DNA of 64,000 nucleotides from a candidate division CSSED10-310 bacterium. GTDB taxonomy: Bacteria; CSSED10-310. The position numbers were made by a program, and so were the translations under genes. The stretch is taken from assembly GCA_016931515.1 (NCBI GenBank), contig JAFGEQ010000006.1, forward strand, positions 24,649 through 88,648, given 5' to 3'. How positions within the stretch are numbered: position 1 is the stretch's first letter; the number at the start of each line of letters is the position of its first letter. Shown here piece by piece: positions 1 through 64,000 of the stretch. A model generated the notes under the pieces. It was not told where the DNA came from. It saw nothing but the letters and a program-made list of their open reading frames with translations, and did not search any database.

Positions 1-2
1 TC

Positions 3-461
3 AATCCAGAGAGCAGTCTGGATTCAACACCCTTCTGTTCATGCGGTTATTCCCTGGGATGCGGAGTTGATATCAAAGAGTCCCTGCCCTCGGGAGCAGT
101 TTATCTGGATCTTATCCAGTATTGTTTATCTATCCTTCAAAAGCTTATCAATGACTTTGACTGGAAAGCCCATGACCTATCGAACGAACTCCGGAGGAAA
201 CTAATATTTTTGAGAGATATGGAGCCAGGGGATCCATCACTAGTTTGCACATTCAGCACTGTTCTGGACGATGATGTCGTCATATTTTTCAATCAGATCG
301 ATTCAACCATTCGACATCCTATCAGATTATCCTGTAACGAATTGTTCTCGAATTTCAAGGATCGGACACTGACAGCGGGCGATGCGCGATGTCATATCCT
401 TAAATGGCTGAAAAATATTGAGAAATTAGCTGATGGTGATTGGGTCCACTTCATCGACTGA
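3..461 (+). CDS. hypothetical protein, 5'-truncated by the window edge
   Basis: Frame 3 is open from the first base to the stop at 461 (tail is ORF-track entry 210..461); no motif recognised. Confidence 0.3.
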   Translation, partial: NPESSLDSTPFCSCGYSLGCGVDIKESLPSGAVYLDLIQYCLSILQKLINDFDWKAHDLSNELRRKLIFLRDMEPGDPSLVCTFSTVLDDDVVIFFNQIDSTIRHPIRLSCNELFSNFKDRTLTAGDARCHILKWLKNIEKLADGDWVHFID

Positions 462-1098
462 TAGTCTTCCTCTTGATTGTCTTTACAACGACTGTTTCCA
501 CCGGAACATCGACATATAGACCGCGCTTGTTTTCCGGATCCAGCAGTTTTTCACCGGTTGGAATAGCTGCGATCCTATCCACAATTTCCAAGCCTGCAAT
601 AACTTCCCCAAAAACGGCATATCCGTACCCTTCGACAGTATCATTGCGATGATCAAGTGAAGAGTTATCCTTCAAGTTAATGAAAAACTGAGTGGTAGCC
701 GAATCAATGACTCCGGTGCGAGCCATGGCGATGGTCCCACGCCGGTTCTTCAATCCGTTCCTGGCTTCGCTCTTTATTGCATCTTTTACCGGTTTAACCG
801 TGAATTCCGCTGTGAGTCCGCCGCCCTGGATAATAAAATCCCTTATGACTCTGTGAATGATCGTGTTGTCATAGAAACCTTCTTCGGCATAGCCAAGAAA
901 ATTTTGGACGGTCAATGGGGCTTTGTCGGCATACAATGCGAGTTCTATGGTTCCCTGGTTGGTATCGATGTCAACAACTTCGATCTTGCCCATTTCTTTC
1001 TCGAGCTGTACCAGCAGTGTCGAACTCGAATCCTGAGCCAAAGCGGTGTTCGGCACACAAAATATTATACAACTCAAAACCATCGCTGGAATTCGCAT
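451..1098 (-). CDS. peptidyl-prolyl cis-trans isomerase, cyclophilin type, secreted
   Basis: Cyclophilin signature FYDNTIIHRVIRDFIIQGGG; start moved to internal ATG (MRIPAMVLSCIIF...ALA signal peptide) preceded by GGGAGG RBS; track ORF extends to 1161. Confidence 0.8.
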   Translation of the reverse strand: MRIPAMVLSCIIFCVPNTALAQDSSSTLLVQLEKEMGKIEVVDIDTNQGTIELALYADKAPLTVQNFLGYAEEGFYDNTIIHRVIRDFIIQGGGLTAEFTVKPVKDAIKSEARNGLKNRRGTIAMARTGVIDSATTQFFINLKDNSSLDHRNDTVEGYGYAVFGEVIAGLEIVDRIAAIPTGEKLLDPENKRGLYVDVPVETVVVKTIKRKTISR

Positions 1099-1252
1099 GT
1101 TACCTCCCGATAAAAGACAGCCTGGTTCAAAGCAATTCAGCATTATTATATGCCACTCCATGACTGTTTTCCAGAAAATGCTGTACCATTATTCTGCCAT
1201 ATGTCTATCCTGTTAAAATCACTGTTATGTCGGCACTCTGGAAAATTCCAGG

Positions 1253-1283
1253 TTGACAGTAACTGAGGAAAGCATGATATAGA
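1253..1283 (+). promoter_or_regulatory. candidate sigma70-type promoter for infA (TTGACA, 19-nt spacer, TG-extended TATAGA)
   Basis: TTGACA at 1253-1258 and TGaTATAGA at 1275-1283 in the divergent ppi/infA intergenic region; spacer long, by-eye call. Confidence 0.25.
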
Positions 1284-1412
1284 GTGTTGATTCCGGGCAA
1301 GAAACCGGGGTAGTATGAAAATATTCGGAGTATTTGCTCCGTCGGCGAGTCAATAAAGGAGGTTTAATGAAACGAATCGAAAAGACCGGATCATGCGATA
1401 CTGAGGTATCCA

Positions 1413-1631
1413 ATGGCTAAAGAAGACCTGATTCTTGGACAGGGTCGCGTCACAAAAGTTCTTGCGGGAGGTTTTTACGAAGTGGAGACTGAATCAGGGC
1501 ACATAATAATGGCGCGAATCTCAGGTCGCATGCGATCGAATAATATCCGGATTGTGCTGGGCGATTATGTCACTGTTGGAGTCTCGATGCATGATCCCAC
1601 AAAAGGCCTGATAACATATCGGGCAAAGTGA
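1413..1631 (+). CDS. infA: translation initiation factor IF-1
   Basis: 72 aa, S1-like fold sequence MAKEDLI..GRV..L..G.F.VE.E.GH...A.ISG.MR.N.IRI..GD.V closely matches IF-1. Confidence 0.9.
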   Translation: MAKEDLILGQGRVTKVLAGGFYEVETESGHIIMARISGRMRSNNIRIVLGDYVTVGVSMHDPTKGLITYRAK

Positions 1632-1644
1632 AACAGCACTCGAA

Positions 1645-1959
1645 ATGAGAGATCCCTCCGACAAGCTGAAATCTGTTGTCGTCTACCTTGAGTTTGATCA
1701 ACGGTTGCAATCTCTGACCGGAGTGAGTCGGACATCCATAGAGGTCACCGAAGGCACTCCCTTTATAATGCTGCTGCAGGCAGTATTGGAAAGTTATCCC
1801 GATATCATTCATCAGTACGCGTTCTCTTCTATTGGATTTGAGGTCAATGGGAAAACACCAAATCCATATTTTCTTCTAAGTGCTCACGATGTTGTTACGC
1901 TGGGTATCCAAAGCGAAGACGAGAGGATGGAAGGAATGAATGGGATATATTATCAATAG
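1645..1959 (+). CDS. hypothetical protein (104 aa)
   Basis: ORF immediately downstream of infA in the same orientation; no motif recognised. Confidence 0.35.
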   Translation: MRDPSDKLKSVVVYLEFDQRLQSLTGVSRTSIEVTEGTPFIMLLQAVLESYPDIIHQYAFSSIGFEVNGKTPNPYFLLSAHDVVTLGIQSEDERMEGMNGIYYQ

Positions 1960-1967
1960 GACTGAAT

Positions 1968-2399
1968 ATGAAGCGAATGATTGAAAACACGTTTTCCCGT
2001 CTGGAAAACTATAATTGTTTTGCTTGCGGTCCTGATCATCCTTTCGGGCTTCATATGGAATTTTACTTCGATGACGATGCTCGGACAATCACATCGACGA
2101 TTCGTCCCGGTGAGTTATTTGATGGTTTCCCCGGAATACTTCACGGTGGAATCCAGGCAACAATTCTTGATGAAGTTGCTTTTTGGGGAGTATGGGCACA
2201 GCATGGTAAGTGTGGCCTTACGTCGGGCCTTGAAATAGTATACCGCAAAAAATGTCCTTCCGACCAAATGCTGGAAGTCGCGGGTATTGTTGGCGAGATT
2301 GAACGCCGGCTTGTAACTGTTGATGCTGTTCTAAGGCATCACGAATCACATACTGTCTATACAACCGCCACGGTGCGTTATTTCATTACCAAAAGCTGA
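1968..2399 (+). CDS. PaaI-family hotdog-fold thioesterase
   Basis: CFACGPDHPFGL ... GILHGG ... motif pattern typical of PaaI/4HBT-type thioesterases; 143 aa. Confidence 0.7.
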   Translation: MKRMIENTFSRLENYNCFACGPDHPFGLHMEFYFDDDARTITSTIRPGELFDGFPGILHGGIQATILDEVAFWGVWAQHGKCGLTSGLEIVYRKKCPSDQMLEVAGIVGEIERRLVTVDAVLRHHESHTVYTTATVRYFITKS

Positions 2400-2455
2400 T
2401 ACCGAAAAACAACTCTCTAGCATTCTGATATCAAGAACGCTATGATGACTACCCG

Positions 2456-3040
2456 ATGAACAAGTCGGTTCCAAATCATCATCTACGAAAACTTATTGGG
2501 TTCTGGGTGTTGATTTTCCTGTTATCGATCCCTTGTCTCGCAAGTCAGGATGCAGATCCCCGGATAAAACAATTTCGGGTTCTTCGGCAAGGTGACGAAT
2601 TCCTGGTATCGGCGATGCTGACAGATGCTTTTCCACCGGAGATCGAGGATCGTATCCAATCAGGGGTCCCTACTACCTATGAATTTTACATTTTCCTAAA
2701 AAAAGTCCGCTGGTTTTGGGATAATAAAATTCTTGCTCATGCGCTTTATCACCATACCGTCACATATGACACGATCCTGGAAACTTATCATATCATCATC
2801 AAGCGAGAAGGTGTTGATGAACAGATACTGGATTATAAAACCAGAGATATCGAGGATATGCATAAGATGATGTCGATGTTCAATGGTGTTCTGGACTATC
2901 CCTATTCTGATATATCCTATGATTCTCTTTACTATGTATCCATAATGGCGAGTTTGAAAACACGACAGGTACCTGCTCCATGGAACCTGTTTTTATCCGA
3001 TGGCTTTAAAACGCGGACAAATCGTAAGTATTTCCCTTAG
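2456..3040 (+). CDS. DUF4390-like periplasmic protein preceding the histidine kinase
   Basis: 194 aa, N-terminal signal/TM (LIGFWVLIFLLSIPCLA), positioned directly upstream of an NtrY-like kinase as DUF4390 proteins typically are; family assignment from memory. Confidence 0.4.
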   Translation: MNKSVPNHHLRKLIGFWVLIFLLSIPCLASQDADPRIKQFRVLRQGDEFLVSAMLTDAFPPEIEDRIQSGVPTTYEFYIFLKKVRWFWDNKILAHALYHHTVTYDTILETYHIIIKREGVDEQILDYKTRDIEDMHKMMSMFNGVLDYPYSDISYDSLYYVSIMASLKTRQVPAPWNLFLSDGFKTRTNRKYFP

Positions 3041-3064
3041 ATCTATCCGCGATCAGGGGAATTG

Positions 3065-5344
3065 ATGAACCCGACGCATCGTTCCAGCACAGTCGATCAG
3101 CCAGCGGGAACACCTGTATCCAAACACAAATCCATCAGCCGGAGACGACGTAGAAATCTGATCCTGGGTGCTTGTGCACTGGTTATCATGCTCCCCCTCA
3201 TTTTTGCTCAATATTCGCTGGTGGAGGAAACAGCTCCAATAGTACTCGCAATTCTGAACGTCAATATCATCATCTTATTGTTTTTGATCTTCATGATTCT
3301 GCGAAATCTTATCAAGCTTTATGTCGAGCATAGTCAAAAACAAGCAGGATCCCGATTTAGAAACAAACTTGTTCTGGCATTTACAACGCTTACTTTTGTT
3401 CCTTCGCTTCTTCTGGTTTTTGCGGGATCCAATCTGATCACGTCCTCGATTAAGAGTTGGTTCGACCCCCAGGTTCAGCATTTTCTGGATGACGTGATTG
3501 ACGTCGCACGTGTCTCTCTGGATATGTACAAATCGATTTGTATCGAAACCAGTCACGATATCATTTCATCACTTCGGGTTGATTCATCCGGTGTTTATCT
3601 TAAAGAAAGTAAACTCGAAAGCTCTTCCATCGCCGAGACGATACTGGAACGATTCCCGGTCGATATAGCGCTAATTGTTGATCGAGACGCTCAAGAAATA
3701 AGTCGAGCCTCTTCTCCTGATATTCCTTCAGAGGCTCATTTAAATGTCTCCGGGCAGTTTATCAATAGAGTGTTAAATGGTGAGTCATCGAGCATGGTGT
3801 CATCGTTGGGATCAGGAGATATCATGTATTATGGCTTTGCACTTTATGAGGAAAAATCGATCACTGTGGAAGCAGCGGTCATCATCGGCATGCGAATCAG
3901 AGGTGACCTCTCCGAAAGAATTTCCAATATCAGGAGTAACTACGAGAAGTATCTTCAGCAAAAACAATCCATAAGACCTTCCCAGGGGTTGTATTTATCT
4001 ATTTTCATTATGATATCTTTGACTGTGCTTTTCGCCGCATTATGGATTTCTTTTTATTTTGCCCGTCAGATTTCATTCCCGATATCCCATCTATCACATG
4101 CTACATTGGAAGTAGCAAAAGGTAATTATGATTACCATCTTGATATACCGGCCCTTGATGAACTTGGAGATCTTGTTCGGTCCTTTAACTCAATGACCGA
4201 TGAACTCCGAAACAACCGGAATGTGATCGAGAAAACAACGTTCGCCCTCCACCAGAGAAACCGGGAAATCGAAACCCGGCGAAACGAACTTGAAGTGATT
4301 CTCAGCACTATAAAATCCGGCGTTATCGCTCTGGACGTCGACGGGTATATCCGCGTAATCAACTCAGCAGCCTGTGGATTTCTTAATTTGTCATCAAGAG
4401 AGATTATTCACAAGACATATTCAGCCGCGCTCCATCAGAGTTATCTGAAACCTTTCGTAGATATTCTGGAACGAATGTATGTCGATCGATATAAGGTTTT
4501 TCAAAACGAGATCCAGCTTGAAACGGGATCCAGGCTGTCGACTTTCTCGATCAATGTTACACCATTGTACGGTGGCAAAGAGGATTTCAATGGGGTTGTC
4601 GTCGTGATGAACGACCTGACTCAGCTTCTGAGAATTCAGCGAATTGTAGCGTGGCGGGAGGTAGCGAAACGTCTGGCGCATGAAATCAAGAATCCGTTGA
4701 CACCCATTCAATTGAACACACAGAGAATGCAAAAAAAGTTTCGAGAACAAGCCGCGGATTTCCCAACGGTTTTCGAAACATCTACTGAGAGTATAATTGA
4801 GGAGGTCTCCGGATTGCGCAGTATGTTGAACGAATTTTCACAGTTGGCCCAGATGCCGGAGGCAATTTTAACACCGGGTGATATCCATGAAACAATCTCC
4901 CAAGTAGTCGCTTTATATGCAGGCAGACAGGAAATCGAAATGGAGATGGTTTTTGCTGACGATGTGCCCCAGATTATGTTTGACAAAGCTCAAATCAAGC
5001 GAGTTTTCATAAACCTGATTGACAATGCGATCCATGCCATGAACGGTTTGGGAAAGGTCGTAATTAAAACTTCATACGACAGAATCATCGAGAAGGTCAG
5101 GATTGAAGTTATAGATACGGGCGCCGGGGTTCCCAGCCAGGAAAAAAACAAATTGTTCATGCCATATTTCTCAACTAAGCGGGACGGTTCCGGACTGGGG
5201 TTAACAATATGCAGTCGAATTATCACAGATCATGACGGCAGTATTCGCGTAACGGACAACGAACCGAAAGGAGCCCGTTTTATTATTGAGCTGCCTGTGT
5301 TATCGTCTTGTGGATCACTGTCACCTGGATCGGGAGTTGCCTGA
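3065..5344 (+). CDS. ntrY: sensor histidine kinase, NtrY-like (TM-HAMP-PAS-HisKA-HATPase)
   Basis: N-terminal TM helices, HAMP-like segment, PAS-like segment, H-box HEIKNPLTPIQL, HATPase motifs (DNAIHAM, DTGAGV, GSGLGL); ATG at 3065 preferred over TTG at 3062. Confidence 0.8.
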   Translation: MNPTHRSSTVDQPAGTPVSKHKSISRRRRRNLILGACALVIMLPLIFAQYSLVEETAPIVLAILNVNIIILLFLIFMILRNLIKLYVEHSQKQAGSRFRNKLVLAFTTLTFVPSLLLVFAGSNLITSSIKSWFDPQVQHFLDDVIDVARVSLDMYKSICIETSHDIISSLRVDSSGVYLKESKLESSSIAETILERFPVDIALIVDRDAQEISRASSPDIPSEAHLNVSGQFINRVLNGESSSMVSSLGSGDIMYYGFALYEEKSITVEAAVIIGMRIRGDLSERISNIRSNYEKYLQQKQSIRPSQGLYLSIFIMISLTVLFAALWISFYFARQISFPISHLSHATLEVAKGNYDYHLDIPALDELGDLVRSFNSMTDELRNNRNVIEKTTFALHQRNREIETRRNELEVILSTIKSGVIALDVDGYIRVINSAACGFLNLSSREIIHKTYSAALHQSYLKPFVDILERMYVDRYKVFQNEIQLETGSRLSTFSINVTPLYGGKEDFNGVVVVMNDLTQLLRIQRIVAWREVAKRLAHEIKNPLTPIQLNTQRMQKKFREQAADFPTVFETSTESIIEEVSGLRSMLNEFSQLAQMPEAILTPGDIHETISQVVALYAGRQEIEMEMVFADDVPQIMFDKAQIKRVFINLIDNAIHAMNGLGKVVIKTSYDRIIEKVRIEVIDTGAGVPSQEKNKLFMPYFSTKRDGSGLGLTICSRIITDHDGSIRVTDNEPKGARFIIELPVLSSCGSLSPGSGVA

Positions 5345-5346
5345 TT

Positions 5347-6768
5347 ATGCCCGGGGAAAAAATTCTAATAATCGATGATGAAGCTCGAGTTGTAGAAGCG
5401 ATCCGTGCTGTTCTGGAAGATGATGGATATGTTGTAATGTCTGCATCTTCCGGAGAATCAGCATTGGAAAACTTGGATCGGGATTTGCCGGACCTTGTAT
5501 TGCTTGATATCTGGCTGAAGGGAATCGATGGATTGGAGACCTTGGCGAGGATCCGCGAAACAGCTCCGGATCTGGGTGTAATTATGATTTCAGGGCACGG
5601 AACGATCGAGAGTGCCATCAAGGCGACTCGTCTGGGAGCTCTTAATTTTATAGAAAAGCCTTTATCTCTAGATAAATTGCTACTGGAAGTCCGACAAGCA
5701 ATCAAGCAGACAGCACTTGAACGGGAAAACCGGGATCTCAGAAAGCAGGTTAGCCAGCGTCACCGGATCATCGGACAGGGACGCAGCATGCAATCGATCT
5801 TAAAAAGGATTGAGGTTGCGGCGCCCAGCAATGCCCGGGTACTCATTTCCGGGGAGAGTGGTACCGGCAAAGAACTGGTAGCCCGTGAGATACACAGATC
5901 ATCAAACCGATCCACAAGAAGCTTTATTGAAGTGAATTGTGCTGCCATTCCTGAAGACCTGATAGAATCCGAGTTGTTCGGGCATGAAAAAGGCGCTTTT
6001 ACACATGCCATCAACAGAAAACGAGGAAAATTTGAACTGGCGCATGGGGGGACTCTATTTCTTGATGAAGTGGGTGACATGAGCTTAAAAACACAGGCGA
6101 AAGTACTTAGAGTTCTGGAAGAAGGGCGTATCGAGCGAGTTGGGGGCCACCAGTGTATTCCGGTGGATGTAAGGGTGATAGCTGCCAGTAACAAAAATCT
6201 ACAGCATGAAATCAGGGAGAACAGGTTTCGGGAGGACTTGTTTTACCGGTTGAATGTCATTCCTATCGATCTTCCGCCTTTAAGGGAAAGATCGGATGAT
6301 ATCCCCGATTTGATCCGGTATTTTCTAGATTTTTTCTGTTCAGAGTATGGAAAACCTTTGAAAACAATCAGTACGGATGCGATGAAAAACCTGGAATCCT
6401 ATTCCTGGCCGGGTAACATCCGGGAATTAAGAAATGAAGTTGAGAGACTGGTGATAATGACTGGATCAGTAGAAATCGGCACGGATGATCTTCGGCCTGA
6501 GCTCAGCGGGATGTCCGGCCACTCATTATCAGGACTACCCTCGTCCGGTTTGAATTTGAGGGATGCAAGAGACCAATTTGAGAGACAATACATCCTCCAA
6601 AATCTTGTGAAAACCGGTTGGAATGTGACTCAATGCGCTGATATTCTGGGAATAGAACGATCGAATCTGCACCGGAAAATGAAGCAATTGGGAATCCCGA
6701 GTTCCGGCGATTCCAGAACAAACCAGATTGGTGGGAGAGCGAGACATGTCAAACGTGGCAGCGAATAG
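5347..6768 (+). CDS. ntrX: sigma54-dependent response regulator, NtrX/NtrC family
   Basis: Receiver domain (ILIIDDE, D in LLDIWL), AAA+ sigma54-interaction domain (GESGTGKE, GAFTHA-like, ESELFGHEKGAF), C-terminal Fis-type HTH; ATG 5347 overlaps the kinase stop (ATGA... arrangement). Confidence 0.85.
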   Translation: MPGEKILIIDDEARVVEAIRAVLEDDGYVVMSASSGESALENLDRDLPDLVLLDIWLKGIDGLETLARIRETAPDLGVIMISGHGTIESAIKATRLGALNFIEKPLSLDKLLLEVRQAIKQTALERENRDLRKQVSQRHRIIGQGRSMQSILKRIEVAAPSNARVLISGESGTGKELVAREIHRSSNRSTRSFIEVNCAAIPEDLIESELFGHEKGAFTHAINRKRGKFELAHGGTLFLDEVGDMSLKTQAKVLRVLEEGRIERVGGHQCIPVDVRVIAASNKNLQHEIRENRFREDLFYRLNVIPIDLPPLRERSDDIPDLIRYFLDFFCSEYGKPLKTISTDAMKNLESYSWPGNIRELRNEVERLVIMTGSVEIGTDDLRPELSGMSGHSLSGLPSSGLNLRDARDQFERQYILQNLVKTGWNVTQCADILGIERSNLHRKMKQLGIPSSGDSRTNQIGGRARHVKRGSE

Positions 6769-7297
6769 AATCATCATGACAGCCAGGGATATTGACCGGA
6801 TACTATCCCGCTTCGCTTACGAGATTCTTGAGCGTTTTCCGGATCGGGATAACCTGGCAGTCGTAGGTATTCAGACAGGAGGAGCGCATCTTGGTCGTCG
6901 TCTGGTTCAGAAACTCGAAAAACTCGAGAAGCGCTCATTTTCATTTGGCATCCTGGACATCACTCTATACCGAGATGATCTGGCTCTAGAGAAAGACCAA
7001 CCGATCGTCAGGAAAACGGATATCTCTTTTGAATTGAATCAACGGGATATCGTTCTCATTGATGATGTTTTATATACCGGCCGAACAGTACGAGCGGCAT
7101 TGGATGCACTTATTGATTTTGGGCGACCCAGACGAATTGCACTTGCTGTGATAGTTGACCGGGGATTGCGGGAATTTCCGATCAGACCGGATTTTATCGG
7201 GAAAGAGATCCAAACAATACCTGAGGAAACCGTTCGTGTCAGGCTGACAGAAGAAGGTGAACCGGTGGACCAGGTTGTACTTTTAAAGGAGGATTAA
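6746..7297 (+). CDS. pyrR: bifunctional pyrimidine operon regulator / uracil phosphoribosyltransferase PyrR
   Basis: PRTase motif VLIDDVLYTGRT and overall PyrR-like sequence; start ATG 6746 lies inside the 3' end of ntrX. Confidence 0.85.
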   Translation: MSNVAANRIIMTARDIDRILSRFAYEILERFPDRDNLAVVGIQTGGAHLGRRLVQKLEKLEKRSFSFGILDITLYRDDLALEKDQPIVRKTDISFELNQRDIVLIDDVLYTGRTVRAALDALIDFGRPRRIALAVIVDRGLREFPIRPDFIGKEIQTIPEETVRVRLTEEGEPVDQVVLLKED

Positions 7298-7300
7298 GCA

Positions 7301-8239
7301 TTGCAGCTTCAAAGTAAGGATCTATTGGGTCTTGAAGGAGTAACGAAGAAGGAGATATCTCTTATTCTGGATACGGCTGAATCGTTCCGCGAAGTATCGG
7401 AAAGATCCATCAAAAAAGTACCCACTCTGCGCGGCCGTACGATTATCAATTTTTTTCACGAACCCAGTACGCGAACACGCATATCTTTCGAAATTGCGGC
7501 CAAGCGCCTGTCAGCGGATGGAATAAATTTTTCGACATCCGGCTCAAGTTTTTCAAAAGGTGAAACCCTGGTGGACACAGTAAAAAATCTCGAAGCGATG
7601 CAAGCGGATGTGATCGTTATGCGACATGGTATTCCGGGAGCACCGCATCTGATTGCCCGAAATCTTGATGCCGCTGTTATCAATGCGGGGGATGGCGCTC
7701 ATGAGCACCCGACCCAGGCATTATTGGACATGTTCACTATCCGACGACATTTGGGCAAATTGGATGGTCTGACGGTCGTTATAGTTGGTGATATAGCCTT
7801 CAGTCGTGTGGTCCGATCAAACATCTATGGTCTGACAACGATGGGAGCACGGGTTATCGTTGTTGGACCCCCAACGTTGATTCCCGTCGAGATCAGCCGA
7901 ATGGGGATTGAAGTATTGTATAATATCGATGAAGCAATCCCTCAAGCCGACATCATAATGATTCTCCGGATTCAGCTTGAACGCCAGGGAAAAGTGTTTT
8001 TACCATCACTCAGGGAGTATGCGAGATTGTATTCGCTGACGCCGGAACGAATGAAGATAGCCAAAAAAGATGTGCTGGTCATGCATCCCGGTCCGATAAA
8101 TAGAGGTGTTGAGATTGACCCGAGAATTGCCGATGGGGATCACTCCGTGATTTTGGAACAGGTATCCAACGGAGTAGCCGTACGGATGGCGTTGCTGTTT
8201 CTGCTTGCAGGACGAAAAGAATTCAATAAAAGTGAATAA
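7301..8239 (+). CDS. pyrB: aspartate carbamoyltransferase catalytic subunit
   Basis: STRTR carbamoyl-phosphate binding motif ([14 protein letters not shown]), HPxQ; TTG start 7301 with AAAGGAGG RBS 7 nt upstream. Confidence 0.9.
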
Positions 8240-8258
8240 TGTGTGAAAGGTGGTGGTC

Positions 8259-9545
8259 ATGCAGGATATTATTTTAAAGAATGGCAGAATTATCGATCCG
8301 ACACAGGATCTGGATGATCAAACCGATCTTCTGATTCGAGATGGGCGGATTGAGCATATCGGAATATTGAATGATGGGATTCCTGAGGGTGCGACTGTTA
8401 TTGATATTGATGGAAAGTGGTGCGTACCCGGATTGGTGGACATGCATGTCCACCTAAGGGAGCCCGGCAGGGAAGATAAGGAAACTATCCAGACAGGCAC
8501 GATGGCGGCTGTTGCCGGAGGATTTACTGCGGTTGCCTGCATGCCCAATACAAACCCTGTTAACGATTCCGCGGCTGTAACACGTTTTATCATGGAGAAA
8601 GCCCGGAGTGCACCGGCTGTGGTTTATCCGATTGCAGCAGTAACACGGGGGCTTGAAGGAATTCAATTGACAGAGATGGTTGAACTGCACGAAGCCGGGG
8701 CAGTAGCTTTTTCCGATGACGGTCATTGTATCATGAATGCCGACAATCTCAGGCGTGCCCTGGACTACGTTAAAATTTTCGGCGGTCTGATCATCGATCA
8801 CTGTGAAGACCCGGTGATATCAAAAGGAGGCGTCATGAGGGAAGGATTCATCTGTACGACCCTCGGATTCCCGCCGATTCCATCGCTTGCGGAAGAACTG
8901 ATGGTAGCCAGAGATATCCGGATTGCAGAATACACTGGCAGTGCGATTCACATCGCCCACGTTTCAAGCCGCGAGAGTGTACGACTGATCCGTGACGCAA
9001 AAAACCGGGGAATAAGAGTATCGGCCGAAGTGACTCCTCATCATTTATTTCTGACTGATGAAGCGGTCAAGACGTTTGATACGAACACCAAGATGAATCC
9101 ACCGCTTGGAACTGAAGAGGATCGAGAAATTCTAGAGGAGGCAGTAATTTCTGGCGTTATCGACTGTATCGCGACCGATCATGCACCACATACAGACACA
9201 GAAAAACAAGTAGAATACAGCTTGGCTCCAAACGGCATTATCGGATTGGAAACAGCCTTGCCGCTGGTTATGACGCGTCTAGTTCACACTCGAAAAATGA
9301 ACCCGTCGCAGATGATTCGTTCGATGAGCACCAACCCGTCGAGATTACTGGGAATCGAAGGTGGGAGTTTACTGAAGGGTGCGCCCGCCCACATCACGGT
9401 AATTGATCCGGATCGATTGTGGATGGTCGATCCGATGCGGTTCTATTCAAAATCCCAGAATACACCATTCGGCGGACTGAGTCTCAGGGGTTCATGTAAT
9501 CTGACGCTGGTTCACGGAAAAATCGCATTTCAATCCTCGAATTAG
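8259..9545 (+). CDS. pyrC: dihydroorotase
   Basis: Amidohydrolase metal-binding DMHVHLREPG and downstream HxH/D motifs; ATG 8259 chosen (track ORF begins at GTG 8250). Confidence 0.85.
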   Translation: MQDIILKNGRIIDPTQDLDDQTDLLIRDGRIEHIGILNDGIPEGATVIDIDGKWCVPGLVDMHVHLREPGREDKETIQTGTMAAVAGGFTAVACMPNTNPVNDSAAVTRFIMEKARSAPAVVYPIAAVTRGLEGIQLTEMVELHEAGAVAFSDDGHCIMNADNLRRALDYVKIFGGLIIDHCEDPVISKGGVMREGFICTTLGFPPIPSLAEELMVARDIRIAEYTGSAIHIAHVSSRESVRLIRDAKNRGIRVSAEVTPHHLFLTDEAVKTFDTNTKMNPPLGTEEDREILEEAVISGVIDCIATDHAPHTDTEKQVEYSLAPNGIIGLETALPLVMTRLVHTRKMNPSQMIRSMSTNPSRLLGIEGGSLLKGAPAHITVIDPDRLWMVDPMRFYSKSQNTPFGGLSLRGSCNLTLVHGKIAFQSSN

Positions 9546-9706
9546 ACGAGAGGTTGGATATTGGTGGAGAAGGATCTCGGTAAGTAATCGAACCCTCAAA
9601 CTGTTACCAAATACCTCATATTGGCGCATCCCAGGATAATGATGCCACGCCGGATGGAGCTTTGCATCTGGTATATTTTTTGCTTTAAGATTGGAAGACA
9701 GTTTGA

Positions 9707-10495
9707 ATGTGGACACAAGGCACGATCAGACGAGATCAAGGATTGGAGGGCGCCTTGAATTTAAAATACTCCCATGGTTTTTCTCTGGTTGAGTTACTGG
9801 CTGTCATCGGAATTTTTCTGGTCTTATCCACAATTTCGATTATTGCGTGGGACTCGTTTGGACCCCTGATGATACTGCAAGGTGCGGCTGAAGGACTCGG
9901 GGATACTCTTGAACTGTGTATGCACAAAGCTCTGGCTCAAAAAAATGAGTTTTTTGTAATGATCAACTATAGAGAGCGCTTGTATCGAACAAATGACAAT
10001 ATCACTCTCCAGTTCCCCGCCAATTCATATGTGGCAGTCAATGATGATGGCTGGTTGCCGACCAACACGAATAAGACGCGCAGATACAATCATCACTCAC
10101 GGTTTGATGGCGATAAACCGGAGTATCGGGAGGAGTATGTTCCTGATGCTGGTGATTACGCTAACAAATGGCGAGATAATAACATGATTGAGTCTCGAGA
10201 AATCTTTAAGGGACCGTTACGGATAGGACGTGGAATATTTTTTCAGCCGCCGACGGATGTCCGTGATGCCCCTGTTAGAATCGTTTTAAGCTATCGAAAA
10301 CCATTTATGTACTGGCATGGTCAGAATGTTCCCGTCAACCGTCCTGTTTACGAAGCGGAACGCCGCGAGGATGCCGCCTATTTATATTTATCGGACCATC
10401 GGTACCGACCTGGAGATGACACTAAAGATAATAAAGCACATCTTCGGGTCATTCGCATCATAGAACAAAAGGTCGATGTATATCGACCTATCTAA
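9707..10495 (+). CDS. type IV prepilin-like protein (N-terminal cleavage/methylation motif)
   Basis: Leader then G|FSLVELLAVIGIFLVL with Glu at +5 and hydrophobic helix = class III (prepilin peptidase) signal. Confidence 0.7.
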   Translation: MWTQGTIRRDQGLEGALNLKYSHGFSLVELLAVIGIFLVLSTISIIAWDSFGPLMILQGAAEGLGDTLELCMHKALAQKNEFFVMINYRERLYRTNDNITLQFPANSYVAVNDDGWLPTNTNKTRRYNHHSRFDGDKPEYREEYVPDAGDYANKWRDNNMIESREIFKGPLRIGRGIFFQPPTDVRDAPVRIVLSYRKPFMYWHGQNVPVNRPVYEAERREDAAYLYLSDHRYRPGDDTKDNKAHLRVIRIIEQKVDVYRPI

Positions 10496-10523
10496 AAATC
10501 AGAGTGCTGAAAGGGGATCGGTC

Positions 10524-13328
10524 ATGAGTCTTTGTATAAACAAAGGAAATCGTCACGCCGGCTTTTCGCTTGTCGAAATGCTGATATCTATGGTGGTTTT
10601 CAGTGTTGTCATGGGAATTATCTATTCCTTCCTCCTCCAGACAAAAAAGGACCTTTCCGAAGCGGAAGTCGAACTCGATTTAACGGATAATGCGCAATCC
10701 GCTATCAATGCGTTGCGCAAAGATCTATACCAGATAGGGATTGGCCGCGATACTGAGAAAACACAACCCCAGATATTACGCGCAGGTATGTTCGATCTGA
10801 TTTTCGTCGCTGATCTGGATCGTGAAGTCCGCTCCACCGATAAACGATACGGGAGTCCGGATCCCAATCTTCCGATGTCCTTCTCGCCTGGATCTCCGTT
10901 CTTACCAATCTATTTTTTATTCGATCCCGGTATACCAGAACTTTTTCGCTTTACAGGATGGGATCCGAGTTTGAGTTACGGTTATAACAACCTGGGTGCA
11001 GAAGTCGTCCGTTACTCGTTAGATTGCAACGGTGATAATGTAATCAGCAGTTTGGATCTGGAAGATAATATCGAGATGGACGGAGCCAGGGAACAGACGA
11101 TCAACCCGAATGATTTCTGGCTTTTCAAGGAATGGTGGGGATGCTATAACTCCTCCGGAGTCTATATCAACCAGCACTCCGGACGACATCCGGTCGCCTT
11201 CAATATAAAAGGTATGTTTTATAAACCCACTGGAGGAACACCATCGGGGACAAACAGTCGTTTCATTTACCCCGACGGGAGTTATCCGAAAATACTGTTT
11301 ACTTATTGGGGCCATTTTTGGAATTCCATTACTGATCATGATGATCCGGGAGATCCTGATTGGCCTGGTGAACCACTGGATTTATGGGGTGATTTCGGGT
11401 TGCAAAATCCGATCCAGATCAATCAACCGATAACCCCCGGCGTTGACGGCTCCAGAGACGGCGTTTTAGATATGAACGAAATCAACGAGATGATGAGCAA
11501 TCCCAATAAATCGGAAATCAATCTCCTATACCTTGCCGGTATAACTGGCCGATGTGCTGAAAGTCTTACGGGGGATGAGAATGGGAACGGTATCCCGGGT
11601 GAGTATAGGATTGACCAGTTTATTCGGCGTATCGGTGTCACTCTGGTTGTTGAGGCAGATTCTCCAAACCCCAAATCACCTAATCTTGAGCGGTCCAATA
11701 TGACTAATCCCAGTGCTCCTGGATATTACTATTACAAAGACTACGAGGTATCGATACAGATTAACCCGAGAAATCTGATCTATTCCGGATCTCCACTTGT
11801 TGATATGGGTCAGATGACACCTACGCCGATTCCGCCGACATCAACACCGCTACCCCCTACCAACACTCCTGATCCTTCAATCCCAACCAACACACCAACC
11901 AACACACACACACCGGACCCGATGGCAACACCAACAGCGACTCCTGATCAACTTGGTTTCGATAAGGATGATGGTGAAGTTGTGATCGGCGGTCTTAATT
12001 ATATTTATGGTTTATCCATCGATCGGATGGCTCCATCTGTTTCTGAAATTTGCGCATTGACCAATAGTTCGACCTATCTTGCCTTGTTCGGATATCCAGT
12101 GACCCAGGTTGAACCTGCTAATTTCTGTGATTTGCCGGGATCTTTTGATCCTTGGAATGACGTTGTCATGTCGAATAATGCGAACGGAGGTCTGTCGAAT
12201 CTGTTTTATTACAAGCATAATACTGAATCCAGCGTCAACGGATTCTCAACCCTTCATTCTACATCAGTCGGCTACGATCCATCTGACCGGATCACCTGTT
12301 TCGCAACCGGCAATATTGGACCATTTGGTTATGTTCCGGATGAATATGACGAAGTTGTCGTGGCCTATCATCGATACAATGGAGCTCCTACCGAAAAAAC
12401 CCTGATCGAAGTCATGGCACTAAACTATAACTGTGGTGATTTGATTTCAGTCAGCAATCCACCTCCCCTGTCACTCGACACCAATCGAATCATTAAAGAT
12501 ATGCTGATTGCGGATTTTGACGGTGATGGTATCGGGGAGCTTGTCACAATGACCAGTCATTTCGGCACTGAGGGTGTCTCCCAAATTCGCTATTATCCGG
12601 ATATCTTTAACCAGGGTTGGTCAACATACCATGAGTTCCCGATTTTGAATTTTGGCACGAATGTCCAATGCGCCAAGCTTGTTGCAGATACTGTCTACAC
12701 CGGAAATGCTAAACCTATAGAACCTGACCTTATCATCGTAGGAGAAAATGGACGATTTGCAGTGATTACGAATCGCCGTAGCGGTACCGTATCACCCAAT
12801 CCATTTAACACGACCATCCGATACAGTACATCAGATGCATTTGATCGTTTCTCAACAGTAACCGGTGCAGTCGTATATGACTCAAATAATTTAAGCAGTG
12901 TATATGAGCCGGTCATGGCCATCAGTGGAAATAGTGATGTATCCGATAACGTACAACTTGTACATTACCAGATGACTGATATCGCAACATCTACGATCCC
13001 GTTGGCGAATTGTTCCGGATCAATCTGGCCGACACCCGGTGAGATAATCTCAACCAAAGGAATGAGCTATGTTCCGGTATTCGGGACGGTCAATTCTGAC
13101 ACTTATCTGGTCATCCCGGTCAATGTGGGTGGTATTGATTATGCAACCTTTATAAAGAACCCTGTATTAAGCAGCGGTCCTGTATTCGATCCATCTGTCT
13201 CCTGTCAGTTGGAGCTCTACTCTGTCATTGGAGGAATCAACTGCATTACATCAACGCGGAATGAGTTATCTGGAGATCTTGGAACGATGCCGACACCCAC
13301 AGTTTTACCAGCGACACCAACGCCTTAA
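10524..13328 (+). CDS. giant type IV pilin-like protein (~935 aa) with FG-GAP-like and Ca-binding-like motifs and Pro/Thr linkers
   Basis: ATG 10524 preceded by AAAGGGGA RBS; N-terminus NKGNRHAG|FSLVEMLISMVVFSVVMGIIYSF prepilin motif; DFDGDGIGE FG-GAP-like loop; PT-rich linker near 11818-11948; C-terminal PTPTVLPATPTP. Confidence 0.65.
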   Translation: MSLCINKGNRHAGFSLVEMLISMVVFSVVMGIIYSFLLQTKKDLSEAEVELDLTDNAQSAINALRKDLYQIGIGRDTEKTQPQILRAGMFDLIFVADLDREVRSTDKRYGSPDPNLPMSFSPGSPFLPIYFLFDPGIPELFRFTGWDPSLSYGYNNLGAEVVRYSLDCNGDNVISSLDLEDNIEMDGAREQTINPNDFWLFKEWWGCYNSSGVYINQHSGRHPVAFNIKGMFYKPTGGTPSGTNSRFIYPDGSYPKILFTYWGHFWNSITDHDDPGDPDWPGEPLDLWGDFGLQNPIQINQPITPGVDGSRDGVLDMNEINEMMSNPNKSEINLLYLAGITGRCAESLTGDENGNGIPGEYRIDQFIRRIGVTLVVEADSPNPKSPNLERSNMTNPSAPGYYYYKDYEVSIQINPRNLIYSGSPLVDMGQMTPTPIPPTSTPLPPTNTPDPSIPTNTPTNTHTPDPMATPTATPDQLGFDKDDGEVVIGGLNYIYGLSIDRMAPSVSEICALTNSSTYLALFGYPVTQVEPANFCDLPGSFDPWNDVVMSNNANGGLSNLFYYKHNTESSVNGFSTLHSTSVGYDPSDRITCFATGNIGPFGYVPDEYDEVVVAYHRYNGAPTEKTLIEVMALNYNCGDLISVSNPPPLSLDTNRIIKDMLIADFDGDGIGELVTMTSHFGTEGVSQIRYYPDIFNQGWSTYHEFPILNFGTNVQCAKLVADTVYTGNAKPIEPDLIIVGENGRFAVITNRRSGTVSPNPFNTTIRYSTSDAFDRFSTVTGAVVYDSNNLSSVYEPVMAISGNSDVSDNVQLVHYQMTDIATSTIPLANCSGSIWPTPGEIISTKGMSYVPVFGTVNSDTYLVIPVNVGGIDYATFIKNPVLSSGPVFDPSVSCQLELYSVIGGINCITSTRNELSGDLGTMPTPTVLPATPTP

Positions 13329-13354
13329 ACAGCCACGCGGCAGATAAAAACAAT

Positions 13355-13384
13355 AAAGCCACATTCTTTAAAGAACGTGGCTTT
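13355..13384. terminator. bidirectional intrinsic terminator (near-perfect 15+15 palindrome)
   Basis: aaagccacattcttt|aaagaacgtggcttt flanked by A-run upstream and T-run downstream, between convergent ends of the pilin gene (+) and the minus-strand operon. Confidence 0.5.
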
Positions 13385-13397
13385 ATTGTTGAATCGC

Positions 13398-13898
13398 TTA
13401 CCCGAGTTTGTAACCGATCTTTCTCAAAAAGAGCATTCTCTCTTGAGCATCTGTTTCGGTTTCAATCCCGAGCGGTTGAAACCCATCCAAAACACCCAGA
13501 ATACCCCTCTGCTCATGATCGTTCGATGCAACCACAACCGTAGTCGGATTAGCTGTGGCACAGAAGATCCGGCACACTTCAGGTATCATTTTTATCGTAT
13601 TTAGTATGTTCACCGGGAAACCCGAATCGATAAAAATCAGGAAAGAATGCCCGGCTCCGATTATTGCAGAATTGGAAACGGCGATGTCCTTTAAAGTTTC
13701 ATCATTCCCAGATACTCTAATCAATCTGGGTCCGCTGGCTTCACAGAATGCAGCTCCAAACTTCATCCCCGGATTTGTCTGAATAATCGCTTCATGAAGG
13801 TCTTCTATCGTTTTTATGAAATGGGCCATACCCAGGATGAAGTTCAGTCCTTTCGGATTGTTTATTTCTATGTATTCCAACTTCATATTAGCCTCCAT
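13398..13898 (-). CDS. small conserved protein, adenosine-specific-kinase-like family (tentative)
   Basis: 166 aa; motifs GMAHFIKTIEDLHEAI, FCEASGPRLIR, CATANP resemble the PF04008-type family as I remember it; not verified. Confidence 0.35.
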   Translation of the reverse strand: MEANMKLEYIEINNPKGLNFILGMAHFIKTIEDLHEAIIQTNPGMKFGAAFCEASGPRLIRVSGNDETLKDIAVSNSAIIGAGHSFLIFIDSGFPVNILNTIKMIPEVCRIFCATANPTTVVVASNDHEQRGILGVLDGFQPLGIETETDAQERMLFLRKIGYKLG

Positions 13899-13916
13899 CG
13901 ATTATTCTTCCTGATA

Positions 13917-16900
13917 CTATGGATGTGGATCAAAATATAGCACCGCACCTTTATTTCCGTCGCCAGTATCAACGCGTTCACCACCGGTGTGGCTCAAGAA
14001 AACGACTTCTTCATCCCCCATTTCGCCTATATCGATCCCACCCAGTGCATCGACGCCCAAGCCCGTATCATATGTGTTCTTTAATTCTCCATCTCTCGTA
14101 ATTTCCAATACAAAACCATTACCGCGACAGGCGACATACAAATGGTCATACTTCACCGAGTAAGCAATACCGATGGGGTTGTTCAAATACGCATAAGTAA
14201 AACAAACCACCGATTGAAGGCCACTGCCGTCGACAACCGACAACGTTTCAGATGTGCCGACCGGTCCAGATGGTTTCATCCTGACACGGGTTATATTTCC
14301 AGCTTCCGGATCGGTAATGAACAGGTAACCTGAGCCAGGATCAGCGTCTTCAGATAGTGGAACAAACTCGATTCCCATTGGCGTATCAACACCAGTGAAT
14401 GCCACATAGGGACCATCGTCGAGATCGATTCCATAAACCAATCCTCGATCAGAATGCGATGCGAAAATCAAGCGACTCATATAGGAGGGATCATCGGGCG
14501 CCAGACCCGCATCAACAATGCCGCTGATTCCAACCAGCCCGACCCCTGCTCCCCAGTACCCCGCATAGGTTCCGAATCCACGGGCTCCTCCGTTATCGGC
14601 ACCCAGCGTGCTGCTCTGCTGAGCAAAATCTTCCGCATGATTGTCCGTGTCGATACCATTCGGTACCCGTGCGACAGATTCGTTCGCGATGCTGTCTGCA
14701 TCACCGTTCTCCCCCGGCTCCGGCGCTCCGTTTCCATCACCGTCTCCTGCAGGATCGTCCCCGATTTCAACATCGTCAATGATAGAACTTGCTGTGTCGC
14801 GCAGAATGAAATAGCAGTCGTTATTATTAGAGCCAACTGGATTCCCAACCACCAGATAGGAACCGGGAAGGAAGTTCGTCACGCTGGCAGAGGTTGGATA
14901 AACGATTTCCGTACCACTGCCGCTGCCTATCACGTGCGTTTCAGGTGTTGTGTCGATCATTTCCAATGTCCATCCAGTCAGATCCAGCGTTTGACCCGAT
15001 GTGTTGTACAGCTCAATCCACTCATCAGATGTCGTGATAGCTCCCGAACCCGGTGTATCACTGAATGGTATTCCATCGCCACCCTCAGAATCATTCCAAT
15101 CCTGCTGGGGATCGACAACCACTTCATTGATTACTATCTTCCCGAGTCCTGTAGTGAAATTTATCTCAAAATCAGGACCGGTACTGCCGTCACAGTCTCC
15201 ATCAAGCCCATGGCCACTGGTGTCCGTGATAGCGGACGTTAATGTGACCGTATAGGTTTCCTCAGAAGCTAGCCGATCTCCGGGTTGAAATAGCACAACC
15301 GTGTTTCCGGAAGTAAACATGAAGTTACCGGTAACAGCGCCATCGGGGCCCACCATCAAAAACGACGTTGTGTTAACGGTACTGGGGAGAATCGCCTCTG
15401 TAAAATGGATCGTTACTCCCGTATTGACCGATACGTTCTGATCACCATCGGTTGGATCGCTTTCAAAAACGCATGGAGGAGTTCTATCGTCACCTCCAGT
15501 TCGGAATTCGGCAATAAATGGATCCAGCGGAAGCCCCTGTGTCTGATCCAGCGAATTGCCCGCAAGGTCCGTTACATCTGTCGTTACAGTCAATCGGTAA
15601 TCGGTATCTTCATCCAAATCAGTCTCAGGACTTAAAGAAATACTTGTATTCCCGGGATTCAGAGTAATTACTGAAAGAACATGGTCATCGGGGAATGCGA
15701 CCGGAACCAGATAGACTGAAGCGCTTGTTACTGTAGATGAATTAACCTGTTTAGAAAAATTCATGTAAATCTGAGTGTTAATACTAATTCCCGTGTCCCC
15801 CGATTCCGGATAGGATGATGTCACGTAGAGCCGGTCTCCTCCAGCAGCAACTTGTGTGCAATAACGCCCTCCCGGAAGGCCATCCCCGTCTCCGTCCAAA
15901 GTAACGCCTTGCAAATCCGTCAGTGTATCTTCAACACACACAGTATAATAACCTTCCGAAAACCCGGTTGACGCACTGAAGTTCATCTGAACACCGGAGG
16001 GCCAGGTAATGGTTCCGGATACTTGCCGATTCTGGCTGTCGACGACACTGAGGTATACGCCTGTCAGACTGGAAGGATCGATCTCCTTCGTGAAGATGAT
16101 CGTAAGCAGATCACCGGAAATACTTGCTGACGCTACTTGTGGAGGCTGCGTACTTGAGGCTCCGGTACTGAAATGACTCACGAAAGCATCCGGTAAACCA
16201 CCGGGAATCTGATCCAAAGGATTTCCCGTCAGATCCTGAACTCTGTAATTGACTTCAACCGTATAGGTAATATCAGCCTGCAGTTGTTCCCTCGGAACAA
16301 ACGTTGCCATCATCAAACCCGTATCCACATGGATGTCACCACTGATTTTATTCCCATCCGGTTCCATCACCAGGAAAGCGGTCGTGGATACAGTGGATGC
16401 TTTTACGGGCTCGGAAAAGCCGATCTCTATCAGAGTGTCTACCGATACGAAGGTTGATCCATCGGCCGGGCGCACCCAGACGACACGGGGACTGCCATAT
16501 CCAACAGTAAAAATGCTATTGAAATCATCCGGTCCCGGACTGCGCAGATCGCCATCGAGTGAAACGCCATCCTGATCCGTTATATCTTTATCCAATACTA
16601 TTTCGTAACGGGTCTTCTCAGTCAAATCACTCGAATAAACAAATTCAACTCTTTTATAATCGTTCGAAAATGAAAATGAGCCAGTAGGTGCTTTGGGATA
16701 GGGTGATTGGGGGCTATAGTCAACCTGCACTTCGAACGTTGAGGATGTGACCGTCGATGGATCGACCGGTGACGAAAATTCGACAGCAATCACCGGATGG
16801 TGCGACACACCTTCCGCACCGTCTTCCGGGGTCACGGATGTAACAATAAACCCGTAGTCAGTCATTCCAAAGATACCGGATCCAGCCGGCCCGGGAACGG

Positions 16901-17399
16901 GTTCACCCGCCTTGCCGGAGTGGCCGTTGGGTTCTTTCGTCGGATTCGGATCCGTCACTGCAATGCTTCCAAGACCCTGGTCGTCATTGGCAATCCAGAC
17001 AAACGGTCCGAGAAATGCAACATCATAAGGATTTGAAACAGCCGGTAATCCAAATTGATCCGTTAATCCGCCATGACTATAAATATCTATGTTTCCCGAA
17101 TGAGGATTTACCTGAGTAATTGTGTTCGCAAATTCACCGATTGTTCCTCGATTGGCAACCAGGAGATTGCCGACGCTGAGAACGCTGCCCTGACCGCTCC
17201 CATCGGAATCTTTCCCTGCTATAAATTCGATCCCCCATGGGAAATTCAAATTGGACGCGACAATCTCAGGTGCGACAAGAATAGTGTTTTTATCCTGATC
17301 AAAGGAATTCTCAATTTTATCTTCGCAACCAACCAAGATCATTCCCAGAGCGAGAACAAGGCATACATTTACGGTCATCCATTTCATAATCAACCTCAT
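13917..17399 (-). CDS. giant surface lipoprotein with repeated Ig-like (SbsA/Big_5-type) domains, a lamin-tail domain and beta-propeller-like termini
   Basis: Lipobox LVGC after signal peptide; repeated P..G...V.....I...FS..V....V....F.L units; LTD-like block GKIVINEVVVD...DEWIELYN...GWTLEM (approx 14700-15150); NHL/propeller-like C-terminus. Confidence 0.65.
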   Translation of the reverse strand: MRLIMKWMTVNVCLVLALGMILVGCEDKIENSFDQDKNTILVAPEIVASNLNFPWGIEFIAGKDSDGSGQGSVLSVGNLLVANRGTIGEFANTITQVNPHSGNIDIYSHGGLTDQFGLPAVSNPYDVAFLGPFVWIANDDQGLGSIAVTDPNPTKEPNGHSGKAGEPVPGPAGSGIFGMTDYGFIVTSVTPEDGAEGVSHHPVIAVEFSSPVDPSTVTSSTFEVQVDYSPQSPYPKAPTGSFSFSNDYKRVEFVYSSDLTEKTRYEIVLDKDITDQDGVSLDGDLRSPGPDDFNSIFTVGYGSPRVVWVRPADGSTFVSVDTLIEIGFSEPVKASTVSTTAFLVMEPDGNKISGDIHVDTGLMMATFVPREQLQADITYTVEVNYRVQDLTGNPLDQIPGGLPDAFVSHFSTGASSTQPPQVASASISGDLLTIIFTKEIDPSSLTGVYLSVVDSQNRQVSGTITWPSGVQMNFSASTGFSEGYYTVCVEDTLTDLQGVTLDGDGDGLPGGRYCTQVAAGGDRLYVTSSYPESGDTGISINTQIYMNFSKQVNSSTVTSASVYLVPVAFPDDHVLSVITLNPGNTSISLSPETDLDEDTDYRLTVTTDVTDLAGNSLDQTQGLPLDPFIAEFRTGGDDRTPPCVFESDPTDGDQNVSVNTGVTIHFTEAILPSTVNTTSFLMVGPDGAVTGNFMFTSGNTVVLFQPGDRLASEETYTVTLTSAITDTSGHGLDGDCDGSTGPDFEINFTTGLGKIVINEVVVDPQQDWNDSEGGDGIPFSDTPGSGAITTSDEWIELYNTSGQTLDLTGWTLEMIDTTPETHVIGSGSGTEIVYPTSASVTNFLPGSYLVVGNPVGSNNNDCYFILRDTASSIIDDVEIGDDPAGDGDGNGAPEPGENGDADSIANESVARVPNGIDTDNHAEDFAQQSSTLGADNGGARGFGTYAGYWGAGVGLVGISGIVDAGLAPDDPSYMSRLIFASHSDRGLVYGIDLDDGPYVAFTGVDTPMGIEFVPLSEDADPGSGYLFITDPEAGNITRVRMKPSGPVGTSETLSVVDGSGLQSVVCFTYAYLNNPIGIAYSVKYDHLYVACRGNGFVLEITRDGELKNTYDTGLGVDALGGIDIGEMGDEEVVFLSHTGGERVDTGDGNKGAVLYFDPHP

Positions 17400-18331
17400 T
17401 CCACAGCGGCCATTGCTGCTGTTTCCCTGGAGCGGGCAAGGGCTTCAGAAAAAAAGCCTCCTGTCAGACCATCTATTGCGGCTGTCAATTCCTGAATCTG
17501 TAATTCTCTTTTTACCTTGACAGTAATTGATACTTCCGGTTGGAGGATCATCTCTACCTGCAGTGCGCGACGGTCATAATACAATTCTGTCACATCCTCG
17601 ATCACACTCTGCCTAAATTTCACTTGTTTCTCGGTTTCCGAGCTCACTCTCAAAATATCATTGCTGAAGCAGTAATCCTGGAGTTTCCATCTGAACCTCA
17701 ACTGATAATCGAAATCATCATCGGTGCCCCGCTTCCAGGTTTCCTTGTCCGGACCGACCGTCGTGGTTCCTCCTGATATGCTGATCGTATTCGTACGCGT
17801 ATAATCTCTGTCATCGTCCGTATCGTGTCCGAGAGTGAATTGAACGGAATCGGGCCAAAGTCCTTTCTCCTTCGCCTTCTGCCGCCACTGGGCAAACCGT
17901 TCGCCATCAATTTCAGCAAAGCGGATTGCAGCTATCTGTACATCGCGGATGGATGGTTCCAGATCGAAAGAAGCGAGAATTTCATCAACCGATGGCAGGG
18001 GTGTAGCAGTTGGTTGGGATTCTTCCGGCACATCTTGCTTTGATATAACATCCACAACAGGATCGGGATCGGATAGGGAGATAAGATCCTTCAATCTTTC
18101 CAGTGTCTTATCGCCTATTTTAGGTACATTACCGAGTTCATCCAAGGACTGAAATGGTCCATTGGTGTTGCGATAATCGATGATCAATTGCGCCAGTCCC
18201 GGACCTATGCCCGGTAATGTCTGCAATTCCATGTTCGTTGCGGTGTTGATATTCACCGGTGTGCTATCCAGTGCCTGACAAGCCGCTGCAACAACCAATA
18301 AATATGCAATCGAACTCAGTAGCTTTTTCAT
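17396..18331 (-). CDS. ComEA-like helix-hairpin-helix protein fused to a C-terminal domain of unknown function
   Basis: Signal peptide, then VNINTATNMELQTLPGIGPGLAQLIIDYRNTNGPFQSLDELGNVPKIGDKTLERL (ComEA HhH signature), then ~200 aa unknown; 4-bp overlap with downstream gene. Confidence 0.6.
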   Translation of the reverse strand: MKKLLSSIAYLLVVAAACQALDSTPVNINTATNMELQTLPGIGPGLAQLIIDYRNTNGPFQSLDELGNVPKIGDKTLERLKDLISLSDPDPVVDVISKQDVPEESQPTATPLPSVDEILASFDLEPSIRDVQIAAIRFAEIDGERFAQWRQKAKEKGLWPDSVQFTLGHDTDDDRDYTRTNTISISGGTTTVGPDKETWKRGTDDDFDYQLRFRWKLQDYCFSNDILRVSSETEKQVKFRQSVIEDVTELYYDRRALQVEMILQPEVSITVKVKRELQIQELTAAIDGLTGGFFSEALARSRETAAMAAVE

Positions 18332-18354
18332 TTTTCTTCTCTCCTTAACACGCT

Positions 18355-20175
18355 TCAGTATCGCAGTCCCTTCTGGAACAGAGTGTCAAATTGAAAACCG
18401 GTTAACGCATTGATCTGCGCCTCTATCTCTTGTATATTCAGAACCATATCAATCGTACGACCCGGATTGCCGGACGTGCTTAACTCCATGTACAACCGCC
18501 CCAGTTTGTTATACTTATCTCGAATATCCACCAACATTTTGTTCCGACGTCGAACCTCGCTTCTCAATCGTTTCGACATCGATACATCACTCCGGTCAAA
18601 ACAATAAAAGCGAGGACTCCACGAGAGACTCAATCTCACATCAAAGGGATCATTCTGCCAAAGATCATATCTTTCGTTCACCGGTCCAGTGTAGGCTTTT
18701 CCACCGGATATCCAGACTTCGGGATTGCGGGTGTAATTTGTTCTCCGAATTGCCATTGAGGTGAGACAAAACTCGACTTTGGGAAACCAAATCCTGTTGA
18801 GTGACCCGTTATACCAGTTCCGATCCCGAGCAATATCTATTTGTGCATGACGCATCGAAGCCCTGATTACGTCATTCAGGGTCGGATATTCATCAGGCAG
18901 AAAAGTCGCGATCATCGGGTCGAAAGACATGCCCGTTTGATCAGAGAGCATAAAAATGCCGGTCGCTGTTGCAATCCATATCTCTTCCGGACGCGTTGGA
19001 TTCAGCGCCAGTTCACGCACGTTATACTCAGATAAACCCGGATTATGGAATTGACCTTCTCCCGTTAGTGAGTTCCAAAAATACAATCCCCTGTTCGTTG
19101 CAAGAATTGTCGTGTTCAATGAAACGAGAAGATCCTGGATTCTTACTCCACTGATCTCTTCCTCCGATACCTCTGAGAATTCATGATCCTTTGTGATCCG
19201 ATACAAACCGGTTGGACCCCCAAGATATATCTCATTCTGTGACGAGAGATTGATCATCTGTGCCTGAATGGGTGGCTGCAGTACTCTTATATTCTCCAAA
19301 ACGGCGTGGTTTAAACTGGCAATAATGACACTGCTTTCCGTAATGGCGACAATGACACGTCCGTTTATTCGATCCGTCTCCAGATCGAGCATCCGTCCCT
19401 GATCCAAAACACCCTCAACAACATCGAATGTTAATCCATGATCGTTCGATATAAGCAATTTTCCATTCTGAAGGATCAGAACATCTCCTTCAGGTGCAAT
19501 CACACAGACCCGAGTGATCCCTGTGTTCGCAGGTCCTGCGTTAGCCGGCAACTCCTCCCAACGATGCCCCGAATCCATCGATCGATATAATCCTCGATCC
19601 GTCACCAGATACGCATACCTCGGATCCGTGGAGTCCCAGCGGACCTGGCGGATCACAACCTGTATTTCTTCAATAAAATCCGGATCCTCATCACCAATAT
19701 CCACTTCCTCATCAGTGTCGGTGTCAGGTTCCTCTAAAAGACCCAGATCAATCAGTCTTTCCCTGAGTTCCTCATCCGACAGATCATCAATCTCCTCCTC
19801 CTCGTCGAGTACTCCCCTGTAATACAAATCGTCGACATCATAATCGTCCCGATCGAAATTCGTGGAGATATCTGATTCCTGGTCATCCTGATCAGGTTCT
19901 TCAATGTAATCTTCCTCATCATCAACAAAAGAGCCGGTACGAAACACTGCCCGCCAGGATCGTCCATTGTTTTCAGACAAGTAAACAGTTCTTTCTGTTG
20001 CACATAATATATGCCGACCCGAGTCATCCAGATCAATAGAAATCAAATTCAAATCAAGCATTCCGCCCGATTGATCGATCCATTTTCTCTGGAGAAACTC
20101 CGGTTCAAGTCCAGAAAAAGCAGATGCTTTCAGGAATAAAACAAACAAACCGATGAGGAATTGAGTCCGGATCAC
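18355..20175 (-). CDS. secreted BNR/Asp-box repeat protein with a long acidic insertion
   Basis: Signal peptide MIRTQFLIGLFVLFLKASA (GTG start); Asp-box-like SENNGRSW, SMDSGHRW, SNDHGLTF; ~90-aa D/E-rich segment. Confidence 0.5.
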   Translation of the reverse strand: MIRTQFLIGLFVLFLKASAFSGLEPEFLQRKWIDQSGGMLDLNLISIDLDDSGRHILCATERTVYLSENNGRSWRAVFRTGSFVDDEEDYIEEPDQDDQESDISTNFDRDDYDVDDLYYRGVLDEEEEIDDLSDEELRERLIDLGLLEEPDTDTDEEVDIGDEDPDFIEEIQVVIRQVRWDSTDPRYAYLVTDRGLYRSMDSGHRWEELPANAGPANTGITRVCVIAPEGDVLILQNGKLLISNDHGLTFDVVEGVLDQGRMLDLETDRINGRVIVAITESSVIIASLNHAVLENIRVLQPPIQAQMINLSSQNEIYLGGPTGLYRITKDHEFSEVSEEEISGVRIQDLLVSLNTTILATNRGLYFWNSLTGEGQFHNPGLSEYNVRELALNPTRPEEIWIATATGIFMLSDQTGMSFDPMIATFLPDEYPTLNDVIRASMRHAQIDIARDRNWYNGSLNRIWFPKVEFCLTSMAIRRTNYTRNPEVWISGGKAYTGPVNERYDLWQNDPFDVRLSLSWSPRFYCFDRSDVSMSKRLRSEVRRRNKMLVDIRDKYNKLGRLYMELSTSGNPGRTIDMVLNIQEIEAQINALTGFQFDTLFQKGLRY

Positions 20176-20224
20176 TTTACTGTCATCCTAAAAATATCTT
20201 ATTTCAGCCGAAAGAGCCTTCTGC

Positions 20225-20253
20225 AAAGTATCAGACTCTGAAATGAGGGTCAA
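20225..20253 (-). promoter_or_regulatory. candidate sigma70-type promoter for the secreted-protein operon (TTGACC-17-TACTTT on minus strand)
   Basis: Minus-strand TTGACC (20248-20253) and TACTTT (20225-20230) with 17-nt spacer, ~50 nt upstream of GTG 20175. Confidence 0.3.
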
Positions 20254-20265
20254 TAATCGAGCCGT

Positions 20266-20577
20266 TTAACAAATGCGTTTCACTTTGAAACAGTTCTCCA
20301 AAACCCATTCGATAATCATTTTGAGTTCCTCATGGGAGGAGATTCCGAAATGAGTATTAAAAATGACTTCTTCGAGTTCTTGGACAATTATTTCGTACAG
20401 TTTTAACACAGGTTCATCTATCAGAGAATATTCGCTGAAGGAGATATATGTCATCTGCTGGTCACTGATTCGTTTCAGAGCAAGCAAGGCATAAGCACCA
20501 AGATTCTCCCGCCTGTAATCGGCAATAAGACAAACAATCCGGGTTTTCAGCTCACCCAAATCCTCAGTCATAGACAA
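20266..20577 (-). CDS. hypothetical protein (103 aa)
   Basis: ORF whose start overlaps the 3' end of the upstream nucleotidyltransferase gene by 10 nt; no motif recognised. Confidence 0.35.
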   Translation of the reverse strand: MSMTEDLGELKTRIVCLIADYRRENLGAYALLALKRISDQQMTYISFSEYSLIDEPVLKLYEIIVQELEEVIFNTHFGISSHEELKMIIEWVLENCFKVKRIC

Positions 20578-23500
20578 CCACGCGACTGTTCCAGAAGATA
20601 TCGACCTATTGTATCGATAGCTTGTCGAGCTCGATATCGATGTCCCCGATAGCTGTTGATCAGACGCGGTGCGGACCCTCCGCTTCCATCGCCTTCCATA
20701 GAATCAATCCCCATCTGTTCTGACACGCGAATCAATTGATCGCGTAACATATCATCCTCCGTTGAAAAACTTAAATAGTACAAATCTTTAAATGTTCGAA
20801 GAAATTTATACACCCGTTCGAGAGTTTTAAATTCCGAAGCCAATTCCGGCAAAGCGTTGATCAGTGTCTGAAATGTTCTCCAGATATCTGATTCGCGATT
20901 GCCAATAAATGCCTGGCCGGCCTGCAGAATCATCTGGATATCCCTTAATCCACCCGGATTCTCTTTCACATTGACTGTATGACTTTTTATCTTTGAGGAG
21001 GTAATACGGCGATCCTCTATTTCGTTGAGTAGCGAAGCGATAAATCGATGCGGGTTCGCGAATAGCTTTTTTTCAAGCAGCCTTGTCAGTACTCTGTCGA
21101 AAGACTGGCTTCCAACTAAAAGCCGGGCGCCTAGCAACTGAGTCCAATCAATAAAATCGGACTCCTCAGGTATCTCAAATTTCGCTTCAAGTTGATCCAT
21201 CGGAATGATAAATGAGTTAAAAATCTCGGCAAAACGATGGTGTGTCAGCACGCCCTGCTTGTTTAACTCCCTGTTGATGTCATTAATCAACGAGGATGCG
21301 TATCGAATGAACTCTCGTTCTGAAATTCCGCAGATAACGAACAGATCGATGTCATTTTCAAACGCTTCTTCCCTTGCATACCCCCCTGTACAGAAAATTG
21401 CGATCGGCTGGTCGTCTTCATCCTGCGCCCTGAATTCGAATTGGTATTCTCCACGCGTATCGATTTGCCATTGTGCTGCGCGATAGAGCCAACGGAAATA
21501 GCGTCTGAAAAATGAATGGTACATCCGGTAGAATGATTCGAGATCATCCGGACGATTCAACACTTCCAGACCACAGCGGCAAAACCCGAACTGGTAAAAA
21601 ACGGCAAGTCGTTCCTTCAACTCTTGAGGATTCGATGCATCCGACAGTTCCGCCCACTGTAATTGTCTGACCCTGTCAAGATAGGCCATGTCATCGATAT
21701 GAGATACAATTTCCGGCCGGATCTCCACGACCTTCGAAAAAAAACGCCGGTAATTATTCGAGGACAATTCCAGAACCCGGCAGAGAATTTTGAATTGTCC
21801 CTGCAGTTTTTGAAAATCCTTGCTTGTATCATCGATTTTTTCAACTTCCCGGCTCACGTCGGATAACTGCTGTTGATCGAGATTGATCAGGAAGTGAGTA
21901 ACAATTGACGGATTGGACGGCAACATCTCAACAAGTTCCCGAACCCGATGGAGATCGGTTTTAAAAAGCTCCAGAAGCCATATATTGAGTGCGCGTGAAT
22001 AGTCTACTTCCGTGAATCCGTGAACATGACGGTTAAACAATACCGCCATGCTGATCATCGAATCCATATCGAATGCAATCATCCTGATCAATCTGCGGAA
22101 CGTATAAAGCCTGTGATGAATAGATAACTTCTCAATTGATTCTACTAATTGTGCCAGCCGACGCCCCTTGTCGCCCTCCATGGACTGCAGAATATCATCC
22201 CAGTACCGCGTACCCTTGAATTGCTTGATAGCAAAAAATAAGTTCCGAACCAGGCTGTCAGTCCATTTTATAGCCAATTCCGGCGGCTTTTTATTATTCA
22301 TCAGATCATTGAAAACCGTTATTTTTTTCAGATGGCTGTCCACCTTACTCATCACCTGGCCGCTCAATTCACACAAGAGGTTCAGATTTTCGTAGTAGTG
22401 AACCAACAGACGAGGACCCGGGCGGATAGGTCCCAGGGATTCGAATCCCATAACTTCAGCAACTGCATCCAGATTTTCCATGATGACGGGATCGGTTGTA
22501 TCAAATCGATCATCAATAGAAATCAAGAGTTGATAAAGGTAAAAAAACATCTCGCAGAAATTGAATGAGCTCTGTAATGCCTCGTAGAGTTTTCGAGATC
22601 CCGGATCCCGGTTGACCAGGATATCCAGCGTATCACGGGATCCGTGTTCATGAATTCCGTAGATTGTTTTTAGAAGACTCATGGAATTATGTATCAAGCG
22701 GAGAGCATCATTTTTCGGGCTTGCCCACTGAGGATCGATTTTCCGCTGCATTTGCCTCTGGACTTCTCCCATCAATCCACGGAGATATGCTTCATGGAGA
22801 TAGCGCGCATCCGGGTTGTAATAAAACTTGTTTATGACAACTTCTTCCAGACGCCTGACAGGTTGCTTGTCACCCAGCAGGTATTCATTCGCAAGTAATT
22901 CCGAAATTAGGATGTAATTACTGATATCTCGTTTCAGATAACGTTGAAAATCAACAGTTGAAGTCAGGTATGAGTTCGTTGTGACAAGTTCCGCTAGATA
23001 GAAATGCATTTTTGTTGAGTATTTAAGAAATTCGGCTGCTACCTGGCTGATAATCGTATTCCATTGGTTTTTATCGATGCCCGGCGAGATAAAAACACCA
23101 ACATCAAGGTCCTCTTGATCCATGATCATACCGACATTACAGATTGCTATCCCGTTCATCGGCAAATCCTCTGCGAATACATGGATAAGTACACTGATGT
23201 AATTGGAGATCAAACTGCGGCGCTGGATGCGAAGACGTGAAAGAATCTGTCGGTAAACATGAGTCCTGTCCTTTTCCGATCTCGATTCCCGTCGAAGAGA
23301 TTCTATACTTATAAAATGAAGATGAAGCATCTGGAGACCGAAGTAGGTTCCAATGAACTGACGCATTTCCTTCGGCGTATCTGCTACCCGAGCGACAGCA
23401 GTCATCTGGCTTTTGTAATTATAAGATTTACGCCACAGATGAACCTTTCCGGCCATTCCCCGCTCTTCCAATCTTTGCCGCAATGCCGGGGCATTCTGTT

Positions 23501-23603
23501 CAACCAATTGCTTGTATTTTTGAAAATGATTTGAGAGACGCTCCAGACCACTGGAAAGCTCGTCAAACGATTCGATCAAGCTCTCGCCTTCGGATTTCAG
23601 CAT
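20568..23603 (-). CDS. GlnE-like bifunctional nucleotidyltransferase (two NT domains; glutamine synthetase adenylyltransferase family, tentative)
   Basis: Canonical NT motif CTGGYAREEAFENDIDLFVI plus degenerate N-terminal copy NVGMIMDQEDLDVGVF, each followed by helical region; GGLRDIQM motif; 1011 aa matches GlnE size. Confidence 0.45.
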   Translation of the reverse strand: MLKSEGESLIESFDELSSGLERLSNHFQKYKQLVEQNAPALRQRLEERGMAGKVHLWRKSYNYKSQMTAVARVADTPKEMRQFIGTYFGLQMLHLHFISIESLRRESRSEKDRTHVYRQILSRLRIQRRSLISNYISVLIHVFAEDLPMNGIAICNVGMIMDQEDLDVGVFISPGIDKNQWNTIISQVAAEFLKYSTKMHFYLAELVTTNSYLTSTVDFQRYLKRDISNYILISELLANEYLLGDKQPVRRLEEVVINKFYYNPDARYLHEAYLRGLMGEVQRQMQRKIDPQWASPKNDALRLIHNSMSLLKTIYGIHEHGSRDTLDILVNRDPGSRKLYEALQSSFNFCEMFFYLYQLLISIDDRFDTTDPVIMENLDAVAEVMGFESLGPIRPGPRLLVHYYENLNLLCELSGQVMSKVDSHLKKITVFNDLMNNKKPPELAIKWTDSLVRNLFFAIKQFKGTRYWDDILQSMEGDKGRRLAQLVESIEKLSIHHRLYTFRRLIRMIAFDMDSMISMAVLFNRHVHGFTEVDYSRALNIWLLELFKTDLHRVRELVEMLPSNPSIVTHFLINLDQQQLSDVSREVEKIDDTSKDFQKLQGQFKILCRVLELSSNNYRRFFSKVVEIRPEIVSHIDDMAYLDRVRQLQWAELSDASNPQELKERLAVFYQFGFCRCGLEVLNRPDDLESFYRMYHSFFRRYFRWLYRAAQWQIDTRGEYQFEFRAQDEDDQPIAIFCTGGYAREEAFENDIDLFVICGISEREFIRYASSLINDINRELNKQGVLTHHRFAEIFNSFIIPMDQLEAKFEIPEESDFIDWTQLLGARLLVGSQSFDRVLTRLLEKKLFANPHRFIASLLNEIEDRRITSSKIKSHTVNVKENPGGLRDIQMILQAGQAFIGNRESDIWRTFQTLINALPELASEFKTLERVYKFLRTFKDLYYLSFSTEDDMLRDQLIRVSEQMGIDSMEGDGSGGSAPRLINSYRGHRYRARQAIDTIGRYLLEQSRGCL

Positions 23604-23629
23604 ATGACAGAGTCTCCATTAAATTTGAT

Positions 23630-24373
23630 CTACAAACCCAGTCCCCCGTCTACACCTAAAATGTTGCCGGTAACATAGGCAGCGGCATCGCTCAGGAGGA
23701 AGATAACCGCATCGGCAACATCCGAAGGTTTTCCTGCTCTTCCTGCTGGAATTTTGGTGAGCCATTCTTCGCGAGCCTTTTCCGGAATAGCGCGTGTCAT
23801 ATCTGTTTCGATGAATCCGGGAGCGATAGCGTTAACAGTGATATTATACCTGGCGAGCTCGAGTGCCAGAGTTTTCGTCAATCCGATTACACCAGCTTTG
23901 GAGGCGGAATAATTCGCCTGGCCGGGATTCCCGTTGGCTGCGACACTTGACAGGTTAATAATTCGACCGGCGGACGATTTTCTGATCAGGGCAGTGCAAT
24001 ACCGGGTCATCAAATACGTTCCAGTTAGATTTACGTTGATAACTGATTGCCACTGTTCGAAACTCATCCGCATAAACAGATTGTCTCGAGTTATTCCGGC
24101 ATTGTTCACCAGCGCGTCCAGAGCATCGAATTCTGTTTTAACTGAATTCACCAATTCCTTGACTTGATCCTCGTTGGACACATCGCAAGCCTTGATAGTG
24201 ATGTCACCAGGAACATCTTTTAGAGACTCCCGGGCACTCTCAAGATCCTCCATTCTCAGATCCACCATCACTACCCGAGCTCCTTCCTGGAGACATTGAC
24301 GAGTGATGGCAAGACCAATGCCTCGTGCTGCACCAGTCACTATAACAATACGTCCCGATAGTTTTTTCATCAT
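23630..24373 (-). CDS. fabG: 3-oxoacyl-[acyl-carrier-protein] reductase (SDR family)
   Basis: TGAARGIG Rossmann motif, YSASKAG catalytic motif; start moved to internal ATG (MMKKLSGRIVIVTG) preceded by AAAGGAG RBS. Confidence 0.75.
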   Translation of the reverse strand: MMKKLSGRIVIVTGAARGIGLAITRQCLQEGARVVMVDLRMEDLESARESLKDVPGDITIKACDVSNEDQVKELVNSVKTEFDALDALVNNAGITRDNLFMRMSFEQWQSVINVNLTGTYLMTRYCTALIRKSSAGRIINLSSVAANGNPGQANYSASKAGVIGLTKTLALELARYNITVNAIAPGFIETDMTRAIPEKAREEWLTKIPAGRAGKPSDVADAVIFLLSDAAAYVTGNILGVDGGLGL

Positions 24374-24479
24374 CGCACTCCTTTCTAGATACAAGTGTTT
24401 ACTATCATAATAGAAATCCGACTGCTTATCTAACACGAATTTCAACCGTTGATCCATCCTCCGGTTTTCAGCCTGTTTC

Positions 24480-24508
24480 TTGACAATGAAATAATTCAGG
24501 TTTAAGTT
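24480..24508 (+). promoter_or_regulatory. candidate sigma70-type promoter for the yceD-rpmF-plsX-fabD-acpP operon (TTGACA-17-TAAGTT)
   Basis: Perfect -35 TTGACA at 24480-24485, 17-nt spacer, weaker -10 TAAGTT at 24503-24508, 34 nt upstream of ATG 24542. Confidence 0.35.
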
Positions 24509-24541
24509 AGGCGACTCACCCGGAAAAGAGGGTGGGGATCC

Positions 24542-25090
24542 ATGGATGAGGAGCTGGGTACGTTGGATTACAAGAAGATATTTTTAAATGAAATACCTGT
24601 CGACGGTCTTGTTGTAAACGTCCGTATGACAGCGGAAGAACTGGATATGGAATTTGATGGATGCACTCTGTCGGGTGAGATCGAATTCAAAGGACTGCTT
24701 CAGCGATTTTCCGACCGTTATCTCCTTTCAGGTCAGTTAATCGGCCAGTGGTTGTATCAGTGTGATCGATGCCTGACTCCGTTCCTTTACCCTGTAAAAT
24801 GCGATGTTTTAATGCATTATGTTGAATTACGATCAACCGGGTATGACGCTGCTGCAGTCATTGATCCGGAGATCGAAGAGCCGGAGGAACTGGTTACCGA
24901 TCATATAAATCTTCATCAAGCACTGGTTGAACAGATGATTTTACAAATTCCCATGAAGGCATTATGCTCGGAGAACTGCAAAGGACTCTGTCCTCAGTGC
25001 GGCGAGAATTTGAATATCCGGCAATGTGACTGTCATCAAACTGATATTGATCCCAGGTTAATAAAATTAAAAAATTTATTGGAAAAGTGA
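24542..25090 (+). CDS. yceD: YceD/DUF177 family protein (23S rRNA accumulation protein)
   Basis: Cys cluster CDRC...CPQCGENLNIRQCDC and conserved position immediately upstream of rpmF-plsX. Confidence 0.75.
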   Translation: MDEELGTLDYKKIFLNEIPVDGLVVNVRMTAEELDMEFDGCTLSGEIEFKGLLQRFSDRYLLSGQLIGQWLYQCDRCLTPFLYPVKCDVLMHYVELRSTGYDAAAVIDPEIEEPEELVTDHINLHQALVEQMILQIPMKALCSENCKGLCPQCGENLNIRQCDCHQTDIDPRLIKLKNLLEK

Positions 25091-25099
25091 GGAATCCAG

Positions 25100-25282
25100 A
25101 TGCCCGTACCAAAAAGACATAAAACACATTCTAAAGTTAAAATGGGAAGAGCAAACAAAGGGTTGAAAGAAATTGGCATGTCAATTTGTCCGAATTGCCA
25201 GGAACCCAAGCTGCCGCATCGCGTCTGCCCGAGTTGCGGATATTACGGAACCAAGCAGGTACTCGAGATCAAGGAAGAATAA
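25100..25282 (+). CDS. rpmF: 50S ribosomal protein L32
   Basis: 60 aa, MPVPKRHKTHSKVKMGRANKG..., Cys pairs CPNC/CPSC. Confidence 0.9.
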   Translation: MPVPKRHKTHSKVKMGRANKGLKEIGMSICPNCQEPKLPHRVCPSCGYYGTKQVLEIKEE

Positions 25283-25302
25283 ACAACCCGGATGTCGAGC
25301 TC

Positions 25303-26295
25303 TTGACTAAGCCCGTGGAAATTATCCTTGATACGCTCGGTTCCGAGCGTGGAATTGAAGAAGCCGTTGCTGCCGGATACCGATTTTCTAAGCAGAGCGG
25401 TGTCAGGATTTGCCTTGTCGGAAATAATATACATATTTCGAACCTGCTGAGAACCCGGTTCACAGATCCCGTGAGTATCCGAATCGTCGATGCCAGAGAG
25501 TCTGTTTCGATGGCCGAGAATGCCGAGGCGGCATTGGATGAAAAAGCGGATGCATCGATTCGCATTGCCATGCGTGAGGTATCCGCTGACAGTGCCGTGA
25601 TAACCCCGGGTCACACAGGTGCTGCAGTATTGGCAGCTAAAGAATGTTTGGGGCTGGTATCTGGAGTCCGACGGGCTTGCCTTTGCCAGATTTTGCCGTC
25701 CCGCATGGATAGCAAACAGGTCATTTTTGCAGACGCTGGCGCTTCCCTGAACGCCACGCCTGCGGATATCTGCCGTTTCGCTATCCTTGCAAGAATCGCT
25801 GCGATGAAACTGCTGGATGTCTCTAATCCCAGCATCGGTCTTTTGAATATAGGGGCTGAACCGGGCAAGGGTGATCCAGTCCTCCGGGAAACCCATGCGA
25901 TTATGGAGAAACACTTGCCGGGTTTTAGGGGCAACATCGAGGGTGATGATATATGGAATGCATCGGTAGATATTGTGATTACAAACGGCATCACCGGGAA
26001 TATCCTGCTGAAATCAGCCGAGGGATTAGCCTCTATGATTTTCAATGGAATATCTCAATTATTCAGCGGAACGGACATTGATCGTCTGCAGACTTTCGCA
26101 GCGAGATTTCGATCCTGTACGTATGGAGGAGCCGTCTTGCTTGGAGTGAACGGCACCTGTATTGTAACGCACGGACGAGCATCAAGCGAAGACATGATTG
26201 CCGCTTCAGAACTCGCGGTCCGATGTTTGAATAGCGAGCTGAGAGAGGCCATCTTGAACAATAGGGATTTGTTGATGATTCCGGATGTTCCATAA
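25303..26295 (+). CDS. plsX: phosphate acyltransferase PlsX
   Basis: PlsX-like sequence and synteny after rpmF; start uncertain (TTG 25303 or GTG 25315; track ORF start 25186 overlaps rpmF and is unlikely). Confidence 0.7.
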   Translation: MTKPVEIILDTLGSERGIEEAVAAGYRFSKQSGVRICLVGNNIHISNLLRTRFTDPVSIRIVDARESVSMAENAEAALDEKADASIRIAMREVSADSAVITPGHTGAAVLAAKECLGLVSGVRRACLCQILPSRMDSKQVIFADAGASLNATPADICRFAILARIAAMKLLDVSNPSIGLLNIGAEPGKGDPVLRETHAIMEKHLPGFRGNIEGDDIWNASVDIVITNGITGNILLKSAEGLASMIFNGISQLFSGTDIDRLQTFAARFRSCTYGGAVLLGVNGTCIVTHGRASSEDMIAASELAVRCLNSELREAILNNRDLLMIPDVP

Positions 26296-26316
26296 CCGGA
26301 CGGAGGATTTACGAGT

Positions 26317-27261
26317 ATGAAGACAGCAATTTTGTTTCCCGGGCAGGGCGCGCAAACCGCGGGCATGGGTTACGATGTTTTCAATCAATTCCCCTCGGCG
26401 ACATCCATCTATCAAGCAGCAGATAAAGCACTCGGTTTTTCAATCTCGTCGTTGTGTTTCAATGGGCCTCAAGAGCAATTAAATCTGACAGCCAACACGC
26501 AGCCTGCCCTCCTTGTAACATCCGCTGCTCTTTCAACCGTTTTGTTTGAGCACGTGTCTCTGGATGTACAATGCGTTGCCGGGCACAGTTTAGGCCAATA
26601 TACTGCACTCTGGTTTGCTGGAGCTCTTGATCTGCCCACTGCTGTTCAGATGGTACGACTGCGCGGACAGGTGATGCAATCTGCTACGCCTGAAGGTGTT
26701 GGAGCGATGGCTGCGATTATGGGAATAGACAGCGAGGTCATTGAGGAAGTTTGTTGTTTAGCAGCCGGGTCGCAGGTTCTTTCAGCTGCAAATTTCAATG
26801 GACCCGGCCAGACAGTGATTTCAGGGAACCGGGAAGCCGTTGAACGGGCTGTCAACCTGGCGAAGGAAAAGGGAGCCAGAAAAAGCATTCTTCTTCCTGT
26901 CAGCGCTCCATTCCACTGCCCTCTTATGCAACCAGCAGCGGATAAGATGGCGGAAGCACTCGGAGTGGCAACCGTTTCAGACATGAAGCATTGCGTCATC
27001 TGTAACGTTACTGCCCGGCCCATACCCAATGAACCGAGTGCAATTCGCGATGCGCTGGTTCAGCAGGTTACCGCTCCCGTTCAGTGGGAAAAATCGATCA
27101 AATCGATGGCGGACACCGGGGTTGAGCTTTTTGTTGAGATCGGTCCAGGAAATGTGCTGACTAATCTGGCCAAACGGATATCCCCTGATATCAAACGCTT
27201 TTCGATATCAAACCTGGGGGATATCAAGAATTTTATTGCTTTTCTGTCTGATGAAATTTAG
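26317..27261 (+). CDS. fabD: malonyl-CoA:ACP transacylase
   Basis: Active-site GHSLGQYTAL, FPGQGAQ N-terminal motif. Confidence 0.9.
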   Translation: MKTAILFPGQGAQTAGMGYDVFNQFPSATSIYQAADKALGFSISSLCFNGPQEQLNLTANTQPALLVTSAALSTVLFEHVSLDVQCVAGHSLGQYTALWFAGALDLPTAVQMVRLRGQVMQSATPEGVGAMAAIMGIDSEVIEEVCCLAAGSQVLSAANFNGPGQTVISGNREAVERAVNLAKEKGARKSILLPVSAPFHCPLMQPAADKMAEALGVATVSDMKHCVICNVTARPIPNEPSAIRDALVQQVTAPVQWEKSIKSMADTGVELFVEIGPGNVLTNLAKRISPDIKRFSISNLGDIKNFIAFLSDEI

Positions 27262-27304
27262 AATGACGCGTAACGCGCGAGGAAAAATGTAAGGAGAAAT
27301 TGAA

Positions 27305-27541
27305 ATGACGATTGAAGAAAGGGTTATTAAAGTCGTTGCCGATCAGTTAGGTGTTGAATTGGCTGAAGTGACTCCGGAAGCATCTTTCACTGATGATCTG
27401 GGAGCTGATTCTTTGGATACCGTCGAACTGGTTATGGCTTTTGAAGAAGAATTCGATGTTGACATTCCGGATGAAGACGCGGAGAAGATGAACGTAGTAA
27501 AGGATGCGATCAATTACCTGAAAGGGAAACTGAGCGAATAG
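27305..27541 (+). CDS. acpP: acyl carrier protein
   Basis: 78 aa, phosphopantetheine attachment motif [20 protein letters not shown]. Confidence 0.9.
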
Positions 27542-27629
27542 GTCCTTTGATGGGCTCTTGACATGACGAACTGCTAATCCTACCGGTGATTAATCGGCGT
27601 CGAGCCAGTCACCGGTTTGATCTGTACAG

Positions 27630-28103
27630 ATGGGATATTATTCGATTAAAACAAACAGCGCGGGCGAAACGCGCCGGTTGGGAGCGATTCTGGGAGGGTT
27701 CCTGCTGCCTGGGGATTGTATTCCGTTGCTTGGGGAGATGGGAAGTGGCAAAACCTGTTTTGTTCAAGGTGTCGCAGAAGGATTGGGGGTATCAAATGAC
27801 ACAATCATCTGTAGCCCATCGTTCACGTTGATTAACCAGTATTCCGGGCGGATTCCCTTGTATCATATTGATCTTTTTCGTCTTAATTCGTGCCGGGATC
27901 TGGAAGATCTGGAGATTATCGATCTGATTCATGGAGACGGTGTAACGATGATCGAATGGCCGCAGATTGTTCTACCTGGACTTCCCGAGATCATATTACG
28001 AATTGAATTTAATTGGGACATGACATCGGAAACAACACGAATCATATCTTTCATATCGGATACAGATCGTTTTGATGCTCTGGTCGGAGCGCTGCATGAT
28101 TAA
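27630..28103 (+). CDS. tsaE: tRNA threonylcarbamoyladenosine biosynthesis ATPase TsaE
   Basis: P-loop LLGEMGSGKT, ~155 aa, directly upstream of tsaD. Confidence 0.8.
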   Translation: MGYYSIKTNSAGETRRLGAILGGFLLPGDCIPLLGEMGSGKTCFVQGVAEGLGVSNDTIICSPSFTLINQYSGRIPLYHIDLFRLNSCRDLEDLEIIDLIHGDGVTMIEWPQIVLPGLPEIILRIEFNWDMTSETTRIISFISDTDRFDALVGALHD

Positions 28104-29103
28104 CATTCTTGGCATCGAATCTTCGTGTGACGATTCATCGGTTGCAATTGTCGGCGACGGGGTGAATATTCTTGGCAACGTCGTTGCAAACCAGGAAGCC
28201 TATCATAAGAAGTATGGAGGGATAGTTCCAGAGATAGCAGCCAGGAAACACATGGAGCATATGCTGCCGGTCCTGGACCATTGTTTCAACGAATCAGGGC
28301 TGACAATAGATGATATTGATGCTATCGCAGTCACTCATAGACCCGGTCTGGTCGGATCGCTGATTGTTGGTCTGACTGTTGCGAAAACACTCGCCTATAT
28401 TCATCAAAAACCTTTGATCGGTATTCACCATATAGAAGCTCATGCATATGCTGCCTGCCTTGCGGGTCTAAAATATGGGACACCGCATGTTGCACTGGTT
28501 GCTTCCGGGGGCCATACATCACTATTACGCATGTCTGAAGAAGGACGGATGGCGTTGATTGGTCAAACTTTGGACGATGCTGCCGGTGAGGCTTTTGATA
28601 AGGTTTCCAAGCTACTTGGTTTTGGATATCCAGGCGGTCCGGTGATCGATCGGATGGCGGCTGAATGCAATCATACGGGAATTGAATTTCCAAGACCAAT
28701 GTTATCCAGTCCTGACTTCAATTTCAGTTTTTCCGGTTTAAAAACAGCGGTGATGTATCATCGGAAAAAGCATTCGGAATCCTCCTCTGAGCAAATCGCA
28801 ACCGCTTTCCAAGAAGCCGTCGTGGATGTTCTTGTCTCAAAATCTTTGCAGGCAACCCAAAAACTGGGACTCAACACGTTAAGCGTAGTCGGAGGTGTTG
28901 CCGCCAACAGCGCACTTCGCAGGAAGTTCAAAGAAATTTGTGATAAGAGAGGACTCTCTCTATTCATCCCCCCGTCTCGACTTTGCACCGATAACGCCGC
29001 CATGGTTGCGGGTCTCGGTTATCAGAAATATATCCGGAACCTGTTAGATCCATTGACTTTAGGGGTGTGTTCCCATTCTGGAATGATTCTCCAGAAAATG
29101 TAA
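28096..29103 (+). CDS. tsaD: tRNA N6-adenosine threonylcarbamoyltransferase TsaD (Kae1/Gcp)
   Basis: MINILGIESSCDDSSVAIV N-terminus, HH metal motif (GIHHIEAHAY); ATG 28096 overlaps tsaE 3' end. Confidence 0.9.
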   Translation: MINILGIESSCDDSSVAIVGDGVNILGNVVANQEAYHKKYGGIVPEIAARKHMEHMLPVLDHCFNESGLTIDDIDAIAVTHRPGLVGSLIVGLTVAKTLAYIHQKPLIGIHHIEAHAYAACLAGLKYGTPHVALVASGGHTSLLRMSEEGRMALIGQTLDDAAGEAFDKVSKLLGFGYPGGPVIDRMAAECNHTGIEFPRPMLSSPDFNFSFSGLKTAVMYHRKKHSESSSEQIATAFQEAVVDVLVSKSLQATQKLGLNTLSVVGGVAANSALRRKFKEICDKRGLSLFIPPSRLCTDNAAMVAGLGYQKYIRNLLDPLTLGVCSHSGMILQKM

Positions 29104-29126
29104 CAAACGCTGTATCTCTCTTCAGT

Positions 29127-29150
29127 AACCGTCAAATACTCACGGTTTTT
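29127..29150 (+). terminator. candidate intrinsic terminator after tsaD
   Basis: AACCGT-caaatactc-ACGGTT hairpin followed by TTTTT; short stem, by-eye. Confidence 0.3.
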
Positions 29151-29327
29151 CCTACATTTTGTCAATAAATACAATTATATACAAAAGCAATACATGTTTT
29201 TTACAGTCCCGAGGGATCTCTCCACTTGACACTTTCCCCGTTTTTTTATCGTCATAATCAATTTCGAAAAAATTAAATGAGCAACAAATCCTTTTATTAT
29301 TTGGGAGTTACAGATCAGTCCCTTAAA

Positions 29328-29342
29328 TGGCACATGGATTGC
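29328..29342 (+). promoter_or_regulatory. sigma54 (RpoN) -24/-12 promoter element upstream of comEA-ssb
   Basis: TGGCAC-ATGGA-TTGC: GG and GC separated by 10 nt exactly as in the TGGCAC-N5-TTGC consensus; 38 nt upstream of TTG start 29380, followed by AAAGGAGG RBS at 29364-29371. Confidence 0.55.
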
Positions 29343-29379
29343 CTAAGAAATTGTCGATGTCAGAAAGGAGGCGAATAAT

Positions 29380-29739
29380 TTGGCGACTCGTTGGACACTA
29401 TCTCTCGTAGCTTTTGTAATCATGATTTCATTACCATCGATCCTTTGGAACGCACCATCACCTATCGATCTTAATCAAGCGACTCAAACACAGTTAGAAC
29501 TAATTCCTGGGATCGGACCCGCGACTGCGTCTCGGATTATTCTGGAACGAAACCGGCGAGGAGGATTCCGGACTGTGAATGATTTGCTGAAGATTCGGGG
29601 AATCGGTCGAAAGACTCTGAGAAAAATTGAGAAATATCTGATCATTGAGAGGAATAATCTTCCGGACGTCAAGCCGGAGGTTGTAGATCAGGAAGTAACA
29701 ACGGGAAAGTATCAACCATTTAAAAGGAGATCGTTATGA
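29380..29739 (+). CDS. comEA: ComEA-family helix-hairpin-helix DNA-binding protein
   Basis: Signal/TM anchor then LNQATQTQLELIPGIGPATASRIILERNRRGGFRTVNDLLKIRGIGRKTLRKI; TTG start. Confidence 0.75.
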   Translation: MATRWTLSLVAFVIMISLPSILWNAPSPIDLNQATQTQLELIPGIGPATASRIILERNRRGGFRTVNDLLKIRGIGRKTLRKIEKYLIIERNNLPDVKPEVVDQEVTTGKYQPFKRRSL

Positions 29740-30086
29740 TAAATTCAGTCACAATTATAGGGCGACTCGGTCAGGATCCGGAACTGCGAACGACGGAGAA
29801 TGGAACGAGCATGGTCAATTTCAGTCTGGCGCACAATGAGATACGCCTGGTTAACGGCAACCGGGAAACAACACCACACTGGTTTAAATGCATCGCATTC
29901 GGATCACTTGCTCAACTATGCGTCGAATACCTTCACAAGGGATCCCGGATCGGTGTTTCAGGAAGCTTGAAGCAGCGAAATTGGGAAGCTGATGATGGTA
30001 ACAAGCGAAGTTTGGTAGAAATCCTTGTGAAGGACATCGAATTCCTTTCTTCGAATCGCAGCAACGGCACTGATGATGAAAGCTGA
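29736..30086 (+). CDS. ssb: single-stranded DNA-binding protein
   Basis: OB-fold SSB N-terminus MINSVTIIGRLGQDPELRTTENGTSMVNFSLA; short (116 aa) with acidic C-terminal tail DDES; ATGA overlap with comEA. Confidence 0.8.
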   Translation: MINSVTIIGRLGQDPELRTTENGTSMVNFSLAHNEIRLVNGNRETTPHWFKCIAFGSLAQLCVEYLHKGSRIGVSGSLKQRNWEADDGNKRSLVEILVKDIEFLSSNRSNGTDDES

Positions 30087-30100
30087 TTAATTGGTATGTA

Positions 30101-30152
30101 GGAAGCTCCCGGATCGTCAATGTCTTCACTTCACCTTATTCCGGGAGTTTCC
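30101..30152. terminator. inverted repeat between convergent ssb and uvrD ends (possible bidirectional terminator or binding site)
   Basis: 13-nt arms ggaagctcccgga / tccgggagtttcc (1 mismatch) separated by 26 nt; loop is long for a canonical terminator. Confidence 0.25.
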
Positions 30153-30160
30153 TTTCTGGT

Positions 30161-32296
30161 TCAATGCATTCGTGTCAGGTTGGCGGGACCGGCAAGAATT
30201 TTTTTCGGCCCAAATCGATCGAATCGAATTGTCAGACGAGCCTGGGGACCCGAGCCAATACAATGAAGAACGGTTCCCAATCCCCAACTGGGATGCCGAA
30301 TTCTATCTCCGGTTTTATAGTCGGATCGCAGCGACAATTCCGTTACTGGGGATTTAAAATTTCTTTCCATGGTCATGCTTTGGTCTTCGATGCATTTGTC
30401 CGGTATCTCCGCCAAGAAACGGGATGCCTGCTGCTGAATCGGACGCCCATATAAAAAGCGTTGCCGAGCCGCAAACAGGAATAATTTTTCCATGGCTCGT
30501 GTCATTCCAACATAGAGAAGACGTCGTTCCTCCTCTATTTCAGCCGGATCAAGGGATGTGTCCGATCGTATCAACGGACAGAGGTTTTCTTCAATCCCCG
30601 TGATGAACACAACGGGGAATTCAAGACCTTTAGCATTGTGCAGTGTCATTAATTGAACGAGATCCCTTTTCTGCTCGGTCTGATCATCATCCGATTCACT
30701 GTAAAGCGAAAGATAATCTGCAAAATCAGCCAACCGGCTCTCTTCACGATCCGAAAACTCTGCTACAGTGTTTTCAAATTCTTCAATGATCTCGAGTGAT
30801 GTTCTTGCTTCGGTTGACATCTCCGATTCGAACATCTCCCGATAACCCGTCACATCGATCATGTAATCAATGAACTCATTCGCCCGATGTGTGCGCTCAA
30901 AATGAATCAAATCTAAAATCAATTCGTGAAATTTAAGAATATTTTTCAGTTTGTTATCCGTCAATAAACCACTGTCTGATATGCTTTCAATTGTTGAAAA
31001 CAAATCGAGATTTCTCTTCAGCGCTTCCTTTTCAAGGATCTCGATAGTTGTTTTTCCGATGCCCCTCCGAGGTACGTTAATGATCCGCCGACAAGCTCCT
31101 GAATCAAAGGGATTTAAAACCAACCGCATGTATGCGAGCAAATCTTTAACTTCCTTTCGTTTAAAAAAACTGATGTTGCCCACTACACGATACGGAATCT
31201 GAAAACTGTGCATAATTTCTTCAAGTAATCTGGATTGAGCATTGATTCGGTAAAAAATTGCCATTTCACCAAACTTTCTGCCCTTTTTCTCTACCAATGA
31301 TGTGATTTGTCGGCCTACCGCCTCCGCTTCAGATCGATCAGTCGGCCAGATTGTCCGGATAATCAGATCGCCGTCTTTCTGCTCCGTCCAAAGGTTTTTA
31401 GGATTTCGATGGATGTTGTGACTCATCAATGCCGAGGCAGCAGACAATATTACCTGCGTCGAACGATAATTCTGTTCAAGCTTGATCACTTTGGCTCCAG
31501 GAAAATCACGCGCGAAATTAAGAATGTTTGAGACTTCAGCGCCACGCCAACGGTAAATTGATTGATCGTCATCACCCACCGCCATGATATTCCGATACCT
31601 CTGGCCGAGGAGTTGCACCCATTCGTACTGAGCCGAATTTGTATCCTGGTATTCATCTATCATGATGTATCGGTATCGGTTTTGGTATTTTTCCAGAATG
31701 GCGGGTTCCTGGCGAAACAGCATGACTGATTTGATGATCAGATCATCAAAATCAAGAGCATGATCTGCCCGAAGTCCTCGTTCATAGATTTCGTAGACAT
31801 CCGCTACTGTCTGGAGAAAGGGGTTACCGGAAGCATTTTCTTTCATGGAAGATGGGGATTCAAACCGGTTCTTTGCTTTACTGATAGCAGTAATCAGTTG
31901 TTTACCGGTGATTTTATCAGGATTGACACCCGATTCCGCCATTGCCTTTTTAATACGAGCTACCTGATCAGCTTCATCTGCGATTGTAAAATTGGCATGA
32001 ACCTGAAGGTGTTGATGTTCGACCCGGAGAATTTTTGCACAAATAGAGTGAAATGTACCGATCGTCAATCGGACTTCAGGTCCGGCCATCGAATGGATTC
32101 GCTCCTTCATCTCATTGGCGGCCTTGTTAGTGAACGTTATCGCGAGTATCTGCCAAGCCGGCACACCGGCAAAACAGATTAAATGATTTATCCTATTGAC
32201 AATAACCCGAGTCTTTCCGCTCCCGGCACCCGCTAGAACCAGGATCGGACCATCTTTATGTTTGACAGCGATTTCCTGCTGATGATTAAGAATCAT
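30161..32296 (-). CDS. ATP-dependent DNA helicase, UvrD/PcrA/Rep family
   Basis: Walker A AGAGSGKT near N-terminus, 711 aa, SF1 helicase motifs along the length. Confidence 0.85.
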   Translation of the reverse strand: MILNHQQEIAVKHKDGPILVLAGAGSGKTRVIVNRINHLICFAGVPAWQILAITFTNKAANEMKERIHSMAGPEVRLTIGTFHSICAKILRVEHQHLQVHANFTIADEADQVARIKKAMAESGVNPDKITGKQLITAISKAKNRFESPSSMKENASGNPFLQTVADVYEIYERGLRADHALDFDDLIIKSVMLFRQEPAILEKYQNRYRYIMIDEYQDTNSAQYEWVQLLGQRYRNIMAVGDDDQSIYRWRGAEVSNILNFARDFPGAKVIKLEQNYRSTQVILSAASALMSHNIHRNPKNLWTEQKDGDLIIRTIWPTDRSEAEAVGRQITSLVEKKGRKFGEMAIFYRINAQSRLLEEIMHSFQIPYRVVGNISFFKRKEVKDLLAYMRLVLNPFDSGACRRIINVPRRGIGKTTIEILEKEALKRNLDLFSTIESISDSGLLTDNKLKNILKFHELILDLIHFERTHRANEFIDYMIDVTGYREMFESEMSTEARTSLEIIEEFENTVAEFSDREESRLADFADYLSLYSESDDDQTEQKRDLVQLMTLHNAKGLEFPVVFITGIEENLCPLIRSDTSLDPAEIEEERRLLYVGMTRAMEKLFLFAARQRFLYGRPIQQQASRFLAEIPDKCIEDQSMTMERNFKSPVTELSLRSDYKTGDRIRHPSWGLGTVLHCIGSGPQARLTIRFDRFGPKKILAGPANLTRMH

Positions 32297-32336
32297 TCCT
32301 TGTTTCCATCAAATGATTACAGTTTTAGGATTTGGA

Positions 32337-33170
32337 TTAATCGAGGTAATTGGAACCCAGCAGGTCTTTCAGAAGTTCCTGATTAACTGTTTCCAATTCA
32401 ATATCAATGGCATCCGTTTCCGATGCAGGACCCGCGAGTAAAACGGTGACATTGTCCGGAGCGCCCCTGTCTAGTGTTGTTTGGATATAGCCTTTGACTG
32501 CCTGCTCAATGTCTTTCTCATACATGCCGAACTCTTCGCATAATTCCCAGTCCTCCATCACACCGCTCAATCCATCCGTGCAGAGCAGGAATACATCATT
32601 GAGATGAATTGGTACAACAAGCGTGTCAACCAGAATATCCTCGGAACCGCCCAACGCCCGGGTAATCACATTTTTCAACGTGTAGAATTCCGCATCTCTT
32701 TGCGATATCTGATGTTGATCCAGCATCTCTTGAATCTGAGTGTGATCCTTTGTAAGTTGCGTGATCTCTCCATTTGAAATTCGATAAATCCGGGAATCTC
32801 CAACATGGCAGATAATGCCATACCCCCCGACAATCTTCATCATATCGATCGTGGTTCCCATTCCAAACAACTCCGGGCGGTCTTCGGCAATCTTATACAA
32901 CTCTGAATTCGCACAGATAACAGCTGATCGACACATCTCCTGGTGAATCAAAATCATATCATCAATATCTTGATCCTCCGTATCGATGGGTACTTGCTTG
33001 GCAAGGAAATCGAGTATAGCCCTAATGGCAAGACGACTTGCCAAATCCCCTGCCTGATGCCCACCCATCCCATCGGCAACAATAAACATGGCTCGTTCTC
33101 GATCAATATGAAACGCGTCCTGATTGACCGATCTCTTGCATCCGATATCTGTTTGTCCAAATGCTTCCAT
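32337..33170 (-). CDS. PP2C-family Ser/Thr protein phosphatase
   Basis: FIVADGMGGHQAGDLAS metal-binding motif, CTDGL motif; 277 aa. Confidence 0.85.
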   Translation of the reverse strand: MEAFGQTDIGCKRSVNQDAFHIDRERAMFIVADGMGGHQAGDLASRLAIRAILDFLAKQVPIDTEDQDIDDMILIHQEMCRSAVICANSELYKIAEDRPELFGMGTTIDMMKIVGGYGIICHVGDSRIYRISNGEITQLTKDHTQIQEMLDQHQISQRDAEFYTLKNVITRALGGSEDILVDTLVVPIHLNDVFLLCTDGLSGVMEDWELCEEFGMYEKDIEQAVKGYIQTTLDRGAPDNVTVLLAGPASETDAIDIELETVNQELLKDLLGSNYLD

Positions 33171-33182
33171 GTCGTCTCCATG

Positions 33183-36100
33183 TCAATCGTCAAAGAGAAA
33201 TTCGTTACCTGACGGTATCATTATACCCATAGATTTCATTTTTTGAAACAGTGTTTGTCGTGAAACTCCCAGTATTTCCGCTGAACGCATAATGTTCGCG
33301 TTACAATGATGCAAAACCCGCCTGATATAATCCACCTGTACTTTCGCACTAACTTCTGCCAGAGTTTTATTAAATGAAGACGAAGAACTCTGTATCCATA
33401 CCTGCAAATCATCTCTGTCGATCACTTGACCGTCCTCTGAATAATTTACTGCGATCTCCATTGTGTTCTGTAATTCCCGGACATTTCCAGACCAATATCG
33501 TATCCGCAACCATTCGATCGCCCGATCACTCAGAGACAGATTCCGCCGTCCGATTAGTTTGCTGAACTCGTTCAGAAAGCTCTCCGCCAATATGCCAATA
33601 TCCTCCAGCCTGTCCCGCAAAGCAGGTGCTTCCAAAGAAATAACAACCAATCTATAGTACAGATCCTGTCGAAATCTATTCTGTTCGATCTCCAGGCGCA
33701 AATCTTTATGTGTGGCTGAAATAATCCTGATATCAACCGGAATATCCACATCTGATCCGACCGGTCGGATGCTTCGCTCCTGGATCGCTCTTAAAAGTTT
33801 TGCCTGGACAATTAGTGGAAGATCCGCAACCTCATCCAGAAACAGTGTTCCCCTGTCTGCTGCCAGAAATACTCCTTTTCTGGATCTGTCTGCTCCAGTG
33901 AATGCTCCTTTACAATGCCCAAACAGTTCACTTTCGACCAACGTCTCCGGACTGGTCGAGCAATTGAACGCAATAAACGGTCGATTTCGGCGTTGACCAC
34001 AAAAATGGATGGCGCGAGCTATCAATTCCTTACCTGTTCCAGTCTCACCTACAATATGAACCGTTGTTGGGCTATCAGCCAATTCACGAATTTTCTGTTT
34101 TAATCTTCGAATTACCTGCGATTGGCCGAGAATTCGATCTGCATAATCCCGGGACGGTGGTAACAATGCATGATTGTCTTTCATCATTCTCTGTTTAAAC
34201 ACTTGCCGACTGAATGCGATCGGTTTTATCAGGTGCTCAACACTCATTTTCAAATCACTGATATTCATATTTCCGGGAATCGAATCTGCTTTTTTCAACA
34301 GCAAGAAACCCCTTTCCGATACCACCTTTGGAAAACGGAAAGCGATCCATGAACCAATTTCGATTGATCCAGATCCGTCACTATCTCTTCCACGGCCAAT
34401 CCTGCCCAAAATGAATCGCTGCTCCTGCAATCCGGGTGCCTCACCCCAGGCATCACGCCAATTCCAGCGATCTTCCGCTTCTATCAGGTAACAACCTGAA
34501 GAAACACCCGTCAGTGAATGTAGTTTTTCTTTTATATAGTGATTATGACTCTCGAACGATTCCGCGTCGAAAATTGCGTCAGTAAACGTGTGAATCTCAT
34601 TTTGAGGTACTACCCCTGTGTTGTTACTCTCCGGCCGGCTTTTCAGAAGCATTTTGACCGCCATAGACCATCGACATTCATCTCCTATTCGTTCCGCCAG
34701 GGTAACCAGTTTTGTCATTTTTCCAGTCTCCCTTGAAAGATCCGGTTCTTCAGTAATCATCGAATCCATCAGATGGTCCCAGACAAGTTGACCCTGTCTT
34801 AGAAATTCGGCTTGTTCAATTGTTGGTCGAGGAATTCGATGAGTATCTATCCCTGATGGTAACCAGGGATTCTCGCGATACGCTATTTCATAAAGTGATT
34901 TTAGAACAGAATGCTCTGTTTTCACGTATCGTCGAGTTCGCCATACAGGATCATCCATAATTCGGTCGATTCGTGTCATCAATTCGGCGGGAATCGAAGC
35001 AGGCGTTCGGAATAGTTCCCTGAGATATTGAACACTTACCGCTGGTTGATTTAGTTTTCCAGCCACAACAGCGCCCCCCAAAGCAGCAATTGCGAATCGA
35101 AAGTGCCCGGTTTGACCACTCGTTTCACGAAAGAGGCGATCAATATAATTCGCGGCCTGATTGATTTTTCCATCGTCCAACAGCATGTCAAGACGATGGA
35201 GTGCCAACATGCTATGCAATGCGTCGCGGTAACCTCTTTTTAACAGATTATCGACTAATCTCAGACATCGTGCTTCTCGTACCGTGTTGCCATTCATTCC
35301 GTGCATCCGGGCGATATCCATCATGATATGGGCACCAAGGGTTCGATTTGTCTGCCGTTCGATTGTTCGAAGAGCATACTGGAACAGGTCGCGAGATTGA
35401 TTTATATCTCCTCCAAGCAATGCCTGCCTGCCTAAAAGCCACAGGTTTTCAGCGTGTGTGGCATCATCGAGTTGGTTGTCAGAACAGAGTTTGTTGATGA
35501 TCACACTCGCTAAGGATTCCTGCCCCAGTTCCTGACAACGGACAACCGCCATAACTACCAGAGGCCGCAGATCGGAGTGTTCGATATCCTGGTTACTCAA
35601 TTGCCAGAGATTGCATAACAGTGGAAATGAAGCATCAATACGAGCTTTGATCCTCAGCAGCAATATACGTGATTGGTAGGCGAGCGAAGAGGTCGAATCC
35701 GAAGGGAACATTTCAATCGATCGCTGAATTTTTTCCAAAGCAATCAGATAGTTTCCGCGAAGATAATCGAATTCAGCCATTTTCAATTGAATCGGCTTTG
35801 GCACTGATTCCGGCCAGGTTTCGTTACACAGGCAGAAAATTCCTTCGGCTGAGACATCGTCCACCTGAAGAAAAGCGCAGTCCAACGCTTCCACGGCGCA
35901 CTCAACAGCTTCCGGCGCTCCCAGTTTCAAAGCAGCCCAGGCTTTTGATCGCGATCGTTCGTGGAATGGTATAGCAATTGTTTTATCCGAAATTATATTG
36001 AATAATTTTCTATAGATTGCCTGCCTGCGTTCGAGGGGCGTATCCTCAATCAACTGATTCATAAATTTATGGGAATGAAAAATATATCCGTCACCAGGTA

Positions 36101-36266
36101 TATGTCTCAACAAGCTCCGGTTGACGAGTTTGCCTATAACATTAATAATACCTCTCTCCGGGTGCCGCAACATTTTCGTCAGAAGATCCGGGTCGAAAGG
36201 CTGAATCAGATGAGCAGCTGTTTGCAATAAATTTGTTTCGAATGATGTCAGCGTCCGTGTATCCAT
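33183..36266 (-). CDS. sigma54-dependent transcriptional activator with ~600-aa N-terminal sensory region
   Basis: AAA+ sigma54-interaction domain (GETGTGKELIARAIH, ESELFGHCKGAFTGA), C-terminal Fis-type HTH; long N-terminal region with no named motif. Confidence 0.8.
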   Translation of the reverse strand: MDTRTLTSFETNLLQTAAHLIQPFDPDLLTKMLRHPERGIINVIGKLVNRSLLRHIPGDGYIFHSHKFMNQLIEDTPLERRQAIYRKLFNIISDKTIAIPFHERSRSKAWAALKLGAPEAVECAVEALDCAFLQVDDVSAEGIFCLCNETWPESVPKPIQLKMAEFDYLRGNYLIALEKIQRSIEMFPSDSTSSLAYQSRILLLRIKARIDASFPLLCNLWQLSNQDIEHSDLRPLVVMAVVRCQELGQESLASVIINKLCSDNQLDDATHAENLWLLGRQALLGGDINQSRDLFQYALRTIERQTNRTLGAHIMMDIARMHGMNGNTVREARCLRLVDNLLKRGYRDALHSMLALHRLDMLLDDGKINQAANYIDRLFRETSGQTGHFRFAIAALGGAVVAGKLNQPAVSVQYLRELFRTPASIPAELMTRIDRIMDDPVWRTRRYVKTEHSVLKSLYEIAYRENPWLPSGIDTHRIPRPTIEQAEFLRQGQLVWDHLMDSMITEEPDLSRETGKMTKLVTLAERIGDECRWSMAVKMLLKSRPESNNTGVVPQNEIHTFTDAIFDAESFESHNHYIKEKLHSLTGVSSGCYLIEAEDRWNWRDAWGEAPGLQEQRFILGRIGRGRDSDGSGSIEIGSWIAFRFPKVVSERGFLLLKKADSIPGNMNISDLKMSVEHLIKPIAFSRQVFKQRMMKDNHALLPPSRDYADRILGQSQVIRRLKQKIRELADSPTTVHIVGETGTGKELIARAIHFCGQRRNRPFIAFNCSTSPETLVESELFGHCKGAFTGADRSRKGVFLAADRGTLFLDEVADLPLIVQAKLLRAIQERSIRPVGSDVDIPVDIRIISATHKDLRLEIEQNRFRQDLYYRLVVISLEAPALRDRLEDIGILAESFLNEFSKLIGRRNLSLSDRAIEWLRIRYWSGNVRELQNTMEIAVNYSEDGQVIDRDDLQVWIQSSSSSFNKTLAEVSAKVQVDYIRRVLHHCNANIMRSAEILGVSRQTLFQKMKSMGIMIPSGNEFLFDD

Positions 36267-36276
36267 CGTGTGAGAT

Positions 36277-36738
36277 CTATTTGTTTTTGGATTTCAGAAG
36301 TGCACGTAACTCATCATAAAATTGTTGAAAATCCTTAAACTGCCGGTATACGGACGCAAATCTGACATAAGCGATCTCATCGAGATCCTTGATTCGTTTG
36401 ATCACATACTCACCTATCTGCTGAGTCGAAATTTCTCTGTCTTCCGAAGCATGAAGCATCTGCTCAACTTCATCTACAAGCCCTTCTATGTCGAGCTGTT
36501 TTACCGGTCGTTTCTCGAATGCCTTGTTAAGTCCACGGAATAATTTTCCTCGATCAAACCGCTCACGCCGTCCATCCTTCTTGACGACCATATAGTGCAA
36601 CTCTTCGATTTCCTCATACGAAGTAAATCGTCTGTGGCAATTCAAACACTCGCGCCGTCGTCGGACACTTTCACCATCTCTGGCAGGTCTCGAGTCCACA
36701 ACCTTGTCTTCCAGATGACCACAAAAAGGACATTTCAT
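36277..36738 (-). CDS. nrdR: transcriptional repressor NrdR
   Basis: N-terminal zinc ribbon MKCPFCG...CLNC and ATP-cone; start set at the MKCPFC ATG (track ORF extends to GTG 36765). Confidence 0.9.
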   Translation of the reverse strand: MKCPFCGHLEDKVVDSRPARDGESVRRRRECLNCHRRFTSYEEIEELHYMVVKKDGRRERFDRGKLFRGLNKAFEKRPVKQLDIEGLVDEVEQMLHASEDREISTQQIGEYVIKRIKDLDEIAYVRFASVYRQFKDFQQFYDELRALLKSKNK

Positions 36739-36761
36739 TGGTAACCAACCTCCTGAATCGT

Positions 36762-37223
36762 TCACTCCTTCACTGAAAACTGACGTATAATGATATCGGC
36801 CTGATCCATCATCTCCTTCGCCAATTCGTCCTGATACCCTTCCGAAAAAACAACTTTCTTTATACCTGCATTAATAAGCATCTTGATGCAAACAATACAA
36901 GGCATCGTTGTACAGTACAGTGTGCCTCCTTTGATGGACGAACCGTGAACCGCTGCCTGGATGATGGCATTCTGTTCGGCGTGCAAACCACGGCATAACT
37001 CATGTCTCTGGCCGCTTGGTACAGCAAGTTGCTCTCGAAGGCAGCCTCCCTGCTGGCTACAATGACGAATTCCGGATGGAACACCATTGTAACCGGTTGC
37101 AAGAATCTGATTTTCCTTGACAATAACCGCTCCAACTTTTCGTCGAAGGCAGGTGGACCGTCTGGCAATCAAATAAACGATCTCCATAAAATATTCATCC
37201 CAAGTCGGTCGGCTGTCATTCAC
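36762..37223 (-). CDS. dCMP / deoxycytidylate deaminase (CMP/dCMP deaminase zinc-binding family)
   Basis: HAEQNAI and PCxxC ([13 protein letters not shown]) zinc motifs, N-terminal RPTWDEYFM. Confidence 0.8.
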
Positions 37224-37683
37224 AAGTCGCCTCCTCGTCAGCCGATACGATTTCTAACGCCAGCATCTTGCCAACTCTTCTGCAATGCCGCCCTCCCTCA
37301 AAAGGAGTGTCCAGAAAAACGTCCATTATCATGAGGGCCAAATCCGGTCCCACCACCCTGCTCCCAAACGTCAAAATATTGGCATCGTTATGTGCCCGGG
37401 CCATTTTTGCGGAATAGGGTTCCGATACGGTCACTGCTCGAATACCATGGGTTTTATTGGCAGAGATAGCCATACCTAATCCAGTTCCACAGATCAGGAC
37501 ACCCAATTGCGCTTCACCGGTCGAGACGGAAGCGGCCACTTTGGAGGCATAATCCGGATAGTCGACAGATTCGGCGGAGAATGTCCCGTGATCCAGAATG
37601 TCAATCCCGCGTTGATCCAGCCGCTTAACAATGATCGGTTTGAGTTCAAATCCAGCGTGATCACATCCAAATGCAATTTTCAC
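37216..37683 (-). CDS. rpiB: ribose-5-phosphate isomerase B
   Basis: [16 protein letters not shown]-terminus typical of RpiB/LacAB family. Confidence 0.85.
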
Positions 37684-38618
37684 TATTTACACTCTCCTTT
37701 ACAATTTTGCTGAAAAAACGTTATCGCCTGATCCCGGTCAATTTTCATCTGTCGGATCAGGGATTCCCTGGAAGCGAAGACAATTTCCGGACGCAACCGA
37801 GTGATAAGATCAACTGTAATGATCCGATCATACAGTGGCTGATCCCACCCGATGAGATGGGTTTCCAACCACAGGGTCTGACCGTTGAAAGTCGGTGATC
37901 GGCCGATATAGGAGATGGAAGGCTTCCAGTCATCATCGATACTGGTTCTGGATACAAACACTCCCGGCGGCGGCAGAACTCGTCCCGGCAAAGCCATATT
38001 GGCTGTTGGAAATCCCAGCTGTTGACCCCGGCCGGCACCATGTAAAACGAGGCCGGTAAAGAACAAGCCATGACCCAGCAAATGCCTGGCCCGGGATAGA
38101 TCTCCCTCTTCGATCATACGTCTGATGCGGGTGCTTGAGACCGGAGAATCCCCCTCATACACATGCGATTCGACCGCAACATCTACTCCGGATTTCTTCC
38201 CTAACAGTTTCAATGTCCCAGGATTGCCTTTTCGATCATGGCCGAATTGATGATCTTCTCCAACGATCATAAACTGGGTTTTCAAACGATTGATCAGGAC
38301 ATCGCTCCAGAACTGCTCCGGCTCCATCGCTGCCATCTCCTCTGTGAACGGCAACTGAATCAGGTAATCAACTCCAACATCTTTCAGGATTCTTTCCATC
38401 TCAGCAAGATCACAAATTCTTGGAACCTTTTTTTCCGGATAAAAAAAATCAAGTGGATGCGGATCAAAAGTGAGGATGACACTTGTCAAATGTTTACTCC
38501 GGGCTGTTGACACCAATCGATTTATAAGTTTCATATGCCCTATATGAAGTCCATCAAAATTTCCCGAAGTAATTGCCGTGCCTTTTTTAAAAACAGGAAT
38601 TGAAGAGGAGATCCGCAT
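37683..38618 (-). CDS. ribF: bifunctional riboflavin kinase / FMN adenylyltransferase
   Basis: Nucleotidyltransferase motif GNFDGLHIGH and C-terminal riboflavin kinase region. Confidence 0.85.
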   Translation of the reverse strand: MRISSSIPVFKKGTAITSGNFDGLHIGHMKLINRLVSTARSKHLTSVILTFDPHPLDFFYPEKKVPRICDLAEMERILKDVGVDYLIQLPFTEEMAAMEPEQFWSDVLINRLKTQFMIVGEDHQFGHDRKGNPGTLKLLGKKSGVDVAVESHVYEGDSPVSSTRIRRMIEEGDLSRARHLLGHGLFFTGLVLHGAGRGQQLGFPTANMALPGRVLPPPGVFVSRTSIDDDWKPSISYIGRSPTFNGQTLWLETHLIGWDQPLYDRIITVDLITRLRPEIVFASRESLIRQMKIDRDQAITFFQQNCKGECK

Positions 38619-38788
38619 TGGTTACACCTTTCCCAACAGATTGCCGAAAATCCTAGCGGGGAGATCATTGACTGTCAATGCAGGTTTGGCGTGGACAGTT
38701 GATTGGGGAAACTTTACAATTGTTTTTGCGTGTTTGACTCGGTTTCTTTTTGAGGAGTATGCTTGACTGCGTTGTGGGAGGACATTTG

Positions 38789-39247
38789 ATGAACCGGTAT
38801 TTCGCGTCCATTGTGCTTTTTACACTGGCTGCTGTCCCAGTCTGGGGAATGTCTCAGTATAACAAGGATGACATTACCATCCCTCCCGAAAACTACATTG
38901 TAGAGATTGTGGACATTGATGGAGTCATCACCCGCGGTGAAAATGTGACTTACGATGACCAGACCCTTGTTAGTGGCACGAGGGGTTCAACGGAGGTTTT
39001 TATTCCGTTCGAACGCATTCAATCGATTGATTTGACGAATAATGAAGATGTTATAACCAGAGAGTTAAAGGACATCAAGGTGAACATCTTGCTGAATGAC
39101 GGATCAAGCTTGGAAATAAATGGAAAGTGCCATAAAGAACTTACTGGCGAATCCGATTTTGGGCGTTTCCGAATCCGTCTGGATCACATCCGGCGAGTAT
39201 CTATTTTAGAGAAAAAACAATCTCCGGTTGGTGTAGAAATGCAATAA
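38789..39247 (+). CDS. hypothetical secreted protein
   Basis: ATG 38789 with GGGAGGA RBS; signal peptide MNRYFASIVLFTLAAVPVWG; no motif recognised. Confidence 0.4.
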   Translation: MNRYFASIVLFTLAAVPVWGMSQYNKDDITIPPENYIVEIVDIDGVITRGENVTYDDQTLVSGTRGSTEVFIPFERIQSIDLTNNEDVITRELKDIKVNILLNDGSSLEINGKCHKELTGESDFGRFRIRLDHIRRVSILEKKQSPVGVEMQ

Positions 39248-39254
39248 GAATAAT

Positions 39255-40355
39255 TTAATTTGTTGCTGCGTGGTCCAGGACTATCTGGATTATTGCATCC
39301 ATTTCATGTTGAGTTAATGCCGGAAAAACCGGGATTGCCAATGAATGGGCGGCCGCCCTCTCTGCATGAGGAAAATCGCCGCGCTGATAACCCAATTCCC
39401 GGAAACAAGGCTGGAGAGGCAAAGGTAGCGGATAATACACTGCACAGCCAATTGATGCTTCATTCATTCTGTCCCGGAGTTCATCTCTGTTCTCGACCTG
39501 AATAACATACTGGTTATAAACACTTTCAGCATTGGGATGTATGGTTGGAGTCTGAATGGTAGTATTGCTGAATGCCTCGTTATAGTATGCCGCATGTCTG
39601 CGACGCTGATCCGTCCACTCATCCAGATATGGGAGCATTACCTGCAAAACAGCCGCTTGCAGTGTATCCAGTCGCGAATTATAGCCGACCTCTTCATGCA
39701 TATAGGTTTTCTTCGCTCCATGAACCCTGAGGGATCTGCATCGTTCCGCAATATCCTGCCGGCTGGTTAGAATCATTCCGCCATCACCGAACCCACCCAG
39801 ATTTTTCGATGGAAAAAAACTGATGCAAGCAGCAGAACCCCAAGTTCCGGTTGGTTTTCCCTTCCAGCGTGCACCCAGCGATTGGGCAGAATCCTCAATT
39901 ACAGGGATCTGACCTGCAATATCCAGAATAGCTTCCATCTCCGCCATCTGCCCGAACAGGTGAACCGGTAAAATTGCTTTTGTACGCGCAGTTATATTCT
40001 GCGCCAGGTATTGCGGATCCAGATTGTAAGTCTTGGGATTGATATCGATGAAAACAGGACGAGCGCCAACATGCCAGACAGCACCTGCGGTTGCATAGAA
40101 CGAGTATGCGGAAGTTATAACTTCATCGCCTTTCTTGACGCCGGCAGCTCTTAAAGCAAGTATCAGAGCATCACTCCCTGACGCGCATCCTATTGCATGA
40201 GACACAGTCGTATACCGAGCGATTTGTTCCTCGAATGCGACAACTTCGGGTCCGAGAATAAATCGTGTTGAATCAATGACGTTTGCGATCGCCTCGTTGA
40301 TTGCGTGCCGAATCGGCAGCAGCTGTCTTTTGAGATCAAGTAATGGTATCGGCAT
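39255..40355 (-). CDS. DegT/DnrJ/EryC1/StrS-family sugar aminotransferase (PLP-dependent)
   Basis: Fold-type I aminotransferase with SFFPSKNLGGFGDGG PLP-lysine motif; second ATG (MPIPLLDLKRQL) preferred, track ORF extends to 40373. Confidence 0.75.
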   Translation of the reverse strand: MPIPLLDLKRQLLPIRHAINEAIANVIDSTRFILGPEVVAFEEQIARYTTVSHAIGCASGSDALILALRAAGVKKGDEVITSAYSFYATAGAVWHVGARPVFIDINPKTYNLDPQYLAQNITARTKAILPVHLFGQMAEMEAILDIAGQIPVIEDSAQSLGARWKGKPTGTWGSAACISFFPSKNLGGFGDGGMILTSRQDIAERCRSLRVHGAKKTYMHEEVGYNSRLDTLQAAVLQVMLPYLDEWTDQRRRHAAYYNEAFSNTTIQTPTIHPNAESVYNQYVIQVENRDELRDRMNEASIGCAVYYPLPLPLQPCFRELGYQRGDFPHAERAAAHSLAIPVFPALTQHEMDAIIQIVLDHAATN

Positions 40356-40533
40356 ATTCCCCTTTCCTTTCATGAAAGCTGCAATAGTATATGCAGTCAG
40401 GTCGTGTCGTGCAATGGTTCCAGATCAATTTTCTATACTTGATGCCGGTGTCCGGTCATGATTGAATCAGACAGTCCGAATTGATTCCCGGAGAGGCAGT
40501 CCGATATAAGTATTTAGAAAGGAGCGTTCGAGA

Positions 40534-41091
40534 ATGCAGGATTTGTTGCTTCATGTGTGCTGCGCCCCCTGCAGTACCCATCCTTTAGAGGTGCTGTCGA
40601 CCGAATTCAATGTCGTTGCCTTCTTTTTCAATCCGAATATTTACCCGCCGGCCGAATACAGACTCCGGGAGAAAGAAGCAATGGACTATTTTAGTGCCAT
40701 GAAAATACAAAACATCATTCCGCCCTATGACCGTGGGGATTGGTTAAATCATGTCAGGATGCATGCGGAAAATCCGGAGGGATCGAATCGTTGCAAACTT
40801 TGTTTTGAGTTCCGCCTCAGGAAAACAGCGGAGATCGCTTCAGGAATGAACATTGGTTTTTTTTCAACAACCTTGACCATCGGCCCCAATAAACCGTCAC
40901 ATGTGATCTTTCCAATTGGTGAAACCCTCGCGATTGAGCACGGACTGATCTTCGTTGCTCGGGATTTTAAGAAACACGATGGATTCAAGAAATCTTGTGA
41001 TCTCTCTAAAGCTGCAGGAATGTATCGTCAAAATTATTGCGGGTGCGAGTATTCATTCAGAGATCGCCGCATCAGGAATGCCGATTACTGA
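40534..41091 (+). CDS. queH: epoxyqueuosine reductase QueH (DUF208)
   Basis: HVCCAPCS signature near N-terminus and conserved Cys pattern; AAAGGAG RBS. Confidence 0.7.
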   Translation: MQDLLLHVCCAPCSTHPLEVLSTEFNVVAFFFNPNIYPPAEYRLREKEAMDYFSAMKIQNIIPPYDRGDWLNHVRMHAENPEGSNRCKLCFEFRLRKTAEIASGMNIGFFSTTLTIGPNKPSHVIFPIGETLAIEHGLIFVARDFKKHDGFKKSCDLSKAAGMYRQNYCGCEYSFRDRRIRNADY

Positions 41092-42121
41092 TGATTGATT
41101 GGATACTTCTTAAGAATACATCATTTTCAACGGGTTGGCCGACGGTAACCCGGAGATGGGATTCCAGACCTTGGATCTTACACATATTCCGGAGCCTTAT
41201 GCCCTCCTTTAGCAACATCTCATATATTTCCTTCGGATTTGGAAGCTTCATCAGAATAAAATTGGCATTTGAAGCATAGGTTTGAATTCCGAATGACTCC
41301 AAGGTTTTCAACATTCGGTTTCTTTCATTTACAATTGTACGAACCCTGTCTGTCAGACATGGCCGGATGAGATTGTAGTTATCTGCAACAACCAGTTGCA
41401 TATGAGATAGGTGATAAGGTGCCGTGACAAGACTTTCATATCGCCGGATCATTTCTGGGTGACCAGCCAATATCCCCAATCTGATGCCTGCCAGCATCGT
41501 TTTGGAGAACGATCGGCCAATCGCAAGGTTGGGATACTTGGACATACTATGAACCATAGTAATACCTGAGAAATCGACATAGGCTTCATCTACAAACACC
41601 ATAGCGCGGGTATCAAGAGCGTGAAGGATAATTGTTTCAGATGTCAAGGTACCGGTGGGGTTGTTGGGGTTGGCGATTAGAATCAAATCCTGATCTGAAA
41701 AGAATGAGGGTTCGATCATATACTTGGGACCGATTTGCCGGAACTCCATGGCGGTACCCGCCAACCAGGCGGCATGATGCAACATCGGATAAGTAGGAAG
41801 ACAAACCAGAGCCCGACGACCGGGACCGCCTGCCAGAAAATGGATGCCCTGAATTGCTCCATCACATCCTGCCGTCAGAGCAAACCAGTCAGGCGGTATT
41901 CCAATCACAGTTGCGAGATTCTTTTTAACACTCAGGTATCCGGCTGGCTGCGGATAACGAGACCACGCCATTGATCTTAGCCGTTCCGATAATTCCCATT
42001 TCAATTCATCCGGCAGATCCCAAGGGGATTCATTTTGATCCATTTTAAACCGGCAGGGACCATCCGCAACCGGAAATGGATCTCCGTCAGGCAGCGGCTG
42101 TCTAAGATAATTCAATCCCAT
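41072..42121 (-). CDS. histidinol-phosphate aminotransferase-like class II aminotransferase
   Basis: NESPW, PNNPTG, DEAY, SFSK...GIRLG (PLP lysine) motifs typical of HisC/CobD family. Confidence 0.65.
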   Translation of the reverse strand: MGLNYLRQPLPDGDPFPVADGPCRFKMDQNESPWDLPDELKWELSERLRSMAWSRYPQPAGYLSVKKNLATVIGIPPDWFALTAGCDGAIQGIHFLAGGPGRRALVCLPTYPMLHHAAWLAGTAMEFRQIGPKYMIEPSFFSDQDLILIANPNNPTGTLTSETIILHALDTRAMVFVDEAYVDFSGITMVHSMSKYPNLAIGRSFSKTMLAGIRLGILAGHPEMIRRYESLVTAPYHLSHMQLVVADNYNLIRPCLTDRVRTIVNERNRMLKTLESFGIQTYASNANFILMKLPNPKEIYEMLLKEGIRLRNMCKIQGLESHLRVTVGQPVENDVFLRSIQSIISNRHS

Positions 42122-42133
42122 GCCCTGGAACGA

Positions 42134-43486
42134 TCAGGTCGCTGAAACCGTCAAATCATCAAAAGCGATCCAAGGTACAGAATATCGTCCGAAGAGAGTG
42201 TCTTCAGAATAGACATCAGATGACATACTCCGAAAGTTATTCTTCATGATTTCAAACACATTCCCGGCGATCATCACATCTTTAACGCGCCCGATAATCT
42301 CCCCATGTTCAATTTTGTATCCCAGGGCAACGCTCATGGAGAATTCGCCGTTGAGATTGTTACCCTGACCGGCACCCATCAGATCATCAATTATGATGCC
42401 TTCCTCTATCGATTCTATGAGTTTATCTCGAGGCAAATCGCCAGGATTGATGACGAAATTGGATGGCCAGGGATTGGGTTGGGCATCGATACTGAAACCT
42501 GTATATAGCGATGATTTTTTAAATCCATTCCCTGATGATTGCTTTCCTGATTTATAGGCTGTCTGCAGGTCGTACAGAAAGCCTTTCAAAACACCCTTTT
42601 CAATAAGCGGTTTCCGATAGGCTGGAACCCCTTCGTCGTCTGCGGGGCAGGAACCGGGCAGACCGGGAATTGTTGGATCATCTGATAAACAGATTCGCGG
42701 ATCAATCACGCGTTCACCGATTTTATCGGATAGCAGGGACAGCTTACGCGCAGCGAGTTCGCCGTTCAAACCATAGAACAAAGGAACAAATAGACCCCGG
42801 AATCCAAGACTTGTAAACAACACAGTCATTTTTTTAGTTTGCATGGGAGATACATTGCCGCAGTGTTTGAATCGCCAAACCGCCATTTCCGCCATCTCCT
42901 TAGGAGCCATGGTCAGGTTTGTAAATGTCCGCGTGTCTTCCAACTCAGCTCGATCAGATGGGAGCATTAGAAGCACATTTAGAAATGACTGGTGAATGGT
43001 TTTTTCGTAACTGACACATCCCCCCCCAGAATTCATTATCGAAATCTTGTGTATTTCCCGTGATACTTCCGCTTCGATATTTACGTCGGGAAATGAGTTC
43101 TTCACCGTATCGACCATTTCCTCCCCAGTAAGAACAATATCCTTCAGAGAGAGCCCTTCGACTCTCTCATCATAAAATGCTCCCTTTCCATAATTCTTAC
43201 AGACTGATGGGAAGGTCATGTCAGTTTCCGGGCCGAATGATGCGGATTCAAGTGCGCGCTGCACCAATCCGTCAACCTCATCCGGGTGCGTGGTTGAAGA
43301 AAAACCGAGCCGTCCATTGACAATGACCCTCAGTCCGGTGGATACCGACTGTTCGCCTTCAAGAGCATTTAATTTTCCACCAAGGAAGCAAGCCGGTGAT
43401 GCATCTTTTTCGATACGATACACTTCCGCTTTTTGTGAATGTTTATTTGCAAGATCCAAAATTCGTTCCATCTTACCGGCCTCCAA
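42134..43486 (-). CDS. pmbA: TldD/PmbA-family metalloprotease subunit (PmbA-like, lacks HExxxH)
   Basis: TldD/PmbA fold with characteristic C-terminal region; paired with an adjacent HExxxH-containing paralog. Confidence 0.7.
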   Translation of the reverse strand: MEAGKMERILDLANKHSQKAEVYRIEKDASPACFLGGKLNALEGEQSVSTGLRVIVNGRLGFSSTTHPDEVDGLVQRALESASFGPETDMTFPSVCKNYGKGAFYDERVEGLSLKDIVLTGEEMVDTVKNSFPDVNIEAEVSREIHKISIMNSGGGCVSYEKTIHQSFLNVLLMLPSDRAELEDTRTFTNLTMAPKEMAEMAVWRFKHCGNVSPMQTKKMTVLFTSLGFRGLFVPLFYGLNGELAARKLSLLSDKIGERVIDPRICLSDDPTIPGLPGSCPADDEGVPAYRKPLIEKGVLKGFLYDLQTAYKSGKQSSGNGFKKSSLYTGFSIDAQPNPWPSNFVINPGDLPRDKLIESIEEGIIIDDLMGAGQGNNLNGEFSMSVALGYKIEHGEIIGRVKDVMIAGNVFEIMKNNFRSMSSDVYSEDTLFGRYSVPWIAFDDLTVSAT

Positions 43487-44852
43487 TCAATACATTTTGT
43501 ATACGGATGTGCGGGCTACCCATCGACACGCTCAGTGGATATTGCATTCTCGCACCGACACTTTTTCCACAACCTCCGGACCGTGAACGCTGGAGATCAT
43601 TTCCGACCATATCAATGTCCTTTAATGTTTCGAAAACATTGCCTGACAGGGTCAAATCACGTATCCAACCTCCCAGTTTTCCGTTTTTAATCACGCGTGC
43701 ACGTTCAGCCGAGAATGTAAACAGACCTTTTGATGTGTTACCACTGCCGCCACCCACGACATACAGTCCATCAGAAATCCCTTCGAGCATCTGCTCGAAA
43801 CTATGCGGACCCGGTGCAATAAACGTGTTCGACATTCTGCAAATGGGCGAGAATCGGTAGTTGATGGTTCTTGCATTTCCCGTAGGTTGCTCTCCCATCG
43901 CAGCGGCAGTATCACGAGTATGAAGACGCCCGGCGAGTTTTCCTTCACGAATGAGGTAAGTCATTGATGATGGTACACCTTCATCGTCATATTTAAAGGA
44001 TCCCCGTTCATCGGTCAGAGTGCCGCCATCCAGAACGCTGAAATGATCTTGCCCGAATCTTGTTCCGAGTGTCATCTGGTTGAGCAGTTTTTGATTATCG
44101 GTAACATTATCGGCTTCTGAGAGGTGACCAAACGCCTCATGAATGAATACCCCGGATAATCTCGGGTCCAAGATAACCGTATAGCGACCGCCTTCAACCG
44201 GCTTTGCCTTGACAAGATCCGAAACATCACGGCAGAGATCATCCAGTGTCATTTCCGCCTGGGCGATATCGTTCCATGATTTCCGCGTACCAAACCCGGA
44301 ATAGATCGACTGAACGACGTTCTCATGCCGTCCTATGGCACTCACTCCGCCGGCTCCCCAAAACCCGTGCATTTTGATACATGTGCCTTCGCTGTTCGCA
44401 TAAAAAATCCGTCGTTCATCTTCAACATAGTTCGCGCCTGACGAAATTACTGTTGGGCTGGATTTTAAAATTGAATTGGACATCCGACGAAACAACGCGA
44501 CTTTCTCCTCAAGGCTGACATTCCGGGGGTCATCCTTGGGATCGATGGTCAGTTCAACCGAATCTTCCACCGGGTTGACCGGTGCCAATCTAACGGATCC
44601 TTTTCCTGCAGCGACAGCTCGCTCTTCCGCTGCTCGGACAAATTCCCTGAGTTTGTCTGGATTATTAAAACTGACGAATCCCCAGGAACCATTGATTAAC
44701 GCCCGAACATAGCCACCATAGTCTCTTGTTGATTGCGCTTTTTTCAAATCCTTACCGGAAAAACTGACTCCGGCTTTTGCTGTATCTTCCAGGCGAATTT
44801 CCACAAAATCCGCTCTGGATTCGGCCACTGCCTGCTTCAAAATAGATTTCAT
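43473..44852 (-). CDS. tldD: TldD/PmbA-family metalloprotease subunit (TldD-like, HExxxH present)
   Basis: HEAFGHLSEAD metal-binding motif, Gly-rich C-terminus typical of TldD. Confidence 0.75.
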   Translation of the reverse strand: MKSILKQAVAESRADFVEIRLEDTAKAGVSFSGKDLKKAQSTRDYGGYVRALINGSWGFVSFNNPDKLREFVRAAEERAVAAGKGSVRLAPVNPVEDSVELTIDPKDDPRNVSLEEKVALFRRMSNSILKSSPTVISSGANYVEDERRIFYANSEGTCIKMHGFWGAGGVSAIGRHENVVQSIYSGFGTRKSWNDIAQAEMTLDDLCRDVSDLVKAKPVEGGRYTVILDPRLSGVFIHEAFGHLSEADNVTDNQKLLNQMTLGTRFGQDHFSVLDGGTLTDERGSFKYDDEGVPSSMTYLIREGKLAGRLHTRDTAAAMGEQPTGNARTINYRFSPICRMSNTFIAPGPHSFEQMLEGISDGLYVVGGGSGNTSKGLFTFSAERARVIKNGKLGGWIRDLTLSGNVFETLKDIDMVGNDLQRSRSGGCGKSVGARMQYPLSVSMGSPHIRIQNVLIGGR

Positions 44853-44927
44853 CTGTTCATTCTCCCTTCACTCCGCTTCAGCCGTCCGTATTCACAACCC
44901 CAAGACATTCTCAGCCTATTATCGTAA

Positions 44928-45692
44928 TCATAATTCAGGTTTTTTATCAAACATCATGATGGTCATCGAATCAGCAGTTGTTCCGGAACCAGTGCTATCC
45001 CCGGTTTCCACCATTGTCAACCAGTCAGGCAAACCCAAAGCCCAACCAAATTCTGCAACTGCACCCGAAATATTCACATGCGGTTCACTCAGTATTTTCC
45101 TGATTCGCGCGGTTGTTGATAAACCGGTAATTTTGTGAAGCAAGCGAGGTAATTCCTGATTCAGTACAGGCCGTGGAAGATCGAGTTGTCCCCCGGAGAT
45201 TCTGGATCGATAGTGCTGCTCGATGCGCGGATCCGAACTGACCGTCCGAGTTGAACGGTCACGGATACGGGATTCAAGCAATTCCAGGCCGCGGACACCC
45301 AGTTGTTTCAGTTTTGCCTGTTCGAATGTATCAAGCTGCGTCGATGATCCGGATGCGTATTCAGAAGAAATTTCCCATTGATAGGAACCGATGTAATCGT
45401 TGCCGTTAAATGCGGTAAATCTCCATGCTGATTGGGTATCAACGGATAAAGCCAGCACGAACGACTGAAGCCGGTGAGCAATATCGGACGCCATATCCAC
45501 AGTCTTCTCCGGTATATTGATCAGACTGATCCAGCGCTCGGAATTCATGATGATTCGGATATCCCATACGAGTGTATCTAAATGTGATGTCCACCGACTG
45601 ACTGGCGCCAATCCCCTGCAGGCAGCCATATCGATCAATGCTTCCTGAACCTGTTTCTTCTGTCGATCCAGAATATGAACGCTTTCCAGCAT
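44928..45692 (-). CDS. hypothetical protein (254 aa)
   Basis: ORF divergent from the first GT-C-like membrane protein; no motif recognised. Confidence 0.35.
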   Translation of the reverse strand: MLESVHILDRQKKQVQEALIDMAACRGLAPVSRWTSHLDTLVWDIRIIMNSERWISLINIPEKTVDMASDIAHRLQSFVLALSVDTQSAWRFTAFNGNDYIGSYQWEISSEYASGSSTQLDTFEQAKLKQLGVRGLELLESRIRDRSTRTVSSDPRIEQHYRSRISGGQLDLPRPVLNQELPRLLHKITGLSTTARIRKILSEPHVNISGAVAEFGWALGLPDWLTMVETGDSTGSGTTADSMTIMMFDKKPEL

Positions 45693-45756
45693 GAGTCACC
45701 TCCTGTGCGATTCTTTCCACTTGAGCGCCGGGACAGTCTGCCTGTAGAATAGAATC

Positions 45757-47988
45757 ATGTCTCGTCTGAACTCCGGGCTCATTTCACTTGTTACTATTAT
45801 GCTGTTCGCAGCTGCCTTTTCAAAGGGATTGATCTGTGTTTTTACAAATCCGCCCTGGCAGGCTGCCGATGAGCCCATGCATCTTGAAGCCGCACTGATT
45901 ACAGGGGCGAGTTTCCCGACGTCATTTCCCCCTGACGAGACAACGGATCCGAGTTTTCAGGCACCCATTCTGCAGGTAATGAGCAACCATCGTTTTTTTC
46001 AGCGAATCGGGATACCTGAACCCATGCCTCTGCCAAAATTTTTCCGGGAAACCGTTTTTATAAGGGATGCGCCATCCAAACTCGGCCGCCAGCCTCTATT
46101 CTACCTCATCACAGGGTTGCCGGTTCATTGGATGACTTCAGGTATACTTGAAGCGCTCTATCTGTGCAGAATTATCAATCTCCTGGTGACACTTCTAGGA
46201 GCATTCTGCCTCTACATCATCTTGGGTCGACTCTACCCCGCAGCACCTCTTATCAGATTAATGGGATTGTTTTTCCTGATCACTCAACCCCTGTTCTGGC
46301 AGATGGGTTCTTCCATGACACCGGACGCGTGGAAGTTCCTGCTGATGTCGATTGGTTTTCTGTGTGTCATCGCCAGGCCGACGTCCGGATCCCGGCTGTT
46401 ATATAATCTGATTTGCATATCCTGGTTCATGGCAGTTGCTGCAACCAGTTGGACGTTGGTCCCACTGGCAGTTGTCATCTCAACTGGATTTCTACCCAAA
46501 GATTCCAACCGGTCGATTTCATCCAATCTGAAAAGGCGTATCGTCCCGCTTGCTTTTCTTGTCGCAGCCGTTCTGATTGCGTTCCTCATCTCCGATCGAA
46601 CTCTGATCTATCACGAGATGAAGCATATCGTGACAGCATTTCAAGGGCTTCCCGCAAAATCTTCAAACATCAAAACCATCGTTCAAACACTGTTTCAAAC
46701 ATACTGGACAGGATTCGGATGGTTATCCATTCCCACTAACCTCTCAACACTCCTGTTATTCAGTCTCGTCTCATCCATTGGATTCGCCGGATTGATCCGT
46801 TATTTTTGCGGCGTACGATTCAAGGGTGACTCCGATCCAATCAGGCGTATTGTAATTGTATTTTGTGTGTTGGGAGCCGGAATGGTAATTTTCCGCGCAT
46901 TATCAGATGAACCTTCCATCCAGGGCCGCTACTTTTTCCCGATACTTCCGGGCATCCTGATTGCCGGTACCAGGGGATTGTTTCTGATCCGCTCCCCTAT
47001 GATCCGCCGTGTATTCCTTTTTATTGCGGTCCTCTGCGGATTCCTTGGAGATATTGCCGCAAATACGTCCGGATGGATGCTGTTTCAACATTACGGGTAC
47101 CAGGCGATCAGTGATCCCGTCCAGGCAATGGCTCATCTGAGATGGGTCGATTCATACCCGACACGTCATGTTCTTGATTCCAGGGATCCCCAATCATCAG
47201 CATTTTTCTATAAGGGCTGGTATCCGCCGGAACCCGGAAACACTCATCGGTGGATGATGAAAGAATCGGAAACTCTCTTACCATTTGTTTCTACTCAGAA
47301 CGCTCTGATGCGAATGGAGATCAACCCATTCCTGAGTTCAGAGCAGTCTGAGATGTCTATTCAGGTTTCATTGAATGGACAGATTTTAGAAAGCAAAGAG
47401 ATTCAACCAGGATGGCGGACTTACACATTTTTTGTCAGTCAGAACGAATGGGTGGGAGGTTTGAACCGATTAGGAATATCAGCACACAACGTTGGAAGTC
47501 CATCCGATTCCGGGGAGAATTCGGACAGGCGATTCCTGTCAATCGCATTACGGAGAATTGATATTATTCCGTTGATTTACACAGGGGGCATTGATGAGAT
47601 TTTTTCCGGGTGGTTCTTTACTCCGGATATGCAAGCCCGATTGCATTTAAATGCCGGTGATCGGATAGAGGTTCTATCCGACGAAACCGGTGATTTCTTT
47701 TTTTCAACATCCGTTGACGGTCAACGATATTGGACAGAGTTAACTCCCGGAGAACAGTTCGAGTTCGATACAGCGTTCAGAATCTCCCGGATCGAGTTCG
47801 ATCAGGCCAGACCGAATCAAGCGGTCGAAATTTTTCGTTCGTTTCAGCAATCGATTGGAATGCTGCCGGAGGGGTTAAGCGACGTGTACTTTCATCTTTA
47901 TTTATTTGCTGTCTGGCTGCTCATATACAGCATATCCGTCGTTTTTTTATTAGTAGCTTATGCATATTCCAGACGCTTGACCCTTTGA
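45757..47988 (+). CDS. GT-C-fold polytopic membrane protein (PMT/ArnT-like putative glycosyltransferase) with C-terminal soluble domain
   Basis: Multiple TM helices in first ~430 aa, DEP motif in first predicted loop (AADEPMHLEAA) analogous to the DE motif of ArnT/PMT enzymes; family assignment tentative. Confidence 0.5.
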   Translation: MSRLNSGLISLVTIMLFAAAFSKGLICVFTNPPWQAADEPMHLEAALITGASFPTSFPPDETTDPSFQAPILQVMSNHRFFQRIGIPEPMPLPKFFRETVFIRDAPSKLGRQPLFYLITGLPVHWMTSGILEALYLCRIINLLVTLLGAFCLYIILGRLYPAAPLIRLMGLFFLITQPLFWQMGSSMTPDAWKFLLMSIGFLCVIARPTSGSRLLYNLICISWFMAVAATSWTLVPLAVVISTGFLPKDSNRSISSNLKRRIVPLAFLVAAVLIAFLISDRTLIYHEMKHIVTAFQGLPAKSSNIKTIVQTLFQTYWTGFGWLSIPTNLSTLLLFSLVSSIGFAGLIRYFCGVRFKGDSDPIRRIVIVFCVLGAGMVIFRALSDEPSIQGRYFFPILPGILIAGTRGLFLIRSPMIRRVFLFIAVLCGFLGDIAANTSGWMLFQHYGYQAISDPVQAMAHLRWVDSYPTRHVLDSRDPQSSAFFYKGWYPPEPGNTHRWMMKESETLLPFVSTQNALMRMEINPFLSSEQSEMSIQVSLNGQILESKEIQPGWRTYTFFVSQNEWVGGLNRLGISAHNVGSPSDSGENSDRRFLSIALRRIDIIPLIYTGGIDEIFSGWFFTPDMQARLHLNAGDRIEVLSDETGDFFFSTSVDGQRYWTELTPGEQFEFDTAFRISRIEFDQARPNQAVEIFRSFQQSIGMLPEGLSDVYFHLYLFAVWLLIYSISVVFLLVAYAYSRRLTL

Positions 47989-48089
47989 GTGTTGAATGCT
48001 AGTGTTGGCTGCCTGAGTTTAGTGGGCTTAATTCAGACGAATTTGCCTGATGTGCAAGTATACCGGGTTGATAGGTAAGGAGAGGTAAA

Positions 48090-50396
48090 GTGAGAAATTT
48101 ATCTTTTGTCCTGCTTGCAGTGATGATTGCACTGCTGATTGGCTGCTCAGAGGGTGAGCGGGGACCCAAAGAATTCGATGTTCAGATTACTACCCAAAAA
48201 CTCGAAGACGGTCAGATATCTTTCAGTGCTGAAGTCGATGAAACAGTGAAGGGTGCATTAACCTATCAGTGGGATTTTGGAGATGCTACCACTTCTCCTT
48301 TAATTTCTCCGGTTCATCAATACACTGAATCAGGTCTTTTCCCGGTTACGGTTTCCGTAGTGGACTCCGAAGGCAACTTCGGTTCGGATCATCTCTTCTG
48401 TCGCAATGGTTTGACGATCGTTATCTGGATTCCCTGGGTTGCTATCATTGGATTATTGCTTGCACTTGTTTTTTATGTATGGATCAGGAAGCTTCCGGTC
48501 GGAACCGAGAAGATGAGGGAACTTTCCGAGCATATCCATCGTGGTTCGATGGTGTTCCTTAAACGAGAAAGCAGCTACCTGTACCGGTTTATCATAATCG
48601 TGTTTATTCTCCTTCTTTTTATTGGTTATCGCACGGCATTAGCGTTTTTGGGCGGCGCGATCTGTTCGATGCTGGCTGGATTGATCGGGATGATCGCTGC
48701 TACCCGCGCGAATGTTCGTACGGCTGAAGCGGCGCGTTCAGAGGGTTTATCACGAGCCCTTTTCGTGGCTTTCCTAGGCGGGGAAGTCATGGGCCTTTCG
48801 GTCGCGTCCCTGGGATTGCTTGGAGTGAGTCTGATCTTCCTGGTATTCGGCGATCCCAATCATTTCCAATACATCAGCGGATTCGCCATGGGAGCGAGTT
48901 CGATTGCTCTATTTGCCAGGGTTGGCGGAGGAATCTACACAAAGACAGCGGATGTAGGGGCAGATCTGGTTGGTAAGATCGAAGCAGGCATTCCGGAAGA
49001 TGATCCACGGAATCCGGGAGTTATCGCGGATAATGTCGGCGATAATGTCGGCGATGTTGCCGGAATGGGTGCAGATATTTTTGAGTCATACGTTGGATCT
49101 ATTGTTGCGACAGTAGCTCTGGGTGCAACAATGATCGCCAATGCCTATCAATATATGTTGTATCCGCTCGTGGTTGCCATGTTGGGTCTAATCGCTTCAA
49201 TCATTGGATTCGCTTCGATGAGGTTGTTCACTCATAAAGGTCCGGCGGCAGTGTTACGACTCTCGACCTATGTAGCCGCAGGTATCATGATAGTGACGTC
49301 TTTTTTCGCAGCCGTTTTCATGCTGGGGACAGGAAATGGTTTTCTGATCTGGCTGGCAATGGTTTTTGGATGTCTTTGCGGTGTTCTGATCGGTTTGATT
49401 ACTGAGTATTACACGTCGGGGAAACCCATCCGCACGATCGCCAAAAACTCCGAAACCGGTGCAGCAACAAATATTATCACCGGTCTGGCGGTAGGAATGG
49501 AATCCGTTGTTTTACCAGTTCTCACAATATGCATTGCAATTCTCATCGCATATTGGCTTGGTGGTCTGTATGGGATAGGAATCGCTGCAGTCGGGATGCT
49601 CGCGACCACCGGTATTACAATGAGTGTCGATGCATATGGACCCATTGCGGATAATGCCGGGGGAATTTCAGAGATGGCAGGTCTTGGACCCGATGTACGC
49701 AAGATTACCGACAGTCTGGATTCCCTGGGAAACACGACTGCTGCAATCGGCAAAGGGTTTGCGATCGGCAGCGCCGCTCTTACTGCTCTGGCTATGTTTT
49801 CAGCTTATACGCAGGCAGTTGTGATCAATATCAGTGATTTCAGCATCAACATCATGGACCCGATCGTTGTAACAGGTCTTTTTATAGGCGGCATGTTGCC
49901 TTTCTTCCTTGCCTCGAAAACAATGACCTCGGTGGGACGGGCAGCGAACAAAATGATTTCGGAGATCAGACGACAATTCAAAGAAATCCCTGGACTGATG
50001 GAAGGCACTTCGGAGCCCGATTTTGAACGTTGCATTGATATTTCGACCCAGAGTGCACTCCACGAAATGGTAATCCCGGGAGTAACGGCAGTACTCGCGC
50101 CTGTTTTGATCGGATGGATACTCGGTCCGGAGGCACTTGGTGGGGCGTTGGCGGGGGCAACGATAACAGGAGTGCTTCTGGCTCTGATGATGGCCAATGG
50201 CGGCGGTGCCTGGGATAATGCCAAGAAGTGGATAGAGGAAGGCAATCTGGGCGGAAAAGGTTCCGAAGCTCATAAAGCGGCAATAGTCGGTGACACGGTT
50301 GGAGATCCGTTCAAAGACACATCGGGGCCTGCCATGAATATCCTGATCAAATTAATGAGTGTCGTTTCGCTGGTCATCGCTCCGCTATTCGGTTAA
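48090..50396 (+). CDS. hppA: membrane-bound proton/sodium-translocating pyrophosphatase with N-terminal lipoprotein signal and PKD domain
   Basis: [22 protein letters not shown] and other H+-PPase signatures; GTG start with AAGGAGAGG RBS; residues ~1-20 signal with lipobox LIGC; residues ~25-110 PKD-like ([11 protein letters not shown]...[21 protein letters not shown]). Confidence 0.85.
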
Positions 50397-50442
50397 CGGG
50401 TGCCAAGACGCCAGGTTCCAGGATGATCGGATCAGCAGACGC

Positions 50443-51564
50443 ATGACACACACAATCTTCTACATTACACCTTCCGTGGAGTTGCTTGGAGCTCGCATCA
50501 GTCTGGTAGAATTGCTGCGTCACCTGGATCGAACACGGTATCGTCCGGTGGTTATTTGTCATCGATATGGTCCATTGATTGATAAGTTGAAGGAGATAAA
50601 CGTTGAGACTCGGATCGTTCGGTTTGGTAATTGGCGAAAACCAAAATACTGGCCGCTGATCCCTTTCGCGATAAGAGAACTAGTGGCACTTGGCAAAATT
50701 GAAAAAGCAGCGCTTTTTCACAGCAATGAATTCTGGTCGTTTCCTTACGCACGTTTAGCAGCCAATCGCCTGGGTATTCCCGCTTTTTCACATTTCCGCT
50801 GCAGCCGGACACCTCAACAGATTCCTCCCAGAAAAATCAAAAATTATTTGCTGCCCAAAGCGGATATGTTGATCGCTGTTTCCAGGGCTCAGCAGCGACT
50901 ATTTCGGGATTTTCCTGAGATGGCGGATCGAATTACAGTCATTCATAACGGAGTGGATCTTGAGCAGTTCGAACGAGCTGACGGAATTGGTTTCAGGCGT
51001 GAAATCGGAATGAATTCCGATGGACATCTGTTTGGTATCGTCGGTCCGGTCAGTCCTCATAAAGGCATTGAAGAGTTTATCCGTTCAGCAAAGATCATTT
51101 GCGACGCACTTCCCAACGCACATTTTGCGGTGGTCGGTCCTGAACGTCCACATGCATTTGCCGATACAATGCAAACTCTCGCCCAATCATTAAATATCGA
51201 AAAGAACGTGGTTTTCACTGGTTTTCGGATGGATATCCCGCAAATCATGTCGGCGTTTGATGTGCTGATCACACCATCCAGAGTAGAAGCGTTCGGACGG
51301 GTTATCCTCGAAGCGATGTCTGCAGGTACTCCAGTAGTGGCATCGCAGGTTGGAGGAATTCCAGAGATAATCGATCGACCTGAAATTGGCGTTTTAGTAC
51401 CACCGGAATCCCCTGAGAAACTGGCCGCAGCGGTATTGAGTCTAATTGCCGATCCGGAGAAAAAAAAGCGTATGATTGAGATCGCACGCGAACATGTCCG
51501 GAAGAATTTCACGATTGCCAGGCACACACGACAAGTGGAGCAAATTTACGAAAAATTTTTATAA
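50443..51564 (+). CDS. glycosyltransferase, GT4 family (group 1)
   Basis: GT-B C-terminal domain motifs, EAMSAGTPVVASQVGGIPEII; ATG 50443 chosen. Confidence 0.8.
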   Translation: MTHTIFYITPSVELLGARISLVELLRHLDRTRYRPVVICHRYGPLIDKLKEINVETRIVRFGNWRKPKYWPLIPFAIRELVALGKIEKAALFHSNEFWSFPYARLAANRLGIPAFSHFRCSRTPQQIPPRKIKNYLLPKADMLIAVSRAQQRLFRDFPEMADRITVIHNGVDLEQFERADGIGFRREIGMNSDGHLFGIVGPVSPHKGIEEFIRSAKIICDALPNAHFAVVGPERPHAFADTMQTLAQSLNIEKNVVFTGFRMDIPQIMSAFDVLITPSRVEAFGRVILEAMSAGTPVVASQVGGIPEIIDRPEIGVLVPPESPEKLAAAVLSLIADPEKKKRMIEIAREHVRKNFTIARHTRQVEQIYEKFL

Positions 51565-51651
51565 AAAACCTAGCTGAGAGTCGTTTTTACTCAGGAATGA
51601 TTGATTTTGCCTCCTTGATCGCATTACCTTATTAATTTGGCGAGGATGATT

Positions 51652-53808
51652 ATGTCCCAGATAGATGCGATAATTGAGGGCTACAAGGCATATTCGAACA
51701 ATCCGGAAGCCGAGGAAAGAATCCGGTTGGCTTATCAGATTGCCCGTGACGCGCATGCCGGTCAATTTCGTAAATCCGGTGAACCATACATTGTTCATCC
51801 GCTTGCAGTTGCACAAATACTGGTTGAGCTGAAAATGGATTCCGCATGTATTTGTGCTGCACTTCTCCATGATACGATTGAAGACACGGATATAGAACTG
51901 GAAACGATCCGGCAACAACTGGGACGAGAAATCGCTGTAATGGTCGATGCACTGACAAAGATCAAGACAAATGCCCTGGCTGAAAAAATTCACAAGGAGC
52001 AGGAACGTGCCGACACGATGCGGAAAATTGTTCTCGGAATGGCAAAAAACGTTCGTGTGATTATCGTCAAACTGGCGGATCGATGGAACAATGTACGAAC
52101 ACTTCAATTTATGAGCCTGGAAAAGCGGAAGCAGATTGCGCGGGAAACGATGGCCATCTATGCACCGATTGCTGATAGACTGGGGCTGTCCATTATTCGG
52201 CGGGACCTTGAGGATCAATCATTCAGTCATCTTGATCCGAAAAACTACCAGACCTACCAGCGGCGACTGGCGACGAGTAAAAGTTTTCTGGAGAACGACA
52301 TTAATGATCTGAAGCTTCAGGCAGAGGAAATTCTGGCTCGCCATGGTTTGAAGGTACGTATTTATGAGCGGTTCAAAACGGCCTTTTCACTGTATCAACG
52401 AGCCCTGCAAAAACTCCCTGCCCACATGCTTCATCTCGCGGTAATTACGACCTCCGATCTATCCTGCTATCAAGCACTGGGCATTCTGCACGAGAACTAC
52501 CGTCCGTTACCCGGAACAACAATAAAGGATTACATCGCAATTCCGCGGACGAACGGATATCAGGCTTTGCACACCTATGTTCTTTTCCGTGAGAATGTTT
52601 ACCCTATACAAATCCGGTCTGAAAAAATGGAGCAGGTAGCGATGTATGGGATTCTGCAGAGCGGAAATGAGAGCAGTCGTTCCCGATATCGCACCTGGAT
52701 AAAGCGTCTCAAAGAGCTGGTCCAGGATGAGGCGGATGCCAGGGATCTGATGAAGGGAATCGAAGATCTTGCAGCGCAGGATAAAATCTATGTTTGTACG
52801 CCACAGGGAGATTACCTGGGGTTCCCCCGTGATGCTGTTGTGTTGGATTTTGCATATCGAATTCACACGGACATTGGACACCGCTGTCAAGGTGCATTGA
52901 TGGATGAAAGACCCGCTGGAATTTTCGATAAGCTTGTTGATGGAGCCATGGTGGAAATTATTCATTCCGATGAGTATCAGATTCGCCCTGATTGGCTGGA
53001 TAATGTCAGGACACCCAGAAGTCGAACGGCCATAAGGAACTGGATCGAAACACGCAAACGAATCCGCAGTCGGGAATTCGGTGAACGATTACTGAATCTG
53101 GAGTTGGAGCGTCAGAAAATCGATTTGAGGAATCTGATCATGCAGGCGCGATTCGCCAGCATTCTGCAAGATATGAATGTTGCCGACACTGACGAGTTGT
53201 TTTTCAAAGTTGGAAGAGGAATTATTACAATAAAGACCGCCATGAAAAGCCTTCTCGATGAAGAGGAATACCGAAAATATACATCGCGAGGAACATCCCA
53301 GGTTTCGCGACTCTTCAGTTACTTTCTCAGTCGACCTAAAGTTGATGATGTTTTTGAGATAACGGATATCCACGATCCTTATCTGAAGTTTTCTCAATGC
53401 TGTAATCCATTGCACGGCGAAGAGATTGTCGGAATTTTATCCATTCAACACGGTCTCTCCGTTCACAGGATGGATTGTCCGCAATTAAAAACGCATCAAC
53501 GTGAAGATCTTCAATTGATTAAACTGGTCTGGAATACCGAAGACACTCGTCAGTCTCCTATTACTTTCAGACTGGTATGCAATAAAAAGGACGGGGTGCC
53601 ATCAACTATCTTTAACACACTGGAATCACATGAGGTTATTATACGCCACTTTCAACTCTGGCCGGAAGAAACTCAGATACTGATTCTCGTCGAGGTTATG
53701 TCCAACAGTGCGCAATACTCGGAACGAATTCAATCCATTCTTCAATCCATCAAAGGTGTTGAAAAAGTCATTCGTACCCAGTCTTTCGTGAAAGGCAAAC
53801 GGCCATGA
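51652..53808 (+). CDS. rel: bifunctional (p)ppGpp synthetase/hydrolase, RelA/SpoT family
   Basis: HD domain (HPLAVAQIL...LHDTIEDT), synthetase domain, TGS and ACT regions; ATG 51652 chosen (GAGG 6 nt upstream). Confidence 0.85.
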   Translation: MSQIDAIIEGYKAYSNNPEAEERIRLAYQIARDAHAGQFRKSGEPYIVHPLAVAQILVELKMDSACICAALLHDTIEDTDIELETIRQQLGREIAVMVDALTKIKTNALAEKIHKEQERADTMRKIVLGMAKNVRVIIVKLADRWNNVRTLQFMSLEKRKQIARETMAIYAPIADRLGLSIIRRDLEDQSFSHLDPKNYQTYQRRLATSKSFLENDINDLKLQAEEILARHGLKVRIYERFKTAFSLYQRALQKLPAHMLHLAVITTSDLSCYQALGILHENYRPLPGTTIKDYIAIPRTNGYQALHTYVLFRENVYPIQIRSEKMEQVAMYGILQSGNESSRSRYRTWIKRLKELVQDEADARDLMKGIEDLAAQDKIYVCTPQGDYLGFPRDAVVLDFAYRIHTDIGHRCQGALMDERPAGIFDKLVDGAMVEIIHSDEYQIRPDWLDNVRTPRSRTAIRNWIETRKRIRSREFGERLLNLELERQKIDLRNLIMQARFASILQDMNVADTDELFFKVGRGIITIKTAMKSLLDEEEYRKYTSRGTSQVSRLFSYFLSRPKVDDVFEITDIHDPYLKFSQCCNPLHGEEIVGILSIQHGLSVHRMDCPQLKTHQREDLQLIKLVWNTEDTRQSPITFRLVCNKKDGVPSTIFNTLESHEVIIRHFQLWPEETQILILVEVMSNSAQYSERIQSILQSIKGVEKVIRTQSFVKGKRP

Positions 53809-54653
53809 TAGATTCTCTCGGTCCAGAGCAACTCTCCTCTCTCTGCTCTGCGGCGCAACCGATTGTCCGAGAGGCCGGTAATCTAGTAACCGATTATTTC
53901 AACTCCCCTTTGGCCATTGAATATAAAAGTCGATTCGACATGGTCACCGAAGCGGACAAGGCATCCGAACGCTTCATTATCAATGCTCTTAATCAGTTAA
54001 CTCCTGGAATACCGATCATTGCGGAAGAATCTTCAGGAGAATTGGATGGAAGCGTTTTCCCGAATTCCTGGGTATGGGTCCTGGATCCCCTGGATGGAAC
54101 CACTAATTTTGCCCATGGTTTTCCTCATTTCGCTATTTCACTGGCCCTCCTCCATTCCGGTCATCCCCGGCTGGGTCTGGTGTATGATCCGTTGAAAGAA
54201 GAAATGTTTACGTCCGTTATGAACCAGGGATGCTTTCTGAATAATGTTATAGTGGCAGTGTCAGGCACCCGATCGCTCGAACGGAGTCTTATCGCGACCG
54301 GTTTCCCATATCGCGTGCGAGAGCTGAAACAAAACAATCTGATGGAATTTTGTGCTTTTCGTCTGGAATGCCAGGGGATAAGACGATTTGGTGCAGCGGC
54401 ATTGGATCTGGCCTATGTCGCAGCAGGCAGGCTGGACGGTTTCTGGGAACGATGGTTAAAACCATGGGATACTGCTGCAGGTATTCTGATGGTCGATGAA
54501 GCGGGTGGTTGTGTGAGTCGTTTTGACGGATCCGAATATTCTGTCCTTGATCCCGATATTGTCGCCTCCAATAACCTAATACACGCGATGATGCGGAATG
54601 TTCTGAACCAACCACTACCTGATTTGCCCCAATTTCCCCGGCTCGCAACATGA
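53805..54653 (+). CDS. inositol monophosphatase family protein (SuhB/CysQ-like)
   Basis: WVLDPLDGTTNFAHGFP and EESSGE motifs; ATGA overlap with rel. Confidence 0.8.
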   Translation: MIDSLGPEQLSSLCSAAQPIVREAGNLVTDYFNSPLAIEYKSRFDMVTEADKASERFIINALNQLTPGIPIIAEESSGELDGSVFPNSWVWVLDPLDGTTNFAHGFPHFAISLALLHSGHPRLGLVYDPLKEEMFTSVMNQGCFLNNVIVAVSGTRSLERSLIATGFPYRVRELKQNNLMEFCAFRLECQGIRRFGAAALDLAYVAAGRLDGFWERWLKPWDTAAGILMVDEAGGCVSRFDGSEYSVLDPDIVASNNLIHAMMRNVLNQPLPDLPQFPRLAT

Positions 54654-57600
54654 CGGCACACCGACACATATGTATGCGCATGATTCATCTTTCAGGTAAA
54701 CTTCTGAATCTGCTCGTTTTTCGAACCGTCCTGAGCCTTCCTTTTTTCTCCGGACATCTCTCGCCCCAATTCGCTTCGCTGTATTTGTATCTAATTCCGA
54801 TTGTCCTGGCTCTTCAGAGTCTTCTAGTGACTGCAATCCCTTCAACGAAAGCCCGGAAATATTGGTATGCGGACTCATTAACGATTATTGGAGTTGAACT
54901 GAGTACGCTCCTGATATTGGGATTCGCAGCCCGTAATTATCTGCTTCCGATGACCGGTTTGTTAATTGTTGTTATGACCTTTTTCCGTTCGCTGATACTT
55001 ATCGGATACATCGCGATGCTTCCCCACCAATCCGTTTCAGTTTTGCGGCGATCCGTATATCTGTCACTCGCGATTTGCCTTTTACTATCACCGCTGTCCT
55101 CCTGGAGAGAGATCAACCGCCCTCTTATGGGCGATGAACCATACTACCTGCTGATCGCATACAGTATCCTCCACGATCATGATATTGATCTGGTTAATAA
55201 TTACCGAAACGGAGATTCTTTAACATTTACGGATCAGCGATTGGAACCTCAGACTTTTGATAATTGGCGAAACGGCCGACTGATGTCACGACATCCGCCA
55301 ATGCTCCCAGTTTTTTTACTGCCTTCCTTCATTGTATTCGGTGTTCGAGGTGCCCTATTCTCACTAATACTTTTCACGGCATTATTGGCAGCAGGTTTGT
55401 ACAGATTGCTGACGCAATTCGATATATCTGACGATTTATCAGTGTGGATTTCTGCAATGACCGTTCTAACCGCACCCATGATCTTTTACTCCCAGGTTCT
55501 TTTCACCGAACTTCCAGCTGCCACGCTGGCTGTTATCACAGTATCCTGTGTATTGGATCTTAATCAGCGCAAGCGCTATCCCATTCTGCTTGCGTTAATC
55601 TGTACACTTGCAGCAACAGCGCTGAAAACGCGTTTTGCTTTGCTTTGCTTTGCACCACTGATTGTCAGCCTTGTTCTGAATATCAAATTGCGCCGCAGAC
55701 GATGGGGTTGGTTCGCCCTGGTTGGCCTATTACTGGTACTAATCGCCATCATTAATTCGACTTATTACGGATCACCACTTGGTCGTTATGTTCTATCTGA
55801 ATTAACTCGGCTTACGAATTGGAGGCTTTTCCGCGGTTTGCTTGGGACTCTTTTCGATCAACAATATGGATTGCTCCCGATAAATCCCATATTCGTTTTT
55901 GCGATTCCGGGAATGTTTTTTCTTTATAAATCAACCGGTTTGCCCAGGTTCCTGATATGGATTTCCGCCTGGTTGCCCACTTTTTTATTAATCGCTCTTT
56001 ATGCGGAGTTAACAGGAGGCATCTGTCCGAAAGGACGATTTCTCGTGGCGTGGGTGCCCTTTCTCGCAGTCCCCATCGCTTTTAGTCTATTTAATTTAAG
56101 AGGGTTTTTCTGGCGGAGTATAATCAGTGCCTCTCTTATCGCAACCTTACTGAACGTGTTCATCCAGCAGATTGATCCGAAATTACAGATTGTCTATCCT
56201 GGATCCTCTGACGGATTCCTTTCACGCATAAGTGGAATCCTCGGGATGGATTTAATCGGATGTATCCCGTCGTTTGACCGGGTTGAAGAGGGTTTGCTGC
56301 GGAGTGGACTCATCGCGTTTTTTGCAATCATGTGTCTCACGGTATTGGCGATCAGATACGGAGTCCGACCGTGTGCATCTTCTGAGCATTCATTACGGCA
56401 AAGAGGTTCCTTATCGTTTATCGTATTGGTGTTCCTGTCGATTTGTTCTTTGAGTGCTCTATGTCTGTTCCCTTTACAATCTCCATGGATGCATCCGGAG
56501 GATCCGGTATTCTCCACAACTGGCTCAGCCAGAGTTTTCTGGGAAGAACCTCGAAATTGGGATGATTGGAGTATTCGAACCGCATCACCGTACAGAAGCG
56601 GCATCCGGCTGCACCAAAACGACTCGCTGTTACGTGCGATCCGGCTCCGGTACCCGATCAGTGCATTGGATTCAGCGGCTGCGCTTGAGATTATTGCCAG
56701 AGGGAGTTATCCCGGACCGGAGATGCCGATTTTGGAAGTGGGTGTGGGTGATCATATACTGGGACACGTGACAGTGAAATCCAACGAATTCGAATCCTAC
56801 GTGGTCCCCTGGCCATATGGAGCATTGGATATACTTCCTCCCCTACGGTTAAAACATAGTGATTCAAGTGCAGGTGGCACTTATATTGATATCGATAAAA
56901 TCCGTCTTAGAAAATGGGAGGAGCCTTGGCCGATTATGCCCCCTAAACGGGATGATCCTTTTCCAATCTCATTTGGATCACTGACTGTACAGACAATAGA
57001 CCTTTCACCTGAGCCGGTACAACAAGGATATCCGTTTTCGATCAGCGCAAAGGTTGTTTTTGAAAATGAGACCCCACAACCGGATTTGGGTCTCCTGTTC
57101 ATCAGCGACACACGAGCTTATATCACTCCTCTTCAAAATCTTCGGTCAGAGGAACAGGTCGATTACACAATCACGATTCCTCCTCAATTTGGCAGCGGTA
57201 TATTTGAAGTGCTGGCTCAGGCCAGAGATCCCGATTCCGGTCAGTTCATTGCACCGGAAGGAACTCATTTTTTCAGGTGTGGGAAAAGAGCGTGGCTAGG
57301 CCGTATTATAGTTGATCCGGGACCTGTAGTTTCACAGGACAACTGGATCGAACGAATATCCGCAAAAACAGCGATTCCAGCCAATCATATTATACAGATT
57401 GACCGGAGTTGGCATCTATCGCGAAATTCCGATGTTGCGATTAAACTGGATCAGGAGATATCGGCCAATGGTCTGGTTCTGATCAGTAACATCTCATCTG
57501 TCTTTGAAGAGATACCATGGGACACATTCATCGGAATCATCGAGTTAGATAGCACTGAAAGCAACGTGGAATATCAGATTCAATTGGGAAAAGAGACAGC

Positions 57601-57844
57601 GGAAGCCATGTATGAATTTGGTGGCAAAGAAGTGCGTCTGGCTCATCCTCAGGCTCCGATTATTGAACGACAACCCAAGATCATTCACTGGCCGGTCGAG
57701 TTTGAGGGCATATCCTATAACGAAGTGATCTATTACTCCCGACTGGATTGGGGCAGGGATCTGCCAATTCGTGAAATCAGAGTCCGATCCCTAGATTTTC
57801 CTGGTGTCTGGAATACGTATGCTTTAGCATTGGTTCTACCATGA
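54650..57844 (+). CDS. giant GT-C-fold membrane protein (PMT/ArnT-like) with ~500-aa C-terminal extracytoplasmic domain
   Basis: ~12 TM helices; loop motif GDEPYYLLIAYSILHDHDIDLVNNY approx 55130-55200; ATGA overlap with upstream IMPase gene. Confidence 0.5.
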   Translation: MTAHRHICMRMIHLSGKLLNLLVFRTVLSLPFFSGHLSPQFASLYLYLIPIVLALQSLLVTAIPSTKARKYWYADSLTIIGVELSTLLILGFAARNYLLPMTGLLIVVMTFFRSLILIGYIAMLPHQSVSVLRRSVYLSLAICLLLSPLSSWREINRPLMGDEPYYLLIAYSILHDHDIDLVNNYRNGDSLTFTDQRLEPQTFDNWRNGRLMSRHPPMLPVFLLPSFIVFGVRGALFSLILFTALLAAGLYRLLTQFDISDDLSVWISAMTVLTAPMIFYSQVLFTELPAATLAVITVSCVLDLNQRKRYPILLALICTLAATALKTRFALLCFAPLIVSLVLNIKLRRRRWGWFALVGLLLVLIAIINSTYYGSPLGRYVLSELTRLTNWRLFRGLLGTLFDQQYGLLPINPIFVFAIPGMFFLYKSTGLPRFLIWISAWLPTFLLIALYAELTGGICPKGRFLVAWVPFLAVPIAFSLFNLRGFFWRSIISASLIATLLNVFIQQIDPKLQIVYPGSSDGFLSRISGILGMDLIGCIPSFDRVEEGLLRSGLIAFFAIMCLTVLAIRYGVRPCASSEHSLRQRGSLSFIVLVFLSICSLSALCLFPLQSPWMHPEDPVFSTTGSARVFWEEPRNWDDWSIRTASPYRSGIRLHQNDSLLRAIRLRYPISALDSAAALEIIARGSYPGPEMPILEVGVGDHILGHVTVKSNEFESYVVPWPYGALDILPPLRLKHSDSSAGGTYIDIDKIRLRKWEEPWPIMPPKRDDPFPISFGSLTVQTIDLSPEPVQQGYPFSISAKVVFENETPQPDLGLLFISDTRAYITPLQNLRSEEQVDYTITIPPQFGSGIFEVLAQARDPDSGQFIAPEGTHFFRCGKRAWLGRIIVDPGPVVSQDNWIERISAKTAIPANHIIQIDRSWHLSRNSDVAIKLDQEISANGLVLISNISSVFEEIPWDTFIGIIELDSTESNVEYQIQLGKETAEAMYEFGGKEVRLAHPQAPIIERQPKIIHWPVEFEGISYNEVIYYSRLDWGRDLPIREIRVRSLDFPGVWNTYALALVLP

Positions 57845-60800
57845 CGGTCGATTCAAACTGCAGATTTTTAAGACTTCTTGCAGCATCAATAGCGCATGTT
57901 ATTGCTGCAATTGTTCTGTTTTTGACTCTGAAAGTTATTAATCTATCACAGATTACTTCTACGTCTTTATGGGCTCACATGCTGACATGGCGCTACCCTC
58001 TACTCCTGGCAACATCTTCCATTCTGATTCTTTTCGTGAGTCGAAACTTAACCCGGGACCGACGGAATCTTATCATCAGGTTTGATACGGGTGTTTATGC
58101 ATTGACGCCAGTGGTTGTGATTCTGCATTCTATGGCTCCCTATAGCGGCGATCCGCAACTACTTTTCGGAAGTCTTTATGGGGGAGTTTTCATCTTAAAG
58201 TCCGTATTGATCGGTATCACGCTGCTGATTTCACAGCGCAAACGCCCCGTCACAGCCTCAATGTTATTCCTGATCATGTTATGGTTCTTCGGATTTGTCG
58301 GACTCTGGTATGGTCCCGTCCATCACATTCATGGCGATGAACCTCATTACCTACTGATGACTCACAGTATTGTTCATGATGGTGATCTTAATCTGATCAA
58401 CCAGTATCAGGAAAAAACGTATCTTACCTATCGATTGGATGAACTTCAGCCCAAAATATCAGATATCAAGGAACCAACGAAAATTTACTCAAGAGGACTT
58501 GGTGCTACCTTTCCGATGCTTCTGGCACCGGCATATGCATTGGGAGGCCTGCCCGGCACCCAGTTCTTCATAATTCTCTGCTCTACATTGCTTATCGTAC
58601 AGCTTTATCTGTTGTTGATGAGATGTGTACCGGATTCGCAACTCGCCCTGCTATCTGTTTTACTCATTGCAACAAGCAATCCTGTCTTGACTTACTCTTC
58701 CCTGATCTACCCGGATATTCCGGCCGCCTTATGCATCGTCATCGCTCTAAGAGTTCTGCAGACCCACCCGTTATCACAGGCCGGCAGATCGGTTCCGACT
58801 TGGATTTTTCTTCTTTCGGCAGCCTTGTTATTCCTTAAATTCAGGTATTTTATTCCTGTCATCCTTCTAATGATTCCAGTTCTAAATCGCGAATGCCGAA
58901 AAATGCGAAATGGTATCTCTCTCCTGATTGCACTTCTGTTGCTTGCGGGAACATATGTTATCGGAGATAGATGGTTCTTGGACGGCGACCTTTTTTCCAA
59001 CCGATTCGGCGGCATTGCTCAAATAAAAAATTATCTGCCGGGGATGCAGAGTCTGAAGGTTCTGCCGGGGTTACTGCTTGATCAAGAGAGTGGATTTATG
59101 TTCCACGCGCCGCTGTATTTTTTAATAATAGCCGGTATATCGCTATACAGGGGTCCGCGAAACAGCCTTTACTGGTTCAGTGTTCTTGGAATTCCGATGA
59201 CTGCAATTTCCCTGTTCGGTCACTTCGCTTGGCACTGCCTGCCAACTCCTCCCTTGCGGTATATGCTTCCCGTTCTTCCACCCACGGCTTTCCTTCTGGC
59301 GTCAGCATTGAAGAACTGGAAAAATCGCAGTTTTGTTTTCCGCACACTGTCCGCTGCATGCATTGTTTCATCATGGCTGACAGCCGGTATCCATTTCATA
59401 ATGCCGGATTGGCAGAATAATCTCGCCGATGGATCAGCCCGGTTTCTTGAAGCGCTGGCCACTGCCATCCGAATACCAGTTCCTCTTTTTTTCCCGTCCG
59501 CCATCCGACCCGGAACAGCATTATGGGTCTGGTTGATACTGATGATACCCTGCCTGATTATTCTGACCGCTCCTTTTGCACGGGATGCCCGGAAGAGTCC
59601 AGGTTATTTTCAGCCGTCGGTTATGATCACGATTCTTCTGGGAGTAGCAGTCATTTATTGCGGCACGATGAGTCATGCGGTTGTCAGGACGTACCATCCT
59701 GAAGACAGATGGTGGAATCAGCCCGATGGCGGCACTTATTTTCCGGAGAACCGTGATCCGTTCTTCCACCAGGAAATCTCTTACGGATGGCAACTCCGCT
59801 CCGGTGAATCATTGAGAATTCCACTTCGAATCAAGGATACCAGAGCGACAGGGATTATTCGATGTCGACTCATTGATTCGTGGAGACCTCATCAGTTAAC
59901 GATTAAACTGTCGGATCAATCGACCGAAAGAATCAATGTTACTTCGAAACACTGGACAGAATACGCTTTTAAGATTCCTCCGGACGCGCATTTGAATACC
60001 ATCGATATTGCTTCAATCGGGAAGGGCGAACATGCTGTTGCCATTGATTCGGTCACAATCGTCAAGCGGTCGGACGCGCTCTTCTCCCTATGGAACAATT
60101 TAGCTGCACTCAGCCGCAGGGCTAAATGTCATCGATTCACCATGGCTTGTGACTACAGATCGATGCTGGTCGCTGATGGGGACCCCTGGTACGAAGTGGC
60201 ATCACGATTCCGACCCGGGGCTAGGCCGAGGGTATCTCGCGCAGCGGAAGCGGATCCATTGCCACCGGGTTTTTTGAATCAGATCTTTCAGGATGCGGTG
60301 AATGCCGGTTGGGACTCTGCATCTCATATTGAAAAGCTGTTCCAATTCTCTTTTTGCAGCGAGCTTCAAGGAGAGTCACTTCGCGACTACGCAATAAACG
60401 GTTTACTGACGGCACATCAACCGGCTGTTTTTCTATTAATCACACTGGCTGAAAAATACCCTGACGATGAAACAATTCAGTTTTATCTACCGATCGCGTA
60501 TTACTTGCGGGGAAACACCTACAAAGCGGTAGACATGCTGGATACTTTGTTAATTACGGGAAAATATTATCCGATGCAACTGACAAAACCCGCCTCTCAT
60601 CTAGAAGTATCGAATCCATTGTATTCCCTCTTTAGCGATCTGGAAAACGATCCTGAATATATAGAGATCGCTCGGATGGTAAATAACCGTCATTTGGCTA
60701 AAAGTATTCAGTGCTATCATAATGGGGCTATTCGAGAAGCAGCGCTTTACTTTGACGACTACTATCTTTCGGATTTTGGTATTTTCATGGAAAGTGTTCC

Positions 60801-61167
60801 GGACATTTCACAGGAATATATTTCCACCGTGTTCGGATATGCATCGCGTATTCATACAATCCATGTGCGGCAATTGGTAGAAGAGGCTCTTGAAGCTCAC
60901 CACCCGAAGATCGCCTATGCAGCGGCCACATATGGATTACGCATGAAACCCAAAGATCCGGAACTTCGTTTTGGCGAGGCAAGGGCGTTGTTCCATGAGA
61001 GAGATTTTATTCAAGCCCGGCAGATATGCCTTGAAAATTCAAGTTTGTATCTGGATGATGATCGTTCAAGGTGGTTGCTGGAACAGATCATGATACACAT
61101 GAAACAAGAGGGCGATCGACTGGGAGGGAAAAGCGATAGCAAGCCGGGAAGCAGAGTCATTTCATAA
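57841..61167 (+). CDS. giant GT-C-fold membrane protein, paralog of the preceding gene, with C-terminal TPR-like helical domain
   Basis: Loop motif GDEPHYLLMTHSIVHDGDLNLINQY approx 58333-58410, clearly paralogous to upstream gene; ATGA overlap. Confidence 0.5.
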   Translation: MTVDSNCRFLRLLAASIAHVIAAIVLFLTLKVINLSQITSTSLWAHMLTWRYPLLLATSSILILFVSRNLTRDRRNLIIRFDTGVYALTPVVVILHSMAPYSGDPQLLFGSLYGGVFILKSVLIGITLLISQRKRPVTASMLFLIMLWFFGFVGLWYGPVHHIHGDEPHYLLMTHSIVHDGDLNLINQYQEKTYLTYRLDELQPKISDIKEPTKIYSRGLGATFPMLLAPAYALGGLPGTQFFIILCSTLLIVQLYLLLMRCVPDSQLALLSVLLIATSNPVLTYSSLIYPDIPAALCIVIALRVLQTHPLSQAGRSVPTWIFLLSAALLFLKFRYFIPVILLMIPVLNRECRKMRNGISLLIALLLLAGTYVIGDRWFLDGDLFSNRFGGIAQIKNYLPGMQSLKVLPGLLLDQESGFMFHAPLYFLIIAGISLYRGPRNSLYWFSVLGIPMTAISLFGHFAWHCLPTPPLRYMLPVLPPTAFLLASALKNWKNRSFVFRTLSAACIVSSWLTAGIHFIMPDWQNNLADGSARFLEALATAIRIPVPLFFPSAIRPGTALWVWLILMIPCLIILTAPFARDARKSPGYFQPSVMITILLGVAVIYCGTMSHAVVRTYHPEDRWWNQPDGGTYFPENRDPFFHQEISYGWQLRSGESLRIPLRIKDTRATGIIRCRLIDSWRPHQLTIKLSDQSTERINVTSKHWTEYAFKIPPDAHLNTIDIASIGKGEHAVAIDSVTIVKRSDALFSLWNNLAALSRRAKCHRFTMACDYRSMLVADGDPWYEVASRFRPGARPRVSRAAEADPLPPGFLNQIFQDAVNAGWDSASHIEKLFQFSFCSELQGESLRDYAINGLLTAHQPAVFLLITLAEKYPDDETIQFYLPIAYYLRGNTYKAVDMLDTLLITGKYYPMQLTKPASHLEVSNPLYSLFSDLENDPEYIEIARMVNNRHLAKSIQCYHNGAIREAALYFDDYYLSDFGIFMESVPDISQEYISTVFGYASRIHTIHVRQLVEEALEAHHPKIAYAAATYGLRMKPKDPELRFGEARALFHERDFIQARQICLENSSLYLDDDRSRWLLEQIMIHMKQEGDRLGGKSDSKPGSRVIS

Positions 61168-61187
61168 CACACTGATGGATCGGGAAG

Positions 61188-62822
61188 ATGGATTATTTTG
61201 AGCTGAAAAAATCTGTTGAGTGCCTTCATAGTATATTAACCGGCGCACATCTGATGAATGTATTTCAGCCTGAAACCCGATGTATGAATTTTATAATCAG
61301 GACACGGTTCAAGACCTCAGGGGATCGAATTCTGCAATGTGAATGCATGAATCAGAAAGCCGGTATATTCCTGCTTGAAGACACGCGTCAAGGTGACCAG
61401 GCTGCTACACTATTGGCTCGTTCCTTCCGGAAAAAAATGGTTGGCGCCACTATCCAGTCGATCGAGATGCCTTTTCCTGACCGGGTAGTCATGATCCGGT
61501 TTTCGTTAGCGGAATGGAGAAATGATAGAGAATTATGGATTGAGCTATATGGATCCAGAAGCAACATCACATTGGTTGATACATCCTCGCGCGTTATTCT
61601 CGATTGCCTGAGTAAATTTCCTGAAAACACACAGAAACACCCTCTGCGCATGCCGGGGCGACTGTTCGTGAGCGCATGGGAACACTCCGGACACCGGGTG
61701 CAGCCATTACAGGATTTGGTGCGTGTTCCAGATTTGTGGCCGAATGATCCCCAAACAGAAACCGTTGCTGCCAGGCTTAGATCCGGATTCGCTCCAATGA
61801 CGCCTGAATTAAGCAGAACTTTAGCCGGCATCAAGATAGCAGAAGGAACAGGTGCCGCGATAAATCACCTCCGTACCTTCTTCAATGGGATCGAAACACT
61901 TTTTTGTTCAAATCACGATGATGCAATAAAATATTTGATATCTTTAAGTCATCGACAATCTGATCACAATGCGGAAGAACGTCTGGCAAAGAACGTTAAC
62001 CGGCTTGCGAAAATAATCTCCACAGCGCAGCGCAATTGCGAAAAGAAAATAAATGCGCTGGAAATGGATCTGTCGCACATTCCCGATCCGACCACGCTTC
62101 GCAGAAGAGCCGATTTACTCGCTATCAATTTTCATTGTCTTCGTACCGGGATGGGACAAGTGGAGGTCGATGATATTTACGATTATCCTGTTTGTAAGTT
62201 AACGATTGAACTGGATCCGGAGAAGAATCCGAGTGATAATTTAAAGCTCTTGTTCAGGAAGGCTGCGAAAGCGGAACGTGCGGGGCCTCGTATTAAAGAG
62301 CGGTTGGCGATTTTGCGCAAAGAATGGACCTCTTTAGATTCATTGCTGGAAAAAATAAAAGCAATCGGATCACCGGATGAGTGCCGGGAGGTCGAAAAAC
62401 AGTTGAGGGCAACCGGTTTTTCACTGGAGCAATCGTTTCATAATCAACGGGATATCATGCTCACCGGCAAACCTTTCCTTCGCTTCACGTCACCGGACGG
62501 GTGGAGGGTCCTGGTCGGACGTAATGCCAGGGAGAACGATCTGTTGAGTTTTAAAGAATCGACACCGGAAGATTTTTGGCTTCATGCGCAGGGATATCAT
62601 GGGGCACATGTAATTATCCGCAATCCAGGAAAACAGGATATACTCCCGAGTAGAACGGTAGAGTTTGCTGCATCTCTTGCCGTACGTTTTTCCGGGGCAA
62701 GAGGAGAGAAAGCTGTGACTGTCATATGCACAAAGAGGAAATATGTCCGGCGAGTACCCGGAAACCGGCCGGGCCTTGTCAGGGTGACACGGCATGAAAC
62801 TGTGATGATCGACTCCGTTTGA
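61188..62822 (+). CDS. NFACT-family protein (RqcH/FbpA-like ribosome quality control / fibronectin-binding homolog)
   Basis: C-terminal NFACT-R/DUF814-like motif FWLHAQGYHGAHVIIRN; 544 aa. Confidence 0.55.
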   Translation: MDYFELKKSVECLHSILTGAHLMNVFQPETRCMNFIIRTRFKTSGDRILQCECMNQKAGIFLLEDTRQGDQAATLLARSFRKKMVGATIQSIEMPFPDRVVMIRFSLAEWRNDRELWIELYGSRSNITLVDTSSRVILDCLSKFPENTQKHPLRMPGRLFVSAWEHSGHRVQPLQDLVRVPDLWPNDPQTETVAARLRSGFAPMTPELSRTLAGIKIAEGTGAAINHLRTFFNGIETLFCSNHDDAIKYLISLSHRQSDHNAEERLAKNVNRLAKIISTAQRNCEKKINALEMDLSHIPDPTTLRRRADLLAINFHCLRTGMGQVEVDDIYDYPVCKLTIELDPEKNPSDNLKLLFRKAAKAERAGPRIKERLAILRKEWTSLDSLLEKIKAIGSPDECREVEKQLRATGFSLEQSFHNQRDIMLTGKPFLRFTSPDGWRVLVGRNARENDLLSFKESTPEDFWLHAQGYHGAHVIIRNPGKQDILPSRTVEFAASLAVRFSGARGEKAVTVICTKRKYVRRVPGNRPGLVRVTRHETVMIDSV

Positions 62823-62973
62823 TCTCCCGAGGAAATTTCATCGGAATGGAGTGTCTTTCTGATTTGCATTGCTCGGTGTTTTTTGTAATTATCGTTGACC
62901 GGTTATTGATCAGTTTCAAGCCTGGAAACAAAGTGTAAATAGCGAAATTCAACCGCAGGAAAGGGGCACAGAT

Positions 62974-64000
62974 ATGAAGATAGCAGTGATTGGTACGGGT
63001 TATGTTGGTTTGGTCTCTGGAGTTTGTTTTGCGGAGTGTGGGCACGATGTGATTTGCGTCGATAACAATCAACGGAAAATTGACAATCTGAAAAGTGGGA
63101 AAATCCCGATATTTGAGCCTGGATTGGATCAACTCGTCATAAAGAATTCCAATGAAAAACGGCTTCATTTTACAACTCAGATACCTGAGGCCGTACGGAT
63201 ATGTGACGTTATATTTATCGCTGTTGGAACGCCGCCCTTGCCTACAGGTGAAGCGGATCTGTCCTATATTGAAAATGTTGCTCGGCAGGTGGCTCAAGCC
63301 ATGACCGAATATAAAGTTATCGTGGAGAAGAGCACCGTTCCGGTAAAAACCGGCGAATGGGTCAAAAGAACAATTCGATTCAATTGTAAGAGTGGTGTTG
63401 AGTTTGATGTGGCATCAAATCCCGAGTTTCTTCGGGAGGGGTCTGCCATCGGTGATTTCCTGAAGCCGGACAGGATCGTTGTTGGCGTGGAATCTGAACG
63501 CGCTGCCGATCTGCTACGGGGTTGTTACCAGCCGATTATCGAACAATCGGTTTCATTTGATCTGGACAAGCAGGAAGTTATCCATCAACCCGCACAAGGA
63601 AACAGGGTGCCTTTTCTGGTTACTAACGTGAGTTCATCGGAACTGATCAAGCACGCATCAAATTCATTTCTTGCTTTAAAAATTTCGTACATCAACGCAG
63701 TTGCAAATTTCTGCGAACTTGCCGGTGCTGATGTCGAACAGGTTGCACGAGGAATGGGATTGGACAGCCGAATCGGTTCGAAATTTCTGGATGCAGGTGT
63801 AGGGTATGGCGGATCGTGTTTTCCAAAGGATGTCAGTGCATTTTTGGAGATATCCCGGGAACTGGGTTATGAGTTCGATCTTTTGGAGGAGGTCATCCGG
63901 ATCAATAAACTGCAGCGGGAGCTGTTTGTTCGCAAAGTCAAAAAAGCGATGTGGATCGTTAAGGATAAAACATTTGCTGTTCTTGGATTGTCTTTTAAAC
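62974..64000 (+). CDS. ugd: UDP-glucose 6-dehydrogenase (nucleotide-sugar dehydrogenase), 3'-truncated by window edge
   Basis: MKIAVIGTGYVGLVSGVCFAECGHDV Rossmann N-terminus, catalytic region GYGGSCFPKD; frame open to window end; not in ORF track because no stop. Confidence 0.8.
   Translation, partial: MKIAVIGTGYVGLVSGVCFAECGHDVICVDNNQRKIDNLKSGKIPIFEPGLDQLVIKNSNEKRLHFTTQIPEAVRICDVIFIAVGTPPLPTGEADLSYIENVARQVAQAMTEYKVIVEKSTVPVKTGEWVKRTIRFNCKSGVEFDVASNPEFLREGSAIGDFLKPDRIVVGVESERAADLLRGCYQPIIEQSVSFDLDKQEVIHQPAQGNRVPFLVTNVSSSELIKHASNSFLALKISYINAVANFCELAGADVEQVARGMGLDSRIGSKFLDAGVGYGGSCFPKDVSAFLEISRELGYEFDLLEEVIRINKLQRELFVRKVKKAMWIVKDKTFAVLGLSFK

Follow-up and report, generated by a model that had tools for sequence, protein, structure and literature searches.

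How might a gene of the rel/SpoT family have come to stand at the head of a run of overlapping genes that continues with an inositol monophosphatase (IMPase) and two giant membrane proteins? We considered this question in a window of 64,000 nt, the whole stretch of DNA that was analysed, from a candidate division CSSED10-310 bacterium (GCA_016931515.1, contig JAFGEQ010000006.1, positions 24,649 to 88,648, forward strand).

A five-gene arrangement in CSSED10-310

The core of the locus has the order rsh[Hs]-suhB-gtcA-gtcB-nfact, encoding in turn the long RSH (rel), the IMPase, the membrane proteins GT-C1 and GT-C2 and an NFACT/RqcH-like protein that resembles ribosome-rescue factors, all on the plus strand. 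In window coordinates, the core genes and their flanks are:

45757 to 47988, plus strand: flanking DUF2142 membrane protein, 743 aa (Pfam DUF2142, hhalign)
47977 to 50396, plus strand: flanking promoter-like motif, leader of about 84 nt and membrane pyrophosphatase (PPase, 48090 to 50396; H_PPase, PKD_4, NF001961)
50443 to 51564, plus strand: flanking GT4 glycosyltransferase, its likely start the ATG at 50443 (Glycos_transf_1, Glyco_transf_4)
51652 to 53808, plus strand: long RSH of the Rel type, 718 aa (TIGR00691, Pfam HD_4, partial RelA_SpoT)
53805 to 54653, plus strand: SuhB-type inositol monophosphatase family protein, 282 aa (Pfam Inositol_P, PDB matches)
54650 to 57844, plus strand: GT-C1, 1064 aa (GT-C fold, GDEP motif)
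57841 to 61167, plus strand: GT-C2, 1108 aa, a paralogue of GT-C1 (GT-C fold, GDEP motif)
61188 to 62822, plus strand: NFACT/RqcH-like protein, 544 aa (Pfam NFACT_N, NFACT-R_1)
62974 to 64000, plus strand: flanking UDP-glucose 6-dehydrogenase (ugd), continuing past the window end (translation)

Gaps of 87 nt and 20 nt separate GT4 from rel and GT-C2 from NFACT, respectively, and the ugd start at 62974 lies 151 nt 3′ of NFACT. The identities given to these genes by the original prediction were borne out: rel/SpoT (TIGR00691), IMPase (Inositol_P), two giant GT-C membrane proteins, a PPase and a GT4 upstream, and an NFACT/RqcH-like gene and ugd downstream. It had also known of no described arrangement of this kind and had proposed a comparison of synteny; our literature searches found no description of this arrangement, and the order was conserved in nine of nine relatives. 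The five-gene arrangement is real and, on these searches, undescribed.

An RSH with an intact hydrolase site and lost synthetase residues

The first protein of the core is a long RSH, matched by TIGR00691 over residues 32-714 with 562.6 bits against a cutoff of 499.2, in which Pfam recognises HD_4, RelA_SpoT, TGS and RelA_AH_RIS; HD_4 scores 143 bits, whereas RelA_SpoT scores 52 bits and is a partial match. Also preserved are the TGS, helical, Zn-finger and RRM regions, the TGS His by which the CCA end of tRNA is read, and PRxNGYQALHT, the guanine-binding loop. The hydrolase motifs RKSGEPYIVHPL, LLHDTIEDT and KLADRWNN align to those of B. subtilis and M. smegmatis Rel, and the motifs HPL, LLHDTIEDT and KLADRWNN are invariant in five orthologues.

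The synthetase domain (SYNTH) is different. In an alignment with canonical Rels, whose SYNTH catalytic motifs are intact, H258 aligns to D264 of B. subtilis Rel and P318 to E324, five residues are deleted ahead of the SYNTH Asp site, and the AAHW motif is absent; in deep clade members the GRxK motif is also degenerate. The loss of the SYNTH residues and of AAHW extends to 5/5 orthologues and to 22/22 full-length clade members. Among 80 Rel loci from other phyla, by comparison, the Glu is kept in 77 and the Asp motif and AAHW in 76. The mutations D264G and E324V are known to abolish synthesis in B. subtilis Rel, each being sufficient alone (PMC7797070; PMC7098656). These losses bear directly on the idea of a bifunctional, (p)ppGpp-producing Rel co-expressed with envelope glycosyltransferases, so that a starvation signal would be tied directly to the surface glycan. 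Although the protein looks like a normal Rel in its domain architecture, is publicly annotated as a 'bifunctional (p)ppGpp synthetase/hydrolase' and matches TIGR00691 above the cutoff, the substitutions, the deletion and the missing motifs across the 22 clade members make this idea extremely improbable. A working (p)ppGpp synthetase is not supported for the gene that the original prediction had called a stringent-response rel: both SYNTH acids, replaced by His and Pro, and AAHW have been lost clade-wide, and therefore the RSH at most degrades the alarmone. It is predicted from its residues to be a Rel-derived, hydrolase-only long RSH.

Precedent for such proteins is found in the SpoT[Hs] of the Moraxellaceae (A. 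baumannii SpoT, PDB 7qpr; PMC9974481, PMC3153485), which is likewise a full-length long RSH with an active-looking HD domain, lost SYNTH residues, a retained pseudo-domain and C-terminal regulatory domains. The CSSED10-310 protein has the same combination of a conserved HD domain, lost SYNTH residues and a kept pseudo-SYNTH, the latter still conserved within the clade at 51% mean pairwise identity versus 57% for HD. However, the loss in CSSED10-310 is independent, and the protein is closer to Rel (M. smegmatis Rel, 340 bits; B. subtilis Rel, 321 bits) than to A. baumannii SpoT (219 bits); with the SpoT equivalog NF008303 it scores 406 bits, where the cutoff is 947, and it falls outside the beta/gamma-proteobacterial SpoT lineage. 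The genomic context of the Moraxellaceae gene is also unlike the CSSED10-310 operon, and there RelA serves as a partner synthetase, whereas roughly 260 kb of CSSED10-310 clade DNA, a small fraction of one genome, yielded no (p)ppGpp synthetase.

Because the TGS His and the guanine-binding loop are kept while synthesis is lost, the pseudo-synthetase RSH might be more than a housekeeping alarmone hydrolase: a dedicated sensor for this operon that would register ribosome or guanine-nucleotide status and, with the SuhB-type phosphatase and NFACT, gate a heteromeric GT-C machine. We regard this as quite unlikely. If true, it would constitute a previously unknown, hard-wired connection from translation status to periplasmic glycan assembly, in a phylum that perhaps lacks a long-RSH (p)ppGpp synthetase altogether.

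The phosphatase, the GT-C pair and the flanking genes

The second core protein has the IMPase fold (Pfam Inositol_P, PF00459, 240 bits), and its sequence contains the metal-binding motifs DPLDGTTNF and WDTAAG. Its top PDB matches are bacterial IMPase/SuhB proteins at 195-209 bits, and its top NCBIfam model is the E. coli-type inositol-1-monophosphatase NF008027. It shares family, length, a score of about 200 bits and the metal-binding motifs with E. coli SuhB and bacterial IMPase (PDB 2qfl, 6ib7), but at 200.6 bits it lies under the SuhB equivalog cutoff of 332 and is not assigned equivalog-level identity with E. coli SuhB. It may work as a phosphatase, as a Nus-complex factor or as both. E. 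coli suhB is not known to be linked to relA/spoT or to glycosyltransferases. Could this enzyme belong to an inositol-glycolipid pathway? It would then supply myo-inositol for a PI-anchored, PIM/LM/LAM-like glycan, built by a PimA-like GT4 and extended in the periplasm by the GT-Cs, with the RSH as a passenger or a regulator. We consider such a pathway very unlikely. Neither an inositol-1-phosphate synthase nor a CDP-alcohol phosphatidyltransferase is encoded within the 64-kb window, and the nearest matches of the IMPase are SuhB-type enzymes from bacteria that make no inositol lipids. The GT4 (Pfam Glycos_transf_1, 138 bits; Glyco_transf_4, 76 bits; orthologue gene calls of 373-384 aa) matches no specific family above cutoff, and it is dispensable in the related locus L092.

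Both large membrane proteins have the GT-C transmembrane fold, with about five extra N-terminal TM helices ahead of the GT-C core in GT-C1. A GDEP motif occupies the first outward loop (G161-P164 in GT-C1, G165-P168 in GT-C2) and is invariant, including D162/E163 of GT-C1 and D166/E167 of GT-C2, in alignments of 41 and 39 sequences. Five TM helices precede this loop. With a basic N-terminus and K/R in the inward loops (residues 64-71 and 127-133), the positive-inside rule, applied to the sequence and the model, would place the GDEP loop outside, in an extracytoplasmic position. The C-terminus of GT-C1 (about residues 610-1064) consists of periplasmic beta-sandwich, CBM-like domains; in GT-C2 a single CBM-like sandwich was modelled with confidence, and the C-terminal region of this protein gives a weak TPR signal.

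Neither protein belongs to a defined Pfam or CAZy-linked family: GT-C1 has no Pfam family, GT-C2 matches PMT (E 0.007) under its cutoff, and a profile search of PDB sequences gave no matches. Among curated sequence models, both proteins are picked up, in the TM core, by NF047440 alone (LA_3751/LA_3752 putative glycosyltransferase, Leptospira), whose scores of 58 and 21 bits, far under the 200-bit cutoff, denote a distant relation to this family and not membership. GT-C1 and GT-C2 differ from the known GT-Cs (ALG12/ALG9 of GT22, ArnT of GT83, PMT of GT39 and STT3/PglB/AglB of GT66) in having no sequence-level membership among them and in the roughly five extra N-terminal TM helices; paired or giant comparators are Pmt1-Pmt2, mycobacterial EmbA/B/C and AftD. 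They belong to an uncharacterised family that numbers over 1,200 representatives at E<=1e-10. Its distant members lie in polysaccharide clusters with GT2 genes immediately 3′, which is circumstantial evidence for a polyprenyl-phosphate-linked sugar donor. GT-C1 and GT-C2 would be lipid-phosphate-sugar-dependent glycosyltransferases with periplasmic carbohydrate-binding modules. Because the two genes are always adjacent and overlapping, the proteins probably act as a pair, by analogy with Pmt1-Pmt2 and EmbA-EmbB. The substrate of the pair would be an envelope glycan, and the DUF2142 GT-C, GT4 and Ugd encoded on either side would contribute to this glycan as well.

The DUF2142 protein (Pfam DUF2142, E 8.6e-16) aligned to the GT-C1 family in hhalign with a probability of 95.4% and an E-value of 1.7e-8 over 420 columns, and is, judged by this profile comparison, a remote third GT-C-type paralogue. 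The PPase (H_PPase, 890 bits; PKD_4, E 8e-11) carries a lipoprotein-like signal at its N-terminus, together with a PKD domain, and it scores 1023 bits, over the cutoff, with NF001961 (Na+-PPase). Downstream, the NFACT protein matches NFACT_N (E 1.4e-44, profile positions 293-446 only) and NFACT-R_1; the ugd translation begins MKIAVIGTGYVG, and its orthologues carry UDPG_MGDP_dh domains.

Overlaps, promoter motifs and the conserved order

Four short features bear on expression of the core:

51601 to 51630, plus strand: sigma70-like promoter motif 5′ of rel, TTGATT (51601-51606), 18-nt spacer, TACCTT (51625-51630), by consensus match
53805 to 53808, plus strand: ATGA joining the rel stop and the IMPase start, read in the sequence
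54650 to 54653, plus strand: ATGA joining the IMPase stop and the GT-C1 start, read in the sequence
57841 to 57844, plus strand: ATGA joining the GT-C1 stop and the GT-C2 start, read in the sequence

The three ATGA overlaps lie exactly where the original prediction had placed them, and the 20 nt preceding GT-C1 and those preceding GT-C2 show nothing that resembles an SD. By themselves, three consecutive overlaps of this kind are only mildly unusual, because such overlaps are not rare in this genome: they occur at 6 of the 35 same-strand junctions in the window, three of them elsewhere than at this locus. What raises the run above chance is its conservation in relatives. We compared eight related loci with the window. 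The rel/IMPase spacing is exactly -4 in three, -8 and -1 in two, and +6, +8 and +21 nt in the remaining three, all deep loci, so that this overlap is not universal. Between IMPase and GT-C1 the spacing is exactly -4 in five and -1 in two; in the eighth it is called at +181, but the GT-C1 ORF there is open upstream. Between GT-C1 and GT-C2 it is exactly -4 in seven of the eight, and NFACT starts -8 to +20 nt from the GT-C2 end in all nine loci. The NCBI annotation begins GT-C1 eight codons further downstream (1056 aa). The closest orthologue, in L001, lacks a Met there and begins at the overlapping ATG, which supports the overlapping start over the NCBI start.

A TTGnnn-N17/18-TAnnnT match stands 20-26 nt 5′ of the rel ATG in 9/9 loci, where the probability of one TTGnnn-TAnnnT match by chance is 0.05-0.22 per spacer; in the window, an SD sequence, GAGG, at 51641 lies between this motif and the ATG at 51652. 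A promoter-like motif also precedes the PPase gene in 9/9 loci (TTGACC 47977-47982, N17, TAGTGT 48000-48005). All of these promoter calls are consensus matches, and the sigma70 consensus may not be that of the uncultured CSSED10-310 phylum. Before the internal genes, no conserved motif was found (IMPase 0/9, GT-C1 0/9, GT-C2 2/9 and NFACT 1/9 loci), and the proposed co-transcription withstood this check for internal promoters. The locus has the sequence features of a coupled operon: genes on the same strand, start/stop overlaps, downstream genes without a conserved promoter motif and, for the two GT-C genes, without an SD of their own, and conservation in relatives. From them we infer that the five core genes, rel to NFACT, are co-transcribed as a unit of their own from the sigma70-like promoter about 45 nt 5′ of the rsh ATG, with NFACT probably the last gene. 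The original prediction had noted the PPase and GT4 genes upstream, in the same orientation and at short gaps; because the conserved motif stands directly 5′ of rel in 9/9 loci, they probably form a separate unit, and read-through into rel is possible because no terminator is evident 3′ of GT4. Within the rel unit, the IMPase and GT-C genes are probably translated by termination-reinitiation, in which ribosomes that finish at the overlapping TGA would begin again at the ATG within the same ATGA. Such coupling would fix IMPase and GT-C output relative to the first gene.

The core order is kept in L001, L003, L005, L006, L089, L090, L091 and L092, and in the frameshifted L002. The Rel-IMPase-GT-C arrangement was found in 0/80 Rel loci from other phyla, and no RSH or IMPase was found near distant GT-C homologues (0/3 loci). 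The arrangement is specific to the CSSED10-310 lineage. With moderate confidence, we favour a vertically inherited, coupled five-gene operon in which the hydrolase-only RSH and the GT-C pair are jointly expressed as growth-permissive functions. The RSH would only hydrolyse (p)ppGpp, its SYNTH surviving as a regulatory pseudo-domain as in the Moraxellaceae protein, and would be made together with a SuhB-type factor and the enzymes of envelope glycan extension. The coupling is read most economically as such co-expression, and not as a synthetase-driven stress signal into glycosylation. What was observed is the anatomy, the folds, the lost residues and a conserved order with conserved overlaps and promoter motifs; a physiological link between the operon genes, such as one between alarmone turnover and glycan synthesis, is putative. 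For the link between nutrient signalling and glycan synthesis in the original prediction, gene order is the sole basis.

A conserved gene order does not prove that the products are functionally related: housekeeping genes with nothing else in common often share an operon in bacteria, as in E. coli gmk-rpoZ-spoT-trmH-recG. The order might be neutral or a case of hitch-hiking, the genes having been packed together in the phylum ancestor, with the RSH, SuhB and NFACT as housekeeping functions unrelated to the GT-C pair. This would agree with the frequency of ATGA overlaps, with the absence of the association outside the phylum, and with a neighbourhood of about 20 kb (PmbA/TldD to STK kinase) that is syntenic in most loci, beyond the core. 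We consider it unlikely, though far from negligible: the overlaps and the lack of internal promoter motifs have been maintained, and the core has outlasted flanks that were lost, invaded or replaced. In L092, GT4 has been lost, a PIN/antitoxin pair gained and another downstream gene brought in, but the core is intact, and across the loci its order persists at divergences of 40% identity for Rel, 32% for NFACT and 30% for GT-C.

Gene order around rel

Five large open reading frames (ORFs) occupy window positions 51652-62822 on the forward strand, with three flanking genes upstream and ugd downstream.

Genes of the core unit and its flanks (window coordinates)
45757-47988, +, DUF2142 membrane protein (upstream flank)
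48090-50396, +, membrane pyrophosphatase (PPase) with an N-terminal PKD domain (upstream flank)
50443-51564, +, GT4 (upstream flank)
51652-53808, +, Rel, RelA/SpoT family, MBN1878936.1; GAGGATGATT directly before the ATG
53805-54653, +, IMPase-family protein
54650-57844, +, GT-C1, very large membrane protein, 1064 aa, MBN1878938.1
57841-61167, +, GT-C2, very large membrane protein, 1108 aa
61188-62822, +, NFACT/RqcH-like protein
start 62974, ugd (downstream flank)

The window belongs to a metagenome-assembled genome of CSSED10-310, a rare uncultured phylum described as sister to the Acidobacteriota (PMC8248873). A 254-aa ORF without a Pfam match (44928-45692, -) is divergent from the DUF2142 gene, with a 64-nt spacer between them; in 8 of 9 related loci this place is taken by a gene of 249-260 aa that likewise lacks a Pfam match.

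The original prediction had described ATGA start-stop overlaps at the rel/IMPase, IMPase/GT-C1 and GT-C1/GT-C2 junctions, and all three lie exactly where it had put them. NCBI starts GT-C1 at ATG 54674, eight codons 3′ of the overlapping ATG 54650 (MBN1878938.1, 1056 aa). The closest orthologue begins at the overlapping ATG and has no Met at the NCBI start position, and the 1064-aa version is also on record in the protein collection; we favour 54650 as the probable start. Because four-base ATGA overlaps are commonplace in the window, being found at 6 of 35 same-strand junctions (17%), three of them outside the core unit, they constitute weak evidence by themselves, and we rejected their significance when taken alone. 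It is conservation, rather than the overlaps, that provides strong evidence beyond chance.

Related loci were found by tracing the GT-C1 and Rel orthologues to their contigs. This gave eight independent loci (L001, L003, L005, L006, L089, L090, L091 and L092), with L004 duplicating L003 and L006 belonging to GCA_003558985.1, the genome on which the phylum was founded; L002, a frameshifted long-read assembly, was counted beside these eight. Synteny in related genomes, which had been proposed as a check, bears the arrangement out: the order Rel-IMPase-GT-C1-GT-C2-NFACT is kept in all eight independent loci and in L002. Minimum identities to the window across the relatives are 40% for Rel, 54% for IMPase, 66% for PPase, 30% for both GT-C1 and GT-C2, and 32% for NFACT. 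The clade Rel evolves fast, with 40% identity where PPase has 72% and IMPase 54%.

Gaps between adjacent genes (nt), in the order window, L001, L003, L005, L006, L090, L089, L091, L092
rel/IMPase: -4, -4, -4, -4, -8, +8, +6, +21, -1
IMPase/GT-C1: -4, -4, -4, -4, -1, -4, -4, -1, +181 as called (frame open upstream of the called start)
GT-C1/GT-C2: -4 in the first eight, +5 in L092
GT-C2/NFACT: +20, +7, -8, +11, +5, +11, +11, +2, +2

The flanks differ most in the deepest relative, L092 (6189-6813 and 9607-10000): DUF2142 and PPase are separated by an inserted PIN toxin/antitoxin pair, GT4 is absent, and a flavoprotein/DFP gene takes the place of ugd after NFACT. Because these flanks are altered and the rel-to-NFACT core is intact, the core has been kept together amid changing surroundings. 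As a negative control for both synteny and residues, we used 80 Rel loci outside the phylum, 30-35%-identical canonical Rels among the matches listed in a contig scan with the Rel alignment; that scan matched a generic LLHDTIED pattern, and the matches listed included no clade genomes. An IMPase gene lies within 10 kb of rel in 3 of the 80 listed loci and adjoins it in none, the two strong IMPase matches being ~5 kb off on the opposite strand; neither a GT-C of this family nor NFACT was found near rel in any of the 80. The lack of a comparable neighbourhood in these loci argues that the association is lineage-specific. The arrangement had been put forward as one not known to be described, and the literature on a rel/spoT-suhB operon and on the CSSED10-310 stringent response or envelope gave no description of it. 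The best-supported model is a translationally coupled operon, specific to the phylum, with rel as its first gene. The main rival explanation is that an ancestral gene order has been retained neutrally; if the operon link is not functional, the uncultured phylum would still offer a clean case of an operon conserved over deep divergence.

Transcription units and translational coupling

Generic scans of 44800-64000 revealed no enrichment of promoter-like sites (26, versus 27.4 expected from shuffles) or of terminator-like sites (18, versus 18.6 in shuffles), and an Rfam search of this interval at E<=1 gave zero matches, neither a ppGpp/PRPP nor any other known riboswitch or leader. Since such a scan is uninformative alone, positions were compared across loci. 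The GT4-to-rel spacer (80-88 nt) holds a conserved block, which reads TTGATT-N17/18-TA(C/A)(C/T)TT in the six closer loci and TTGCAA-N17-TATTTT, TTGCCA-N17-TATTTT and TTGCGT-N17-TATCTT in the three deep ones; this promoter-like motif is located 20-26 nt 5′ of the rel ATG in every locus (9/9). Across the nine loci, we then searched the 150 nt 5′ of every gene for TTGnnn-N16-18-TAnnnT, as a consensus match only; the chance of one such match per spacer is 0.05-0.22.

Loci with a promoter-like match 5′ of each gene
rel: 9/9, position fixed
PPase: 9/9, TTGACC-N17/18-TAnnnT (with TAGTGT in the window), 77-119 nt 5′ of the start
DUF2142: 6/9
IMPase: 0/9
GT-C1: 0/9
GT-C2: 2/9, positions differ
NFACT: 1/9
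GT4: 1/8
ugd: 2/8

Internal promoters had been named as a finding that would count against co-transcription, and none is conserved inside rel-NFACT. PPase and GT4, on the other hand, probably form a unit separate from rel, because the rel-upstream motif is conserved in all nine loci. From these positions we infer the transcription units DUF2142, PPase-GT4, rel-IMPase-GT-C1-GT-C2-NFACT, and a unit beginning with ugd. No terminator is evident after GT4 in the window, so PPase-GT4 transcripts could read through into rel. No Shine-Dalgarno-like sequence was seen before GT-C1 or GT-C2, which is compatible with termination-reinitiation coupling, by which both would be translated. The PPase motif lies over the 3′ end of the DUF2142 ORF, and a leader of ~80-120 nt, in which Rfam gave no match, separates it from the PPase start (motif and leader together, 47977-48089, +, in the window).

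A predicted hydrolase-only Rel

The window Rel has a strong Pfam match to the HD hydrolase domain (143 bits) and a partial match to the RelA_SpoT synthetase domain (52 bits). Its residues were aligned with B. subtilis Rel (6yxa) and M. smegmatis Rel (8fr8). First, B. subtilis D264 ('yDLLAVRI') lies opposite His258, past a five-residue deletion. Second, E324 ('LEVQIRT') lies opposite Pro318 ('YPIQIRS'). Third, the 'GVAAHWxYKE' segment has become 'YGILQSGNESS'. For B. subtilis Rel, D264G and E324V each serve as a synthetase-dead allele (PMC7797070; PMC7098656). The synthetase-domain changes recur in 5/5 aligned orthologues and in all 22 full-length clade relatives, and the GRxK motif is also lost in deeper clade members; the clade set stands sharply apart in the protein search (601-1613 bits, versus <=442 bits for the next-best matches). 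In contrast, among the 80 listed Rel loci from other phyla, the Glu is kept in 77 and the Asp motif together with AAHW in 76.

The hydrolase motifs RKSGEPYIVHPL, LLHDTIEDT and KLADRWNN are invariant among the orthologues, as is the TGS histidine aligned with B. subtilis H420, the reader of the tRNA CCA end (PMC7797070). The pseudo-synthetase domain is itself constrained (51% mean pairwise identity in the clade, versus 57% for the HD domain) and retains the guanine-binding segment PRxNGYQALHT. The best-supported model from these residues is that the rel product would remove (p)ppGpp and would not make it. The original prediction had a (p)ppGpp-producing enzyme driving the link to the glycosyltransferases, a reading that we disfavour: the residue analysis of the synthetase domain rules against it, since the D264 and E324 equivalents are replaced and AAHW is absent across the 22 clade members. 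The predicted arrangement is confirmed and its interpretation only partly so, the two corrections being that rel has no predicted synthetase and that PPase and GT4 probably fall outside the unit. The window Rel and the proteins numbered P0043-P0068 bear the public name 'bifunctional (p)ppGpp synthetase/guanosine-3',5'-bis(diphosphate) 3'-pyrophosphohydrolase' despite the missing synthetase residues, and the annotation of MBN1878936.1 as 'bifunctional (p)ppGpp synthetase/hydrolase' is corrected here on that ground.

The closest described case is the Moraxellaceae SpoT[Hs], a hydrolase-only enzyme whose pseudo-synthetase domain is regulatory (PMC9974481; PMC3153485). The CSSED10-310 enzyme is Rel-like, not SpoT-like (340 and 321 bits to Rel structures, versus 219 to A. 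baumannii SpoT), so its loss of the synthetase looks independent of that in Moraxellaceae. A hydrolase-only long RSH appears to have arisen here a second time, independently, from Rel and outside the Proteobacteria; this enzyme would be new, as would the undescribed operon with its uncharacterised GT-C pair. In Moraxellaceae, the alarmone is supplied by RelA. No second RSH, small alarmone synthetase or other synthetase-domain gene was found, either in the window or across the nine clade loci (~260 kb of DNA), and the predicted loss raises a checkable question, namely the source of (p)ppGpp in CSSED10-310, if any.

The GT-C pair and the accompanying products

GT-C1 matches no Pfam family, GT-C2 has sub-threshold PMT and TPR hits, and the NCBIfam LA_3751/LA_3752 model matches both far under its cutoff. 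A GT-C family profile search of PDB sequences returned nothing, and fold comparison alone succeeded. Modelling of GT-C2 was good for the TM core and for the first sandwich but poor past residue 760; the model gave the same matches as GT-C1 (ALG12 20.3, ArnT 19.3, ALG9 16.7), and both giant proteins, as had been proposed, are GT-C by their modelled folds. GT-C2 is a paralogue of GT-C1 (27% identity over 385 aa, E 8e-19). A GDEP motif, preceded by five TM helices, is invariant in both alignments, and the basic N-terminus and K/R-rich inward loops would place it on the outer face, where GT-C enzymes have their catalytic acid. The upstream DUF2142 protein is a remote third GT-C relative (hhalign probability 95.4%, E 1.7e-8), a relation that profile-profile comparison detected and BLASTP with GT-C1 did not.

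The family comprises 1272 cluster representatives at E<=1e-10, rising to 2425 at E<=1e-3, and a large uncharacterised GT-C family (>1,200 cluster representatives) without a Pfam model is thereby flagged. Three sampled distant homologues (L007/L008, L093 and L094, from other phyla) lie in ordinary polysaccharide clusters with no RSH or IMPase nearby, and each has at least one GT2 gene directly after it, in many cases overlapping.

GT2 genes 3′ of distant GT-C homologues
L007: 13355-14200
L008: 4244-5110
L093: 8344-11302
L094: 9955-10809

A polyprenyl-phosphate-sugar synthase feeding the GT-C donor would fit these GT2 genes. The CSSED10-310 operon, unlike these loci, lacks a GT2 of this kind, and the family there would form an obligatory, translationally coupled pair with CBM-like domains.

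The IMPase has the standard fold with its metal-binding motifs and is closest to bacterial SuhB/IMPase structures (195-209 bits), scoring under the E. coli equivalog cutoff. A smaller rival explanation, an inositol-anchored glycolipid pathway, is opposed by the finding of neither inositol-phosphate synthase (Ino1) nor PI synthase in the 64-kb window. In the NFACT/RqcH-like protein, the Pfam NFACT_N match is confined to profile positions 293-446, which leaves the N-terminal ~260 residues divergent; against the bacterial EfbA model and the archaeal RqcH equivalog alike, the protein falls far short of the cutoff. Outside the unit, the supposed H+-PPase falls in the Na+-translocating PPase equivalog of NCBIfam (NF001961, 1023 bits, over cutoff). 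Its N-terminal extension of ~110 aa, a lipoprotein-like signal (…LLIGC) followed by the PKD domain, is kept wherever a related locus has an intact gene call.

In the rel-headed operon model, the first product would take away (p)ppGpp and the middle products would likely act as a paired, periplasmic-facing glycosyltransferase. Intriguingly, three of the five products (RSH, SuhB-type and NFACT) come from families that in other bacteria work at or near the ribosome. It is gene order alone that would tie these mechanistically to the GT-C pair; if the operon link is functional, alarmone turnover would be coupled in a new way with ribosome-related factors (SuhB, NFACT) and with envelope glycosylation.

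Elsewhere in the window, two neighbouring genes (9707-13328, +) carry a type IV pilin N-methylation motif, the second being unusually large (950 aa).
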